From Spirochaetota bacterium (GTDB lineage: Bacteria > Spirochaetota > UBA4802 > UBA5550), in the NCBI GenBank assembly GCA_050298055.1, contig JBNKTL010000004.1:81335-145334 (forward strand): a DNA stretch of 64,000 bases. The letters run 5' to 3'. Position numbers and translations under genes: made by a program. Below, piece by piece: positions 1-64,000 of this stretch. Positions within the stretch are counted from its first letter, which is position 1; every line of letters begins with the position of its first letter. A model generated the notes under the pieces. It searched no databases and was not told where the DNA came from. It worked only from the letters and a program-made list of their open reading frames with translations.

Positions 1-128
1 AACGAGTTAATGATATCTTTAATCCCCGGAAAGAAATATCCTGTCATGACTCCCGCAAACATGGCGGAGAAGATCCAGAGTGTGAGGAAACGGTCGAGAA
101 AAGATAACCTTTTGCCTGTTTTTTCCAT
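1..128 (-). CDS. arsB: ACR3-family arsenite efflux transporter, 5' end (runs off the window)
   Basis: Manual translation from ATG at 128: MEKTGKRLSFLDRFLTLWIFSAMFAGV, the typical Acr3 N-terminus (LSFLDRxLTLWI). AAGGAGG RBS upstream; directly downstream of arsR. Confidence 0.9.
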   Translation of the reverse strand, partial: MEKTGKRLSFLDRFLTLWIFSAMFAGVMTGYFFPGIKDIINS

Positions 129-166
129 GAGAGCCTCCTTGATTACCGGTTAATAAAAATAGCTTT

Positions 167-517
167 TCAGCTGCAGGCGTTTACCTTTTTTCTCTTAAGG
201 TAAGCAGCCATTTTGATCCTGTCTTCCCTTGCCTCTGAAGTAAGGGGCAGTGATGCCCGCAATGCCTCTATAAAATCATCTTCCGGGTTTTCCGGATCTC
301 TCTGCAGCCGGTAGTAGTTCCACCGGTTCTCACGCCTGTCATCGAGCCAACCGCTGTTTTTCAGATAAGCCAGATGCCGTGATACCGTTGACTGGGGGAG
401 CCCCAGGACCTCCATAAAGTCACAGACGCAGTATTCCTTTCCGTCAATGAGTATGGCCATTATCCGCAGACGCGTGACGTCACCCAGAGCCTTAAAAAGT
501 TTTTCCACCCTTCTCAT
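167..517 (-). CDS. arsR: ArsR/SmtB family arsenic-responsive repressor
   Basis: FKALGDVTRLRI...EYCVCDF...PQSTVSRHLAYLK winged HTH with a CVC metalloid-binding site; upstream of acr3. Start placed at MRRVEK (517). Confidence 0.9.
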   Translation of the reverse strand: MRRVEKLFKALGDVTRLRIMAILIDGKEYCVCDFMEVLGLPQSTVSRHLAYLKNSGWLDDRRENRWNYYRLQRDPENPEDDFIEALRASLPLTSEAREDRIKMAAYLKRKKVNACS

Positions 518-525
518 ATGGAACC

Positions 526-555
526 AATATATCCGCATAAGCAGATGGATGTCAA
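526..555 (-). promoter_or_regulatory. Putative ars promoter with overlapping ArsR operator
   Basis: TTGACA on the minus strand (555-550), TATATT at 531-526, and an imperfect palindrome ATCCGC-ATAA-GCAGAT (531-546) between them. Confidence 0.5.
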
Positions 556-678
556 TAGATTTTCATTTGTTAGTGATCTGTGAAAATCTTTCTCTTACTC
601 TTCTCTGTGTCGAATTTATCGTCTTGACAAATAAATTCAGGACCGTATTTTTGCAAAAAAAATATGAGGGAGTGGAAG

Positions 679-1941
679 ATGATTGATCCCCGGCTGATAC
701 GAGAGGACCTTGATGGAATAAGGGCCATGCTGAAAAAGCGTCACATGGAGGACGCGGTTGATGTTGACTACCTGAAAAAGATTGATGAGGAGAGGCGTGA
801 ACTCACCCAGGGATCCGATGAACTGAAGAGCAAAAGGAACAGGATCTCCAAAGAGATCGGGAACAGGAAGTCCCGGGGCGAAGATGCCAATGATATCATG
901 AAAGAGGTCCAGGAGATCAACGACCGGATAAAGGAGATGAGCGACCGCCTCGCCTTTCTTGACGAAGAGTACCGGGAGCTCCATCTTTCCATTCCGAATA
1001 TTCTGGACGGTTCTGTCCCTGAAGGTGCCGATGAAAAAGACAACGTGGAGGTAAGGAGCTGGGGAGAAAAGAGGGAGTTCTCCTTTGAACCGAAACCCCA
1101 TTATGAACTGGGTACCGATTCCGGGATACTGGACTTTGAGAGGGGAGTAAAGATCTCCGGCGCACGGTTCTATCTCTACAGGGGACTGGCCGCGCGCCTG
1201 GAAAGGGCCGTCATAAACTTCATGCTGGACCTGCATACGGGAGAACACGGGTATACCGAGACATTCGGGCCCTTTCTTGTTAACGATGAGAGTATGACCG
1301 CTACGGGTCAGTATCCCAAGTTCAAGGATGAGTATTACAGAATGGAGAGGGACGGCCTGTCGCTCATACCCACCGCCGAGGTGACCCTTACCAATATTTA
1401 CCGGGACGAGATCCTCAATCTTGAGGAACTTCCCGTAAACGTTACCATGCAGTCCTCCTGTTTCCGGAGAGAGGCCGGTGCCGCGGGAAAGGACACCCGG
1501 GGACTTATCAGGGTCCACCAGTTCCAGAAGGTTGAGCTTGTTAAGTTCGTTGATCCCGAAACATCCTTTGATGAACTGGAGAAGCTCACCTCCCACGCCG
1601 AGGAGGTGCTGAAGAGGCTCAACCTCCACTACCGGGTGGTCCTCCTCTCAAGCGGGGACACCTCCGCGTCCTCCGCCAGGACATATGATATCGAGGTCTG
1701 GATGCCGGGGCTTGACAGGTACCTGGAGATATCATCCTGCTCCAACTTCATGGATTACCAGGCCAGAAGGGCAAAGATAAGGTACAGAAAGGCAAAGGGT
1801 GAAAAGCCTGAGTACCTTCATACCCTTAACGGTTCGGGACTTGCCGCGGGGAGGACCCTTGCCGCAATTATGGAAAACTACCAGAGAGAGGACGGCAGCA
1901 TCGAGATCCCCGAGGTACTGAAGCCTTATATGAAGGAGTGA
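679..1941 (+). CDS. serS: Serine--tRNA ligase
   Basis: N-terminal coiled-coil arm, [32 protein letters not shown] (motif 2), [19 protein letters not shown] (motif 3). Start probably at MIDPR. Confidence 0.98.
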
Positions 1942-2221
1942 AGATCCATTGGGAGTCCTTTAATAATATTAGAATTATTCACATCATCGTAGTTAGATAT
2001 AAAGAAAATTTTCTTCTGCTAGTTTTTTGATATTATTTCAAAAGAATTTATTATACAGAACAGATCCTAAATAATTGATAGATAGTATTTCTCATGAAAA
2101 TGGAAACTAGAATGGAATGCTTTTTTTATTTGATATTGTAATAAGAAGTGGTGGACAAAAATTCATAATTGATATAACCAGTCATATGTATAGTGTGCAT
2201 TAATCCTATGCAGTTTTAAAA

Positions 2222-5161
2222 ATGATGAAAATATCAAAAATATTAGAAGAAATTGGTATTTCAAAAGAGAATGATTATTTTTATCTCTTTAGTGATAATG
2301 AATGGAAGAAAAAAATACCTATAAGATTGCATAAAGGACTCATAGAAATAAATCCACATAGTTTTCTCCTTCATGAAAATAAAATTATCGCTTTATTTTT
2401 CATCTTTACATCAAACGAAAATGTAAACATTAAAGTACTCTTTAAAAAAATCTGGAATTTGGGGGGGAGCCCGATAATTTTTATCATATCTGAAGATGAT
2501 TTAAAGATATATAATGGATTTTCATTTGATACAAAAGAATCTCGTTTTGATAAACTTAAAGTTGGAAACAAAGACGTAACAAGAGAAAATATTAAAAGTC
2601 ATCTATCTATTTGGGACATTATTTCCGGGAAAACATTTAAAAACCTAACAACAAAAAAAACGCAGGTTGATGAAAAATTATTAGAAAACCTTGAAAATAC
2701 AAAAGAAATCCTTATAAATAATGGATTAGATAATACTTATGCACAAAATATTATTGGCAGATTAATCTTTTCAAGATATTTACTCGATAGAAGAGTAAAA
2801 ATAAAATCAAAATATTTTACTGATAAAAAGAGTTTTCTTGAATTAATAAAAAATAAAGAATTGCTTTATGAATATTTTGATTATTTGAAGACAACTTTCA
2901 ATGGGGACCTATTTCCTGTAAAGAAAAATGAAATTGATAAAGTAAATGGTCGACATCTCAAATATTTATATGAACTTTTTTCAGGAAGTTATATACATAA
3001 TAATGGAATACAAAAGTCTCTATTCGAAATGTATGATTTCAATATTATTCCAATTGAATTAATATCAGAAGTTTATGAGCGATTTATTGGAAAAGAAAAT
3101 CAAAAGACAAATGCCGCTTATTATACTCCATCATTTTTAGTTGACTACATACTTGAAAAAACTGTTAAGCTTCATTTGAATGGTAATAAAGCATGCAAAG
3201 TGCTTGATCCTTCATGTGGTTCGGGAATTTTCCTTGTTGAATCATTGAGGGCCATAATTGAAAATAACCTTGATAGACAGGGAAACATACAAAAAGAGAA
3301 ATTAAAGCAACTTCTTATAGAAAATATATTTGGAATTGACATTGATGAAAACGCAATTAATTTAACAGTCTTTTCATTATGTTTAACACTGCTCGATTAT
3401 GTTGAACCAAAGGATATTACTAAATTCAAATTTCCTGAATTGTTAAACAAGAACCTTTTTACTGCTGACTTTTTTGATACTGAGCATTCATTTAATAAAA
3501 CTATTAATAATTTAGACTTTATAATAGGGAATCCACCATGGGGGAGCAATAAAGAAGAACTTCATCTCCAATATATCAAATCAAAAAATATTCCAATAAG
3601 TGATAAGCAAATTGCTCAAACGTTTACCATAAGGACAAAGGATTTTTCAAATAAAAAAACGAAGTGTACCTTGGTTCTACCAAGTTCATCTATCCTGTAC
3701 AACCTCAACGCAAAAGAATTCAGGTATTATTTATTAAATTCATTTTTTATTAAAGAGATTCTTGAACTATCACCGGTAAGAAATCAGATCTTTTCAGGGG
3801 CGGTTGCGCCGACTTCAATTGTTTTCTATCAATATTCACATAATGTGAACATAGAAAATAATGTTGTATTGCATACCTCTGTTAAACCGAATATCTTTTT
3901 ACAATATCTGAAATTAATTGTAATAGAAAAGAATGATATAAAACAAATCAAGCAGCATTACTTCATTAAGTATGATTATCTATGGAAAATAATGCTTTAT
4001 GGAAATGTTTTAGATTTTTATCTGATTAAAAGGCTTAAAGAGGAGCATGATAATCTTAATCAAGTTATAGAAAAAAGAAAACTTCTTTTTGGGCAAGGTT
4101 TTATTAAAGGAGATAAAAAAAGAAAATTTCACCCAAAACATTTACTTGGCAAAATATTCTTAGACATGAATAAGAAGCCATTATCAAAATTTTACATAAA
4201 AAAAAGTGAATTGAGTGTTTATAATGACAAAAGTTTGATTTATCGGCGTGGCAAGTATGAAGGTAAAATATTTAAACCACCATATGTTTTATTAAAAAAA
4301 GGGTTTTCTAAGCAAAATTTTTCAATTGTATCTGCTTATACTGAAAATGAGTTTGTTTTTACTGATTCGATTACAGCAATAAAAGGGAAGGCGGATGATG
4401 GGTCACTGTTGAAGAATATTTGTGGCTGTTTAAATTCATCATTGTCCAGTTATCATTTTTTATTACAAGGTTCATCTGCTGGAATTGAAAGAGAGCAAGG
4501 TCATAATAAAGATGATAGATTTACTCTACCTATTATAATAAACAATAAAATCAGTAGCAAAGTTGATATAATACAAAACCTCTATAAACAGTTGTATTCA
4601 GAGATAATGTATAATTATAAAATAGAATCACTTATTGAATCTGAACAAAAAAAATTAAATGAATTAATATTAAAATCATTTAAATTTTCAGATTTGGAAA
4701 AATCATTAATAGATTATGCAATTCGAATTACCATACCGCAGATAAATAACAAACCGGAACCGTTAGAAAGAACATCATCCGAACAATTACACAAATATGC
4801 AGAAATATTTTTAGACCACTTTGCTTCGAGATGGAATGGGAATCCAAATTATTTTGCCATAGATATTTATTATGATAATAATATTGTTGGAATGAACTTC
4901 AAAGTATTAGATTCTAAACCTGATAATAAGGTGAAAATATATTCTGATAAAAAGGTTGAAGAACTATTTCAGCTAATAAAACTAGGAGAAGAAAAAATTA
5001 CCGATGTTTTTTATAAGCAGAGAGATATCCGTGGTTTTAATGAGTTGTCTTTTTATGTGATAAAAGCTAACCAGTATAAAAATTGGCACCATGCAGTAGC
5101 TCATGGTGATTTGCTTGAATTTGTTGAAGCTATGCTCCAAGCAGAAAAAGAAATTCCATAG
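2222..5161 (+). CDS. N6-adenine DNA methyltransferase, type IIG/Eco57I-like restriction-modification protein with C-terminal target-recognition region
   Basis: FNGDLF, YYTP, VLDPSCGSGIFL (SAM-binding motif I), IFGIDID, IIGNPPW (motif IV). 979 aa; strongly AT-rich compared with its flanks. Confidence 0.9.
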   Translation: MMKISKILEEIGISKENDYFYLFSDNEWKKKIPIRLHKGLIEINPHSFLLHENKIIALFFIFTSNENVNIKVLFKKIWNLGGSPIIFIISEDDLKIYNGFSFDTKESRFDKLKVGNKDVTRENIKSHLSIWDIISGKTFKNLTTKKTQVDEKLLENLENTKEILINNGLDNTYAQNIIGRLIFSRYLLDRRVKIKSKYFTDKKSFLELIKNKELLYEYFDYLKTTFNGDLFPVKKNEIDKVNGRHLKYLYELFSGSYIHNNGIQKSLFEMYDFNIIPIELISEVYERFIGKENQKTNAAYYTPSFLVDYILEKTVKLHLNGNKACKVLDPSCGSGIFLVESLRAIIENNLDRQGNIQKEKLKQLLIENIFGIDIDENAINLTVFSLCLTLLDYVEPKDITKFKFPELLNKNLFTADFFDTEHSFNKTINNLDFIIGNPPWGSNKEELHLQYIKSKNIPISDKQIAQTFTIRTKDFSNKKTKCTLVLPSSSILYNLNAKEFRYYLLNSFFIKEILELSPVRNQIFSGAVAPTSIVFYQYSHNVNIENNVVLHTSVKPNIFLQYLKLIVIEKNDIKQIKQHYFIKYDYLWKIMLYGNVLDFYLIKRLKEEHDNLNQVIEKRKLLFGQGFIKGDKKRKFHPKHLLGKIFLDMNKKPLSKFYIKKSELSVYNDKSLIYRRGKYEGKIFKPPYVLLKKGFSKQNFSIVSAYTENEFVFTDSITAIKGKADDGSLLKNICGCLNSSLSSYHFLLQGSSAGIEREQGHNKDDRFTLPIIINNKISSKVDIIQNLYKQLYSEIMYNYKIESLIESEQKKLNELILKSFKFSDLEKSLIDYAIRITIPQINNKPEPLERTSSEQLHKYAEIFLDHFASRWNGNPNYFAIDIYYDNNIVGMNFKVLDSKPDNKVKIYSDKKVEELFQLIKLGEEKITDVFYKQRDIRGFNELSFYVIKANQYKNWHHAVAHGDLLEFVEAMLQAEKEIP

Positions 5162-5171
5162 AAAAAGTAAT

Positions 5172-5795
5172 ATGGACGCATCTGTTTTTAAACATAGTTT
5201 TGGCTCTCATCTTGATTACATTAAGATAGCATATGTTTTTTTGATTGAGGCATATGAGGATTTGATTAGAAATAACTACATTGCTAATAATGAAAATAGA
5301 ATTCGTGATGATTTAGTAAAAATTGCTAAATTAAAAAAGAATACAAAATTTCCTTTTCGTTGGATTACGGAATTTCCTGATATTAAAAGAAATAATAGAA
5401 TTGATATTGATTTAGCTACTCCGCAAAGCTTACTAGATGATTCAAGTGCAATTAAAATTGAATGTAAAGTTGTTGGAGTAAACGAATATATTGATTCAAA
5501 AAAAACATTCAAGAGAATAAATAGTCCAACGAATGGTATTATGAGTTTTATTTCTGGAAAATATTCACCTAAGATGCCTTTAGCAGGAATGATCGGGTTT
5601 GTTAAAGAAGGTGATATCAGTGTTAAAATTGATCGTATTAAAAAGAAACTTCAAGAACATCAAGATATAGTAACAATTCAAAATTTAACACACTTTACAA
5701 TTTGTAGTAATTTTAAATATAGTTATCATTCAAAACACAAAAGATCTAATCTGAAAGACATTTCAATCTATCATTTGTTATTTGATTTTTCGTAA
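5172..5795 (+). CDS. Hypothetical protein, PD-(D/E)XK nuclease-like
   Basis: ATG 10 nt after the MTase stop. Pattern E..IRD...E...NRIDI...IECK, then GIMSFISGKY and GMIGFV. Same low GC as the MTase. Confidence 0.6.
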   Translation: MDASVFKHSFGSHLDYIKIAYVFLIEAYEDLIRNNYIANNENRIRDDLVKIAKLKKNTKFPFRWITEFPDIKRNNRIDIDLATPQSLLDDSSAIKIECKVVGVNEYIDSKKTFKRINSPTNGIMSFISGKYSPKMPLAGMIGFVKEGDISVKIDRIKKKLQEHQDIVTIQNLTHFTICSNFKYSYHSKHKRSNLKDISIYHLLFDFS

Positions 5796-5866
5796 GAATG
5801 AATAGGCATCTATAATTAAACAAGTATATTTGAATTATTGTATTGTTGATATCATATGGTAAATTA

Positions 5867-6868
5867 ATGCTTCACATTAAACCGGATTTTCTCGACTGGA
5901 CCCTCGTAAGACAGGGGTTCTCCCTCTCTCTCGCAAGGCAGGTCCCCCTGACCCTGGAGGGAGCGGTCTCCTGGCTTGAGGAGAATCCCTTTTATAAAAA
6001 CATCCTTAACGATATCTCCCGGGCCGCGGACGCAATGGGTGCCGGTTCCCCGGAGGTTTCCGGGAATGATATTATTTTCACTCCTTCCGGAATATCCGGA
6101 GGGAGTTTTTCCCTGGATACTCACCGGGAATCCGCCCTTTCAGAGACGGTGCTTTTTGCCGCCCCTTTTTTATTCGGCAGGAAACAGAGGACCCTCCTTC
6201 ACCTGAAAGGTGTCACCCATCCCCTTGTTTCATTTTCAACAAACCAGCTCCAGGAGACCCTCTTTTCCCTTCTGGAACTTCAGGGTTTTTACGCGGGAGC
6301 GGTTTTAAAGCGGTATGGTTTTCACGGATCCGGTGAGGGAGAGGCAGAGGTGCGGATCTATCCCGGGGAAAAGACCGGTTTCACCTTTAATCCCCGTATT
6401 GATTCATGGGAAACACGGGACGGGGGCATTGTCTTTTCCGGGCCCTATATGAAGGATGCCGGGGATATCCGGGAGGTTCTTTCCCATGAAAAGGGCCTTG
6501 ATGAGAGCAGGGTGAGGATCCTGGAGGTGCAGAATTCAGCGGGAGAGGGGTTCTATCTTTTTATTGTTCTCAATATTAAGCTTTCCGAAACCGGGAAAGA
6601 AATTCCCCTTGTTCTCTCCGGCGCGGTGGATACCCGCAGGGGGAGGGACAATTTTGAGGATGAGTGTTACAGGACACTGACCCGGCTGAAAAATTCGGTG
6701 CGGGCCATGGATGAAGAGAGACTCCTTCCCGCGGAACTGGTCCGTGAGATCATGCCCTACTCATTATTTACCGAAGGGATTGTTCCTGAAAAAATTCTCG
6801 AGGTTTATCAAGATAGTTCAGAAATTCAGGCTACTGCGGAACTGGTAAAGAGATTTCATTTGTTTTGA
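5867..6868 (+). CDS. RNA 3'-terminal phosphate cyclase (RtcA)-like protein, divergent and probably non-catalytic
   Basis: RtcA-like segments: LVRQGFSLSL, GSPEV...IIFTPSGISGG, LHLKGVTH, LKRYGFHGSGEGEAEVRIYP. The GEGGGQ and DxHLADQ motifs are not recognisable. Confidence 0.7.
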   Translation: MLHIKPDFLDWTLVRQGFSLSLARQVPLTLEGAVSWLEENPFYKNILNDISRAADAMGAGSPEVSGNDIIFTPSGISGGSFSLDTHRESALSETVLFAAPFLFGRKQRTLLHLKGVTHPLVSFSTNQLQETLFSLLELQGFYAGAVLKRYGFHGSGEGEAEVRIYPGEKTGFTFNPRIDSWETRDGGIVFSGPYMKDAGDIREVLSHEKGLDESRVRILEVQNSAGEGFYLFIVLNIKLSETGKEIPLVLSGAVDTRRGRDNFEDECYRTLTRLKNSVRAMDEERLLPAELVREIMPYSLFTEGIVPEKILEVYQDSSEIQATAELVKRFHLF

Positions 6869-6877
6869 CAATAATGT

Positions 6878-7807
6878 TTGCTCTCCCCTGCAGAGGAATT
6901 TTTTAAAAGTGAGGATAAGAGGATGAAAGATCCGAAAGAAGTTTTTGTTAAGCTGTTTTCCTTCCTGGTCTCCACCGATGAGGACCGGGAGCTTCTTAAT
7001 GCCATGGCATCATACGTGTGCCATATTGAGACAGGGGACCGCGAATATCGTGTGGTCCTGAACACGCCCGGCAAGTGGTACCTCCTGCACGCGTATCCGC
7101 CCCGGGACTCCGACCTGAAACCATCAATGCCCGGGGACTACCTCAAAATTATGCGTCACCATTCAGACCTGATGCTGTCGTTATGCTTTATGGCCAGTGA
7201 TGTTGCCACAACACTGGAGAAGCAGGTTGCCGAGGATATTGGTGTCTCTTTCTGGTTTCCCGATTGGTGCGATCCCTATGACTGGTTACGTACTCTTGTA
7301 CAGGATTCTCCTGTGGCCGGTGACGAGGAGATTGATGCAATTGATTTTGTTCTTGGTTTTTCTTTTGGTTGTTACTTCCTGACAGGCTCTGACCAGGAAG
7401 ACCGCCGAATGGTCTTTGTGGACCGCGATTCTCCTCTTCAGGGACTTGACGAGCTCTTCGGTAAAACGCAGGAGTCCGGAGAGGGGAAAGGATCCTCAGA
7501 GTACTCCCGTTTTGCCCGAATGGAAGTTGGTTCCCTGTATCTGAAACTTGCCTATCGGTTCGTTGTGGAAAGCATAAAAATTTATAAGGTTAAACTGGTG
7601 TCCGGGGGGAGCCGAAAGTCAGATACCATCAGTGGACTGAGCTCTCTGATGGGGATCAACCTGGAGGAAGCCCGGGACCTTGTGGAACGTTCGCCTGTTA
7701 TCATAAAAGAGGGGATTGAGACCATGGATGCGGCCAGAGAACTCGTGGAAAAACTTGAGGAACTGGGGGCAGTGGCTACGATGAGTGATGAGAAAAAATT
7801 TCCCTGA
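6878..7807 (+). CDS. Hypothetical protein with C-terminal ribosomal L7/L12 CTD-like domain
   Basis: C-terminal YKVKLVSGGSRKSDTI...GINLEEARDLVERSPVIIKEGI...ARELVEKLEELGA follows the L7/L12 C-terminal pattern. N-terminal ~230 aa unrecognised. Confidence 0.65.
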   Translation: MLSPAEEFFKSEDKRMKDPKEVFVKLFSFLVSTDEDRELLNAMASYVCHIETGDREYRVVLNTPGKWYLLHAYPPRDSDLKPSMPGDYLKIMRHHSDLMLSLCFMASDVATTLEKQVAEDIGVSFWFPDWCDPYDWLRTLVQDSPVAGDEEIDAIDFVLGFSFGCYFLTGSDQEDRRMVFVDRDSPLQGLDELFGKTQESGEGKGSSEYSRFARMEVGSLYLKLAYRFVVESIKIYKVKLVSGGSRKSDTISGLSSLMGINLEEARDLVERSPVIIKEGIETMDAARELVEKLEELGAVATMSDEKKFP

Positions 7808-9021
7808 TGAATTCATTAAAGATTGTCTTTATAATACTTCTCCTGTTAACCTGTCATTCATGTAAAAAGGACTCTCACCTCTCGCCGAAAGAGCTGCTGG
7901 GGAAAAAACTTTTTTTTGATGAGAACCTGTCATCGCCTCCCGGGCAATCGTGTGCAACCTGCCATGACAGGAAAGGAGGATGGGCCGGACCAGATTCAAA
8001 AATCAACAGGGAAACCGGCATATACCCGGGGGCCCTGAAACCAAGATTTGGAAGACGCAAACCCCCTGCAGCGGCATATTCCGGGTTCAGCCCTCCACTC
8101 CACATTGACAAAGAAGGAAATTTTATCGGAGGCCTTTTCTGGGATGGCAGAGCCACAGGCTGGGAGACAGGAGACCCCCTGGCAGAACAGGCCATGGCCC
8201 CCTTTTTAAATCCACTGGAACAAAATCTTGCAAACAAAGAGGAAGTCATTAAAAGAGTGATTGCATCAGATTATGCTGATCTTTTTGAAAAGGTATGGGG
8301 AAAAGGCGCACTTTCTCTTAAGGAGATTGATAAAACATATATATTCATTGTTCGATCCATTGCCTCATATGAACGGTCCATTGAATTGAATCCCTTTAAT
8401 TCCAAATTTGATGACTTCTGGAAAAAGACCGTAAAGGCCGGCCTGGATGTAGAGAAAATTGATGCAGAGAATCAAAACACCTTCCGTGGCCTTGGTCTCG
8501 GTGAAAGAGAACTGAAAGGTCTTGTCATATTTAATACAAAGGGTAAATGTTCTCAATGTCATGTCTTAACCTCTGATGGTACACCGCCACTCTTTACTGA
8601 TTTCACATATGACAATCTCGGTGTACCACGGAATCCGAGGAATCCATTTTACAGGCAGGATAAAAAAATCAATCCCCTGGGGATAAAGTGGACAGATCCG
8701 GGCCTGGGTGAATTTCTAAAAACCGTACCAAAATTCAGGAAATACGCCCGCCGGAACCTGGGCAAACACAGGGTACCAACTCTGCGCAATGTTGACATGA
8801 AGGAATCGGATAGATTTAACAAGTCCTTTATGCACAATGGCGTCTTCACCACCTTAAAGGAAGTTCTTGATTTTTACAACACCCGGGATATTGCTGAAAA
8901 AAACTGGCCGAAACCTGAAGTAAAAGAAAATGTCAATACGGATGAATTGGGAAATCTGAAATTGACTGATGCAGAGATTGATGATGTGCTGATATTTCTT
9001 AAAACACTCTCCGATGGATAA
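7807..9021 (+). CDS. Di-heme cytochrome c peroxidase (CcpA/MauG family), lipoprotein
   Basis: LGKKLFFDENLS, CATCH, FWDGRA, CSQCH, LFTDFTYDNLG, VPTLRNV, FMHNG; lipobox-like LTCHSC. Confidence 0.9.
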   Translation: MNSLKIVFIILLLLTCHSCKKDSHLSPKELLGKKLFFDENLSSPPGQSCATCHDRKGGWAGPDSKINRETGIYPGALKPRFGRRKPPAAAYSGFSPPLHIDKEGNFIGGLFWDGRATGWETGDPLAEQAMAPFLNPLEQNLANKEEVIKRVIASDYADLFEKVWGKGALSLKEIDKTYIFIVRSIASYERSIELNPFNSKFDDFWKKTVKAGLDVEKIDAENQNTFRGLGLGERELKGLVIFNTKGKCSQCHVLTSDGTPPLFTDFTYDNLGVPRNPRNPFYRQDKKINPLGIKWTDPGLGEFLKTVPKFRKYARRNLGKHRVPTLRNVDMKESDRFNKSFMHNGVFTTLKEVLDFYNTRDIAEKNWPKPEVKENVNTDELGNLKLTDAEIDDVLIFLKTLSDG

Positions 9022-9047
9022 ATTTTAAGCAGAGATTTAAAATTATC

Positions 9048-9326
9048 TTAAAAAATACCCGCCTTTTTCAGTTCTTCTTCGGAGAGTTCGGTTATATCAA
9101 TGATGTCTTCCAGGGAGAATCCCTTCTCATGCATCTTTCGGGCATCTTTAAGCCTGCCTTCAAGAATTCCTTCTAATTTCCCTTCAGTTATACCTTCCCG
9201 TTTTCCCTGTTCTGTCAATCTTTGAGCTAATGACGGCATAATTTTACCTCCCGGGATTTCCTTTTCATCTATTATGTCGGCCAGTTTTTCAAAACTGATG
9301 CCCTTTACATGCATTATGTAGGTCAT
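9048..9326 (-). pseudogene. C-terminal fragment of an Rpn/YhgA-like (PD-(D/E)XK transposase_31) protein; internal small ORF 9239-9048
   Basis: MPSLAQRLTEQGKREGITEGKLEGILEG...ARKMHEKGFSLEDIIDITELSEEEL is the Rpn C-terminal signature. No N-terminal nuclease domain upstream. Confidence 0.7.
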
Positions 9327-9510
9327 ATCCTCGCCGGTTTCGGCATGCGGTTTTAATGATGAGTTGAGTTTAACCTGTCAGGCAACATCTTAATAGCCCA
9401 AAAAAAGCAAAATATTTCGAGAATATTCTTGATGACATTACCCTTCTGAGAAAAATGGAATTGCAGATAATAATAAAAAAGAAACAGGATGTTATTAAAA
9501 AGGGTATTCC

Positions 9511-11184
9511 ATGTTTGACTATATTGTAATAGGTTCAGGTTTTGGGGGAAGTGTTTCCGCCATGCGGCTTTCTCAAAAGGGTTATAAGGTCCTTGTCATA
9601 GAAGCGGGAAAAAAATGGGAGGATGATGACTTTGCTGACCGGAACTGGAATTTAAGAAAATACCTGTGGATGCCAAAAATCGGTTTTTACGGAATCCAGC
9701 GAATGAATTTACTCAAGGATGTATTAATACTGGGAGGATCAGGTGTCGGCGGGGGAAGTCTTAATTATGCCAATACATTATATGTCCCGGAAAAAAATTT
9801 TTTTAAAAAAGACAGCATTAAAAGACTGGAAAAGAAAAGGCCGCTTATTCCCTATTATGACCTTGCAAAAAAAATGCTTGGCTGTACGGAAAATCCCTGC
9901 GAGACCGAACCTGACAGAATATTCAGAGAAGTCGCAGAGGAATATGGAAGAGAGGAGAGCTATACTCCAACCTCAGTTGCGGTATATTTCGGAGAAGAGG
10001 GGAAAAACAATCCTGACCCCTATTTCATGGGAGAAGGGCCTGGGCGCACAGGATGTGAGCTATGCGGAGCCTGCATGACCGGCTGCAAAAAGAACGCAAA
10101 GAACACACTTGTAAAAAATTATCTCTACTTTGCGCAGAAATTCGGCACTGAGATAATCCCGGAGCGGAAGGTTATTGATATTGTTCCCCTTTCCGAAGAG
10201 GGAGATGATGGATATGAGGTGACAACTGTCCGCACCACCGGCCTTTTCGGGGCCTTTCATCGGGAAACATTTAAAACCAAAGGAGTGGTTTTTTCAGCCG
10301 GAACCCTTGGTACTCTTTCCCTTTTATTGAAATTAAAACAAACAGGAAGACTTCCAAAGCTGCCTGATACAATCGGCAAAGAGGTCCGTACAAATAGCGA
10401 AGTCATTGCCGCGGCACGGTCCAAGAGAAGAAAAGCAGATTTCTCAAAGGGGGTGGCAATAACATCAAGTGTCTATCCCGATGAAAAAACCCATATTGAA
10501 CCGGCCCGATATGGACGGGGCAATGATATTATGGCATTTTTAAATGTCCTGATGACCGATGGGGGAGGTAAAATTCCCCGGCAGCTGCGTTATCTCGGAA
10601 ACATTATAAAGCACCCTCTGCTTTTCCTCCGGACTCTTAATCCTTTTGGCTATGCTCATCAGGCAATTTTCATCCTTGCCATGCAGACCCATGATAATTA
10701 CATTGACATCCTGCGTAAACGGCGCATCCTCTGGCCCTTCAGCAAATCACTTACCAATGTCCAGGCCACTGAAAAGAAAAATCCTGCATATATCCCCATC
10801 GCAAATGATTTTACCCGAAGAGTCGCCAGACGGATAAATGGATTTGCTGCAAATGCAATAACCGAGGTGTATATGAACGCTCCGATTACAGCCCATATTA
10901 TGGGAGGCTGTTCAATAGGCCGTACATCTGAATCGGGAGTAATTGATGAGCAAAACAGGATAAAGGGTTATCATAACTTTCTGGTCAATGACGGTTCCCA
11001 GATACCTGAAAATCTTGGTGTAAACCCCGCACTTTCAATTACTGCATTCTCTGAGCGTGCAATGTCCTTTATTCCGGTAAAACCGGGAGAAAAAATCAAA
11101 TTATTGAAAGTTGAAAAAAAATGGAAGATCAAGGACATTATAAATCCTCCAAAGAATACCTCAAAGTCAAAACAGAAAGGCTGA
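9511..11184 (+). CDS. GMC oxidoreductase, cholesterol oxidase (ChoD)-like
   Basis: IVIGSGFGGSVSAMRL FAD motif, GSGVGGGSLNYANTLY, CELCGACMTGC, AKNTL, TAHIMGG, NLGVNPALSITAFSER. Confidence 0.9.
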   Translation: MFDYIVIGSGFGGSVSAMRLSQKGYKVLVIEAGKKWEDDDFADRNWNLRKYLWMPKIGFYGIQRMNLLKDVLILGGSGVGGGSLNYANTLYVPEKNFFKKDSIKRLEKKRPLIPYYDLAKKMLGCTENPCETEPDRIFREVAEEYGREESYTPTSVAVYFGEEGKNNPDPYFMGEGPGRTGCELCGACMTGCKKNAKNTLVKNYLYFAQKFGTEIIPERKVIDIVPLSEEGDDGYEVTTVRTTGLFGAFHRETFKTKGVVFSAGTLGTLSLLLKLKQTGRLPKLPDTIGKEVRTNSEVIAAARSKRRKADFSKGVAITSSVYPDEKTHIEPARYGRGNDIMAFLNVLMTDGGGKIPRQLRYLGNIIKHPLLFLRTLNPFGYAHQAIFILAMQTHDNYIDILRKRRILWPFSKSLTNVQATEKKNPAYIPIANDFTRRVARRINGFAANAITEVYMNAPITAHIMGGCSIGRTSESGVIDEQNRIKGYHNFLVNDGSQIPENLGVNPALSITAFSERAMSFIPVKPGEKIKLLKVEKKWKIKDIINPPKNTSKSKQKG

Positions 11185-11207
11185 TTTATGAAATAAAATT
11201 ATTTCCA

Positions 11208-11451
11208 TGGTTGGATATGAAATTCCCCAGGCTGTAGAAGATATAAGCTGCCCTGCCGTCTTTCCCTGCGATTTTCTCCACCGGTTGAAGGATATGGGGA
11301 TGGTGCCTGATGACCAGGTCCACACCTGTTTGAGGATAAGTGTTACAGGACTCTGATCCGGTTGAACAATTCAGTACGGGCTATGGATAAAGAGAGCCTC
11401 CTTTCCGTGGAACTGGTCCGTGAGATCGAGGCCACGGCGGAACTGGTTAAA
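11208..11451. repeat. Chimeric duplicated fragment: copy of 12288-12408 (capA) joined to a degenerate copy of 6653-6751 plus 6827-6849 (rtcA-like)
   Basis: Direct alignment: 5 differences in 121 bp versus capA; 12 differences in 99 bp versus rtcA-like, then a 75-bp internal deletion. Confidence 0.9.
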
Positions 11452-11911
11452 ACGATTATATAGAACTATGTGTGCATATGTTCAGAAAATAAGAAAAAAC
11501 CGTCATAACGAGAATAATAGTAAGGTTTTAATTTAAATCCCATATGTATCACTTATTATAAGCACTATAATTGCTAATATATACAATACATAATATATGT
11601 CAAATAATTTATAAAATGTTTAAAAATAGTTGAGTTTTTCCCGCTGGTAACGGTAATCCCACACGTATTTTTCTCCCGGCAGGCATGTCGTCATTATCTA
11701 GAGCCTCAACGAAGATGCCGGGGGGCTTTATGAAAAAGTATCTGTGTATATCAGGGATTTTTTTCCTTATTACGTTCGTATCAGCGGAAAGTCTAAAATA
11801 AAAAAATAGATGACATTCCCAAAGTAACACCGTATCCTTTTCTGAAAAGGTCCTGAGAACTTTTTTTTGTGTATTGTTTTACTAAACAGTCAGGTGAAAA
11901 GAAGTACCGGA

Positions 11912-13156
11912 TCAATCTGTGAGAGGATTACCCCCGGTCTCCCCTTCAATGATCTTTATCTCCGGGAACCCGCCGTTTCTGAAGAGGACTTTTTTTATCG
12001 ATGACACCCTGGCTAAAAGGATTTTTACTTTTTTCTCAATCTGAATCTTCCTTCTGCCTTTGGATTTTTTCAGCTTCTCCTTAAGCCTTTCAATTTCATC
12101 AAAGAGGGGGACTGTCTGTATCACCCGTTTTCCTTTTCGGTCGCTCCTGATATTTACCGTGGTAATGGGCAGCAACCTGAATCCCGGTATAATTTTTTTC
12201 TCCTTTTTTGTAAGGACCGCCGTTACCACCACAGAGTCACGAGTACTGGCCCGGAGATTCTTTCCCCCTATCCTCACACTGCTGCTCTGGTTGGATATGA
12301 AGTTCCCCAGACTGTAGAAGATATAAGCTGCCCTGCCGTCTTTCCGTGCGATTTTTTCAACCGGTTGAAGGATATGGGGATGGTGCCTGATGACCAGGTC
12401 CACACCTGCTTCCACGTATTTCCTGATCAGGGCCCTGTCCTTTTCCAGGGGGACAGGGGAGTACTCTTTCCCGGTGTGTAAAACCATCACCAGGTAATCA
12501 CACCGCTTCCTGATATTTTGGATATCCTCCAGAATTTTTTTTCCGGAATAGAAATTGTTTATGTAATAACCGTTCTGCTTTTTAGGGATCCTGTAGTTTA
12601 ATACACCGGTATATCCGATGAATCCAAACCTGATCCCGTTGATCTCCTTCACAACTCCCTGCCTGGCGGCTTTTTCGGTTGAATCAACACCGAGATAGCT
12701 CATGCTGTATTTCTTCAGGTGCTCCAATGTGCTCCTGACTCCCCTGTCGCCCTGGTCGAGGATGTGGTTGTTCGCGATGAACATCATGCTGAACCCTCCC
12801 TTCTGCATGGCGGGTATCACGTCCGGGTAACAGTTGAATATCCAGGGAACGCTTTTAAAGGGGGGGGATACGGGGAACTCCATATTGCCCACGGTGATGT
12901 CCGAGCTCTTCAGGTACGCGGAGGTTTTTTCAAAGAGAAAGTCGTATCCCCTGTTGTTCAGGGTACATTTTTTTTCTTTCGATTTTTTTTCGTGGTGCCG
13001 TGCCGCGGTCCTCACCGGCATATGCATGATTATGTCCCCGGTAAAGGAGAGAATCGCCTTCCTCTCCGGTTTTGAATAGCAGCCGGTGGATAAAAGAAAG
13101 AGGAGAGAAAAGGAGAGTAAAGTGTTTTTCATTGGGCCGGATATATTTTTATTCAT
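11912..13156 (-). CDS. CapA/PGA_cap family metallophosphoesterase lipoprotein
   Basis: LSFTGDII, GNMEFPV, IANNHILDQG, LHTGKEY, RHHPHILQPVE, YSLGNFISNQ; lipobox LSTGC. Confidence 0.9.
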   Translation of the reverse strand: MNKNISGPMKNTLLSFSLLFLLSTGCYSKPERKAILSFTGDIIMHMPVRTAARHHEKKSKEKKCTLNNRGYDFLFEKTSAYLKSSDITVGNMEFPVSPPFKSVPWIFNCYPDVIPAMQKGGFSMMFIANNHILDQGDRGVRSTLEHLKKYSMSYLGVDSTEKAARQGVVKEINGIRFGFIGYTGVLNYRIPKKQNGYYINNFYSGKKILEDIQNIRKRCDYLVMVLHTGKEYSPVPLEKDRALIRKYVEAGVDLVIRHHPHILQPVEKIARKDGRAAYIFYSLGNFISNQSSSVRIGGKNLRASTRDSVVVTAVLTKKEKKIIPGFRLLPITTVNIRSDRKGKRVIQTVPLFDEIERLKEKLKKSKGRRKIQIEKKVKILLARVSSIKKVLFRNGGFPEIKIIEGETGGNPLTD

Positions 13157-13445
13157 GCAAAAATTCGTAAATTAATTTTATCAAAGGGTGTCTTTTTAAT
13201 AATCACTTTTACATTTTATGCATAAAATATGTCAAGAGGTATTGTTTTTAAGAGAGGTTCCGGAAATATATTCTTCCTTGGGATTTCGAACTTGTACTTT
13301 AAGATATGTCGAACTCCAGGTTCGAAATATCTTAATATTCCAATAATCACGGGTCCGGATTTTCAGTGACACTCTATTAATTTTATGATTGCAAATTAAA
13401 AGCGGCTTTTTATATGTCAATATTTCAGTATTTATAAAAAAATAG

Positions 13446-13583
13446 TAACTACTCAGCTATATATGAAATAAGATGAACTAATAAACAAAATATACCTGAT
13501 ATGTGCCCGCCGCCTTCGGCGGCGGGCACATATTATTGGTTTTTTATTATATATACATATTTTGCCATATAGCTGAGTAGTTA
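13446..13583. mobile_element. MITE-like element: perfect 17-bp terminal inverted repeats and a central 16-bp-stem hairpin
   Basis: TAACTACTCAGCTATAT (13446-13462) / ATATAGCTGAGTAGTTA (13567-13583); internal ATATGTGCCCGCCGCC-TTC-GGCGGCGGGCACATAT (13499-13533). Related copies elsewhere in the window. Confidence 0.7.
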
Positions 13584-13619
13584 AAAAAAATAAAAGAGCT
13601 AGCATCTTAATAGATCATT

Positions 13620-14486
13620 ATGATTTTATTGAATAAACAGCGAAAATCTCTCTTTAAATTCCTTCTTTGTGCACTTCGTGATCTTCGTGGTGGGAAAAAT
13701 CTTACTCTGAATATTTTAAAAGTTATAATTATCGGAACTCTCACAGGCCTCATCTCCTGCGCCACCCTGAATGGAAATAAGAACGGAAAGGAGATCGAGA
13801 AGCTTAAGTCGGAGAACCATGTTATCCGGAAGAGGATCCTTCTTATTGAGCGGAGGAACAATATCCTGGAGGAAGAGAACATAATCTTCAAAAAGGACCT
13901 CAAGCAGAAGGACGCGAAGATAAGGAGTCTCGATTCCAATATGACTTCACTGAGGAGTAAATATAAAAATGACCTGAATCTCTGGACAAAGAAATATGAA
14001 AATATCCGGGAAAAAAATGCCATACTGGAAAAGAAGAGCAATGAAAAGATCAAAGAACTTACGGAACTGAACAGGAATATTGAAGAGACCTTTACGAAAA
14101 AAGTGAATGAACTCAATGACCTCTTACGGACAAGGGAGCGGATGTACGCGGGGGATATTGAGAAGCTCACAAAGGAGTCTGCTCAGAAGGAATTTGATCT
14201 TTCGAAAAAGATCGAGGAGCTGAAGAAGACCATAAACGTAAACGATGAGAAAATACTCTCCCTTGAAATAAGTATCAAGGAACTGGGGAAGCTCCTGGAA
14301 AAGCAGAAATCCGAAACAGGGGAGAAGGACAGGACCATTAAAGAGTGTCTCGAAAAAAACAGCATGATGAAAACCGTGCTGGACAATCTCAGGAAGAAGC
14401 TTGAGGAAAAAAGCAGAGAGATTGAAAAGCTCACGTCCCTGAATGAAAAGATTGAGAAGAAAAAAATCCCGGAAAAAGAAAAGTAA
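13620..14486 (+). CDS. Coiled-coil lipoprotein of unknown function (true start probably downstream of 13620)
   Basis: Hydrophobic stretch ending in LISC (lipobox), then ~230 aa of E/K-rich heptad sequence. Confidence 0.65.
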   Translation: MILLNKQRKSLFKFLLCALRDLRGGKNLTLNILKVIIIGTLTGLISCATLNGNKNGKEIEKLKSENHVIRKRILLIERRNNILEEENIIFKKDLKQKDAKIRSLDSNMTSLRSKYKNDLNLWTKKYENIREKNAILEKKSNEKIKELTELNRNIEETFTKKVNELNDLLRTRERMYAGDIEKLTKESAQKEFDLSKKIEELKKTINVNDEKILSLEISIKELGKLLEKQKSETGEKDRTIKECLEKNSMMKTVLDNLRKKLEEKSREIEKLTSLNEKIEKKKIPEKEK

Positions 14487-14550
14487 CGGTGAAGGAGAGA
14501 CCCGGACCGGGAAAAAAGGCCGGAAATGAAGAGGAGATAAAAAGATTTAC

Positions 14551-16674
14551 GTGAATAAGTACAGGTTTATCAGTACAATTCTTTTTATCTCTTTTTTTTC
14601 CACGGGAAGCGCATTTGCCGGTACTTCTCTCAGGATCGTTATCACGTCAAATCTCTCCGGGGCTTTCTCGCCGTCCGCTGAAAACCAGGAAAAAAATGAT
14701 CCGGTCATTCTCACCGGGCAGTCGGTGATTTCGGAAAAAAAGAAGGGGGCCGATATTTATATCGACCTGGGGAACGCCTTCTATCCCGGTGTTATCGCAA
14801 AGTACAGCTTCGGGTCAGCCATGATGGACTTTTTTAAGTATACCGGCTGCGACCTGACCCTTGTCTCCTCTTCCGACCTGATGCTGGGGACCAACACCCT
14901 TGAATTTCTCCGGAAGGGGAGCAGTACCCGGCTTGTATCGGGGAACCTTTTGCAGAAAGGGAAAAATATCTTTCTCCCCTATCGCCTGGTAAAAAGGAAG
15001 AACCTCCGGATCGCGTTTATCGGCCTCTCATCCAGAAAGATCTTCGTAGACATAGCGGAGAAAAACCTCTATGAAGTTGAGCTTGGTGATGAGCAGGATA
15101 TATTGAACAGGGCGCTGGGGGATATTAAAAAAGCCGGTATTGAATACGTTGTTCTCCTGTCGGGCCTTGATGACAAAACAAATCTTGCTCTCCTGAACAG
15201 GTTTAAAGAGATCGATCTTGTCATAAGCGGCGCGGACAGGAGGAGAGGGATTTTCGATGAAAGGATCATGAGGATGGATGCGGCGGATTCCCGTTCCCTC
15301 ATAGGCGCTTACAGGGGATCGGGCTACTATCTCCTGGACCTCAATATGGACGGGAAAATTGAAGTGAAAAACTTCCGGTTCTTCAGGTCAGTCTACCATA
15401 AGACAGAGAGCAAAAGCTACCGCGAGTTCATAAGCAGGATCACCCGGTGGAAGGAACACTACCTGCAGAAAACAGGGAAAATAATTGCAGTTGCAGAGGG
15501 GAGGGTCATCAGGCTCAACGGCACTCTTGCCTCACACCTCATGAGGGACATCTTTAACACGGAGATCGCTGTTCTCATGAGGGACTCCGTAACATCATTT
15601 ACAGGCGCGGATTCCGTCAGTGAGTCGAGTATCCTTGCCGCCATTAATGATATTTACCCTGTGTTTGTCTTTACCCTGAGCGGAAGCGAGGTGCTCAAAA
15701 TAAAACCGTTTCTGGAGAGGATGATCACAACAGGCATTAAAGAGAAAAAGGTACAGGGGTACGATATTAGCCCGGAGAGGCTCTACAGGGTTTCCGCGAC
15801 CCAGCCGGTTTTCGAGATGATGGAGAAGGAGCTCGGCAGAAAAATAGAGTATACAAACACCTGGAAAAACCTTGCCGAGATTGTGGTTTCGGACCTTAAG
15901 GGTAAGAGGGCCCTGCTCAAAAAAGATTTCGGCTACATTGACAACAGGTTCCGGATGACCGTTGATGTTCTGCTCTCAAACTTTTTCCAGAGGAGCACAA
16001 TCAGGAACAGGGACAGGATTGACCCGCCCACGGGCCAGTCCGGGGAGTCTTATGAGAGATGGGGAGTTGAGGACAGGATTGACTTTACCCTTTATAACAG
16101 GTATCACAGGTTTGTGCTTACACCCTATATCCATTATGTAAAAGAGGGAGAGGAATATATAAATAACCTCCTCCGGGGGACTTTTCTCTACAGCCTTAAC
16201 TTAGGATGGCTTATTCATCCCTATCATAAACTGCAGGCTGATTCGGTTGTATCACGGGACGAGGGGAAGAGGCCCACCATTATGAGGGAGACCGTGGGAG
16301 GAAACATCGAGAGCGGTTTTATAACCGGAAAGATCGGTATCGGTTTTGAAAAACATATCCATGATGAACGTGAACCTGCCATATACGGTTTTGAGGCCCT
16401 GCTGACCGTGAAATATGATTTTCTCAAGATGTTTTCTTATTCGCTCAGCCTGGATTCTTTTGTTTCGTTCAGTTCCGCGGAGAGGATCATGCAGGACCAG
16501 GGTTATCTCAGGGGTGAGATCGAAAACAAGCTTTCGCTAAAAGTGACAACATTGATAGATCTTTCCTTCAAACATAAGTACTATCACTATTACCTGTTTG
16601 AAGAGGATAAGAAGTTTACCGAGTCACTCTTTGTCACTTCTCTGGACCTTAAGACAGACTTTAAGTTATTCTAA
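14551..16674 (+). CDS. Secreted 5'-nucleotidase-like (degenerate) domain fused to a C-terminal outer-membrane beta-barrel-like domain
   Basis: Signal peptide; LRIVITSNLSG, IDLGNAF, LVSGNL, IAFIGL, VVLLSG, IDLVISG follow the nucleotidase fold. C-terminal ~240 aa of amphipathic beta strands ending in DFKLF. Confidence 0.65.
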   Translation: MNKYRFISTILFISFFSTGSAFAGTSLRIVITSNLSGAFSPSAENQEKNDPVILTGQSVISEKKKGADIYIDLGNAFYPGVIAKYSFGSAMMDFFKYTGCDLTLVSSSDLMLGTNTLEFLRKGSSTRLVSGNLLQKGKNIFLPYRLVKRKNLRIAFIGLSSRKIFVDIAEKNLYEVELGDEQDILNRALGDIKKAGIEYVVLLSGLDDKTNLALLNRFKEIDLVISGADRRRGIFDERIMRMDAADSRSLIGAYRGSGYYLLDLNMDGKIEVKNFRFFRSVYHKTESKSYREFISRITRWKEHYLQKTGKIIAVAEGRVIRLNGTLASHLMRDIFNTEIAVLMRDSVTSFTGADSVSESSILAAINDIYPVFVFTLSGSEVLKIKPFLERMITTGIKEKKVQGYDISPERLYRVSATQPVFEMMEKELGRKIEYTNTWKNLAEIVVSDLKGKRALLKKDFGYIDNRFRMTVDVLLSNFFQRSTIRNRDRIDPPTGQSGESYERWGVEDRIDFTLYNRYHRFVLTPYIHYVKEGEEYINNLLRGTFLYSLNLGWLIHPYHKLQADSVVSRDEGKRPTIMRETVGGNIESGFITGKIGIGFEKHIHDEREPAIYGFEALLTVKYDFLKMFSYSLSLDSFVSFSSAERIMQDQGYLRGEIENKLSLKVTTLIDLSFKHKYYHYYLFEEDKKFTESLFVTSLDLKTDFKLF

Positions 16675-16679
16675 AATAT

Positions 16680-18269
16680 CTATTCCAGCTTGAACTTCTC
16701 CAGGGACTTCTCCATGCCATGGGCTATTCCTGTCATGGTTGCCGAGTATTCATTGATCTTGTTAAGATCATTGAGGAACATCTTTATCTCGCTGAGGAGG
16801 GATATGATGTTTTTTGATATTTCCTTTATGTCACCGGTCTGTTCATTGCTCTTCCGGTGAAGGTCTTCAATGATCTCATTGACCGTGTTTGAGATAGAGA
16901 TGATCTCCTTAATTGAAACGCCGATCTGCTGCGCCGATGTGAGGCCGTCATTCATGAGGAGGTTGCTCTTCTTTACAATCTCGGCGGCATGTTTTGATTT
17001 CTCCTGTATCTCGTTGAGCTTTGCGGATATTTCCTTGGTAGAACTGGTTGTCAGATCGGTGAGCTTCCCGATCTCAGACGCGACCACGGCAAAACCGTGC
17101 CCGTGCTCACCGGCCCGTGCCGCCTCAATCGAGGCATTCAGAGAGAGGAGACTTGTCTGGTCGGCAATATCGTTAATGGCGCCGATAATATGGTCGATCT
17201 CGATGCTGTCCTTTTCAAGCCGGGTTATAATGTCTCCCGCTTTTACCATCTCCCGGGATATCTCTTCGATTTTATCAACTGTTTCGGCAATTATTTCACC
17301 GCCTTCCGACGCGAGCCGGACGTTCTTAACTGAATTATCAGAGCTCTCCCGTATGGAACCGGAGCTTTCAAGGATCTCTTTTTCGATTTTCGCGATGTAG
17401 TTTTCAATATCATTTATCTGTGAAGAGTGCTTGGTAATATCTGAACTAAGTTTATTTATGGATTCGCCGATATGCACGATGGAGTTTGACACATATCCCG
17501 CGCTCTCTCTCAATTCCGTGAAGGAGTCTTTCAGCATTCCGGTTGCGCTGTTATACCCGGTAAAGAGTCTCATGATTGTTTCGTCACTGCTTGTCTCATT
17601 GATTGAGGCAGTGAGGTCACCGGAGGCCACAGTTTCAATTGAATTGAGAATACGGTCCACATTGAGGTCCAGGTCCCTGCTGTAAATTTCCCTCTTCTCC
17701 TTCTCTTTATTGAGGACTTTCATGTAGTAGTAGATGGCAATGAAGGTAACCATGGATACGGCGATAATATTCATGCCGAAGAAGAATGTTGTGGCTCCGT
17801 GTGATACCCGGTCCAGTGCCAGTGAACTGAAATAGCTGTCAGAGACAAGTGAAACGATGACTAATGTTAAATAAGTAAATATCCAGAAGATGGAGCCCCT
17901 GGCGCTTTGAAGAATTATTGAACCGAATGGCGCCATGAGAGACCAGAGCATGACCGAACCGCTCTTATAAAACCCTCCCAGTACCCACTGGAGCAGCACC
18001 GGTATTATCAGTATCATGGTAAGCTGGACAATGAGAAGGACCCTGTAGGTCTTGAAGAAATAGTAGAAGAGAAGCGCAAGGCCCACAACAGCCGAAAATA
18101 TCCAGGGAAGGTACATGGCCGTATAAAGGCCGAAGTAAACATAGATACCGCCCCATCCAAGTCCTGCCAGAGTACAGGCACTGCTTATTATCAGAAGAGC
18201 CGTGACCTTCCCGGAATCAACCTGCTTTTCTTTTTCCGTCATTACATCAATATGTACATGTTCATCCAT
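16680..18269 (-). CDS. Methyl-accepting chemotaxis protein with 6-TM N-terminal sensor anchor
   Basis: [33 protein letters not shown] signalling hairpin; HAMP-like segment; about six TM helices. Confidence 0.93.
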
Positions 18270-18554
18270 GACTACCCGGTTGTTTGATTAATATTATCCA
18301 TGACTCCCCGTTGCTTGCTGTGACAGGGAGATGGCAGCTTTATTTATTTTTCTCTATTTTTTGAAAAAACGTCTTTTTATACAGGTACAATTTACATAAA
18401 AAATTTTTTTATTTTTTTCCCATTACTGGTTCTTTGTGATCATTCTCTCTAAAATAATTTGATCGTTTTATCCAGATAATTTAATCATTTATATTTTGTA
18501 TACGAATTTTTTATATATTTAATAAATTCCCCGGGAGGGGGAGACCTGTCTTTT

Positions 18555-20414
18555 TTATGGCAGGTTATCTTCGAGAAGTCTCAATTCATCGTTGAATTTG
18601 CTGTTAAGGTTTTCCTGCAGGTCGGTAAGTTCTTCCAGTTCAGTGTAGAGCCGGTTGATGGTGTTTCCTGTTTCATGTATCTTCTTTGAGAGTTCACTTA
18701 TCTTTTTCCCGTCCCCTGATGAAGAAAGTTCTATCATCCTGTTGTTGAGGCTGTCCAGCGTTGTTTCGTTCTTTTCAATGTCATATTCAACTTTTGCGAT
18801 CTTTTCTTCAACGGGCTTGAGTTCCCCGGACTTCCTGCTGAGGACATGGGCCCTCTGCTTTCTCAGGTCCTTTTTGCTGATGTTCCCTCTTCTCTCATCA
18901 ACCGGTTCCGGTTGACCGGATGGTTTCAGTTTTTCACTCTCCCATCCCACCCTGTTCAGAAAGTCGCTATATGCCCCTTCGAAAAGTATTGTCTCTTCGT
19001 CCCGGAACACGATAAACCTCTCCGCAAGGGAGTTGAGAAACATCTCGTTATGCGTTACAATGATGACGGCACCGGGAAAGTCATCTATGGCGGCAAGGAA
19101 AGCGTCGCATGATTCCATGTCCAGGTGGTTTGTGGGCTCGTCCAGGAGCAGGAGATTTGACGGAGATGCAAGGAGCTTGCCCAGGAGGACCCTGCATTTT
19201 TCCCCTCCTGAAAGTACCGAGATCTTCTTCAGCGCATCATCGCCCTCAAACATCATGGCCCCCGCGATATTTCGTGCCTGCTGCCTGGGGGCCCCGGTCT
19301 GCATTATCTCCTCTTCGATTGTCAGTGAATGGTTCAGTTTTTCCGTATTGGTCTGCGCGTAGTATCCCATGGATGTGTTGGAGTGTGTGTGGATGTTCCC
19401 TTTCAGGGGTGAGAGCTCTCCGGCAAGGAGCCTCAGCAGCGTGGTCTTCCCCCTGCCGTTTTTCCCGATTACGCATATCCTGTCATGCTTTCCCACGGTT
19501 ATGTTCAGGTCTTTTATGAGAGGGGGAGTGTCCTTCTCATATGAAAAGGTGATTTCCCCGCCACTCATTACGGTTCTGGCATTGAAGTCCCTGTAGGCGA
19601 AGGAGAACTCCAGGTTCTTGATGCTTTCAAGCTTTTCCAGGTGCTCCTTTTTCTCAAGGGCTTTTATCCGTGACTGAACGAGGCCGGCAAGACGTGCCTT
19701 GGCCCTGAACCTGTTTATGAAAATCTCCGCCTCCTTTCTTTTCTTCTCATCGTTGAGCCGGGTTTTCTCATGTATCTCCTCTTCCCTGGCAAGCTGCTCG
19801 TAGAGCTTTTCCGTGGTACCGGTTATTTTTCTTATCTTCTTTCTGTGTATACCCAGGATATGGGTCACCACAGAGTCCATGAATCCCCTGTCGTGGGTGA
19901 TCAGTATCATCTCCCTCTCCCACTTTTTCAGGAAGTTCTTGAGCCACCTTATTGAGAGGATATCCAGAAAGTTTGTTGGCTCGTCCAGGAGGAGCATATC
20001 CGGCTCTGACCCCAGGACCTTTCCCAGGTTGAGCCTTATCTGGTATCCCCCGGAGAGTTCATGGGGGTCCCTTTCCAGGTCTTCCGAGGTGAATCCCAGC
20101 CCAAAGAGGATCTTCTCTATCCGCCAGGAGTCGTCTTTCTGCCACTCCGGGAGTTCCCGGCATCCCTCTTCAAGGACTGTCTTCCCGGAAAACCGGATCT
20201 CCTGTTTCAGATAGCCTATCCTGTAATCCCCGGGGATAACGATCTCGCCGGAATCGGGATGGTCGCTGCCGGTTATTATTCTAAAAAGGGTCGACTTCCC
20301 GTGGCCGTTTCTCCCGGTGAGGCCGATTTTTTCTCCCCTGTTTATCTGGAAACCGGTGTCATCAAAAAGTCCCTGATTTCCGAATGATTTTGAAAGGTTT
20401 ATTGCTTTGATCAT
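18555..20414 (-). CDS. ABC-F family ATP-binding protein
   Basis: Two ABC domains (GRNGHGKST/LSGG/LLLDEPTN; GKNGRGKTT/LSGGE/LLLDEPTN), linker, C-terminal coiled coil, no TM segments. Start at MIKAINL. Confidence 0.95.
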   Translation of the reverse strand: MIKAINLSKSFGNQGLFDDTGFQINRGEKIGLTGRNGHGKSTLFRIITGSDHPDSGEIVIPGDYRIGYLKQEIRFSGKTVLEEGCRELPEWQKDDSWRIEKILFGLGFTSEDLERDPHELSGGYQIRLNLGKVLGSEPDMLLLDEPTNFLDILSIRWLKNFLKKWEREMILITHDRGFMDSVVTHILGIHRKKIRKITGTTEKLYEQLAREEEIHEKTRLNDEKKRKEAEIFINRFRAKARLAGLVQSRIKALEKKEHLEKLESIKNLEFSFAYRDFNARTVMSGGEITFSYEKDTPPLIKDLNITVGKHDRICVIGKNGRGKTTLLRLLAGELSPLKGNIHTHSNTSMGYYAQTNTEKLNHSLTIEEEIMQTGAPRQQARNIAGAMMFEGDDALKKISVLSGGEKCRVLLGKLLASPSNLLLLDEPTNHLDMESCDAFLAAIDDFPGAVIIVTHNEMFLNSLAERFIVFRDEETILFEGAYSDFLNRVGWESEKLKPSGQPEPVDERRGNISKKDLRKQRAHVLSRKSGELKPVEEKIAKVEYDIEKNETTLDSLNNRMIELSSSGDGKKISELSKKIHETGNTINRLYTELEELTDLQENLNSKFNDELRLLEDNLP

Positions 20415-20715
20415 TTTCTTTTGGTAGCTATTTAACTCTCTGACTATAATTAATGTCAATTAATGCCGGCAGGTTTTTTTTTCAATGAATAAATGATTTT
20501 TCACGGGTTATCACCCACAAGGGGATTTTTGTCCGGGGGACCCGGACCTGGAAGAGTGTAAAGGGGCATCAACGCTCCTCGAAGGCGGGGTGAGGCATCT
20601 CATTATGGTAAAAATTTATTCCCCGAAAAAACAGAAAGTCCTTTTCTCTTTTATAAAAAAATATTAAAGTGCATCCTGTAGCTTCTTAAGAATAAAGAGT
20701 TTAGCAAAGGAAACA

Positions 20716-21213
20716 ATGATCAGTCCCTGCGAAGAGAAAGACTTTTATGAAATCCATGCCATTATTAATAATGCAGCCTCCGCATATAAAGGAGTAATCC
20801 CCGAAGACATGTGGAAGGACCCTTACATGTCCGAGGAGGAACTGCGCCGGGAGATCCGGAGCGGGGTGGAGTTCTGGGGATACTCTGAGGGTGATTGGCT
20901 CATGGGAGTCATGGGGATACAGGACGTTAAGGATGTGACCCTCATCAGGCACGCCTATGTGAGGACCGAACGGAGGCGGAAGGGGATCGGCGGCAGGCTC
21001 CTGGGGGAGCTTCTGAAAAAGACAGAGAAGCCCGTACTCATAGGGACCTGGGCGGACGCGGTCTGGGCCATTGACTTCTATAAGAAGTTCGGGTTCAGGA
21101 AGGTGAGTGACAGGGAGAAGGACATCCTCCTCAGAAGGTACTGGCCCATCCCCGAAAGGCAGGTTGAGACCTCGGTGGTGCTGGCAGATGAGAGGCTGGG
21201 AGAGGTGGTGTGA
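20716..21213 (+). CDS. GNAT family N-acetyltransferase
   Basis: LIRHAYVRTERRRKGIGGRLL (motif A) and WAIDFYKKFGF. Confidence 0.9.
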   Translation: MISPCEEKDFYEIHAIINNAASAYKGVIPEDMWKDPYMSEEELRREIRSGVEFWGYSEGDWLMGVMGIQDVKDVTLIRHAYVRTERRRKGIGGRLLGELLKKTEKPVLIGTWADAVWAIDFYKKFGFRKVSDREKDILLRRYWPIPERQVETSVVLADERLGEVV

Positions 21214-21225
21214 TCATTTTCCGCT

Positions 21226-21882
21226 TCAGATCTTTCCCTCCATTTCGTCTTTCAGCCTGCTGAAAAAGGTCTCCATGAACCTGTGCCTTTCCTCAGCCAG
21301 TTTTTTCCCGTGGTCCGTAAGCATCTTGTCTTTAATATGTCTCAGCTTGAACATATACTCCCTGTATGCCGAGTCTTCCCGGCTGTAAGCCTCGGTCGCG
21401 TGGATGTTTTCTGTGCTGTTGTGGAGCCGCGCACCGATCTCCCCGGAAAAGAGGAAGGCCCTGCCGATACCTGTTGCGCCGATTGAGTCGAGCTTGTCGG
21501 CATCGTAGAGTATCCGGGCTTCAATTGTTTCCGGCGGGTGGCTGTTCCTGTACCGGTGCGTGAGGATGCAGTGGGATATTTTTTCGATCCTTTCCCGGTG
21601 GAGGCCGATCCCTTCCAGGAACTCTGCGGCTATCCTGCTTCCCAGCTCCGCGTGACAGAGCCTGCCGTTTTCCGTGTTTTCATCTTCCCGGGCCACATCG
21701 TGGAGGATGGCGGCCACCTTTACGATAAACCTGTCGGCACCCCCTTCTGTCTCCGCGATGATATCAGCCGTCTTTATGACCCGCTCAACATGGTCCCAGC
21801 CGTGGCTGGAGTGATACTTCTTCATCCTGTTCCTGGCAAAGTCTTCCGACTGCCGGATAATTTCGGCTTCCGTGGCGGCCAT
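21226..21882 (-). CDS. HD domain phosphohydrolase (YedJ-like)
   Basis: SHGWDHVERV, AAILHDV, HAELG, THRY, LYDADKLDSIGATGIGR. Confidence 0.92.
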   Translation of the reverse strand: MAATEAEIIRQSEDFARNRMKKYHSSHGWDHVERVIKTADIIAETEGGADRFIVKVAAILHDVAREDENTENGRLCHAELGSRIAAEFLEGIGLHRERIEKISHCILTHRYRNSHPPETIEARILYDADKLDSIGATGIGRAFLFSGEIGARLHNSTENIHATEAYSREDSAYREYMFKLRHIKDKMLTDHGKKLAEERHRFMETFFSRLKDEMEGKI

Positions 21883-23678
21883 CAGTCGATCTTCAATATA
21901 CTTAAGAATGCTTCCTGGGGCAGTTCCACGGAACCCACCATCTTCATCCGCTTCTTTCCCTCTTTCTGCTTTTCTAAAAGTTTCCTTTTCCGGGTGATGT
22001 CACCGCCGTAGCACTTGGCCGTAACATCCTTTCTCATGGCCGAGATGTTCTCCCGGGCGATGATCTTGGCGCCGATTGCCGCCTGGAGGGGGATCTTGAA
22101 CTGGTGGCGGGGTATAATGTCCTTGAGTTTTTTGATGATGTCCTTGCCCCGCTGGTACGCCTTCTCATCGTGTACGATAAAGGAGAGGGCGTCCACCGGT
22201 TCGCCGTTGACCAGGATATCCACCTTGACCATCTTCCCCGGCCTGAAGTCCTTGATCTCGTAGTCGAAGGAGGCGTAGCCCCGTGTCATGGACTTGAGCT
22301 TATCATAGAAGTTGAAGACGATCTCGGCAAGGGGTATCTCGTAGGTGAGCTGAACCCTCCGGGTGTCAATATACTCCATGTTGAGATGGATCCCCCTGCT
22401 CTCCGTGACAACCTGCATGATGTTCCCGATATAATCACTGGGAGTGACAATGGCGGCTGTCACATAGGGTTCCTCGATCCTCTCGATCGTCCCGGGATCG
22501 GGCATGTTCACCGGGTTGTCGATGACAAGGGTTTCCCCGTTGAGCTTTATCACATGATATTCAACGCTGGGGGATGTGGTGACAAGGGAGAGGTCGAATT
22601 CCCGTTCAAGCCTCTCCTGGACAATCTCCATGTGGAGAAGGCCAAGATATCCGCACCTGAACCCGAACCCCAGGGCGTATGAGTTCTCCGGTTCAAAGAG
22701 GAGGGAGGCATCGTTTAACCGGAGTTTGTAGAGGGCCTCTTTCAGGTCTTCGTAATCATCGCTGTACATGGGGTAGAGCCCGGAAAAAACCATTGACTTG
22801 GCTTCCTTGAATCCCTTCAGGGGTTCAGGAGTGGGACGGGAGGCAAGGGTGACCGTGTCGCCGATCTTTGTGTCAACAACCGATTTTATTCCCGCTACAA
22901 TGTAGCCCACGTCTCCCGGTTCAAGAGACTCCCTCTTTTCAAGATCTATCCGGAACACTCCCACGTCCGTAACGGTGAACTCCTTCCCCGTTGACATCAT
23001 CTTTATGACGTCATTTTTTTTCACGCAGCCGTCAAAGATCCTGACCTTGATAATAGCGCCAAGGTACTGGTCGAAAAACGAGTCAAAGATAAGGGCCTTC
23101 AGGGGGCCCTCTTTGCTGCCCCGGGGCGGAGGGATAATTTCGATTATCTTTTCAAGAAGTTCATCAACCCCGGTCCCCAGTTTTGCCGAGGTATGTACGG
23201 CGATTTCCGGGTCCAGTCCCAGGCTTTTATCGATGCTCTCCTCTGTCATTTTAATATCGGCGCTGGGCATATCTATTTTGTTTATCACGGGGAGGATTTC
23301 CAGGTCATTGTCAAGGGCGAGATAGAAGTTGGCAATAGTCTGGGCCTCAACACCCTGGGAGGCATCAACAAGGAGGAGTACCCCGTCACAGGACGTCAGG
23401 GCCCGGGAGACCTCGTATGTAAAATCCACATGTCCCGGTGTGTCGATGAGGTTGAAGATATAATCCTCACCGCTTTTTGATTTATAGTTCAGTGTAATGG
23501 CATTTGATTTGATGGTTATCCCTCTTTCCCTCTCAAGGTCCATTGTGTCGAGGATCTGGTCCTTCTGTTCACGGGAAGTGAGGAGACTGCATTTTTCTAT
23601 GATCCTGTCGGCAAGGGTGGATTTTCCGTGGTCGATATGGGCAATTATGGAAAAGTTTCTTATATGGTCTAGGTCCAT
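21882..23678 (-). CDS. lepA: Translation elongation factor 4
   Basis: [38 protein letters not shown]-terminal [30 protein letters not shown]. Confidence 0.98.
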
Positions 23679-23955
23679 CTCCGGTCCCGGTCCTCTTTGT
23701 TTAAGTTTCTTAACATTTGTAATTACTCAGTTGAGTGATGACAATTTACGTATTATTATAAATAATACTATTTCCCCGTAAACATGATTCTTATACTAAG
23801 ATTGAGTCGTTACTATTTTGAATCAGGGAATAATCCGGCATTGTATTAGGCAAGTACTTTTTATGAGGTGTAATAAAATCAGTAACAATTCAATAACCTG
23901 AATCATTTCTTAAATCTTTGTTAAGATTTGTGGAAATAATACAGCTAAAATCGAT

Positions 23956-25350
23956 TTATGTAAGCTTCCGTGCCACAATAATCGTAAGGTCGTCATTCAG
24001 CAGGTCCCTGTCAATAAATGAGTAAAAATTTTTCAGTATATGGTCCAGTATTTCATGGGACGTTTCGCCTTTCGCGCTGTTCAATGAATTAATCAGGCGG
24101 TTCAGGCCGTAGAATTCATTCTGACTGTTCATGCTCTCGATTAAACAATCTGAATATGCAAAGAGAATGTCGTCTTTTTCAATATCAAAACTTACCGTGC
24201 TGTAGTATATTCCCTTGTTAAAGATTCCCAGGGGTTTTCCTTTTACCGATTCCTCGTCTATAGCCAGAATTTTAACACTGTCGCTGCCCTGCTTTTTATA
24301 CAGAAGATCGGGATGCCCGGCGTTGGCGTATTCTACCCTGTTGCCATTCAACCTGAGGATCAGGCCGGTAATATAATTGTCGAGATCTCCAATCTCATCA
24401 AACATCATATCATTGATCCTGCTTAATGCCGCACCCAGCTGAATGCTGTTCATTCTCCTGAAGATCCTGTAAATCATGGGTTTGGCAAACATGGTAATAA
24501 GCCCCGAGGATACACCGTGGCCCGAGACGTCAAAGAGTGACAGCCCGCTGAGCTTTTCTCCGTTATAGTAAAAGTCGTAAAAATCACCGGAAAGACCCAT
24601 AAGGGGTTTGAATGTCAATGCAATGTCCCATCCGGAGGAGTCTTTGGGGATGCCGGGGAATATTGAAGACTGGACATTTGAAGCAAGCTCCATGTCTACT
24701 ACGGCAGATTCATGAAATGCTTCGAGTTTTGAATTGACCTGTAAAAGGTCCCGGTTCATCTTTTCAAGGGTTTTCTTTGCCGATTTTACCGTCTCCTGTT
24801 TCTGGGTTGCTTTTTGAGAAATAAAGATAATTGCAAGAAAGGAGGGGAAAAAACACGCAATAAAGAAAAATTCGTTCTTTAAAAATCCTGACTGCCTCCC
24901 GTAAACAATGGCATAATATGAAACAGAAGCCTGTATCAAGGATGCTCCAAGAGACAATACTGCTGTCTGCCAGAGCATGGAAAATGAAAGGACAAATGTC
25001 AGGGCCACCAGCGCAAAGATGAGACCCAGTATTCTGATTTCATGAAGGCTGTATATCCAGAAAGTATACATGATAAAAAAAAGCCCCAGCTGGAGAAAAT
25101 AGATGAGCCTGATAAACCTTTCTGTGATCTGGGACTTCAGGTGAGCCATGAAAATAAAAATTATTGTGCCTGAGATGACCACTATGTAGAGATAAATGAT
25201 TTGTCTGTAGCTTATGCTTGTAAGATTAAGGATTTTCGCTGAGAGAGTGGCGATCAGTGAGATTATATAACCGGTTAAAACAGAAAAACAGATGATAAAT
25301 AACCTGTTTTTTCTCTTCCTGTTGACTTCCGGTGTTAATTTTTTTTCCAT
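23956..25350 (-). CDS. Membrane-anchored PP2C/SpoIIE (RsbU-like) serine phosphatase
   Basis: About six TM helices, then SGDFYDF, FDVSGHGVSSGL, YANAGHP, YSDCLIE, DDLTII. Confidence 0.92.
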   Translation of the reverse strand: MEKKLTPEVNRKRKNRLFIICFSVLTGYIISLIATLSAKILNLTSISYRQIIYLYIVVISGTIIFIFMAHLKSQITERFIRLIYFLQLGLFFIMYTFWIYSLHEIRILGLIFALVALTFVLSFSMLWQTAVLSLGASLIQASVSYYAIVYGRQSGFLKNEFFFIACFFPSFLAIIFISQKATQKQETVKSAKKTLEKMNRDLLQVNSKLEAFHESAVVDMELASNVQSSIFPGIPKDSSGWDIALTFKPLMGLSGDFYDFYYNGEKLSGLSLFDVSGHGVSSGLITMFAKPMIYRIFRRMNSIQLGAALSRINDMMFDEIGDLDNYITGLILRLNGNRVEYANAGHPDLLYKKQGSDSVKILAIDEESVKGKPLGIFNKGIYYSTVSFDIEKDDILFAYSDCLIESMNSQNEFYGLNRLINSLNSAKGETSHEILDHILKNFYSFIDRDLLNDDLTIIVARKLT

Positions 25351-25502
25351 TTAACTCTCTTTGAGAAGTAAAGGAGCAATGTGCAGAGGTTTCCTTTTCT
25401 CTTTAATGTTGTTTAAGTATACAGCAAATTAGTTATTTATGCAATTTATTTTTATGGGAACCTCTATAAATTAATTTTAGTATTTATAATGAATGCTCCC
25501 TC

Positions 25503-26264
25503 TCAAACCGGTTTTTTGAGTATTTCATGGATAATGATTCCCGCAGCCACGGACGCGTTAAGTGAGGATATCTTTCCGGGGAGTTTAACGGAGACGATCA
25601 TATCACACTCCTCTTTTACTATCCGTCTCATGCCCTTTTCTTCGCTTCCGATGACTATGATGAGGGGCCTGTATCCGGCTGCTCCTGAGGGGGGGGTGTC
25701 CCCGTCCCCCGATGTTCCTGCCAGCCAGAACCCGGCTTCCTTTGCCCTGCTGAGAAAACCTGTTGTGTTGTTTACCGTAAGAACAGGGATGTACGCGGTA
25801 GCGCCTGCTGAGGATTTAACCACGGTGGGAGTAATGCCGGGTGAGTGGGATTTTGTTATCATGATCCCGTCGCAGCCCAGGGCCTCGGCGCTCCTTATGA
25901 TGGACCCCACGTTGTGAGGGTCCGTGAGCTGATCGAGGAACACGAGAACGCCTTTGTTATCAGCCGTTTTCCTGAGAAGTGTATCAATATCTTCCTTCCC
26001 TTCATCTCCGCCGGTACCACCGGTTTTTCCCGTACCTGCCAGGGCGACTCCCTGGTGGACCGATGAACTCCCGATTTCAGAAAAAAATTTCTTCTCAGGG
26101 TAGCTTATCTTTATTCCCCTGTTCTTTGCTTCGCTGACTATTGTCCGGATAATTTTTCCGTGGGCATTCCTGTTTATAAAGAGCTCCAGGTTTTTCCCGG
26201 ATACCGCGCTCCTGATGTATTCAAGAACGGGGTTCCGCCCGTAGATTATTTCTTTTTTATCCAC
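25503..26264 (-). CDS. rlmB: 23S rRNA (guanosine-2'-O)-methyltransferase RlmB (TrmH family)
   Basis: IYGRNPV, HQGV, LDQLTDPHNVGSIIRSA, IGSEEKG, SLNASVAAGI; downstream of cysS. Confidence 0.93.
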   Translation of the reverse strand: MDKKEIIYGRNPVLEYIRSAVSGKNLELFINRNAHGKIIRTIVSEAKNRGIKISYPEKKFFSEIGSSSVHQGVALAGTGKTGGTGGDEGKEDIDTLLRKTADNKGVLVFLDQLTDPHNVGSIIRSAEALGCDGIMITKSHSPGITPTVVKSSAGATAYIPVLTVNNTTGFLSRAKEAGFWLAGTSGDGDTPPSGAAGYRPLIIVIGSEEKGMRRIVKEECDMIVSVKLPGKISSLNASVAAGIIIHEILKKPV

Positions 26265-27676
26265 CGTGTACCGTCTTTTGTGTCCTCAAGAACAATTCCT
26301 TCCGCAAGGAGCATCTCCCGTATCTCATCCGCCCTGGCGAAGTCCTTTGCCTTTTTCGCGTCACGCCTCTCCCGGACCAGGTCTTCTATTCTCTTCTCGT
26401 CAACTTCACCGGTTTCTTTTCCCGGGAAGAAGATAAATCCGAAAACAGAATCAATCCGGTTCAGTTCATCAATGATCCGGCTGCTGTCACCGGGAGAGAG
26501 TTTATCCTCCGAAATGAGAGAGTTTATGCTGTGAACAAAGTCGAAGAGTATCCCCAGTCCCCCCGAAATATTCAGGTCATTGTCCACTGTCTCCACAAAG
26601 CTCCGGTTAAAGTCTTCGATGATTTTTTCCAGTTCCGGGTTGTCTCCGGCTGTTGACCTGTTGTCCCTGAGACGGACCACCAGGTTGTCAATTCTCGAAA
26701 GGGCGTGGCCGGCCTGTTCCAGCCCCTGGAGTGTGAAGTTGAGCTGCTTTTTATAGTGGGCGGAGAGCAGGAGGTACCTGATAGATCGTGCCGGGTAACC
26801 CTTTTGGAACAGGTCCCTGAGGGTATAGAAATTCCCTTTTGATTTTGACATCTTCGCTCCATCTACAAGAAGATGTTCAATATGTATCCAGTGCCTGACA
26901 AACTGTTCCCCGTACGCGGCTTCACTCTGGGCAATTTCATTTTCATGGTGGGGAAAAATGAGGTCCACACCTCCCGTATGGATATCGATTGTTGTCCCGA
27001 ATATCTGCCGTACCATGGCGGAGCATTCAATATGCCAGCCCGGTCTTCCGCGCCCCTCTGATATTTCCCACGATACGTCTCTGTCACTCTCCGCTTTCCA
27101 GAGGGCGAAGTCCCTAATGTCATCCTTTTCGTATTCGTCCGTATCGTAACGGAGTCCTGTCTTTATTTCCCTTTTATCAAGCCTGCTCAGTTTCCCGTAG
27201 TCATCAAATTTTGAAATACTGAAATAGAGAGACCCGTCCTTCTCGTAGACGATACCCTTTTCGTCAAGTTTCCGGATAATATCGGACATTGCCTCAATTG
27301 AATCGGTTGCCCGGGGTGTGTGTTCTGTCCGCTGGATGTTCAGGTCGTTGCAGTTCTCCATGAATATATCGGAATATTTTGTAGTATACTCCCTGAGGGA
27401 TATCTTTTCTTCCCTGGCCCCGGCGATTGTCTTGTCATCCACATCGGTAATATTCATGGCATGGTCAACACGGAAGCCCCTGAATTTCAGGTATCTCCTG
27501 AGAAAATCATTAAATACGAAAGTCCGGAAGTTGCCGATATGCGCGTAACTGTACACGGTGGGACCGCATGAGTATATGGTTACCGGGGGGTAATCTTCAA
27601 TTTTCTCTTTCTCAATGCCGCCGGGTATAAGCCTGTCAACGGTTCCGGTAAGTGTGTTGTATATTTTCAGGGTCAC
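26246..27676 (-). CDS. cysS: Cysteine--tRNA ligase
   Basis: CGPTVY, HIGN, GRPGWHIECSAM, HTGGVDLIFPHHENE, KMSKS. Confidence 0.98.
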   Translation of the reverse strand: MTLKIYNTLTGTVDRLIPGGIEKEKIEDYPPVTIYSCGPTVYSYAHIGNFRTFVFNDFLRRYLKFRGFRVDHAMNITDVDDKTIAGAREEKISLREYTTKYSDIFMENCNDLNIQRTEHTPRATDSIEAMSDIIRKLDEKGIVYEKDGSLYFSISKFDDYGKLSRLDKREIKTGLRYDTDEYEKDDIRDFALWKAESDRDVSWEISEGRGRPGWHIECSAMVRQIFGTTIDIHTGGVDLIFPHHENEIAQSEAAYGEQFVRHWIHIEHLLVDGAKMSKSKGNFYTLRDLFQKGYPARSIRYLLLSAHYKKQLNFTLQGLEQAGHALSRIDNLVVRLRDNRSTAGDNPELEKIIEDFNRSFVETVDNDLNISGGLGILFDFVHSINSLISEDKLSPGDSSRIIDELNRIDSVFGFIFFPGKETGEVDEKRIEDLVRERRDAKKAKDFARADEIREMLLAEGIVLEDTKDGTRWIKKK

Positions 27677-27741
27677 GCCATCCAGTCAAAAGTTATCCGC
27701 ACTGTTGTCAAATATTTTTTAAGGTCGGGGATTGCGGTTTT

Positions 27742-28236
27742 CTATTCATTGGGGAGGACGACTTCTTCTACTTCTTCATAAACAGACTCTACGATATCCT
27801 CGGTCTCTGCTGCCGGCCTGAATGTAATATCGGCGGGGATTTCTATTTCGTCGAGCCTCTCCTGGTTTGCGTTGATATAGGCGATGAACATGTGGAGCTT
27901 TTTTATATATTCAATGAGTTCTTTCAGTTTTATATTTTTTCTCTCGATGGTTTTTTTTGATTCTTCCGCGAGTTTTCTGAGTAACACGGTCTGTTTCCTG
28001 AGTTTTGCCTGAAGTGATATGGCAGCATCATAGTATTCCCTGTTGACTTTCTGGAAATCTATTCTGGCAAGAACAACTTCGTCTTTGTCCTTCTCTTTCT
28101 CAATAGATTCAAGGATCTCGTTGAGTTCCTTCATGGAGAAGAGGTCATCGGCGGATGTCTGTATCCATTTCTTGCCCTCTTCATCCGTGAATTCCGTAAG
28201 GTCAGGTATAATATCTCTCTTGATTCCCTTTTTCAT
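27742..28236 (-). CDS. Hypothetical coiled-coil protein
   Basis: 164-aa ORF with coherent composition and a coiled-coil centre; co-oriented with cysS. Confidence 0.65.
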   Translation of the reverse strand: MKKGIKRDIIPDLTEFTDEEGKKWIQTSADDLFSMKELNEILESIEKEKDKDEVVLARIDFQKVNREYYDAAISLQAKLRKQTVLLRKLAEESKKTIERKNIKLKELIEYIKKLHMFIAYINANQERLDEIEIPADITFRPAAETEDIVESVYEEVEEVVLPNE

Positions 28237-28388
28237 AATATTATATAGATACTTCTCTTTCTCTGAATTTCGGCTAATTTTTTATAAAATAATACTTATT
28301 TTTTGTCAATACTTAGTGTTATAATGACTGTTCAATTATATGGATAAAAATATACAGATTCCTGGAAATAATAATAATCTGAACTTTA

Positions 28389-28477
28389 AAATCCCCCGGC
28401 CTTCGGCTCCCCCTTTATTAAAGGGGGAAAGATTGCGGCAAGAGCCCCCCTTTATTAAAGGGGGAGAGGGGGGATTT
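28389..28477. repeat. REP-like palindromic element with two CCCCCTTTATTAAAGGGGG hairpins
   Basis: The palindrome occurs at 28409-28427 and 28446-28464, enclosed by AAATCCCCC...GGGGGATTT. Confidence 0.8.
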
Positions 28478-28555
28478 AATAAGAAAATATTACCTGATTA
28501 TTATTGACAGAAAATTGATGAAAAAAATACTATATTTAATAGCTGAGTAGTCGCG

Positions 28556-29512
28556 TTGAATAATGAGATTATTAATATGATAACTGAAATTAAGTATTCC
28601 GAAGAACTTGTGGACCACCTGGGAAGTCTGGGAACTGCAAGATTCAATGAACCGTTGAAGAATTACACGACGTTTAAATGCGGGGGGAATGCCGATATCC
28701 TTATCTATCCTGAAAAGAGGGAGAATATTTCAAAAATAATCAAGGCGGCATGGGAAGAGAGGGTCCCCGTTACGGTCATTGGCGGAGGCTCAAACCTTCT
28801 TGTCGGTGACAAGGGAATACGGGGTATTGTACTGAGGATAAGCGATGATTCTCTTGTAAGCAGTACCTTGAGTATCCGGGATGACGGTATAATATATGCC
28901 GATGCGTCGGTGCCAAAAGACAAGTTTATCGACTTTGTTATTGAAGCAGGCTATAAGGGGATAGAATTTATGGCCGGTATCCCCGGATCTATGGGCGGTG
29001 GAATTATTATGAATGCGGGAACGGACACAGGTTCTTTTATTGATATCCTCCACAGTGTAAAGATTGTATCCGAAAAAGGGGAAGAGAAGTGCATTTCCGC
29101 AGAGAGTGATATGTCTTCCTACAGGTCATTTGATGCGGGAAAAGGCTCTATTGTTACCGGCGGATATTTCAATCTCAGTAAGACGAACAGTCGGGAAAAT
29201 TTAAGAAAGAGGGTGGATGCCATTCTTCAGGAGAGAAAATTAAAGCATCCTCTGCACCTTCCGTCAGCAGGTTCTGTCTTTAAAAATCCCGAAGGATTTT
29301 CATCATGGAAGTTGATTGATGATGCGGGGCTCAAGTGTAAAAGGATTGGAGGGGCCATGGTTTCGGATATGCATACAAACTTTATTGTAAATGTTGAGAA
29401 TGCTTCGTCAGCCGATATTAAGAGCCTCATTGAGGATATTCAGGAGACAGTCTACAGGATGTTTGAAGTAAAACTTGAAACCGAGATAAGGATGATAGGA
29501 GAATTCAACTGA
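28556..29512 (+). CDS. murB: UDP-N-acetylenolpyruvoylglucosamine reductase
   Basis: TTFKCGGNA, IGGGSNLLV, GIPGSMGGGIIMNAG, PSAGSVFKNP, HTNFIVN, LETEI. True start may be the ATG at 28577. Confidence 0.96.
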   Translation: MNNEIINMITEIKYSEELVDHLGSLGTARFNEPLKNYTTFKCGGNADILIYPEKRENISKIIKAAWEERVPVTVIGGGSNLLVGDKGIRGIVLRISDDSLVSSTLSIRDDGIIYADASVPKDKFIDFVIEAGYKGIEFMAGIPGSMGGGIIMNAGTDTGSFIDILHSVKIVSEKGEEKCISAESDMSSYRSFDAGKGSIVTGGYFNLSKTNSRENLRKRVDAILQERKLKHPLHLPSAGSVFKNPEGFSSWKLIDDAGLKCKRIGGAMVSDMHTNFIVNVENASSADIKSLIEDIQETVYRMFEVKLETEIRMIGEFN

Positions 29513-29517
29513 CAGGT

Positions 29518-31125
29518 TTACCATTTTTTCTTTAAACCGAAGGAGAGGTTATACCCGGATTCACCGGTTGAGAAGAGATAATCCTTCCCGTAACTGATAT
29601 AAACTTCAAACTGATCGAGGACTATGATCCTCAACACCGGACCCGCAACAATACCCGCTTGTCTTCCCGTAAGATCATAACCTGATCCCTTGAAAAGAGT
29701 CCCGTCAAGATACAATCCCATATAGACATATTCTCTGAGTATGGATGTCCGCAGTTCGTTTGCCACTGACCCGATATTCCGTGAATAATAGGACCTGTTC
29801 ATGAAACCTTTAAAACTCCCTGAGCTTACGGCTTTTTCATGATAAAAAGGAACGTCACCCCATAACCTGTTGTATTCGGGCACAACCTGGTAAATTGTCT
29901 TTCCGGGCAGCCTGAATTCCGATTCTCCCATAATTTTTATTTCATGAAATATTCTGTTCCGGTAATAGTAGCTGTATGTTGCCTGAAGTTTCTGACTTGA
30001 AGGTTTCAGGTAATCAAAGGGAGTTCTGCTTAAAACCATCCCCAGTTCCATAAAGGGTATTTTCTGCACTCCTTCTTCAATAATAACCTGGCCGGTCCTC
30101 TCTTCGTCGTATGAACTGTCAAACTGAATATTATGCTCAATGCCAGAGCCCGTAAATAACTCAAATCTTTTCAACAGAGTGATTCCCGGGGCAAATACGG
30201 ATCGTATCAGCCAGTAATCATAGGTAAGAATTCCCAGGTCATCCCGTGATGATTTTGATCTGTATATATTGCTGTACATATGTGGTGTAAAGATTTTCCG
30301 GAATAGAGGGGAAAAATAGTAACTTACATCAACCTGGAAGAACTTCATATGGGGCGGGTTTTTAAATTCTCTGTCAAGGCCGTACATTATTCCCGCGGAG
30401 GTGCCTGCTTTAAACCTGTCATCAGGGGCGAATAAACCATAATTGTAATAGCTTACTCCCGGGATCAGTCCATTGGTGTAACTGGAACGGAGGTGATAAT
30501 CCACATATCCTTTTTTCCTTTTCTCCCGTGAAGTTTTTTTGCCGGAAATATAAAATTCAAGGTGGAACCGGTTCCCGTATTTGCTGAAAAACGGCAGCTG
30601 GGTTTCTCCGATAACGGGCAGGTTGAGTTTTCTATCGAGCTGAAAGTAGGATTTATCATAACTTTCCGATGGAATTAACCTGTAGCTAACTTCCGGGAAA
30701 TTTTCTTTCTTTTTGATTTCACGGACGATTCTTTCCACCCTTTTAATATTGAAAACATCTTCCTTCAGCCTGTACCTGTATTTTAACTTCAGTGTTTTCA
30801 GGGTATCAATATTGAGAAAAACGATCCTTCCAAGATTTCCTTCATCTATATAGAGTGACAGTTTTTCCCTGTTATTTTCTCTCACGTAAATTTTTACAAT
30901 TGTGTAGCCCCGGGAAATATAAAATTTCCTTATTTTCCTGATGATCTCTTGCGCGGGTAAACCGGTGAGAGGTCTTTCGGGAAGGGAAAGTGTCTTAATA
31001 ATTTCATTATCCCTGAATATCTTCATCCCGGTTAATAACAGGGATCTTTCTGCCGTATATGCTTCAATGGCGGTAGATGTAAATACAAGGAGAAGGAAAA
31101 TCTTTAACAGGTTTCTCTTAATCAT
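29518..31125 (-). CDS. Outer-membrane protein with POTRA-like N-terminus and beta-barrel (Omp85/TpsB superfamily-like)
   Basis: Signal peptide; IRKFYISRGY...LSLYIDEG (POTRA-like); amphipathic strands; C-terminal YNLSFGLKKKW beta-signal. Confidence 0.7.
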   Translation of the reverse strand: MIKRNLLKIFLLLVFTSTAIEAYTAERSLLLTGMKIFRDNEIIKTLSLPERPLTGLPAQEIIRKIRKFYISRGYTIVKIYVRENNREKLSLYIDEGNLGRIVFLNIDTLKTLKLKYRYRLKEDVFNIKRVERIVREIKKKENFPEVSYRLIPSESYDKSYFQLDRKLNLPVIGETQLPFFSKYGNRFHLEFYISGKKTSREKRKKGYVDYHLRSSYTNGLIPGVSYYNYGLFAPDDRFKAGTSAGIMYGLDREFKNPPHMKFFQVDVSYYFSPLFRKIFTPHMYSNIYRSKSSRDDLGILTYDYWLIRSVFAPGITLLKRFELFTGSGIEHNIQFDSSYDEERTGQVIIEEGVQKIPFMELGMVLSRTPFDYLKPSSQKLQATYSYYYRNRIFHEIKIMGESEFRLPGKTIYQVVPEYNRLWGDVPFYHEKAVSSGSFKGFMNRSYYSRNIGSVANELRTSILREYVYMGLYLDGTLFKGSGYDLTGRQAGIVAGPVLRIIVLDQFEVYISYGKDYLFSTGESGYNLSFGLKKKW

Positions 31126-31237
31126 AGCGAGGGTTATCAGTTTAATATCTGCTCGTCAAGCCGAACATAATCTAAATAATTGCAATACCCGGGGTATCCT
31201 GATAACTTTGTATTTAAAATGGTAGTACGAAGATATT

Positions 31238-31531
31238 TTATGAACAGTAATTGGTTTTAATTGTTTTCATTAATGTTGTGATTTGTTCATCCTTCAGGGA
31301 ATAAAACATGAAGTTGGCTTCTTTTCTTCGGCTGATGATATCCGCTTTTCTGAGAACAGTAAGATGTTGAGAGATATTGGAAATTGTTGATCCAAACTGT
31401 GTCTCAATTTCTCCAACATTCTTTTCTCCTTCCATGAGATAGCAGAGAATTTTCAACCGTATAGGATGAGCCATGGATTTTAACATTTCTGAAATTGTGT
31501 CAATCTGTGTATCTGAGAATATGATATTCAT
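31238..31531 (-). CDS. ArsR/SmtB family regulator (BigR/HlyU-like)
   Basis: LKSMAHPIRLKILC...EKNVGEI...SNISQHLTVLR...C-terminal YC. Confidence 0.9.
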   Translation of the reverse strand: MNIIFSDTQIDTISEMLKSMAHPIRLKILCYLMEGEKNVGEIETQFGSTISNISQHLTVLRKADIISRRKEANFMFYSLKDEQITTLMKTIKTNYCS

Positions 31532-31634
31532 TTGCCGATAGTATTACATCTATTTTAGTATTTTTTTATATATTAAATTCCCTGTTGGATTTGTCAATTT
31601 ATTTTTAAATTTAAATGAGAGAAGACCTGTAAAA

Positions 31635-31949
31635 TTAAGCGGATTTTCTTTTAAATTCTGTTTTGGTATCCGGTGTGAAATATTCCATGATATTCAGCAA
31701 TATAAGGATTTTTTCAACTGTTAGGGAGATTCTCAGCAGAAGAATGTTCCCTCTTAATATGAGATGGTGTTTCGCATGTATTAAGAATCCCACAAATGAT
31801 GAGTGCATATTAATTGTCTGGGTGAGATCAAAAATGATATTTTTACCCGACATCTCCTTTTCAAACCTGTCACTGAAAGAGGAAACATCTTCAAACCTGA
31901 TATCTTCCGGAAACGTCCATGTTTCCCATGTATTAATATCTTTCTTCAA
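31635..31949 (-). CDS. STAS-domain / anti-sigma-factor antagonist-like protein
   Basis: NIIFDLTQTINMHSSFVGFLI resembles the STAS signature (ILDLS.V.xxDSSGLG). Confidence 0.7.
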   Translation of the reverse strand: MKKDINTWETWTFPEDIRFEDVSSFSDRFEKEMSGKNIIFDLTQTINMHSSFVGFLIHAKHHLILRGNILLLRISLTVEKILILLNIMEYFTPDTKTEFKRKSA

Positions 31950-32233
31950 TTTTTTGTCCCCTTTTAATCCCTTAATCGAGGTATTTGCTCTTTAACCGGA
32001 CGGGTGCCGGTATTATTATTTTCGTCCGGATTTTAATTATTATAAAGGAAAAAAGGCAGAGATCTGATATTTAATAATCTTACACTTTCCCCATATCTCC
32101 TTTCTTACACATCTTTCTTGTTCTCGGTGTCAGATTTGAATTCGGGACATACAGTTTTTTCATCGTAGTAAAATACTTGAAAAAAGCGGCATATTAGTTT
32201 TTTTTGTATTAAAAAAGATAAAGGTCAAAAACT

Positions 32234-33943
32234 GTGAAACTGGTTAAAGGAAATGATGAGAATATAAGGCATGTTAAAGCTGATTGGGACCACCTGAGAA
32301 AGCTCTTTATCATGCCCGACACATCGGATAAATTTATTGAGTTCGGACAGGACCTCCTTGATCTGATCCACAGCTTTTTTCAGGACAAAGGCGGTATCCA
32401 CAGTGCGATTTCAATACCTGAGCTCCAAAAACTCTTTTCCGATATCCATATACCCCAGAGCCCTCATCTCCTGAAGGATGTTTTGGGAGAAATCAAAAAT
32501 AAGATCATTGCGCATTCGGTAAAGGTTGGAAATCCCTATTACATCGGGCATATGACCAGTGCCATACCCTATTTTATGATACTCATACAGATGATCATTA
32601 CCGCACTGAACCAGAACCAGGTGAAAATAGAATCGGCAAAAGCATCTACTTTTGTCGAACGTGAATATATTTCATGGATGCACCGCCTGATATACAATAA
32701 AAGTGAGGATTTTTACAGGGAAAATATTCAGAATCATGAGGTCTCACTGGGCAACATCACCCTTGACGGTACTATGGCAAATCTCACTGCCATGCTTGTT
32801 GCGCGAAACAAGGCCTTCCCCCCTGAAGGGAGATTTCCCGGAATACGGAAAGCGGGACTCCATGAGGCATTCCGGTATTACAACTGTAAGAAGGCGGTCA
32901 TCCTGGTGTCCAGGAGAGGGCACTATTCATTTGACAAGATTGCCAGGATCATGGGGATAGGGGATGAAAACTGCATCAAAATCCATGTGGGGCAGAAGGA
33001 CAAGATCGATATACGGGAAGTGGAAAAAACCGTAAGTGATATTAAGAGAGCGAATAGTACCGGTGGCGGGAAGATAAAGATCATCTCCCTGGTGGGGATA
33101 GCGGGAACAACTGAGACAGGAAATATCGACAACCTTACCGAACTTGCAAACATTGCCGGAAAAAATGATATCTATTATCATGTGGATGCCGCGTGGGGCG
33201 GGGCCGTTCTCCTTGTTGACGATTTCAGATATCTGCTCAAGGGTATTGAAAGGGCCGATTCCGCCGCAATTGATGCGCACAAGCTTCTCTACTCTCCCGT
33301 TTCCATGGGAATGGTTTTCTTTAAAGATAAGCATGACCTCGTGAACCTCAAACACTCTTCCAATTATATCATCAGGACAGATTCTGTTGATCTGGGAAGG
33401 TTCTCCATAGAGGGGTCCCGGCCATTTTCTTCACTGGTACCCTGGACGGCCATGAAGATCCTTGGCAGGGACGGTTTCAAGATAATCTTTGAACATGCCT
33501 TTGAGCTGACATCTTCTCTCAGGGGGATTGTTGAAAGGCACTGCAATTTTGAGCCCATGAACCACCCGGAACTTTTCATATTCAACTACAGGTTTGTTCC
33601 CAAGGAGGTCTCTGAAAAACTGAATTCACTGATGCTGAAGCTGGGTGGAACAGACACGAAGAAGGACCCGGCAAACAGGGAGAGAATAAGAAAGATAAAC
33701 AGTGTCCTCAATGACCTGAACATAGACCTTCATAAAGCTGCCCGGGATGAGGACAACAGCTTTGTTTCCCGGACGACAATTGATTCTCCTCTCTATTTCT
33801 ACCAGAGAATTGTGATACTCAGGTCAGTGACAATAAATCCCCTGACCACCCCCCGAATACTCAAAGAGATCTTAAATGAGCAGGATAAGCTCGGCCTCAG
33901 GATCTATAACAGTGATTACCGGGACAGGTTTAATGAAATTTAG
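32234..33943 (+). CDS. panP: PLP-dependent aspartate 1-decarboxylase (PanP-like, group II decarboxylase)
   Basis: YIGHMTSAIPYF, LNQNQVKIESAKA, GTMANLTA, HYSF, VGIAGTTETG, HVDAAWGG, DAHK (PLP lysine), DLGRFSIEGSRP, FVSRT. Confidence 0.85.
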   Translation: MKLVKGNDENIRHVKADWDHLRKLFIMPDTSDKFIEFGQDLLDLIHSFFQDKGGIHSAISIPELQKLFSDIHIPQSPHLLKDVLGEIKNKIIAHSVKVGNPYYIGHMTSAIPYFMILIQMIITALNQNQVKIESAKASTFVEREYISWMHRLIYNKSEDFYRENIQNHEVSLGNITLDGTMANLTAMLVARNKAFPPEGRFPGIRKAGLHEAFRYYNCKKAVILVSRRGHYSFDKIARIMGIGDENCIKIHVGQKDKIDIREVEKTVSDIKRANSTGGGKIKIISLVGIAGTTETGNIDNLTELANIAGKNDIYYHVDAAWGGAVLLVDDFRYLLKGIERADSAAIDAHKLLYSPVSMGMVFFKDKHDLVNLKHSSNYIIRTDSVDLGRFSIEGSRPFSSLVPWTAMKILGRDGFKIIFEHAFELTSSLRGIVERHCNFEPMNHPELFIFNYRFVPKEVSEKLNSLMLKLGGTDTKKDPANRERIRKINSVLNDLNIDLHKAARDEDNSFVSRTTIDSPLYFYQRIVILRSVTINPLTTPRILKEILNEQDKLGLRIYNSDYRDRFNEI

Positions 33944-34997
33944 ACCTGCGGGACCATCTCTTCTTCTCTCCTTATTGCTGTCTTTTTCGGCAATCAATAT
34001 TTTTGGTCCCTCCGTTCTTTACGCGGGGGGGCATGATAAATGCAGATGTCCTTATTTTATCTTTTCAGAGGGAAACATTTCAACAGGAACGGGGAATGAA
34101 GAAAGGAAAGTTGAACTTTCGGGAGAGCTCCTGGCTTATGACTGTTCCGGGAAAAGCATCTACTATCTTACCGGGGCGGAGAGTGATGATCCAAATGATG
34201 CCGGTCCCGTTGAAAGAAGCTTTCATCTGGGCTTTTTTCAACCAGGAAATGAAGGGGAGGAGAGAAAATTCGCAGCAGAAATTAAGCTTCTGCACGCCAA
34301 AGGGGGTGCTTTTAAGGTTATTGCCCGGGGAGAAAATGTCTTTATACTCAATGGTTCCGGTATCCTCTACCATGTTAACTTAAACAGCATGGCTGTTTCA
34401 CAGCGAGAAGGGGTTTCTGACGCGGCACTGGCGGGCATGACCCTTGTTTTACTTAAAGAAGAGGGGCGTGTCCTGAATATAAACGGAAAACATCTTCCGC
34501 TGACAATTACGGGAAAGTCCAGGATTAAAAGTGTTGCCGATAACAGGCTTGTTTCACTGACAGATGGTGAGGAGACAGAGCTTGTGGATACGCTTACCGG
34601 TGAAAGTGTTTACCAGTATTCATCAGAGGGGACCTATCTGGTTTCCCCTGAGTACAACCTTATTATCTCAGCCCATGAGGAGGTCCCGGAGATCTCCCGG
34701 CCGGGGACCCGGCCCATGGTTTTTTACAAGGTCTTTATTGATGGTATTGAAACCGGCCGGACAGAAACAGGTATAAGCGGCGCGGAAAAGTTTCTCCGGA
34801 CACGTGTGACTCCCGGCGGGTATCACGTTGTAAGGCTTGAACGATGGGAACTGAAGAGAAACAGGTACCGGCGGTCAAACAACCTCTACCAGCCTGAAAG
34901 CTTAAGGATCTATCTGCCCCTGAAAAGAACAATAAAGCTTGAAGTGAAATATAACGGTTCACATTACAGCTTCAGTAAACGGGCTCTGAAAAAGTAA
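33933..34997 (+). CDS. Exported hypothetical protein (possible C-terminal PEGA-like domain)
   Basis: Signal peptide from MKFRPAG; FYKVFIDGIETGRT near the C-terminus; overlaps the panP stop. Confidence 0.6.
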   Translation: MKFRPAGPSLLLSLLLSFSAINIFGPSVLYAGGHDKCRCPYFIFSEGNISTGTGNEERKVELSGELLAYDCSGKSIYYLTGAESDDPNDAGPVERSFHLGFFQPGNEGEERKFAAEIKLLHAKGGAFKVIARGENVFILNGSGILYHVNLNSMAVSQREGVSDAALAGMTLVLLKEEGRVLNINGKHLPLTITGKSRIKSVADNRLVSLTDGEETELVDTLTGESVYQYSSEGTYLVSPEYNLIISAHEEVPEISRPGTRPMVFYKVFIDGIETGRTETGISGAEKFLRTRVTPGGYHVVRLERWELKRNRYRRSNNLYQPESLRIYLPLKRTIKLEVKYNGSHYSFSKRALKK

Positions 34998-35059
34998 TTT
35001 TATTTTACCCTATTGTCATTGACAAATGAGCTTTTACCCCTTATGTAAGGTCCAGGATT

Positions 35060-37222
35060 ATGAAAAAATCATTTATTATTCTCTCTGTCACATTATTGAT
35101 CCCAGTTGCCGGCTGCAAGCATGAACCGGTCAGGAAGGAGCCGTCCCCGGCATATAAGGACTCCCGCAGTAAAGTCCCCGGCTCAATGGAGGAAATCTCC
35201 CGCAAGGATTCCTCCGGTGAGAGAGAATCAACGGACCTTCCTGACATTCGGCTGGAAGATCTTACGGTAAAGGAGGAGAAGATAAGCTGGACTTCTCCGG
35301 TGAATATCGATTACCGGCAGTATGAGAAGGGAGCCCCCCTTCGCCTTGTTGTACAGAACAGTCATTCGGACCGGATTAACGACCTTGCGGTCAGTCCCGA
35401 CGGAAGGATCATTGTCACCGCCTCCTCGGACAGAAAAATCAAGATCTGGAGCATCGAGGGAACTCTCCTTAAAACCATGCAATACCCGGGTAAAAGGATC
35501 AGGAGGCTGATCATAACACCAGATGGCAGAAGGTTTGCCGCTTCTTTTAAAAACCGGCTGATGGTCTGGAGTATTGACGGCAGGGTCCTGAATACATTTG
35601 AAGGAAAGGATTATAATATCAGCGACATGAGCATCACCGGTGACGGGAAAAAAATTGTCACATGCACCGGTAAACGGTTTTTTGACATCAGGGACCGGGA
35701 CTTTAAACCGGTTAAAAGGAGAGAGACGGGCTCTGATATTGACAGGATTGCTGTAAGCCCTGACGGGAAGCTCATAGCAACGGGAGGCCCTGCCTACAGG
35801 ACCGGTGAAGGATGGCGGTCATATTCGGCGCTCTGGAACGGGGGCGGAAAGTTCATAATGGACCTTGATATCGAAGGGGCCGGTTTTGGCCCCAGGTTTA
35901 AAAAGAGTGAGAGCAAAAACTCAACCGGTGATATTAAATGGATCGTATTCAGCCCGGACAGCAGGTATGTTGCAACTGTGGGTGAACGGCACTATATCAA
36001 TATCAGAAAAACAGATGGAGAGCTTATTAAGAGTATTAAATTTACTTTTGCCAATAGTTGTTTCTTTTCCCATGACTCCCGTGAACTCATTACTTCAGGG
36101 TCTCACCATGTCAAGATATTCAGTTTTAACGGCAGGGAGAAGCTGTCAATATACATGAGGTCCGGGAAGGAGAGGGGGAACGTTGTCTCCTGTTTCGGCA
36201 TGACCCCCGACGGAAGAAGGTTCGTAACCGGGTTCAGCTATCCCGTGAAAGGCCTTGTCCGGATCTGGGGCAGGAAAGGAAGGATGACCGGTTCATTGGG
36301 AAAAAGGAGCAGGGAGTTTAAAAGGGTGCTGCTGGACCCCGGCTTCAGCAGGATAATCCTGGAACCGGACAGGAGGAAGAGCATATCCTTTGTCTGGGAC
36401 CTGAAGAACAATACCCTCAAAGAGCTGGATGAGAGAATAGGCTTTTACAATGACGGGACGGAATACTTCTACTATTACGGCCGTTACAATGCCTTCAACA
36501 TAAGGGGGAGCAGAGGGTCCGGTAAGTTTAAAACGAGTTATGGGGCGGGGATAATACCCCTTGCGGACGGCAGGTTTGCCAGGTGGAATCCCTCCTCCGG
36601 TGCCGTGATTATCCATGACCTGAAGGAGAATCCTCTCAGAAGGATTAAATACAGGCATTACAGCACCTCGGGTATCGGGGGGCCTTTTTCCTATGGGACT
36701 GAATTCAGTCCCGATGGAAAGTACTTTCTGCTGGAGGACTATACCAATCACGGAAAGATGAACTTTGTCTCATTGATTGATATGAATGGAAAAAAAATCC
36801 GGGAATTAAATGCCGAAACAAAACTGGCCACAGCTTCGGTGAGCTTCGACGGCAACTACATTGCCGCGGGGAATGAAGACGGAACGATCCGCATATGGTC
36901 ACGGAACGGAAAAGAAATAAGAAAGATTGAAAATGTCTCCGTTGAGATCGACAGCCTCTTCTTCAGCGGAGGGAACAGGTATCTTGCCTCAACCTCTCAA
37001 GACAGAATGATAAGGATCTGGAATATTAAAACAGGGAAATTTCTCACTATACAGCTTTTCAATGATAACAGGTGGATTGCCTGCGATGAATCTATGAGGT
37101 ATGATACTTCCCCCGGGGGGAGTGAATTTATCGCGTTTGTCAGGGGCCTGACTCCCTTTTCAGGGCCGGAGGTTGAAAAAAAATATAAAAGGCGCGGTCT
37201 GCTTACCCGCTTCTACAGATAA
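35060..37222 (+). CDS. WD40-repeat beta-propeller lipoprotein
   Basis: Lipobox VAGC; repeats such as HSDRINDLAVSPDGRIIVTASSDRKIKIW and FSGGNRYLASTSQDRMIRIW. Confidence 0.9.
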   Translation: MKKSFIILSVTLLIPVAGCKHEPVRKEPSPAYKDSRSKVPGSMEEISRKDSSGERESTDLPDIRLEDLTVKEEKISWTSPVNIDYRQYEKGAPLRLVVQNSHSDRINDLAVSPDGRIIVTASSDRKIKIWSIEGTLLKTMQYPGKRIRRLIITPDGRRFAASFKNRLMVWSIDGRVLNTFEGKDYNISDMSITGDGKKIVTCTGKRFFDIRDRDFKPVKRRETGSDIDRIAVSPDGKLIATGGPAYRTGEGWRSYSALWNGGGKFIMDLDIEGAGFGPRFKKSESKNSTGDIKWIVFSPDSRYVATVGERHYINIRKTDGELIKSIKFTFANSCFFSHDSRELITSGSHHVKIFSFNGREKLSIYMRSGKERGNVVSCFGMTPDGRRFVTGFSYPVKGLVRIWGRKGRMTGSLGKRSREFKRVLLDPGFSRIILEPDRRKSISFVWDLKNNTLKELDERIGFYNDGTEYFYYYGRYNAFNIRGSRGSGKFKTSYGAGIIPLADGRFARWNPSSGAVIIHDLKENPLRRIKYRHYSTSGIGGPFSYGTEFSPDGKYFLLEDYTNHGKMNFVSLIDMNGKKIRELNAETKLATASVSFDGNYIAAGNEDGTIRIWSRNGKEIRKIENVSVEIDSLFFSGGNRYLASTSQDRMIRIWNIKTGKFLTIQLFNDNRWIACDESMRYDTSPGGSEFIAFVRGLTPFSGPEVEKKYKRRGLLTRFYR

Positions 37223-37227
37223 AAAAA

Positions 37228-37254
37228 GCATTATCCCCTCACGGGGGATAATGC
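37228..37254. terminator. Intrinsic terminator between convergent genes
   Basis: GCATTATCCCC-TCACG-GGGGATAATGC stem preceded by an A-run (a U-tract on the minus strand, ending fcpA). Confidence 0.75.
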
Positions 37255-37309
37255 CTGTTCCAATCTATTGTTAAGGGGTAGATGTTTACTTAATTGAGTT
37301 AGCCGGCTG

Positions 37310-38197
37310 CTATTTGTAATCGTTGATCCTTTCACTCTTCTTCTCATCCAGCTCAATAACCTCCTGGAGGCTCTTGAAGTGAGGAGAATCAACTCCATAG
37401 ATCAGTTCAACAGCCTGGAGCATGCTTCTGTTCTTCTTATTCTTGTAGAGCATGATATCTTCCTCTGTTGCGTGTTTGTACTTTGTGAGTACTGCTTCCA
37501 TATACCCGTAGCAGCTTGCAAGGTATTTGTACGCCCATACGTCCTTCTTGTTTTTCTCAGAGAGAGTCAGGTATCTTTCAAGGATCGGGATGCACGGCTT
37601 GAAGTTATTCAGGTCGTAATTTGTGGATACATACATCTGGTAGAGCCGTGACTGGAAATTTATAAACCTGGCGTCCTTCTTTACTTCAACTGATTTTATG
37701 TCATCAAGATAGTAGATAGACTTGGTGAAGAAGGTTATTGCTTTCATCTTGGCTTCATACTTTTTCCTGGCAATAATTCGCTGTTCCTGGTTTTTCCTGT
37801 CAATCTCCTGCCAGTAGAACCTTTCGTTCAGGTGTTTTTTGCCCTTCTGTGCTGTTTTGATCTTAGATACCTCGTTCTCCATATCCTCCAGGATATCCAG
37901 GCCTGTTGAGTATTCGTCAATTGCCAGCCTTAAAAGGTTTTCAGAATACTCCTTGTTCAACTTCTGGAGTTCCCTGATGGCTTTCACATAGGGATGGAAG
38001 TCTGTAGTCCTCCAGCCGCCGGTATCCGAATCACCGCCCTTTGCCGGTTCTTTCACCGGGGTGGTCTTTTTATCACCGGCTGTTCCCTTCCCGGTACCGG
38101 TACCCTGGGCAGACAGTACTGTCTGAAACAGCAGTGAAAGGATAAAAGCACAGGCCAATCCTGTTGCATGGCTCTTCTTAAATATTGCAGATTTCAT
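37310..38197 (-). CDS. fcpA: Flagellar-coiling protein A homologue
   Basis: Colinear with Leptospira FcpA as recalled: W..xDF..Y, ERFYWQEIDRK, FTKSIYYLDDIK, YDLNNFKPCIPILERY, KYLASCY, ELIYGVDSP. Signal peptide; sigma28-type promoter upstream. Confidence 0.9.
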   Translation of the reverse strand: MKSAIFKKSHATGLACAFILSLLFQTVLSAQGTGTGKGTAGDKKTTPVKEPAKGGDSDTGGWRTTDFHPYVKAIRELQKLNKEYSENLLRLAIDEYSTGLDILEDMENEVSKIKTAQKGKKHLNERFYWQEIDRKNQEQRIIARKKYEAKMKAITFFTKSIYYLDDIKSVEVKKDARFINFQSRLYQMYVSTNYDLNNFKPCIPILERYLTLSEKNKKDVWAYKYLASCYGYMEAVLTKYKHATEEDIMLYKNKKNRSMLQAVELIYGVDSPHFKSLQEVIELDEKKSERINDYK

Positions 38198-38237
38198 AAA
38201 AAAACCCCTTTTATTCGCAGATAATTAATTGTTATTT

Positions 38238-38264
38238 TTATCGGCATATTTTGTTCAAAAATTA
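38238..38264 (-). promoter_or_regulatory. Sigma28 (FliA)-type promoter of fcpA
   Basis: Minus strand reads TAAT-N15-GCCGATAA against the consensus TAAA-N15-GCCGATAA, 40 nt upstream of the ATG. Confidence 0.8.
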
Positions 38265-38515
38265 AGGTATGAAATGAACAAATTTTCCAGTTCCCCTCGA
38301 TACAATTTGCCGCACTTTATAAAGAGCATAAAGCACCTTATTAATAAATCGGCAAATCACCCGGGGAACACAACTAGTGCTGAGCCCGTATGATTTTGCA
38401 TATTTATTTAAGTAATTACTAAAAATAATTTATAAAATTTACAGTATTATGGCAAATTATTAAAGCAATATTTGTTGACAGTTTTTACTACCGGATACCA
38501 TTTAAAACTCATATT

Positions 38516-39337
38516 ATGGACAAAACAGCGAAAAAAACAACAAAAATAACCTCTGAGAAGTACTGCGACTATTGTGACAGGACAGGTATCGTTTATACTT
38601 CGGGATTTGAGATGCTGGGAACAGTCCCCCTCTCCCCCTGCCCGAAGTGTGTTGACCCCAAATGTCAATGCGACAAGAAAGAACCCTACTACTATTACAA
38701 TGACGATGAAATTAAAGACTGTCACTGCAGGGAGACCCGGATCAGGATAGACAGGATAAACAGGATCTACGGCAGGTCCGGTATCGATAAAAAGTACAGG
38801 TGGAAGCGCTTCAACGACTTTGAGGCCGTGAGTAAGCTTACCAATGAAGCGAAGAATATGGCCTACGATATTGTCAGGAATTTCCCTGACGTAAAAAAGG
38901 GGCTCTTCCTCTGGGGAAACCCGGGGACAGGGAAAACACTCCTCTCGTCGATTATCCTCACTGAGCTGATAATCCGGCATGCCATAGAAGGTCGTTATAT
39001 CTCCATCTCCCGGTCATTTTTTAACAGGCTGAAAGCAACCTTCGTTGAGGGGTCCAGGACCTATGGGAAGTCCAGCGAGATAGAGAAGGAGCTGGAAGAT
39101 GTTGATATTCTTGTAGTGGATGATTTCGGTGTGCAGAGGGATTCGGAGTGGGAGCAGGAGACCCTCTACAACCTTGTGGACGCGCGGTACGAGGCCGAGA
39201 AGTTTACGATTTTTACGTCAAACGGCAATCCGCGGACCTCCTTCAAGGAACTCTCCCAGGGGAGGATACTCTCACGGATCAAGGAGATGAGCCGCATCAT
39301 GGAACTTACCGGTAAAGACTACAGGGAGAACCTGTAG
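38516..39337 (+). CDS. DnaC/IstB-like AAA+ ATPase with Cys-rich N-terminal (Zn-binding) region
   Basis: CDYC...CPKC...CQC...CHC; GLFLWGNPGTGKT (Walker A), ILVVDDFG (Walker B), LVDARY, TIFTSN, RILSRI. Confidence 0.88.
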   Translation: MDKTAKKTTKITSEKYCDYCDRTGIVYTSGFEMLGTVPLSPCPKCVDPKCQCDKKEPYYYYNDDEIKDCHCRETRIRIDRINRIYGRSGIDKKYRWKRFNDFEAVSKLTNEAKNMAYDIVRNFPDVKKGLFLWGNPGTGKTLLSSIILTELIIRHAIEGRYISISRSFFNRLKATFVEGSRTYGKSSEIEKELEDVDILVVDDFGVQRDSEWEQETLYNLVDARYEAEKFTIFTSNGNPRTSFKELSQGRILSRIKEMSRIMELTGKDYRENL

Positions 39338-39789
39338 TGCCGGAGGTCTATATCGGGATCGGGACGAATATTGGCCACAGGGAAAAGAACCTTCTTGATG
39401 CCATGGAGAGACTGGGCGGTATCAATAAGATTGAGATTACCGGCAAGAGCTCCGTCATGGAAACAGAGCCGGTTGATTATCTTGACCAGCCCTTTTTTCT
39501 GAACCAGGTGGTGAAAATCAGCACCACCCTTGAACCCGGCCCGCTCCTGGATCTGCTGAAAGGCATCGAGTCTGATATGGGGAGGGAAAGCAGTGTCCCC
39601 AAGGGCCCGCGGATCATCGATCTTGATATCCTCCTCTATGATGACAGGATTATAAAAAGTGAAAAGCTGACCATCCCTCATCCGGAGATCGTAAACAGGA
39701 GTTTTGTCCTGGAACATCTTCTTGAGCTTGATCCTGACCTTGTGGACCCGGTTACGGCATTAAAATACAGGGAGGCCGTTAAAAAATAA
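39337..39789 (+). CDS. folK: 2-amino-4-hydroxy-6-hydroxymethyldihydropteridine diphosphokinase
   Basis: YIGIGTNIG, ETEPV, FLNQV, GPRIIDLDILLY, LTIPHP, RSFVL. GTG start overlaps the upstream TAG. Confidence 0.96.
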   Translation: MPEVYIGIGTNIGHREKNLLDAMERLGGINKIEITGKSSVMETEPVDYLDQPFFLNQVVKISTTLEPGPLLDLLKGIESDMGRESSVPKGPRIIDLDILLYDDRIIKSEKLTIPHPEIVNRSFVLEHLLELDPDLVDPVTALKYREAVKK

Positions 39790-39833
39790 GTATGGACCCT
39801 GTGAAAAGACTTTCAGGTTCCGGTTTAACCGGA

Positions 39834-41102
39834 TCAGGCCTTTACAACGGGGATCTCGTCCCACCGGGTCGTATATCTCTTTGAGAGGAAGGCCCGCCTC
39901 ATCTGCCATTTTTTCGATACTCCCTCCGCTGCAAAAGAAAGACTCTCTCTTCCCATGGACCTGTTGATCCTGTCCAGGGTCCGCATCAGTGAGCGGTTCT
40001 CCTCCATCTTCCCGAAGGGGGTGAAGAGATCAAGCTGTGTCTCGCTTTCGGGTGTGATATCGGAGAGCATCACCCCCACCTTCTTGTAGCGGTAGTTCTC
40101 CCTGTATATTTTTTCCAGAAGACCCCCGGCGCATCCCATGAGGAGAGGGGTGTAGGAGGTGGCAACGGGGATTCCGCACCCGGCGGCGTTGGAGTACTGG
40201 GGATCGCCGGTAAAGGGATTGGTTGTTATGAAAACCGTTATGAATGAGGCGATGCTCTTCTCCAGGCGGAGCTTTTCCGCTCCCCGGGAGGTGTATGAGG
40301 CAAGGGCCTCTCTCAGCTGGCCGAGGTCCCGGACGGGGGTCCCGAATGACCGGGAGCAGACAATCCCCTGCTTGGAGGGAGGCGCTTCTTCCAGGGGGAT
40401 GCAGGGTATTCCCCGGAGCTCATAGACTGTCCGGAGCCCCATTATTGTCATGTTTTTCTTTATCCATTTGTCAGGGGCGTCCCGGAGGTGAAGGGCGGTG
40501 GAGATCCCGTTCCTGTGAAGGAGCTTTGTATACTGCCTGCCCACCCCCCACACATGGGAGACCTCTATGCTGTGGAGGAGGGCGTCTGTCTCCGGATGGG
40601 AAGTGATGTTGAATGTTCCCCGGTGTGAGGGGTTCCTCTTGGCAATCATGTTTGCCAGTTTTGCCAGTGTCTTGGTAGGGCCGATACCCACGGAGACGGG
40701 AATGCCGGTCCATTGTTTTACTGTTTCCCTTATGGTCCTGCCCGTGCGAAGGATGCCCGGGCCGGCATCCTCCAGCAGGAGAAATGCCTCATCTATGGAG
40801 TAGACCTCCATCTCCGGGGTGAAGGTTGCCAGGCACTCCATGACCCGCCTGGACATGTCTCCGTAGAGGGTGTAGTTGGATGAAAAAACGGCTATCCCCT
40901 CCTTTTTAATGAGAGGCTTCAGCCGGAAGTAGGGTTCCCCGAAGGGCATCCCCATTTTCTTCACCTCCTCCGATCGCGCCACAACATTTCCGTCGTTGTT
41001 GGAGAGCACCACCACCGGGGACCTCCAGAGGGAGGGGTCGAAGACCCTTTCGCAGGATATATAAAAATTGTTGCAGTCCACAAGGGCATAAACTCCCTTC
41101 AT
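39834..41102 (-). CDS. umuC: Y-family DNA polymerase V subunit UmuC
   Basis: [44 protein letters not shown]-terminal [16 protein letters not shown]. Confidence 0.96.
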
Positions 41103-41107
41103 TCCTG

Positions 41108-41548
41108 TTACCTCACTGTATGTATGACATGTATCACAACCCCCCACACCTCGAAACCGGATTCGGGGCCTACGGCTATGGGTGCGTAGCGGGGATTTTC
41201 GGCTTTGAGGAACGCCCTGTTGCCCTGGATAATAAGCCGCTTTACGGTGAGTTCGCCGTCCAGGGCCGCTATGACAATGCTGTTGCTCACAGGTGTCTCG
41301 GCCCTGTCCACTATCAGGGTGTCCCCTGAGTATATTCCCGCCCCTGTCATGGAATCACCCGATACCTTTACGAAAAATGTTGCTGAGGGATGCTTTATGA
41401 GCAGCTCATTAAGGTCCAGTCTTCTGTCAATATAGTCATCGGCAGGGGAGGGGAAGCCTGCGGATATCCGTGCGGCAAAGAGGGGAAGTCTTATCCGGGT
41501 GTTGCATTTCACCCTGTAGATAGCTTTTCCGGTAAAGGGGTTGTTCAT
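41108..41548 (-). CDS. umuD: DNA polymerase V autoproteolytic subunit UmuD
   Basis: [12 protein letters not shown] (cleavage site), VSGDSM (catalytic Ser), ELTVKRL (catalytic Lys). Confidence 0.96.
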
Positions 41549-41580
41549 AGGTCTTTTTGTCTCCTGTTGCGGGGAATCCG

Positions 41581-41900
41581 GGGGTCGGAGCCCTGTCTTA
41601 ATAATATCAATATAATAAAGAGCGGGTATATGTCAACAAATGTTTAGTATGTTTTTCAGGAAAAGTCCAGGGGTCAGAGCAAAAATTTTTGGATTAAGAA
41701 AACAAAAAAATGGGGGTCAGAGCAGAATCTAATGTGACATAATCCTGGATAGAAGAGAAAAATTAATCTGTTGTGGGTCCTTAAAAGATAATTGTATGTG
41801 AATTTTACCGATGCTCTGACCCTTTGCTTAGTTTTGAGGCGGTATTTGCCAAGTGCTCTGACCCTGATTCCCGGTTTGAATTTGCCGGTTGCTCTGGTCC
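41581..41900. repeat. Inverted array of short GGGGTCAGAGC / GCTCTGACCC repeats
   Basis: Forward copies at 41581, 41670, 41713; reverse copies at 41813, 41855 and a degenerate one at 41891. Confidence 0.75.
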
Positions 41901-41920
41901 TCCGGTTTCGTATATTTTTT

Positions 41921-42589
41921 TTAATCTACCGGGACTATGCATTCAGGTGAGTTGTTTTTCGGTGAATTGACCAGGTCAGATACAGGGTGATACTTCATTT
42001 CATGAGAAGGGAAGGGTTTCAGAAGGGAAATGACTTCTTCAGCGGGGTGGTTCTCCGTATCCAGCCAGGTGTTAATATCCTGTTCATGGAGGATCACAGG
42101 CATCCTGTTGTGTATCGGCTCAAGGAGCCTGTTGGGGGTTGTGGTAATTATGGTGCATGTTTCCAGGACTTTCTTCTCTCCCGATACCCACTTTTCATGC
42201 AGACCGGCCATTACCATAAGTTTCTTGTCTTCAAGGTATACGTAAACAGGATGTTTCCCCTTTTTCTTTTTTTCCCATTCGAAGAAGCCGCCGGCAACAA
42301 TCAGGCATCTCCTGGCAGAGAGTGCCTTTTTAAAGCCCGGTTTTTCCCCAATGGTTTCAGCCCGTGCATTAATCATCCTGTACCCTGTTTTCGGGTCCTT
42401 TGCCCAGTGAGGGACCAGGCCCCACCTGAAGTCTTTCAGTATCCTTTTCTTATTGCAAAAGACAATTGATGGTATGGAGTTTCCCGGAGCAACATTATAG
42501 CTGGGTTTCGCAGAAGAATATATTTCATCGATGTCATAGTATTCTGCAATGATATTAAGGTATTCGGTATTTGCAAATCTTCCGCACAT
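41921..42589 (-). CDS. SOS response-associated peptidase (SRAP, YedK/HMCES-like)
   Basis: N-terminal MCGRF, YNVAP, WGLVPHW, INARAET, RRCLI, GFFEW, IHNRMPVIL. Confidence 0.95.
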   Translation of the reverse strand: MCGRFANTEYLNIIAEYYDIDEIYSSAKPSYNVAPGNSIPSIVFCNKKRILKDFRWGLVPHWAKDPKTGYRMINARAETIGEKPGFKKALSARRCLIVAGGFFEWEKKKKGKHPVYVYLEDKKLMVMAGLHEKWVSGEKKVLETCTIITTTPNRLLEPIHNRMPVILHEQDINTWLDTENHPAEEVISLLKPFPSHEMKYHPVSDLVNSPKNNSPECIVPVD

Positions 42590-43078
42590 TTTTTAATCCA
42601 TCAGCCTGTATCTGTTGTTCATAATATACAGTGGATGGTCAAAATTAAAGAAAAAAAGATTTGTACCTGATATTTTTTTTACCGGTTGGTAACTATTCAG
42701 CTATCTGACTAAAAATATGGGGGACACATCAGTTATTTTTTTCTGTTAACATGTCAATTTTTATACAGAGCTGAGTTGTAATAATTTTTAAAAATTTATT
42801 TTTTTAGAATATTCTTAATATATAAAAATAAAGAAAAAATTTTATCTTGACATTTCTCTTATTTCTTTTATCTTTTTAGAAATAAGAAAATCATCCCAAT
42901 AACAGAGGTTTTAATTGCTGAAAAGGTCTTGTTTTCTTTTTCAAGTGCATGAGTTTTTGTTTTGCAGATAATAAGTGCTTTTTAAGCGGGGTTAAATAAA
43001 TTAGCAATTACTAAAAAATTTATTGACGCCGATTAAGATAAATTCTATGTATTCAAAAATTTAAAACGGAGGAAAAGT

Positions 43079-43324
43079 ATGAAGAAGTTTTTAACTCTTA
43101 TTGCAGCAGTAGCGATAATGATTTCATTATCATCTGCTGACCTTATGGCTACAAAAAAGATTAAAAAAGCCCATGATGGTAAAAAAGGCAAAGACGGAGC
43201 TAAAATTAGCTGTTCTTACTGCCACAAAAAGGCCAAAGTCCCCAAGCTGAAAAAACCTAAAAAATACACAGGACAAAAAACAAATCCTTATTGTATGAAA
43301 TGTCATGCAAAAATGAAGAAATAA
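43079..43324 (+). CDS. Small basic di-heme cytochrome c
   Basis: GGAGG RBS; signal peptide; CSYCH and CMKCH; lysine-rich; 81 aa. Confidence 0.85.
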   Translation: MKKFLTLIAAVAIMISLSSADLMATKKIKKAHDGKKGKDGAKISCSYCHKKAKVPKLKKPKKYTGQKTNPYCMKCHAKMKK

Positions 43325-43360
43325 CCAGATATAATCTATATCTACTGGTTCATTAAATGA

Positions 43361-43387
43361 GGATGTCTTTAAGACATCCCTTTTTTT
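43361..43387 (+). terminator. Intrinsic terminator
   Basis: GGATGTCTT-T-AAGACATCC inverted repeat followed by CTTTTTTT. Confidence 0.75.
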
Positions 43388-43711
43388 GTCTTCATAAAAG
43401 ACCTGTTTATTGTTGATCTCTACGTGATTTTATCATACAGCTGAGTAGCAACTACACAGGCACAGGTTATAAGTACAACCAGTCATAAAAAAATATTGAC
43501 AAAAAATTAAAAATATGTAGATTGAGCAGAGATGAAAAGATTTGCCTGAAAAATAATTTTTCACTATTTTCATAATTCCAGGTATCAAGTTATACAGGTC
43601 ATACAGATCAGTTTTTGGAACATGATGGCTATCTGTATAAATACATAAAAAGCGATTTAATCCCAACATATTATAGTTTAGTTGCTCTATTAAATAGAGG
43701 GGAGTGCTTTT

Positions 43712-45577
43712 GTGATAAAAATTTTAACCTACATATTCTATAGGAAAAATATTATATGTAAACTGTCTGGTGTTCTGAAACACCCATTGCTTTTGCTATT
43801 GGTTATTCTGTTCATAAACGCCTGCAGCGTCCTGAGAGATCAATTATCCGGGGAAAACAGCTCATGTGCCGCATCAGACTGCCACATTTTTACTGTTCTG
43901 AAAACTTATCCTCCGTTAAGCGGAAAACATGCTCTCCACCTCTCCCGGGATAATATCTTTTGTGACAATTGCCACAGTAACTATAATTCATTCCTCTCCC
44001 ATAAGAACGGGACGGTTGATGGATACAGCACTTCCGTTAATATTGTATCTTTCGATTCAATTAATCCTTCCGCTTCCTGGAATAATTCCACAACAAGCTG
44101 TGAAAACCTCTCCTGTCATACAAATGCCGACTGGTACGGTACGGCATCATTCGGTTGCACCGGCTGTCACTATGGCGGTAGCGGGATAGATCCTGTTTTA
44201 ATCAACGGAAACGGTATAGAGGGGAAACATCAGAAACATGTTTCGGACATGGGGATACCCTGTGAGAAGTGCCATTTTAACTATAAGAGCATGTTGACCC
44301 ATGCCGACGGTTCTCTTGATACCGATAACAGTTCGGTTCTTATGACATACTTTGATACCTCCAATCCTTCCGGTTCCTGGACGGGAGATACCGGAGCTCA
44401 TACCGGAAGCTGCGCTTCTCTGGCGTGTCACGGAACATCAACCCTGGATTGGTACGGCTCTAATACATGGGTCCTCCCGGCATGTGATTCATGCCACGGT
44501 GCACCGGCAGGGAACAGGAGGCAGGTGACCGGAACGGGAGGTGATTTTGCAGGTAACAGCTCCATCCTCTCCCTGCATGTGCGGGGAAGTTCCGATCCCA
44601 CGGATGAGCAGTGTCAGGTGTGTCATGAAATGTCTGCCCACACGGGGGGGACTGTCCGACTGAAAAATGCGGATAACGGAGCGGCAATAGTATACGACTC
44701 TTCCGATATATCCTCTCTTGAACCATTCTGTCTCAGCTGTCACGATTCGGATGGCGCCCTGTCCGGTTACGCATCTGGGGGATCTGCAGATAATCCCTTC
44801 AGTGACGGTAATAATCTCGGGATGCCCCCATATCCTTATTCAAAAAGAATTTCCGTAAGCTGGAATAAAGTTAACGGTCACGGTCCCAACGGAGGTCATG
44901 GGCAGGGAGACAGGCTTACCTGTCTTGGTACCGGGGAACCGGGAACCGGCTGCCATGGCAATAACGGGAGTATAAATGCTCACGGTTCCACCTGGGATGC
45001 AATAAGTACAAAGGAATTCAAATATGATCTTCCGGACAGCTATTCCGAAAGCTATTTTGATCTCTGTTTCAACTGCCATGCAGGCTACCCCGGTGTTACC
45101 AAAGAGGATATATTCGGTGTTAAGCCGGGTGGAGTATTTGACTGGGATTACGGTCCTTCCGGAGGACCTAACGGCAACAACCCGCCCTATTATACCGGTG
45201 CAACGACCACCCATTTTGCCGATATGGGAGATACCGGATCGGGGCTTTTTTATGATGATTCTTTCTGGGGTGATCAGATGAATCTTCACTGGTCCCATAT
45301 AGGTATTCAGGCATCTGACTACAGGGGGACCGGTGTTGATTCCGGCATAACCTGTGTAAACTGCCATGATGTCCATGGTACCTCTACAGTATACGGAATG
45401 GTTTATTCCGAGATAGGGTATAGTAATGGAGCCGGTGCCGGTCCGGATATTTACGGTAAAATGAATGATGGCTTTCCGGGAAATACAAGCGGGTATCCTG
45501 CATATTGTGGTGGTTTTGCATGCCATGATGTATTTACAGGTTCCATGCATGTGTGGTTTTACCCCATGAACGAGTAG
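43712..45577 (+). CDS. Multiheme cytochrome c lipoprotein (~13 heme motifs; CxxxxCH...CxxCH type)
   Basis: Lipobox INAC; hand count of 8 CxxCH, 4 CxxxxCH and 1 Cx9CH. Confidence 0.92.
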   Translation: MIKILTYIFYRKNIICKLSGVLKHPLLLLLVILFINACSVLRDQLSGENSSCAASDCHIFTVLKTYPPLSGKHALHLSRDNIFCDNCHSNYNSFLSHKNGTVDGYSTSVNIVSFDSINPSASWNNSTTSCENLSCHTNADWYGTASFGCTGCHYGGSGIDPVLINGNGIEGKHQKHVSDMGIPCEKCHFNYKSMLTHADGSLDTDNSSVLMTYFDTSNPSGSWTGDTGAHTGSCASLACHGTSTLDWYGSNTWVLPACDSCHGAPAGNRRQVTGTGGDFAGNSSILSLHVRGSSDPTDEQCQVCHEMSAHTGGTVRLKNADNGAAIVYDSSDISSLEPFCLSCHDSDGALSGYASGGSADNPFSDGNNLGMPPYPYSKRISVSWNKVNGHGPNGGHGQGDRLTCLGTGEPGTGCHGNNGSINAHGSTWDAISTKEFKYDLPDSYSESYFDLCFNCHAGYPGVTKEDIFGVKPGGVFDWDYGPSGGPNGNNPPYYTGATTTHFADMGDTGSGLFYDDSFWGDQMNLHWSHIGIQASDYRGTGVDSGITCVNCHDVHGTSTVYGMVYSEIGYSNGAGAGPDIYGKMNDGFPGNTSGYPAYCGGFACHDVFTGSMHVWFYPMNE

Positions 45578-45765
45578 TGCCGGGGTATGAGGTGAAAATT
45601 TATTACCATTAATACTTATTATGAAAAAATATATTGACAAAATTTTAAAAATATGCACGTTATTTTTTTTCAGGGATTTCTCGATTAAAAAAAGATCACA
45701 GCAAAATGGAGAGTTTTATTTTTGCAGATATTGCTCGGTAAATAATTCAACGGGATTAACTTATT

Positions 45766-48700
45766 ATGAATCAATCACATATATTCCTTAAGTTATCATG
45801 GTTACTGGCCACAGGATTCCTGATTTTATTCATTACTGCCTGCAGTGACCTCAAAGACACGGTTTCCCAACAGGGGAATAACTGCGCTGCTTCCGATTGT
45901 CATACCTCAACACTTCTTAAGCAGTATCCCCCCGATTCCGGTCGGCACACAGAACACCTTTCTACAGGGTTAAGCTGTGACAGCTGTCATTTTAACTATA
46001 ATGAAAATGCCCTCCACAAGAACGGAGTAAAGGATACGGATACCGGGGAGGTGATTGTTTTCTTTAATCTAAAGAACACAGCTGTTTCCTGGAACCAGCG
46101 GATAACAACATGTGAAAATAATTCCTGTCATAAAGATGCTGACTGGTACGGATCGGCCGTTTTCGGATGTACCGACTGCCATTCTGTTCCTGAAAGCGGA
46201 TCGCACAAAAAGCATTCCGGAGATCTTTCCTATGAATGCACGGAGTGTCATAACGGGTACCGGTATGATCCTTCGCATACAAACGGGACCCTTGATAACC
46301 CGGACAGTTCGCCGGGCATGATGAGTTTCGGTACCCTTAATCCATCCGGATCTTACGATAACAGTACCGATACCTGTTCAAACCTTCAGTGTCACGGATC
46401 AGGCACACCCCGCTGGGGGAGCAGTTCCGAATGCGGAAGCTGCCACGGGAATCCCCCTCTCACCGGGGCTCATTCAAAGCATGTGACCGATTCCGGTTTA
46501 GCATGTAATGAATGCCACCTTGAAAGGGGAAGCGGTACCTCGTATCATGCAGATGGAAATCCTGACGTTAATGTCACAACGGCAGTCAATCCTTCGGGCA
46601 ACTATACTCCGGGAGTCCTCCCGGGCACGGGTACCTGCGACAGCCTCTACTGCCACGGATCGGATACACCTGCATGGGACGGAACGGTCTCCTGCGGAAG
46701 CTGTCATGGGACTCCTCCCGCTACCGGTGCGCATTTGCGGCATGTGAATGATATGGGGTACAGCTGCAGCAAATGTCATAACGGGAATGTCCACGGAAGT
46801 ATGGCGGTAGAAGTGGGTTTCGATGCCACTAATCCCTCGGGGAACTATGTTCCGGGAAGCAGCCCCGGTACAGGCACCTGCAACAGCCTCTCCTGTCACG
46901 GGTCCGGTTCGCCTGCGTGGGACGGTACCATAACATGTGATGGCTGCCACGGGAACCCGCCCCTCACCGGGGCTCATTCAAAGCATGTGACCGATTCCGG
47001 TTTAGCATGTAATGAATGCCACCTGGAAAGGGGAAGCGGTACCTCGTATCATGCAGATGGAAACCCTGACGTTAATGTCACTACGGCAGTCAATCCTTCA
47101 GGCAACTATACTCCGGGAGTCCTGCCGGGTACGGGTACCTGCGACAGCCTCTACTGTCACGGATCGGATACACCTGCATGGGACGGAACGGTCTCCTGCG
47201 GAAGCTGTCATGGGACTCCTCCCGCTACCGGTGCGCATCTGCGGCATGTGAATGATCTGGGGTACAGCTGCAGCAAATGTCATAACGGGAGTGTCCATGG
47301 AAGTATGGCGGTAGAAGTGGATTTCGATGCCACTAATCCCTCGGGGAACTATGTTCCGGGCAGCAGCCCCGGTACAGGCACCTGCAACAGCCTCTACTGT
47401 CACGGGTCCGGCTCTCCTGCGTGGGACGGTACCATTACATGTGATGGCTGCCACGGGAACCCGCCCCTCACCGGGTCTCATTCAAAGCATGTGACTGAAT
47501 CCGGGTATGAATGCAGCCAGTGCCATTTCAGCAGGGGGAGCGGTACTTCATATCATGTAAATGGAAATCCCGATATTAATTTCAATTCTTCGCACAGCCC
47601 CAGCGGTCACTATTCGGAGGGAGCCTGTTCGAATATCTACTGTCACGGGAATTTTACGGGAGGTAATAACGGGACCATACAGCCGGTATGGGGGGAAACG
47701 GTAAGTTGTTCAACTAACAGCTGTCATGGGGGAAATGCCAGTGGAAACCCCGCATGTTCGTCTGTACCTGACTCAAAACACGGGACCCATATATCGGCTA
47801 TCATGAACATGAACAATCCGTCAACCGGTTTAGTCTATACCGAGGAAGAATCCTGTTCCGTTTGTCACAGCGGCCATGGTTACGGAACATCAAGCCATAT
47901 AAATATGAAAGTTGATGCGGCATTTGACTATACACCGCCGGAAGGCCTTGCGGGGACCATTCTCTCCGGGGGGGATTATGACACCATTTCGGGAAAATTC
48001 CAGAATATTGCCTGCAGCAGCACATATTGCCACGGGAACTTTGCAGGTGGGAATGCCGTTACGGTCAACTGGGGCGAATCGGTTTCCGACCCGGGATGGT
48101 GCGGGAGCTGCCATACGACATCTCCGGTGAGCGTAAAACATTCGGAACACCTTGCCCTTTACCCGGGGGAGTGCGGGTACTGTCATCAGGGGTATACTTC
48201 TTCATCTGCTCCGGCCGGTCATGTGTCGCTGGTGAAAGATGTTAAATTTAACTATCCTCATTCACTGTCAATATCATCGTCATATGACAACGCTACAAAA
48301 ACCTGCTCGGGTGTCTACTGTCACGGGAATTTTCCCCCGGTAACCTATACGAACAGGTATGATGTGACAGCTGTAATAAATCCCGGTAACAGTGACAACC
48401 CGGTCTGGCAGGATTCTTCAACGGCCCCCTGTGGTTCATGTCACGGGAATCCGGATAACAATTATTCATCGTTAACTCACGGCGGGCATACAGATGCAAT
48501 AAGATCTTATGCAAAATCCATATTTTTCGGGAACCCCCTGAGTATTGAAAGCTGTGATGCCTGTCATAACTATGGGGACGACACCGAAAGATCTTTTGAT
48601 ACTACCAGTACCCAGGGAAGTTACAATACCGTAAATCATGCTGATTTTTCCATTAACGATTCGGGAGTCAATGATGATGTTAACTTTAAGGCGGATGACT

Positions 48701-48978
48701 CAGACCTTGCTTCCCGTATAGGAAGTCTTGTGGCCTCAAAAACCAGCTGGGACCCTGCCACCACCACATGTTCAAATTCCTGGTGTCACGGGAACTTTTC
48801 CAATGGTGTTGACATCACCGGTTATAACGGGACGCCAGACTGGCTTAACGGGACAACCGGAACCTGCGGTACGGAGGCATGTCACAGTTCAGATATCCAT
48901 GGCAATTACGGATGCGGCGGTCATTGTCACGGTTCCAGCCCCAATGCGGAGCATGTGAACGGAACAATCGGTTTTTAA
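45766..48978 (+). CDS. Large multiheme cytochrome c lipoprotein (~32 heme motifs)
   Basis: Lipobox ITAC; hand count of 18 CxxCH, 13 CxxxxCH and 1 CxxxCH, in repeating three-heme modules of the Geobacter CxxxxCH...CxxCH class. Confidence 0.93.
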   Translation: MNQSHIFLKLSWLLATGFLILFITACSDLKDTVSQQGNNCAASDCHTSTLLKQYPPDSGRHTEHLSTGLSCDSCHFNYNENALHKNGVKDTDTGEVIVFFNLKNTAVSWNQRITTCENNSCHKDADWYGSAVFGCTDCHSVPESGSHKKHSGDLSYECTECHNGYRYDPSHTNGTLDNPDSSPGMMSFGTLNPSGSYDNSTDTCSNLQCHGSGTPRWGSSSECGSCHGNPPLTGAHSKHVTDSGLACNECHLERGSGTSYHADGNPDVNVTTAVNPSGNYTPGVLPGTGTCDSLYCHGSDTPAWDGTVSCGSCHGTPPATGAHLRHVNDMGYSCSKCHNGNVHGSMAVEVGFDATNPSGNYVPGSSPGTGTCNSLSCHGSGSPAWDGTITCDGCHGNPPLTGAHSKHVTDSGLACNECHLERGSGTSYHADGNPDVNVTTAVNPSGNYTPGVLPGTGTCDSLYCHGSDTPAWDGTVSCGSCHGTPPATGAHLRHVNDLGYSCSKCHNGSVHGSMAVEVDFDATNPSGNYVPGSSPGTGTCNSLYCHGSGSPAWDGTITCDGCHGNPPLTGSHSKHVTESGYECSQCHFSRGSGTSYHVNGNPDINFNSSHSPSGHYSEGACSNIYCHGNFTGGNNGTIQPVWGETVSCSTNSCHGGNASGNPACSSVPDSKHGTHISAIMNMNNPSTGLVYTEEESCSVCHSGHGYGTSSHINMKVDAAFDYTPPEGLAGTILSGGDYDTISGKFQNIACSSTYCHGNFAGGNAVTVNWGESVSDPGWCGSCHTTSPVSVKHSEHLALYPGECGYCHQGYTSSSAPAGHVSLVKDVKFNYPHSLSISSSYDNATKTCSGVYCHGNFPPVTYTNRYDVTAVINPGNSDNPVWQDSSTAPCGSCHGNPDNNYSSLTHGGHTDAIRSYAKSIFFGNPLSIESCDACHNYGDDTERSFDTTSTQGSYNTVNHADFSINDSGVNDDVNFKADDSDLASRIGSLVASKTSWDPATTTCSNSWCHGNFSNGVDITGYNGTPDWLNGTTGTCGTEACHSSDIHGNYGCGGHCHGSSPNAEHVNGTIGF
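46439..47580 (+). repeat. 504-bp (168-codon) intragenic tandem repeat: two near-identical copies plus a partial third
   Basis: GCTGCCACGGGAA...CTCACCGGG...CATTCAAAGCATGTGAC starts at 46439, 46943 and 47447. Confidence 0.92.
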
Positions 48979-49328
48979 CAGGCAGCGATGAGTCCTTTTA
49001 TTTACTTCAGACTGAGAGGGGCTTTTTTGGTGGTTGGGTATCAACTCTGAATATCCGAATCACTCAATTGTCATTGGCAGAGATTAACAACTGCCGGGGG
49101 TTGATTTTCAGATTAACAGTTTCTTCTAAATTAGTAAAATACTAAACAAAAAATAATTTATGATTATAAAAAATGCTTGCAAAAAGAGAAGACGGGAAAT
49201 CTTCTTGAAGTAATTACATATTTAAAACTGTTCCAGCCAAAAGATTGAGAAAAATACACAGATCATTTGGAAGAGCTGCAAATTAATAAACATTCAATTT
49301 TACTAAAAGTATTCGGGTGTTACTCGTT

Positions 49329-50642
49329 ATGAATAGAATATACTGTATAAAAATATCTGTTCTTATAATAATTTCTGCATTATATTATTATCCGGCATTT
49401 GCAAAAACGGATATTGACGGAATGTTTGACCTTTCCACCTCTATCTATAGTACAATAAACGAAGATCGATCAGACACCGACACTAACTACAGGCCGTATG
49501 GCAGCCTGCTCCTTAACATTGCATTTAATGATAAGTTCAGTTTTCACACTAATGACAGGATTGTTTACAGAGGACTTGAGACAGAGAAGGATGCCAATGA
49601 GGACCCGGAAAATCTTGATCTGAATGCTTATTACGGATATATTAATTACAGGGTAAACAATAAGGTCAATATCCAGCTGGGCCGGATCATGGATGTTGCC
49701 AATCTTGTTTACTCATACTATGACGGTTTAAATCTCAGGTTTAAAACCGATTTGGGAAACGGGAGTTTTTGGACAAACGTCTACGGAGGGCTTCTGGTCA
49801 ATGATGACTATCTGGATGATGAAGAGACTCTTTATGGATATAACAGCTTCGATGTAAGAAATTTCTCCATTGAACAGAGAACCGGAGACTATATTTGCGG
49901 CGCGCAGGTTAATTATTTTCTTAAAAGAAGGTTCATTGTCTCACTGGATTACCAGATGACGATGAATGATAATTCCCTTGCGGAGCAGTATGTCTCCCTG
50001 GATTTTGATACATTTTTTTCTCAAAGGATTAAACTTTATGGATTCGGAACATTAGATACAATTGAAAAGAAACCTTCGGCATCACTTGCCGGGATCAGGG
50101 TGAATCCTTTGAAGCTCATTTCACTATCCGTTGAACATGAATACTACAGGCCGGTATTTATTAAGGACTCCTACTGGTGGCTTTACTTTGAATCTCTGGC
50201 ACACCAATCATACAATGGAATTCTTTACTTTTTTTTCTCTCCGATCGTTACATTGACAACAAAGTATTCAAGACTGATATATGAGGGCGACAGCGAGACG
50301 GGCAATGATATTTCTGCGACTCTTGAAGACAGAAAAATTCTCGGTTTCAGCATTTCTTTAACAGGTGAATTCCTTAAGGGGCCTGAAGGTGAAAAGAGAA
50401 CCGGTATGGGTGCCATTGAACGACGATTTTTTAACTTCATAGATATAAGAGCCGGAGGCGGAATGGTACAGTATACGGAGGATCCTGAATCCGGCGATCT
50501 GTCATCGGGTTATCTTGTGCGGGGTGATCTTGGAATCAATTTCGACAACCGTCTGATAATATCGGCTGATGCCGAATATTTTAACAACCCGAAGTACCTG
50601 TATGATACAAGATTTTTTATATCCGTAAAATATCTCTTTTAA
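49329..50642 (+). CDS. Outer-membrane beta-barrel (porin-like partner of the multiheme cytochromes)
   Basis: Signal peptide ending in PAFA; amphipathic beta strands throughout; QLGR; C-terminal FFISVKYLF; lies between cytochrome genes. Confidence 0.8.
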   Translation: MNRIYCIKISVLIIISALYYYPAFAKTDIDGMFDLSTSIYSTINEDRSDTDTNYRPYGSLLLNIAFNDKFSFHTNDRIVYRGLETEKDANEDPENLDLNAYYGYINYRVNNKVNIQLGRIMDVANLVYSYYDGLNLRFKTDLGNGSFWTNVYGGLLVNDDYLDDEETLYGYNSFDVRNFSIEQRTGDYICGAQVNYFLKRRFIVSLDYQMTMNDNSLAEQYVSLDFDTFFSQRIKLYGFGTLDTIEKKPSASLAGIRVNPLKLISLSVEHEYYRPVFIKDSYWWLYFESLAHQSYNGILYFFFSPIVTLTTKYSRLIYEGDSETGNDISATLEDRKILGFSISLTGEFLKGPEGEKRTGMGAIERRFFNFIDIRAGGGMVQYTEDPESGDLSSGYLVRGDLGINFDNRLIISADAEYFNNPKYLYDTRFFISVKYLF

Positions 50643-50656
50643 CCGGGGTAATTGCC

Positions 50657-51901
50657 ATGAAAAAATATAACTATATGAAATTTATTCTTTTTCTTGCACT
50701 GGCAGCCGCGGCATCTGTCCTCTATTCCGGGGAAAAGAAACTTTTTCCTCACATGACCCATGGGGAAAACGATGTTGAGTGTAATACATGCCATCCCGGT
50801 GCGAAAACGAGTACACAGTCAAAAGAGAACCTCTATCCGGAAAAAACAGTCTGCGCAGGGGAATGTCACGAGAAGGATATTCTGAACAAAGTTGATTTTA
50901 CCGGTTCAAAGCCGAAATGGAAGCTCATTTTTAATCATAAAGTACATGTTGAACAGGATATTAAGTGTGTTACCTGCCACGCAGGTATTAATAAAAAAGA
51001 TTTCCAGGCTGGAGATGCGTTCCCGTCTATGAAGGTATGTTTTAAATGTCATAACGGTGATGACGCGGAGAAGACCTGCACCCTCTGTCATGAAGAGAAG
51101 GTCCCTTTCCCCCATAAGCTCCACATTCTGGACAATAAACTTGCATGCGATGAATGTCATAAGAACATCAAAAAAAGTACAACCACCAGGGGGGGCAGGG
51201 ATATCCCCCCGAAGAATGTCTGCAATGACTGCCACGAGGCTGAGTTGAAGTTCTCTGATGTTACAGACTTTCCTTACAGGCAGACCTATGAATTTAACCA
51301 CAAGCTCCATGTCGTCGGCCAGGAACTGGGATGCAGGGAGTGCCACAAGGCATTATATGAGAAGGAGCATCCCCGGCAGGCAGAGCTTGTCCCGAAGATG
51401 AAATACTGCTTTGAATGTCATGACAACGATACGGCAACAAAGTACTGTATGCTCTGCCATCTTAATCCCACAAAACCCAGAGACCACTATTACGACTGGG
51501 ACAACATGCATAAGAAGAGCGCAAACAGGGATATGCAGAATTGTATCTCCTGTCACCGGAGCAGGCAGTTCTGCATATCATGTCATAAAGGGATCAAGAA
51601 ACCGGGGAAAACACACAGCCCTAATTTTGAGCTTACACACAGGTTTGAGGCAAGGACAACCCTTAAGAATTGTTATTCATGCCACAGCAGAAGGCAGTGC
51701 GCTTCCTGTCACATCTCATACGGTGTGAGTTCCGGCAGTAAAACAAAGATCAAAAATATTCATGGTCCCCTTGGAATATGGATAAGCAGCAGGCATAAAA
51801 GAGCAGGGAGGCTCCGGATATCCACCTGTAAGGTCTGTCACGTGAAAGCCGATTGTTACGGATGCCATAATCCGGCTTATATCGGACCAAGAAGAAGATG
51901 A
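50657..51901 (+). CDS. Periplasmic multiheme cytochrome c (~16 heme motifs; c3/c7-like modules)
   Basis: Signal peptide; 15 CxxCH plus 1 CxxxCH; repeated FPHxxH/FNHKxH distal-ligand motifs. Confidence 0.92.
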   Translation: MKKYNYMKFILFLALAAAASVLYSGEKKLFPHMTHGENDVECNTCHPGAKTSTQSKENLYPEKTVCAGECHEKDILNKVDFTGSKPKWKLIFNHKVHVEQDIKCVTCHAGINKKDFQAGDAFPSMKVCFKCHNGDDAEKTCTLCHEEKVPFPHKLHILDNKLACDECHKNIKKSTTTRGGRDIPPKNVCNDCHEAELKFSDVTDFPYRQTYEFNHKLHVVGQELGCRECHKALYEKEHPRQAELVPKMKYCFECHDNDTATKYCMLCHLNPTKPRDHYYDWDNMHKKSANRDMQNCISCHRSRQFCISCHKGIKKPGKTHSPNFELTHRFEARTTLKNCYSCHSRRQCASCHISYGVSSGSKTKIKNIHGPLGIWISSRHKRAGRLRISTCKVCHVKADCYGCHNPAYIGPRRR

Positions 51902-52075
51902 TTTTTTTATTCTTATAAAAATCGGAAATTGCCATGTTTTGTTGTATCTTAACTTAAGATAAAAGGGTATACATTTTTTTAAGCTTCAAGTTTCATTGAC
52001 TGATTTTTTAAGTCACAGGGTTTTATGGGGGATTGAATGGTTTCCCCGCTATAAAAAAATAATAGGAGGCGGTAA

Positions 52076-52777
52076 ATGAGAAATTTGAAAGGAAATAAAA
52101 TCAGAGTTTTTGCTGTTTTTTCTGTTTTTGGAGCGACACTCTTTTTATCCGGAACTATTTATGCTGTGGTCCAACTTGCAGTTGTACCTCAGAAAATCGG
52201 TCTTAAGGATGTTGAGTTCAAACAGCTCAACAGGAAGAATTGTGAAGAGTGTCATGGCGAGTCACTTGCCGATAAGCACCACAAGACGAAAAATGCCGTA
52301 TCGGGGAACTGTATTTCCTGTCATGATGTCAAGACGGGAAAAACCACACAGGTTATCCTGAAAACCAATTGCGGAGATTGTCATACAAAAAGTCCTCATC
52401 ATTCAACCCAGGAAGCGCTTAACAAGGAGTGCACAGGCTGCCATGAGAGTCCGGGTGTCAGTGATTTCAGCATGAGTATTCCGAAGTACAATCCTACAAT
52501 GATAACGCCCACTAAGGATACATGCAAAAAGTGTCACAGAGACGGAGTTGTCAACGGGGAAAAAGTTTTCGGAATTAAGGCAACGCATCATGGGATATCT
52601 TACAAGGATTGTAATGTCTGTCACGGGGACAACAAAGCAAGCCAGGACATCCGGATATGTGAAAGATGTCACAGTGTAAAAGCAATTCATGAAGTAAAAG
52701 CGCATGTTGAGAAAACAGCCTGTATACACTGTCATGATACGAAAGAGGGCATAAAATACGGGAATATGAAGAAATAA
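52076..52777 (+). CDS. Octaheme cytochrome c
   Basis: AGGAGG RBS; signal peptide; 8 CxxCH with HH distal-ligand pairs. Confidence 0.92.
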   Translation: MRNLKGNKIRVFAVFSVFGATLFLSGTIYAVVQLAVVPQKIGLKDVEFKQLNRKNCEECHGESLADKHHKTKNAVSGNCISCHDVKTGKTTQVILKTNCGDCHTKSPHHSTQEALNKECTGCHESPGVSDFSMSIPKYNPTMITPTKDTCKKCHRDGVVNGEKVFGIKATHHGISYKDCNVCHGDNKASQDIRICERCHSVKAIHEVKAHVEKTACIHCHDTKEGIKYGNMKK

Positions 52778-52801
52778 TTTTTGCAGACAGGTAAAGAGTA
52801 A

Positions 52802-52836
52802 AAAAAAACCGCTGAATTTTTTTCAGCGGTTTTTTT
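52802..52836 (+). terminator. Intrinsic terminator (intron insertion target)
   Basis: AAAAAAACCGCTGAA...TTCAGCGGTTTTTTT hairpin, 4 nt before the intron 5' end. Confidence 0.85.
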
Positions 52837-52840
52837 ATTG

Positions 52841-54786
52841 GTGCGCCCGGCATGGGCGCACGCTTGGTGGTGCGGTGTAGAGCCATTAACGGCCTTTCTG
52901 GTAATACACCTAGTCCACTACGGGGGTTGATAGTACCAACCGTTAGCTTAAGGCAAGGGTGTCCACCGTGAGGTGGAATCTGAAGGAAGCCGACGGCAAA
53001 ATCCCGGCCTGACGAACAGGAATCACATAAGAGGCCGGTCAGAGTGGGTAAGTTTGCCAAACAAAACAAAGCCCATACTATCAAAGGTCTGACAGGTAAA
53101 TGTGGCAGGTATATGGGAGGAAAGCGTGCGTTCTTACCCGGGGAGGTCTGGCAACAGGTGAAACTGATGAACTTCAGGATCGCAACCCATATAGCAATAT
53201 ATGGCTGAGCTGTCAGAAGTCAGCAGAGGTCATAGTACTGTGGAAGGATAAGAGAAGCAGGAAGGACTGAACATTAAGAGGATATTGAAATCCGAATTTT
53301 GAGTATCATGCGGTGACAGCAGCCAACTCATTAAATGAGCCTTTGAGGGGACGTGAGGGTGAAGCCCTGAGAGAAACCGCAGAGAGCCGAGTATGATACC
53401 AGCGAAGAAAGATGGAAATATCAAATGGACAAAAGATGAGTAATACACTATTTGATAGAATCTTATCAAGAGAGAACATGATGCTGGCACTGGGTCGGGT
53501 GCGTCGGAATCGTGGCAGTCATGGTGTTGATGGAATGACGGTGGATGAACTTCCAGCCTATCTTGTGACAGCATGGCCATTCATCAGAGGTGAATTACTC
53601 TCCGGTACATATACACCTCAACCGGTCAGAAGGGTAGAAATACCCAAACCTGACGGTGGGATCAGACTTTTAGGAATACCAACAGTGCTGGATCGTCTGA
53701 TACAGCAGGCTACAGTGCAGGTTCTTAGCCCTGTTTTTGAAGAAACATTCTCAGAGTACAGTTATGGTTTCAGGCCCGGGAAAAGTGCTCATACCGCCAT
53801 CTTAAAGGCAAAAGAGCATATAGAACAGGGCTATACCTGGACAATAGACATGGATCTGGAGAAATTTTTCGACAGGGTGAACCATGACATCCTGATGTCC
53901 CGAATAGCACGAAAGATAAAGGATAAGAGAGTCCTGAAGCTTATCAGGAACTATCTGGTATCTGGAGTGTTGGTGGAAGGGATTAAAGTATCTTCTGAGG
54001 AAGGGACCCCCCAGGGAGGTCCCCTCTCCCCGCTTCTTGCCAATATTCTTCTTGATGACCTTGATAAGGAACTTGAGAAGAGAGGCCACGTCTTTGTTCG
54101 ATATGCTGACGATTGTAATATTTACGTCAAAAGTGAAAGAGCAGGATTAAGGGTTATGGCAAGTGTAAGAAAACTGCTGACAGGAAAGTTGAAATTAAAG
54201 GTCAATGAATCAAAAAGTGGAGTTGATCGACCTTGGAAACGGAAATTTCTGGGCTTCAGCTTTTACAAGATCAATGGTAAAGTCGGTATAAGAATTCATC
54301 CAAAATCTATCAGGAAATTTAAGGAAACCATTCGTAAAATAACCAACCGGAACCACAGCCGTAATTTTGAGGAAAGACTTCAAAATCTTGCGGTTGTTAC
54401 ACGTGGCTGGATAAACTACTTTGGAATTGCAGAAGCCAAAAGAGTCATGGAAGAGATTGATATGTGGACAAGGAGAAGACTTAGAGCCTGTCTTTGGAAA
54501 CAATGGAAGCGTATTAAGACAAAACATGATAATCTTGTAAAACTGGGAGTCAACAAAGCCAAAGCATGGGAATGGGCCAATAGCCGAAAGGGTTATTGGA
54601 GAATTGCCGGTAGTTATATTCTATCGACAACTTTGACTAATAAATTTTTTGAAGAAAAGGGATATAAGAGTCTGTTAAAACAGTACAGGAAAGTACATTG
54701 TGCTTAATGAACCGCCGTATACCGAACGGTACGTACGGTGGTGTGAGAGGACGGTGAGTGAAATAATCACTCACCTCCTACTCGAT
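52841..54786 (+). mobile_element. Group II intron, class IIC
   Basis: 5' GTGCGCCCGGCATGGG; 3' domain V/VI GAACCGCCGTATACCGAACGGTACGTACGGTGGTGTGAGAGG...CTCCTACTCGAT; inserted just after a terminator hairpin. Confidence 0.93.
53412..54707 (+). CDS. ltrA: Group II intron reverse transcriptase/maturase (no endonuclease domain)
   Basis: GVDG, RRVEIPKPDGG.RLLGIP, SYGFRPGKS, DLEKFFD, GTPQGGPLSPLL, RYADD, maturase RGWINYF. Confidence 0.95.
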   Translation: MEISNGQKMSNTLFDRILSRENMMLALGRVRRNRGSHGVDGMTVDELPAYLVTAWPFIRGELLSGTYTPQPVRRVEIPKPDGGIRLLGIPTVLDRLIQQATVQVLSPVFEETFSEYSYGFRPGKSAHTAILKAKEHIEQGYTWTIDMDLEKFFDRVNHDILMSRIARKIKDKRVLKLIRNYLVSGVLVEGIKVSSEEGTPQGGPLSPLLANILLDDLDKELEKRGHVFVRYADDCNIYVKSERAGLRVMASVRKLLTGKLKLKVNESKSGVDRPWKRKFLGFSFYKINGKVGIRIHPKSIRKFKETIRKITNRNHSRNFEERLQNLAVVTRGWINYFGIAEAKRVMEEIDMWTRRRLRACLWKQWKRIKTKHDNLVKLGVNKAKAWEWANSRKGYWRIAGSYILSTTLTNKFFEEKGYKSLLKQYRKVHCA

Positions 54787-54966
54787 TCGTTTTAAATATT
54801 AAGCTTTCCTGTTTATTTATACGCAATAAAGTTCAATAAATATTCAGTATTGAACAAAAGGAATAAAGTTATTGACCGTGTTAAGTAAATCGAATAGTAC
54901 TTTACTGTTATGGGAACGTTTCATAATTAAGTTATCTTATCGTTATACTATATACTGGAGAATATC

Positions 54967-55803
54967 ATGAGACGCGATGTAAATTCGATAATTGAGATGA
55001 AGAAAAGAAATGAAAAGATCACCGTTCTCACCGCGTACGATTTTTCTTACGCGGCCATTGTGGATGCGGCAGAGATTGATATCATTCTTGTGGGTGATTC
55101 AATGGCCAATGTCATTCTGGGTATGGAATCAACGGTTGAGATAAGCATGGACGAGATGATCAATCACAGCAGGGCCGTGGTAAAGGGTTCTGAAAAGGGG
55201 CTTGTTGTGGGCGACATGCCCTATAGAGCATACCAGGATGACAAATCGTCGCCTCTTGACAATGCCAGACGGTTTATAGAGGAGGCGGGATGCCAGGCGG
55301 TAAAGCTTGAATGGTATGACAGGGTCCTGGAAGTTACCTCTGAGATTATCAACGCGGGGATCCCGGTGATGGGACATATCGGTTTTACTCCCCAGACTGC
55401 GGATAAACTGGGAGGGTCCATTGTCCAGGGAAAAGACCTGGAAGGAGCAAAGTCACTGATCGAACAGGCGGTAAAGCTCGAGGAAGCGGGATGCTTCAGC
55501 ATTGTCCTGGAATGCGTTCCCTGGCAGATAGCGGAGGTCATTACAGAAAAACTGAGCATCCCCACCATCGGGATAGGTGCGGGTAACAGGTGTGACGGAC
55601 AGGTCCTTGTCCTCAATGACCTCCTGGGGCTCTTCAGGAGGTTCAGGCCTAAATTTGTCAGGGTCTACGACGATCTTTTCGAGAAGTCGGTTAATGTGAT
55701 AAAGAGATTTAAGGAAGATGTTGAAAAGGGGACTTTTCCCTCTCCGGAGGAGAGTTTTTCCATCAAGGATGAGGATTTTGAGAAGATAAAGGATAAGCTA
55801 TGA
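54967..55803 (+). CDS. panB: 3-methyl-2-oxobutanoate hydroxymethyltransferase
   Basis: LTAYD, ILVGDS, VGDMPY, AVKLE, PVMGHIGFTPQ, PTIGIGAG, DGQVLV. Confidence 0.97.
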   Translation: MRRDVNSIIEMKKRNEKITVLTAYDFSYAAIVDAAEIDIILVGDSMANVILGMESTVEISMDEMINHSRAVVKGSEKGLVVGDMPYRAYQDDKSSPLDNARRFIEEAGCQAVKLEWYDRVLEVTSEIINAGIPVMGHIGFTPQTADKLGGSIVQGKDLEGAKSLIEQAVKLEEAGCFSIVLECVPWQIAEVITEKLSIPTIGIGAGNRCDGQVLVLNDLLGLFRRFRPKFVRVYDDLFEKSVNVIKRFKEDVEKGTFPSPEESFSIKDEDFEKIKDKL

Positions 55804-55846
55804 TTTTTTCTCACAGGCGAGGTCACATGACCTCGCCTGCAAAATC

Positions 55847-57001
55847 CTATATGTGCAGAAAGCACCTCTCCAGTGTGGCCATGAGCGCCATATTATAATC
55901 ATTTGCCGCTTCAATGACCTCCGCGTCGTTCATTGATCCCGCAGGCCAGACAATGGCGGAGACGCCCTCTTTCCCCACCGTGTCGATGGAGTCCCTTTTG
56001 GGGAAAAACGCGTCCGATGAGAGCACGGCCCCCTTCAGATTGTGTCCCTTCTTTACGGCCTTGTCGATGGCCTGTTCAACGGCCCCCACGCGTTCCTGTT
56101 CCCCGGTCCCCACGGCAATGGAAGCCCCGTCCTTTACGAAGACGATCCCGTTTGATCTCACATTGATGTTCAGGTACCAGGCGGTGAGACAGTCATCCAT
56201 CTCCTTCACGGTGGGTTCCCTTTTTACCGTATAGTCGGACCCGTTGTTTTTCTCCGGGTCGGAGTTGGGTATCATGGGGTCTTTTACGAAATCCGCCGCC
56301 GATTTTATTCGTGTTAGGTAAGGGACCTCTATCGTGATAGTCCCGTCAGCCATGTTTCTCAGGTTGTAATATCCGGCAATATCATCCCCCATATATCTGG
56401 GTATTTTATCCACATTGGATATTTTTGCCACTCTCAAAGAGTTGTTCAGTTTTTTTGTCCCTTCATTTCTCTTGAGAATCTCAAGGGCGTCACTGTCGAA
56501 GTCGGGGGCAATAACTCCTTCAACAAAACTCTCCATTATCGCTTCGGCGGTTGACGCGTCAACCTTCCTGTTAAATCCCACAATGGACCCGAAGGCACTC
56601 CTCTCGTCACAGTCCCGTGCGATCCTGTATATCTCCGCCAGCGGTTCCCCCGATGTCTCAACCTTGAAACCGCAGGGATTAACATGCTTCATCACCGTAC
56701 ATGAGGGCCTGTTGAAATATTTCAGGATGTTGAGGGCCTGGCTCATGTCCTGAAGGTTCGTTAATGAGAGCCCGGCCTTGCCTCCTTTCAGTATCTCCAT
56801 ATTCCCCAGTGACAGGTTCTCTCCATTAAGCGGTGCGTAAGCGGAAAAAGGCTGGTGGGGGTTGGTTCCGTATCTCAAGGCGTAGGGGACAAGGGAGAGT
56901 TCAATCCTTTCGTCACCTATGATGAGAGATGCTTTCTCCGGAAAATCGCTTTTTATGGCAGTCTTGTACGCGTCTTTAAATGAAGAAACATCAGTTGGCA
57001 T
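55847..57001 (-). CDS. Stand-alone AICAR transformylase domain (PurH C-terminal-like)
   Basis: LRYGTNPHQ, MKHVNPCG, SAFGSIV, RSNGIV, SDAFFP, PAGSMND; no N-terminal IMP cyclohydrolase (MGS-like) domain. Confidence 0.85.
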   Translation of the reverse strand: MPTDVSSFKDAYKTAIKSDFPEKASLIIGDERIELSLVPYALRYGTNPHQPFSAYAPLNGENLSLGNMEILKGGKAGLSLTNLQDMSQALNILKYFNRPSCTVMKHVNPCGFKVETSGEPLAEIYRIARDCDERSAFGSIVGFNRKVDASTAEAIMESFVEGVIAPDFDSDALEILKRNEGTKKLNNSLRVAKISNVDKIPRYMGDDIAGYYNLRNMADGTITIEVPYLTRIKSAADFVKDPMIPNSDPEKNNGSDYTVKREPTVKEMDDCLTAWYLNINVRSNGIVFVKDGASIAVGTGEQERVGAVEQAIDKAVKKGHNLKGAVLSSDAFFPKRDSIDTVGKEGVSAIVWPAGSMNDAEVIEAANDYNMALMATLERCFLHI

Positions 57002-57105
57002 GTTAATACTCCTTATTTGTATTTCTTGGCTTCGAAATTGTTTTATTTTCATTTATTACAAATTTTGTAACTGCTCTGTTGTATGATTATAAAGAATTAT
57101 CTCAA

Positions 57106-57185
57106 TGTCATTCCCGCGAAAGCGGGAATCTATTTTCTGAAAAAAATGGATCCCGGCTCTTCGCTACACTTCGGCCGGGATGACA
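57106..57185. repeat. REP/dRS3-like palindromic element
   Basis: TGTCATTCCCGCGAAAGCGGGAATC...GGATCCCGGC...GCCGGGATGACA, with nested hairpins and closing TGTCAT/ATGACA ends. Confidence 0.85.
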
Positions 57186-57284
57186 GACTTGTGAGACATC
57201 CTATCTGTTCTTTTCTTAATAACATTTATAATATGATCATTCTTATAAAAAAGTTGAGTAGCTCTGTATAATTGTAAACAATAT

Positions 57285-57656
57285 CTACCTCTCCCTGTAT
57301 CGTACGATCTCCACAGCCGCGTATTCAACATGAAACTGTTTCATGGCTTCCGGTTTTTTTACCCTCACAAGAACAGAGTCGGCATTAAATTTTCCAAGTA
57401 TTATTGCAGCACTCTCTTCGGCAATGGTTTCAATGAGATTGAAGTGCCTGCTTTCGATTAAAGTTTTCAATTCACATTGCATTTTTGAATAGTCTTCCGA
57501 ATCTTCAATCCTGTCCGAAAGCCCGGCTTTCCCTGTGTCTGCCCGGACTTCCAGGTCGATAAAAATATCCTGCTTATTGGTTTTTTCATGGTCAAGTATC
57601 CCCACGAGGGCCGAAAAGCGCGCGTTGCGGAGAATGATTTTATCTTTGCCGGCCAT
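57285..57656 (-). CDS. folB: Dihydroneopterin aldolase
   Basis: VGILDHEKTNKQDIFIDLE, SDRIEDSEDY, FNLIETIAE, VRVKKP. Confidence 0.93.
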   Translation of the reverse strand: MAGKDKIILRNARFSALVGILDHEKTNKQDIFIDLEVRADTGKAGLSDRIEDSEDYSKMQCELKTLIESRHFNLIETIAEESAAIILGKFNADSVLVRVKKPEAMKQFHVEYAAVEIVRYRER

Positions 57657-57663
57657 TGCTCCT

Positions 57664-58218
57664 CTACTCAGTCAACTTCAGGAATTCCTCACGGGTTTTT
57701 ATATCCGTCCTGAATAACCCCCTCACCACAGATGTGATGGTATAGGCACCGCTCTTTTTAACACCTCTCATTTCCATGCAGAGGTGCCTTGCCTTCATGA
57801 CTACCGCGGCCCCCTTGGGTTTCAGTTCATTCATTATTATCTCGGCAATTTCCGTAGTGAGCCTCTCCTGGACCTGGAGTTTCTTGCTTCGGTTCTCCAC
57901 AAGGCGGACAATCTTGCTTAAACCCACTATCCTCTTGTCCTGCGGTACGTATGCTACATGGGCAGTCCCGAAAAAGGGGACCATATGGTGTTCACACATG
58001 GAATAAAAGGGTATATCTTTAATGACAACCATCTCATCATGCTCAAGCTCGTGGACCTTGCTCATGAACTCGGCCGGATCAACTTTATTCCCGGAAAATA
58101 TCTCGGTATACATTTGGGCAACACGCTGGGGTGTTTCCTTGAGGCCGTGTCTTTCGGGATCTTCCCCGATTGCGGAAAGGATCTCCTTAATGGCATTTTC
58201 AATTCTGACTGTATCCAT
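57664..58218 (-). CDS. folE: GTP cyclohydrolase I
   Basis: GLKETPQRVA, FYSMCEHHMVPFFG, GLSK, LQVQERLT, HLCMEMRGV. Confidence 0.97.
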   Translation of the reverse strand: MDTVRIENAIKEILSAIGEDPERHGLKETPQRVAQMYTEIFSGNKVDPAEFMSKVHELEHDEMVVIKDIPFYSMCEHHMVPFFGTAHVAYVPQDKRIVGLSKIVRLVENRSKKLQVQERLTTEIAEIIMNELKPKGAAVVMKARHLCMEMRGVKKSGAYTITSVVRGLFRTDIKTREEFLKLTE

Positions 58219-58276
58219 GCTTTTTCTCCGTTATTCTTTCAAATTCCCTTATTCTTTTCCCCCTATCCCCCTGTTC

Positions 58277-58348
58277 ACCCCCTAACCCCCTGAGGGGGCA
58301 CAAGAGTTCAGGAAATGGATCTTTCGCCCCCTCTGGGGGATGGGGGGT
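58277..58348. repeat. REP-like G/C-tract palindromic element
   Basis: ACCCCCTAACCCCCTGAGGGGG...CCCCCTCTGGGGGATGGGGGGT; architecture like 28389-28477. Confidence 0.65.
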
Positions 58349-58397
58349 CTTTCTCTGTGAGCTTTGTGTGAAACCTCTTTCTTTACGACCTTAGCAC

Positions 58398-59192
58398 CTA
58401 TACGGCAATCTCTCCCTTTATATGATCATGGGGATCATATCCCGTGAGTTCGAAATCTTCATATGTGAAGTCAAAAATCGAAGTTATTTCCGGGTTTATC
58501 CTCATCTCGGGAAGGGGCCTCGGGTCCCGTCCAATCTGCAGCTTTATCTGCGGTATGTGGTTGAGATAGATATGGGCATCGCCCAGGGTGTGGATAAACT
58601 CACCCGGTTTCAGACCGGTGACCCGGGCGATCATCATTGTAAGAAGTGAATATGACGCGATGTTGAAAGGAACACCGAGAAAAATATCAGCGCTCCGCTG
58701 ATAGAGCTGACACGAAAGTCGGTCCCCTGAAACATAAAACTGGAAAAAACTGTGACAGGGGGGCAGCGCCATCTCATGGAGGTCTGAAACATTGAAGGCG
58801 TTAACGATCAGCCTTCTGCTTCCGGGATCATTCCTGATATTTTCAATAACCGCTGATATCTGGTCGATCCCTTTCCCGTCTTTTCCCGGCCAGTTTCTCC
58901 ACTGGTAACCGTACACCGGTCCCAGCTCTCCCTTTTCATCTGCCCATTCGTCCCATATTGTCACACCATGATCATTGAGATATTTAATGTTTGTGTCCCC
59001 CCTGAGGAACCAGAGGAGTTCATAGATTATGGACTTGAGGTGGACTTTTTTTGTGGTCAGGAGGGGAAATCTCCGGCTGATATCGTACCGTGCCTGGTGT
59101 CCGAAACAGCTCAGGGTCCCGGTCCCGGTCCTGTCGCTTTTTTCCACTCCGTTTTTGAGAACATATCCGGCAAGTTCGAGGTATTCTTTCAT
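58398..59192 (-). CDS. thyA: Thymidylate synthase
   Basis: [55 protein letters not shown]. Start at MKEYLE. Confidence 0.98.
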
Positions 59193-59556
59193 ATGACCAC
59201 TATTAATAAAAAGATAAATACAGCTTCCCTGATCCGGCAAATGAGTCAAGAAATATTTAAGATGGGCGGGGGGATGTTTCCTTTAATTTTTTCATATAAC
59301 ATTTTAAGATTTGCCACAGATATTCCTCTATTTCTTATTGCCTTTATAGCAGATTTCATTGATTATATGTTTAAGGAGTTATATGTATATTATCAATTCA
59401 TGGATATAAAAAAGAAAGGAAAAAATAAACCTCTGTGTCTCTGTATCTCTGTGGCAAATTAATAAATTTAAGAAATAAATTAAGAAAAAAGTTTGATTTT
59501 ATCGGGAAGGTTAAGAATTTTAGTATATAGTAAATGTACCTTGAGAGGAGAACCAG

Positions 59557-61713
59557 ATGGAACCTAAATGCTTCAGACATCCGGATGTTACAGGGAAATA
59601 TTACTGTTCAAAATATAACAAATATATGTGCGAAGAATGTCTCGCGTGCCTGGACCCCAATATCTACTGCAAATTCAGGAAAATGTGCATGATCTGGGAG
59701 ATAGCAAAGTTCGGGACCCCGGAACAGCAGGAGAAGGCATACGCGCTGAAGAAGGAGAAAACCGGGGCGGAGGAAAAACCGGTATCTGCAAAGATCAGGT
59801 TCGTTCCTGCGGACAAGACCTTCAGTGTTGACACCGGTACGACCATACTGGACGCGGCAAGGGACAATGACGTCTATATAAATGCCCGGTGCGGCGGCAA
59901 GGGGGTCTGCGGCAGCTGCAGGGTGAGGGTGGAGAGCGGCAGTGTGGATTCCCGGCCCACGGCGCTCTTTACGGAGGAAGACAATGAAAAAGGATTTGTC
60001 CTGGCCTGTACTTCACAGCTCACAGGAGACGTTACCGTTGAGGTCCCCGATGAAAACAGGGCGCGGGCCCTTAAAATCGTTGAAGACGCTTCCCCTATAA
60101 AGGAAGATCTTCTCCGTGAGAGGGAGATAAGTCCCCTGGTAAAGATTGTTTCCCTTGAACTGGTCCCCCCGTCACTGGATGACCCTTCCAGTGATCTTGA
60201 CAGGACACGACAGGCATTCAGGTCAATGGGGATTGATCTTACGGACCCCTGTATCAGCCTCGGGGCCCTCTCCGAACTCTCCTCAATGCTCAGGAAGCAT
60301 GACTGGAAGGTGAATATTGCCCTCCTGGACAGGGGATTTACCCGGGAGATCATCCGGACCACCGGGTATGATCATGAGGAAAAATACTACGGGCTGGCCG
60401 TTGATATGGGGACCACCTCCGTGGTGGCGTATCTTGTGGAGTTCCCGGGGGCAGAGGTGATCGGCGTGGCGTCCACGCAGAACAGGCAGGTTGTATGCGG
60501 TGAGGATGTCATATCGAGGATCATCTGCGCGAAGGGCGAAGAGGGTATGGAGAAGTTTCACGGACACGCCATCAGGACCATCAACGACCTTGTCAGCGAA
60601 CTGGTTACCGTGGCGAAGATCCGTCCCGACCGGGTCCTCTCATTTGTTCTGGCGGGAAATACGGTGATGACCCAGGGGGTGCTTCGGCTGGATCCCGGCA
60701 GTATCAGGACAGAGCCTTATGTGCCTGTTGCGGTGAGGTTTCCCGTATGGCACGCGGGGGATATCGGCATTAAGATACATCCCCTTGCCGGTCTTTATGT
60801 TATCCCGGGGAACGCGGCATATGTTGGCGGGGACATCACTTCGGGGATAGTAGCTTCCGGTCTTAACAGGCATGATGATGTTATTATGTTCATCGATGTG
60901 GGGACCAACGGGGAGATGGTTTTGGGCAACAAGGAGTGGATGCTCACGGCGTCCTGTTCCGCGGGCCCTGCATTTGAAGGGGGCGGTATCCGGCACGGCA
61001 TGAGGGCCCTGCCGGGAGCAATCGATGGTGTTGAGATAGATCCCGGGTCCTTCGAACCGAAGTGCTCGGTGATTGACGGCCTCCCTGCTGTTGGTATCTG
61101 CGGCAGCGGCATGATCACCCTCATGGGGAACATGTTTCTTACCGGGGTGCTGGATTCCTCCGGAAAGTTTAACGAAGAGATCCGGTCGGACAGGATCAGA
61201 AAAGGGGACTATGGCCCGGAGTATGTTCTCTCCCGGAAGGAGGAGAACGGGATTGAGGAGGACATCTCTATCACCGAGAGCGATATATCCATCCTGATGC
61301 AGAGCAAGGCCGCGGTCTACAGCGGGATTACCACACTCCTGAAGAGCGGCGGGATAACCATGGACGCAATCAGCATGTTCTCCATTGCCGGCGGGTTCGG
61401 AAAGTATATCGATTTTGAAATGGCAGTGGTCATGGGGCTCCTTCCCGATGTGGACCGGGAAAAGTTCCACTACCTGGGAAACAGTTCCGTTGCCGGCGCC
61501 TATCTTGCCCTGGTATCGGATGAAGCAAGAAGGGAACAGGTTGAAGTTTCAAAGAAGATGACCTACGTTGACTTCTCGTCGTCGAACCTCTTTTTCGATG
61601 AGTACCAGCAGGCAATGTTTCTTCCCCATACGGAACTCCAGAGCTTCCCCACTGTTATGGAAAAGCTGAACTCCGGGAAGGGAAAGAACGGGAAGGGAAA
61701 GAAAAAGGAGTAA
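59557..61713 (+). CDS. ATP-dependent reductive activator of corrinoid proteins (RACo/AcsV, DUF4445) with 2Fe-2S domain and extra N-terminal Cys-rich domain
   Basis: CGGKGVCGSC...VLAC (2Fe-2S), GLAVDMGTTSV, GEDVISRI, YVGGDI, DVGTNGE, CSAGPAFEGG, GICGSG, AGGFG, GNSS. Confidence 0.92.
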   Translation: MEPKCFRHPDVTGKYYCSKYNKYMCEECLACLDPNIYCKFRKMCMIWEIAKFGTPEQQEKAYALKKEKTGAEEKPVSAKIRFVPADKTFSVDTGTTILDAARDNDVYINARCGGKGVCGSCRVRVESGSVDSRPTALFTEEDNEKGFVLACTSQLTGDVTVEVPDENRARALKIVEDASPIKEDLLREREISPLVKIVSLELVPPSLDDPSSDLDRTRQAFRSMGIDLTDPCISLGALSELSSMLRKHDWKVNIALLDRGFTREIIRTTGYDHEEKYYGLAVDMGTTSVVAYLVEFPGAEVIGVASTQNRQVVCGEDVISRIICAKGEEGMEKFHGHAIRTINDLVSELVTVAKIRPDRVLSFVLAGNTVMTQGVLRLDPGSIRTEPYVPVAVRFPVWHAGDIGIKIHPLAGLYVIPGNAAYVGGDITSGIVASGLNRHDDVIMFIDVGTNGEMVLGNKEWMLTASCSAGPAFEGGGIRHGMRALPGAIDGVEIDPGSFEPKCSVIDGLPAVGICGSGMITLMGNMFLTGVLDSSGKFNEEIRSDRIRKGDYGPEYVLSRKEENGIEEDISITESDISILMQSKAAVYSGITTLLKSGGITMDAISMFSIAGGFGKYIDFEMAVVMGLLPDVDREKFHYLGNSSVAGAYLALVSDEARREQVEVSKKMTYVDFSSSNLFFDEYQQAMFLPHTELQSFPTVMEKLNSGKGKNGKGKKKE

Positions 61714-61716
61714 AAA

Positions 61717-61878
61717 ATGAGCGCCGATAACGAAGAGAGAATAAAGGAACTGGAACGGGAGATCGCCGATATTAAGGGAAGGATGCCCGCCCATTCCATC
61801 AATCCCGCAATGATCATTGAGCTTGAAGAGCTTGAGGATGAACTTGAAAAACTGAAGAAGAATAATCTCAGCCCCTGA
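61717..61878 (+). CDS. Small coiled-coil protein with PAHS motif (53 aa; not in the ORF track)
   Basis: GGAG RBS then MSADNEERIKELEREIADIKGRMPAHSINPAMIIELEELEDELEKLKKNNLSP; starts 3 nt after the RACo stop. Confidence 0.75.
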   Translation: MSADNEERIKELEREIADIKGRMPAHSINPAMIIELEELEDELEKLKKNNLSP

Positions 61879-62923
61879 ACTCTCCCCGGAGTCTCCGGGA
61901 TATCTCTTGTGTCAGCCTCATGACCTTCTCGGCCAGCTCTTCGGTAAGAGTTCCGGTACCGCAGCTGGGGGTAAGAAGAGATTGTTCCAGAAGGGCATCT
62001 TCTTTCAGCCCCCTGCTTTTCAGCTGGTTTAACAGGGCGGTAAACTTTTCCTCAACACTATCAATTGTTGCCGCTTTTGTTTTCTCAACAAAAGTGGGGA
62101 CTATTCCCCACGCGATGATCTTTCCCGCTTCAAGGTATTCGCCCAGGCCGTCAGAGTTTACGAACTTATCGGACACGATCTCATCATCCGCGTCAAAGTT
62201 GATAATATCTATTCCCAGGCCCATGAGCCTGTTCCAGTCCGCGTTGCCGCAGCAGTGCATGCCCGGTATGCCCCCCTCGTCACTTATTGCGTTTATGACC
62301 TCCCTGAAGGAGTCGTATGTCTGTTCCGGCTCCACGGAGTAGAACCCGGAACCGATCACCGAAAGAGAAGGTTCGTCTATGAATATAACAACATGGGGAA
62401 AAATCTCCCTCAGTGTCTTTATCTGCCACCGGGCGATCATGATGCAGTTCTTTACGATGGCGTCGTAAAGATCGGGTTTATAGAAAGCAAGCTTCCCGTC
62501 AACACTGTCGGTGAGAATGCCATGTGTAAGGGGACCGACGATCTGTCCCTTCACGGCAAAGAGTGAGGAGCTGTCTCTCCCCTTCAGGTATTCCGTATAG
62601 GGACCAAAACCCCTGCTGAATTCAGTGACAAGTTCAAAGTAATCAACATCATCACCGAGTACTTTTGTATAAAAGCGGTCAAGTTCTCCGGGGAGGTCTT
62701 TAGACGTATCAAAACCGGATTTTCTCTTCTCTTCATCGATAAAAAAACAGGGAAGCCTTCTGCTGTACTGGTTGTTCATCTCTTCAAGAAAGCTGAGTTT
62801 CGGCAGCTGCGGCCATATGGGGATTTCGGGTATTGTCTCATCAAGAAGCTCCAGGAGACTGTCTACTTCAGTATGAGGATAACTTCCAATGGCTGTTGTT
62901 CTTAATTCCGGTTTTTTGAGCAT
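61868..62923 (-). CDS. Core (MetE C-terminal-type) methionine synthase, probably corrinoid-protein dependent
   Basis: TTAIGSYPH, WPQLP, KGQIVGPLT, FIDEP, GMHCCG (Zn HxC), IAWGIVP, LTPSCG (Zn Cys); 351 aa, lacking the N-terminal folate-binding half. Confidence 0.85.
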   Translation of the reverse strand: MLKKPELRTTAIGSYPHTEVDSLLELLDETIPEIPIWPQLPKLSFLEEMNNQYSRRLPCFFIDEEKRKSGFDTSKDLPGELDRFYTKVLGDDVDYFELVTEFSRGFGPYTEYLKGRDSSSLFAVKGQIVGPLTHGILTDSVDGKLAFYKPDLYDAIVKNCIMIARWQIKTLREIFPHVVIFIDEPSLSVIGSGFYSVEPEQTYDSFREVINAISDEGGIPGMHCCGNADWNRLMGLGIDIINFDADDEIVSDKFVNSDGLGEYLEAGKIIAWGIVPTFVEKTKAATIDSVEEKFTALLNQLKSRGLKEDALLEQSLLTPSCGTGTLTEELAEKVMRLTQEISRRLRGEFRG

Positions 62924-63202
62924 CTTCTTTTCCTTTTTTTAATAATAATTTAAAGACTTAATATATCTCTCTTTCAATGGGGTCAATAATAAATTGCTTT
63001 TTTGGAATCCGGTACAAATAGCCATGATTTGCATGCTCTGACGGTAAACCTAATTATTTGCTTGACACGGATTTGCCCGGATTTTCATAATTCAAGCAGT
63101 ATAAATTACAGTAATGATTTTAAAATTATTTGACCTATGGAAAAATCCGAAAATATTATAGAAATCTGTCACTATGGATGCGTGTCTTTTAAGAGGTAAT
63201 GG

Positions 63203-63814
63203 ATGAATGTTAATCTTGTAATTCACAGACAGCTCAATGCGAGGGATATCCTGGTCGTAGGTGATAAGTGGAAGGAACTTTATGACTTTTTCCAGGAGGG
63301 GGCAAAAAAGTACGGGATATATTTCTACAATTTTAAAGAAGAGAGCACTCCCTTTTATATTGGAAAATGCACCGCAAAATCTTTCAATATCCTGGGAAGG
63401 GTCTGGGATGAACTTGATGACTGTGAAAGGTCGGCGAGCTGGCTCGGGAAGGACATATCCATAATAGAAGATTTTAAAAAATTCAACGAAAGTGAACCGG
63501 AAGGGAGTTCCTTAAATCCCTTTAAAAAACTCACAGGCAAAAACCAGAAAAACAGGATAAAGAGGTTCCTTGATAACCTCAAAGTCACATTCACATACCT
63601 TGACACCAGGGAGGAAGCCAGGGTCCTGGACAAGATAATATCCGACCTTGAAATCATTTTCCAAAACAAATTGATAGAGAGAGATATACTGAGCAAATCC
63701 TGGATTGACACAAAGGACTTTAATGATCCCGAACATGCAAAGGATTATGTGATAAATCCCGTATACAATATTAAGGGATCTTATATCCGTATTGATGAAA
63801 CACTTTTCTTGTAA
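63203..63814 (+). CDS. Hypothetical protein, GIY-YIG nuclease-like
   Basis: YGIYFY...FYIGK...NILGRV, and a later conserved-looking Glu (DLEI). Confidence 0.55.
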   Translation: MNVNLVIHRQLNARDILVVGDKWKELYDFFQEGAKKYGIYFYNFKEESTPFYIGKCTAKSFNILGRVWDELDDCERSASWLGKDISIIEDFKKFNESEPEGSSLNPFKKLTGKNQKNRIKRFLDNLKVTFTYLDTREEARVLDKIISDLEIIFQNKLIERDILSKSWIDTKDFNDPEHAKDYVINPVYNIKGSYIRIDETLFL

Positions 63815-63888
63815 CTTACGGCTGTTCTTCGTATCTTTTTGTCCTAATTCTTCCTTGACAAAGTCCTGCCGCTAAAAATCATCGTAAT

Positions 63889-64000
63889 CTACTCAGCTTT
63901 TTGGATAAAACAGATGTATTAAATAAAATAGAAGCAATATGTCCCCGCCCCCGTCGGCGGCGGGGACCAAAAAGTTAAATTTTTAAATACAAATATTTTT
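63889..64000. mobile_element. Second copy of the MITE-like element (cut by the window edge)
   Basis: CTACTCAGCT at 63889, followed 49 nt later by ATATGTCCCCGCCCCCGTCGGCGGCGGGGAC; spacing and hairpin match the 13446 element. Confidence 0.65.

Follow-up and report, generated by a model that had tools for sequence, protein, structure and literature searches.

The window, by which we mean the whole 64,000-nucleotide stretch of DNA that was analysed, contains a cluster of six ORFs (g1 to g6), all on the + strand and spanning 43079-52777, which together encode 71 heme motifs (2, 13, 32, 0, 16 and 8 from g1 to g6). Both the six co-oriented genes over this span and the total of about 71 hemes had been put forward in the original prediction and are borne out, though only 51 of the motifs are CxxCH; the other 20 of the 71 are atypical (17 Cx4CH, 2 Cx3CH and 1 Cx10CH), and their heme loading is assumed. 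Motif counts of 12, 32, 16 and 8 compare with shuffle maxima of 3-5 (1000 shuffles each), and these shuffles, together with conservation in relatives, rule out chance or artefact as the origin of the locus. Signal peptides, leaders and lipoboxes of all products were judged by eye.

The predicted spirochaete host is upheld by same-family genomes labelled Spirochaetes and by a real FcpA homologue at 37310-38197 (E 1.7e-58; 198 bits, under the 400-bit equivalog cut-off). A chimeric contig is disfavoured, in line with the earlier expectation: the tetranucleotide distance of the locus is no strong outlier (7.9% of 433 genome windows deviate more), the same gene order is found again in relatives, and 47700-52830 is also represented in runs X1 and X2. 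One X1 contig matches this interval without differences and X2 covers most of it; the two runs come from one study, and X1 may be the source of the assembly. The single RNA run searched (X4, n = 1, word share 0.06) gave no match over 47700-52830.

The six genes are probably organised as several transcription units rather than one operon, because their intergenic gaps measure 388, 188, 350, 14 and 174 nt from g1 to g6, a terminator-like hairpin follows g1 (43361-43379, + strand; identified by consensus match, with the total hairpin count equal to shuffle expectation), and a 31-nt promoter-like element with TTGACA lies upstream of g2 (43487-43517, + strand) and is duplicated, at 90% identity, upstream of g3 (45625-45655, + strand). 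A search of the genome with the 26-nt core, allowing up to 4 mismatches, found only these two copies. The cluster ends in a bidirectional terminator-like hairpin (52802-52836), 4 nt behind which a group II intron is inserted, and no riboswitch was found in the intergenic gaps.

As predicted, g1 (43079-43324, + strand) encodes a di-heme cytochrome, a small basic protein of 81 aa (pI 10.2) with 2 CxxCH motifs, a Sec-type leader and no lipobox, and is a candidate periplasmic shuttle. A homologue occupies the same position in one related genome (G024; 37% over 62 aa), and an unrelated-looking tetraheme stands in its place in another (G033).

Lipoprotein cytochromes built from repeated modules

The products of g2 (43712-45577, + strand; 621 aa, start uncertain) and g3 (45766-48978, + strand; 1070 aa) are lipoprotein cytochromes, each with a lipobox-like Cys, and carry exactly the 13 motifs (8 CxxCH, 4 Cx4CH and 1 Cx10CH) and 32 motifs (18 CxxCH, 13 Cx4CH and 1 Cx3CH) that had been estimated for them. 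Both are acidic and begin with a conserved N-terminal head, which is followed in g2 by TIGR01904 modules and a distinct C-terminal domain, and in g3 by triheme TIGR01904 modules of ~84 aa strung in a chain; distal His are plentiful in g3, with 38 residues for its 32 hemes. They score 31.9 bits and 235.7 bits (10 stretches), respectively, against the curated TIGR01904 cut-off of 27, which is also exceeded by two g2/g3 paralogues on contig C12. Within g3 lies a recent internal tandem duplication (46439-47584, + strand) with a period of 504 nt, equal to two triheme modules, as read from the assembly and from its 96% identity; Tandem Repeats Finder reported nothing in g3, a period of 504 being above the limit of the program.

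Across the lipoprotein family one common N-terminal head is found in 24/25 members, and the lipoprotein of one relative reaches about 79 heme motifs. Neither g2, g3 nor the lipoprotein of related locus L031 had a meaningful sequence match in the PDB, and the alignment of the g2 C-terminal domain with the L031 protein was not significant.

A 16-heme cytochrome predicted to thread through a barrel

The product of g4 (49329-50642, + strand; 437 aa from ATG, or 441 aa from GTG at 49317) is acidic (pI 4.65) and ends in Phe. Its AF2 model (pLDDT 81) has 22 strands and no plug, and ~360 of its residues align with receptor barrels of 22 strands (Z 17-19, rmsd 4.7-5.4), so that model and fold match support the predicted outer-membrane beta-barrel. 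By sequence, g4 belongs to no Pfam family, has only weak barrel matches in NCBIfam and has no PDB relative by profile search; by fold, the matches listed are generic barrels. Neither NCBIfam (E to 0.1) nor Pfam (E to 0.01) gave an MtrB/PioB match, MtrB is absent among the listed fold matches, which does not exclude MtrB likeness, and a search of the whole genome with TIGR03509 gave nothing, as did its control.

Starting 14 nt downstream of g4, g5 (50657-51901, + strand; 414 aa) encodes the anticipated 16-heme, putatively periplasmic cytochrome, with 16 motifs and a leader that forms helix 2-23 in the model. Behind the leader lie two tandem pentaheme modules (aa 30-150 and 151-273; 50744-51475, + strand), of which the best sequence and fold match is ActA of alternative complex III; the comparison with 6f0k_A is modest (Z 5.4, rmsd 3.7, 112 aligned, 28% identity), and the modules differ from ActA in being tandem, fused to a further domain and unaccompanied by other Act genes. 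This further domain (51476-51898, + strand) carries six hemes in three close CxxCH pairs, is strongly basic (29 K+R vs 7 D+E) and has no NCBIfam family.

Complex prediction for g4 and g5 gave a score of 0.69 (runs 0.76, 0.37 and 0.69), as compared to 0.00 for the best of 3 controls; the mark used for this score is reached by 116/157 solved pairs vs 2/215 mismatched pairs, a calibration that applies only roughly, since our own alignments were used. The runs share at least 48% of contacts with a partner pLDDT of at least 62, and confident contacts involve 21/22 strands of g4 and residues 278-413 only of g5, pairing the basic six-heme domain with the acidic barrel. Hydrophobicity of contact vs non-contact strand residues was uninformative (0.42 vs 0.50). 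When g5 was modelled alone the threading domain was weak (pLDDT <50), too poor for Foldseek, which returned no match to g5 at E 0.001 or better. A solved MtrAB-type complex could favour a threading prediction by general likeness. Taken together, the six-heme domain is predicted to thread through the g4 lumen, which agrees with the proposal that this barrel can house a cytochrome.

A short OmcZ homologue closes the cluster

The octaheme cytochrome g6 (52076-52777, + strand; 233 aa) has the eight motifs ascribed to it, and is in addition a homologue of Geobacter OmcZ, a relationship that the original prediction had missed. It matches PDB 8D9M (E 2.2e-16) and 7LQ5 (E 6.3e-16; profile 8.6e-26), both of which we take to be the Geobacter OmcZ nanowire cytochrome, with seven of the heme motifs and as many distal His in register and the eighth motif and His assigned by position. 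No OmcZ match was found for g6 in Pfam or NCBIfam, and a feature-based search gave generic c7/c3 clusters only. Eight CxxCH and eight His are invariant in 36/36 members of the g6 family, and the tail past motif 8, 13 aa in g6, measures 2-38 aa in 36/36 members from a search that took 128-408 aa proteins only. In contrast to OmcZ (473 aa), g6 ends without the C-terminal half, has shorter loops, is basic and carries a CxxCH rather than a long-loop motif at heme 2. The C-terminal domain of OmcZ is removed by a neighbouring subtilase; no subtilase gene lies next to g6, the neighbours of which are g5 and the intron. We consider g6 a candidate nanowire subunit or periplasmic carrier. It is present in 3/48 family genomes, directly after g5 in 3/3, and close homologues also occur in Aminicenantes. 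Both g1 and g6 are non-core members of the cluster.

Conservation of the barrel-cytochrome pair and genome context

The 16 related loci in GTDB all carry a spirochaete label; each has the barrel directly followed by a g5 homologue, and 14/16 include a Cx4CH cytochrome inside the locus. The g5 homologues carry 11, 16 or 21 hemes, corresponding to one to three pentaheme modules plus the threading domain, a modular series overlooked in the earlier description of the locus. No barrel match was found in 35/48 family genomes; TIGR01904 proteins above cut-off occur in 8/48, all eight among the 13 barrel carriers and 0/35 among the others, counts that come from kin rather than from independent genomes. 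Beyond the phylum, g5 relatives labelled Bacteroidota have 14 hemes in ~404 aa, and both barrel and threading domain have distant relatives: in 2/2 loci a g4 homologue (hhalign 95.8%, 361 columns) directly precedes a 7-motif cytochrome with a match to the g5 threading domain.

Cytochrome c maturation, on which the prediction depended, is represented in the genome by CcmA/B/C/E/F-like genes in a Ccm-like cluster. MenB is above cut-off, and four NrfD-family complexes and a secretin within a gsp-like operon are present. As to a quinol-oxidising partner, a pentaheme + HmcB-like + HmcC-like cluster lies unlinked on another contig, with HmcB and HmcC below equivalog cut-offs, and would be the putative partner, but NapC/NirT (CymA-like) was not found by search of this 98%-complete genome, nor were dsrA or the futalosine route. 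The host also encodes a full-length acetyl-CoA synthase and periplasmic hydrogenase and formate dehydrogenase clusters, which would fit inward electron flow equally well.

Comparison with known conduits

The locus is not an Mtr system and appears, by analogy, to work like Geobacter Pcc/Ext. In Shewanella MtrCAB and in MtoAB and PioAB the principle is the same, with one cytochrome running through a barrel and another, at the surface, as its cap, but g4 has 22 modelled strands vs the 28 predicted there (as given in PMC4245776) and no MtrB/PioB match; g5 differs from the MtrA/DmsE decahemes in its 16 motifs and in scoring 30.9 bits against TIGR03508, the cut-off of which is 192.2. These results confirm that the components are not MtrA/MtrC-like. 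Geobacter Pcc/Ext systems (OmbB-OmaB-OmcB, ExtABCD and ExtEFG), as described in Shi 2014 (PMC4245776) and Jimenez Otero 2018 (PMC6148476), similarly combine a periplasmic multiheme cytochrome, an 18-22-strand barrel and lipoproteins with atypical motifs, as a conserved core with exchangeable outer lipoproteins. Their periplasmic cytochromes are given 5-14 hemes as a descriptive range (PMC4245776), or up to 15 (PMC6148476), whereas g5 and its relatives are built from repeated ActA-like modules and, at 11, 16 or 21 hemes, extend outside 5-14; moreover, the putative tips here consist of TIGR01904 chains behind a common head, with as many as ~79 hemes, an OmcZ-like gene sits within the cluster, and Spirochaetota is absent from the published lists consulted. 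IALB_1838 (PMC4245776) resembles the Bacteroidota-labelled g5 relatives in size and heme count, a likeness by description only. The earlier suggestion of a distinct conduit holds only in part, given that the barrel and its threading domain have distant relatives in other phyla and fall within the published Pcc design range.

In passing the TIGR01904 cut-off, g2, g3 and the two C12 paralogues resemble the Geobacter CxxxxCH...CxxCH giants (TIGR01904/PF09698), but differ in being lipoproteins that have a conserved head and are placed beside a barrel. PCC3 (He 2017, PMC5566968) is alike in its extracellular cytochromes, which are very rich in heme, rich in Gly/Ser/Thr and built from repeats, and in its periplasmic cytochromes of ~21 hemes; it differs in clustering with a five-helix inner-membrane protein, for which there is no ORF between SRAP (41921-42589) and the intron, and in its often far larger porins. 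Nor does the cluster hold ORFs for the beta-propeller and peptidyl-prolyl isomerase of the SEEP-SRB1 16/26-heme operon core, as outlined in PMC5539420. Our literature search, in line with the original prediction, found no report of a characterised spirochaete conduit, or of a spirochaete OmcZ homologue; the string 'spiroch' is absent from the main text of PMC11475568, PMC7399161, PMC4245776 (and its 6 supplements), PMC5566968, PMC5539420, PMC13013709, PMC12133095 and the peat preprint.

A putative outward route for respiratory electrons

We propose that the locus probably encodes a porin-cytochrome conduit through which electrons from respiration leave the cell across the outer sheath of the spirochaete. 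Menaquinone would be reduced by the oxidation of fatty acids, acetate, formate or H2 and would pass its electrons to the HmcBC-like complex and its pentaheme partner, from which small carriers (g1, perhaps also g6) may bring them to the ActA-like pentaheme modules in g5. Electrons would then enter the six-heme domain inside the g4 barrel and reach its outer mouth, where an interchangeable lipoprotein tip (g2, g3 or one of the two C12 paralogues) may dock by the common N-terminal head and extend a chain of 13-33 hemes. For longer range, a polymer of exported g6 may serve as an OmcZ-type wire. Electrons would be accepted outside the cell by Fe(III)/Mn(IV) oxides, humics, conductive particles or a partner cell.

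The same hardware might instead work inward, which we regard as unlikely: a partner cell, Fe(0), minerals of Fe(II) or a cathode would then supply electrons to the Wood-Ljungdahl pathway or, through menaquinone, to respiration with tetrathionate or polysulfide reductases. Full-length acetyl-CoA synthase is enriched in barrel carriers (10/13 vs 11/35 of the others, again kin and not independent) and the second conduit of this genome adjoins a Wood-Ljungdahl cluster, as inward flow would suggest, but that pathway can also run oxidatively, and the potentials of menaquinone and bis-His multihemes are too positive for CO2 reduction without reverse transport and so count against inward flow to CO2 reduction. 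Porin-cytochrome systems are described as able to run inward (PMC6148476, PMC8258643), and uptake has been proposed for the 16/26-heme proteins of ANME partners (Skennerton 2017, PMC5539420); OmcZ and the Geobacter CxxxxCH giants, on the other hand, come from organisms described as respiring outward (PMC11492766).

It is quite improbable, in our view, that the barrel-cytochrome pair serves to reduce non-permeant sulfur species or another soluble acceptor at the sheath, or that the lipoproteins face the periplasm as a redox network. Such a role would accord with the Pcc clusters described in S0 and selenite respirers (PMC4245776), with Psr/Phs-like and octaheme reductase clusters alongside sulfur-transport genes in this genome (identified by eye), and with L061/L062, where the genes behind a distant barrel and 7-motif cytochrome encode an FeS protein and a large oxidoreductase-like product; against it, tips of 30-79 hemes with no recognisable catalytic domain, ample distal His and rapid repeat gain are wire-like, and the cytochrome fills the modelled lumen, leaving no solute channel. 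That the six genes do not form one machine at all, with g4 and g5 as the conduit, g2 and g3 as heme capacitors or matrix, g1 and g6 as unrelated carriers and g6 non-polymerising, seems very unlikely: lipoprotein family and barrel co-occur across genomes and are adjacent in 14/16 loci, and g6 keeps its place after g5 wherever the family has it, despite the separate promoter- and terminator-like signals, the paralogous lipoproteins that in G000, G009 and G019 have no barrel nearby, and a basic g6 that lacks the OmcZ C-terminal half and has close homologues in Aminicenantes.

Returning to the outward conduit, a fuller version of it is tentative and, taken as a whole, rather doubtful: a motile spirochaete running a complete build-to-length wire, in which a hexaheme domain with 1-3 ActA-derived pentahemes would be joined by interchangeable surface tips, docking by one head and reaching ~79 hemes in a single chain, and by nanowires into which a short OmcZ-type cytochrome polymerises after export, without protease maturation. 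It would serve to exchange electrons directly with minerals or with methanogens as partners while fatty acids or acetate are oxidised.

Taken together, the six genes of this uncultured anaerobic spirochaete look like modular wiring for electron exchange with minerals or other cells. The 11/16/21-heme series makes the reach needed by a periplasmic wire testable, as the exchangeable tips do for what sets the pairing of surface cytochrome and barrel, and the short OmcZ homologue lends itself to testing whether polymerisation of this fold requires the C-terminal half, which is of interest for nanowire engineering. If the proposed conduit is real, Spirochaetota would join the phyla with trans-outer-membrane electron conduits, and the locus would supply a concrete molecular basis to examine for the interspecies transfer by cytochromes that has been proposed in uncultured spirochaetes degrading fatty acids, a group in which multiheme cytochrome expression is described (Nobu 2020, PMC7382037).

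A six-gene cytochrome cluster around a 22-strand barrel

Six ORFs, all on the + strand, span window positions 43079-52777 and encode a diheme cytochrome (g1, 43079-43324), two lipoprotein cytochromes (g2, 43712-45577; g3, 45766-48978), a barrel (g4, 49329-50642), a 16-heme periplasmic cytochrome (g5, 50657-51901) and an octaheme cytochrome (g6, 52076-52777). They carry 2, 13, 32, 0, 16 and 8 heme motifs respectively, giving the total of 71 in six co-oriented genes stated in the original prediction: 51 CxxCH and 20 of the Cx3CH/Cx4CH/Cx10CH type. Cx4CH and Cx3CH are among the known heme-binding motifs in the accessible text of PMC11492766, and shuffled versions of the cluster proteins reached a maximum of 3-5 motifs each. 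Spare histidines amount to about one per motif (18/13 in g2, 38/32 in g3, 15/16 in g5, 9/8 in g6; g1 is the exception), which fits the expectation for bis-His wires. The intergenic gaps, a hairpin 3' of g1 and a 31-nt element duplicated upstream of g2 and of g3 (two copies genome-wide) suggest several transcription units, with coupling apparent only for g4-g5 (14-nt gap).

The outer-membrane β-barrel predicted at g4 was recovered in an AF2 model (15-row alignment) as a 22-strand barrel with a pLDDT of 81 and no plug domain. Structure comparison matched it best to generic barrels of 18-24 strands, with some 360 of its residues aligned to 22-strand receptors (Z 17-19); g4 has no Pfam family, and its NCBIfam barrel matches are weak. 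The protein belongs to a small family (15 proteins in one search, 20 in another; 16 GTDB loci, all spirochaete-labelled), and such barrels occur in 14 of 401 genomes of the phylum and 13 of 48 of the same family. More distantly related are P0030, which aligns over 361 columns (95.8%), and the Atlas neighbours, clusters without names that occur most often in Myxococcota and Zixibacteria (0.98).

Several other barrel genes were observed. P0025-P0028 form a separate subfamily of 573-605 aa with large insertions, weakly related to g4 (E 1e-8 to 1e-11). The genome holding the window encodes a second barrel (500 aa) with a 13-heme cytochrome and a six-motif lipoprotein (L014:5825-10015; C5:71824-76014), flanked by the ccm/hem cluster and Wood-Ljungdahl genes; its relation to g4 and g5 is weak, and a homologue of its lipoprotein adjoins a g4-type barrel in L024. 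On contig C24, a 408-aa barrel-like gene overlaps a tetraheme cytochrome gene (L016:4424-6138; C24:58423-60137). Genome G014 has a 665-aa lipoprotein, with no heme motifs and no NCBIfam family, between tip cytochrome and barrel (L012:2203-4200), and also a second barrel cluster adjoining ccmABC-like genes. At L020:888-2210 a stop codon interrupts the barrel gene, through decay or assembly error.

The periplasmic cytochrome is predicted to thread the barrel

A g5 homologue directly follows the barrel in 16 of 16 loci, with 11 motifs in eight, 16 in four and 21 in four; one 11-motif case is split by a frameshift (L028:11324-12200; decay or assembly error). This series arises because a ~122-aa pentaheme module occurs once, twice or three times ahead of a six-heme domain that is itself invariant; no NCBIfam family was found for the latter. 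In the barrel tree (26 rows, rooted at the midpoint, without clade testing) the 21-heme form falls in two separate clades, so the number of modules has changed more than once. The module's best match in both sequence and fold, ActA of alternative complex III (E 9e-6; Z 5.4, rmsd 3.7 over 112 residues), is a modest yet isolated likeness.

The complex model called for by the original prediction, in which residues 26-437 of the barrel were folded with residues 147-414 of g5, gave a score of 0.69 (runs 0.76, 0.37 and 0.69), while none of three controls exceeded 0.00. Of 157 solved pairs 116 attain this mark, as do 2 of 215 mismatched ones, a calibration that applies roughly since our own alignments were used; part of the score may reflect likeness to solved porin-cytochrome complexes. 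Contact agreement between runs was at least 48% and partner pLDDT at least 62; all confident g5 contacts lie within residues 278-413 and touch 21 of 22 strands. The barrel is acidic, the six-heme domain basic with 29 K+R to 7 D+E. The model thus supports threading of the six-heme domain through the barrel. Independent support comes from P0030, since the next gene in both of its loci encodes a 207-aa, 7-motif cytochrome matching the same domain (E ~1e-19), by sequence a zero-module form. These loci (L061:2315-7696, L062:4176-9576), on metagenome contigs of 73% GC, pair the distant barrel with the threading domain alone; downstream lie genes for an FeS-type protein and a large oxidoreductase-like product, possibly a conduit feeding an enzyme.

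Putative lipoprotein tips and a short OmcZ-like cytochrome

Inspection by eye marks g2 and g3 as lipoproteins, and both score above the cut-off for TIGR01904, a CxxxxCH...CxxCH cytochrome family; in g3, triheme units of ~84 aa follow one another in a chain that has recently undergone an internal 504-nt duplication. A Cx4CH cytochrome lies inside 14 of 16 loci; the other two are L018, in a genome with 52 TIGR01904 matches at other places, and L029, which lies at the edge of a contig. Of 48 family genomes, eight have matches above the TIGR01904 cut-off; all eight are barrel carriers, although these are kin rather than independent cases. Among 25 lipoprotein cytochromes hand-picked from the loci under study (139-2803 aa, up to 79 motifs), 24 share a common head behind the lipid Cys, the other being truncated by the contig start. 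We infer that tips combine a common docking head with an exchangeable extension, a pattern also seen in Ext clusters in the accessible part of Jimenez Otero 2018. Two head-bearing lipoprotein cytochromes (14 and 33 motifs) are encoded between recA and leuA, away from any barrel gene (L015:5107-10895; C12:67106-72894), and are candidate alternative tips. In G009, a 2803-aa lipoprotein cytochrome with 78-79 motifs adjoins a 30-heme paralogue, both with the common head (L063:8723-17134, contig C10); to our knowledge, few single-chain cytochromes exceed the former in size.

For the octaheme g6, the matches were PDB 8D9M and 7LQ5 (E 2.2e-16 and 6.3e-16, respectively; 8.6e-26 by profile search), named only 'Cytochrome c' in the structure search, which we take to be Geobacter OmcZ, consistent with the literature search. 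Seven motifs and seven distal His are in register, and an eighth follows. Because none of the eight CxxCH motifs and eight His varies across 36 of 36 family members (search limited to proteins of up to 408 aa) and the tail is only 2-38 aa, g6 is by sequence a short OmcZ form. The C-terminal half of OmcZ, which is cut off to permit polymerisation, is absent from g6. The protein could be a periplasmic carrier or else a wire that is secreted. Three of the 48 family genomes encode it, always directly after g5, and these belong to the clade whose tips have expanded most; homologues with a named source come from Spirochaetota and Aminicenantes.

Relation to known conduits

Family searches and the 22-strand model agree with the prediction that the cluster is not of the Mtr kind. 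As far as the accessible texts describe them, PCC3 (PMC5566968) and the SEEP-SRB1 operon (PMC5539420) have additional core genes that this cluster lacks. The cluster does show the three architectural features by which Geobacter conduits are defined, lies within the 18-22-strand range of Pcc and shares its atypical outer motifs, whereas g5 exceeds the Pcc periplasmic heme range (PMC4245776, in part). The proposal of a distinct conduit stands only partly: the cluster is separate from Mtr and beyond that heme range, but it would work like Pcc/Ext and plausibly belongs there. Heme-number variation among homologues was already noted in the accessible part of PMC7399161; further related literature, likewise available in part, comprises PMC7382037, PMC11475568, PMC13374861, PMC8258643, PMC7005843, PMC13013709, PMC12133095 and a peat preprint (10.64898/2026.05.27.727921). 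No spirochaete conduit was found in the literature searched, most subscription papers and some supplements lying outside its reach.

Genomic context

An FcpA homologue in the window was confirmed, and the host class is probably UBA4802. The locus is not a strong compositional outlier, and panB-purH-folE follow it here and in the same-family genomes G019 and G009, arguing against a chimeric contig. Immediately upstream (39834-42589) lie a umuC/umuD-like pair (by eye) and an SRAP gene, a cassette frequently carried by mobile elements. Directly behind the terminator-like hairpin of the cluster sits a group II intron (52840-54786; RT/maturase 53412-54707), the kind of site that class C introns favour; its recent movement is indicated by a copy on C45 with 99.8% identity and a further fragment on C59. 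Elsewhere in the window, a low-GC island (2222-5795; 0.27-0.29) with an adenine methyltransferase-like gene after serS is a possible restriction-modification insertion, and 7807-11184 encodes, in an apparently anaerobic host, a di-heme enzyme resembling MbnH/MauG and a GMC flavoprotein resembling cholesterol oxidase (622 bits, under the cut-off of 850).

Cytochrome c maturation, a proposed prerequisite, is represented by CcmA/B/C/E/F-like genes on C5 with hem genes (partly by eye). As a candidate quinol-oxidising partner, C22 holds a pentaheme, HmcB-like and HmcC-like cluster. NapC/NirT, dsrA and futalosine genes were searched for and not found in this 98.3% complete genome. MenB scored over its cut-off and UbiA-family genes are present, as are three further NrfD-family complexes (neighbours formate dehydrogenase, hydrogenase and Psr/Phs-like, by eye), a secretin inside a gsp-like operon, a Wood-Ljungdahl cluster and ten crotonase-family matches. 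Comparison of one RNA run with positions 47700-52830 gave no match.

A probable outward electron conduit

We consider an outward electron conduit the probable function. Menaquinol would give electrons to the HmcBC-like complex, from which small carriers would pass them to the g5 modules, the threaded hexaheme, a lipoprotein tip and perhaps a g6 filament; the final acceptor could be Fe(III), humics, conductive particles or a partner. Inward electron flow through the same proteins is unlikely, and reduction of sulfur species, at the surface or in the periplasm, somewhat less likely still. Least probable is that independent cytochromes are loosely gathered around a real barrel-g5 core. Nearly all of these readings share barrel plus g5 as a transmembrane redox unit.

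The lineage UBA4802 comprises candidate butyrate/long-chain fatty acid syntrophs according to PMC13248872, whose main text, as far as accessible, lacks the word 'cytochrome'. That the cluster is a real, conserved porin-cytochrome conduit is well supported, and in this spirochaete it would probably carry electrons outward.
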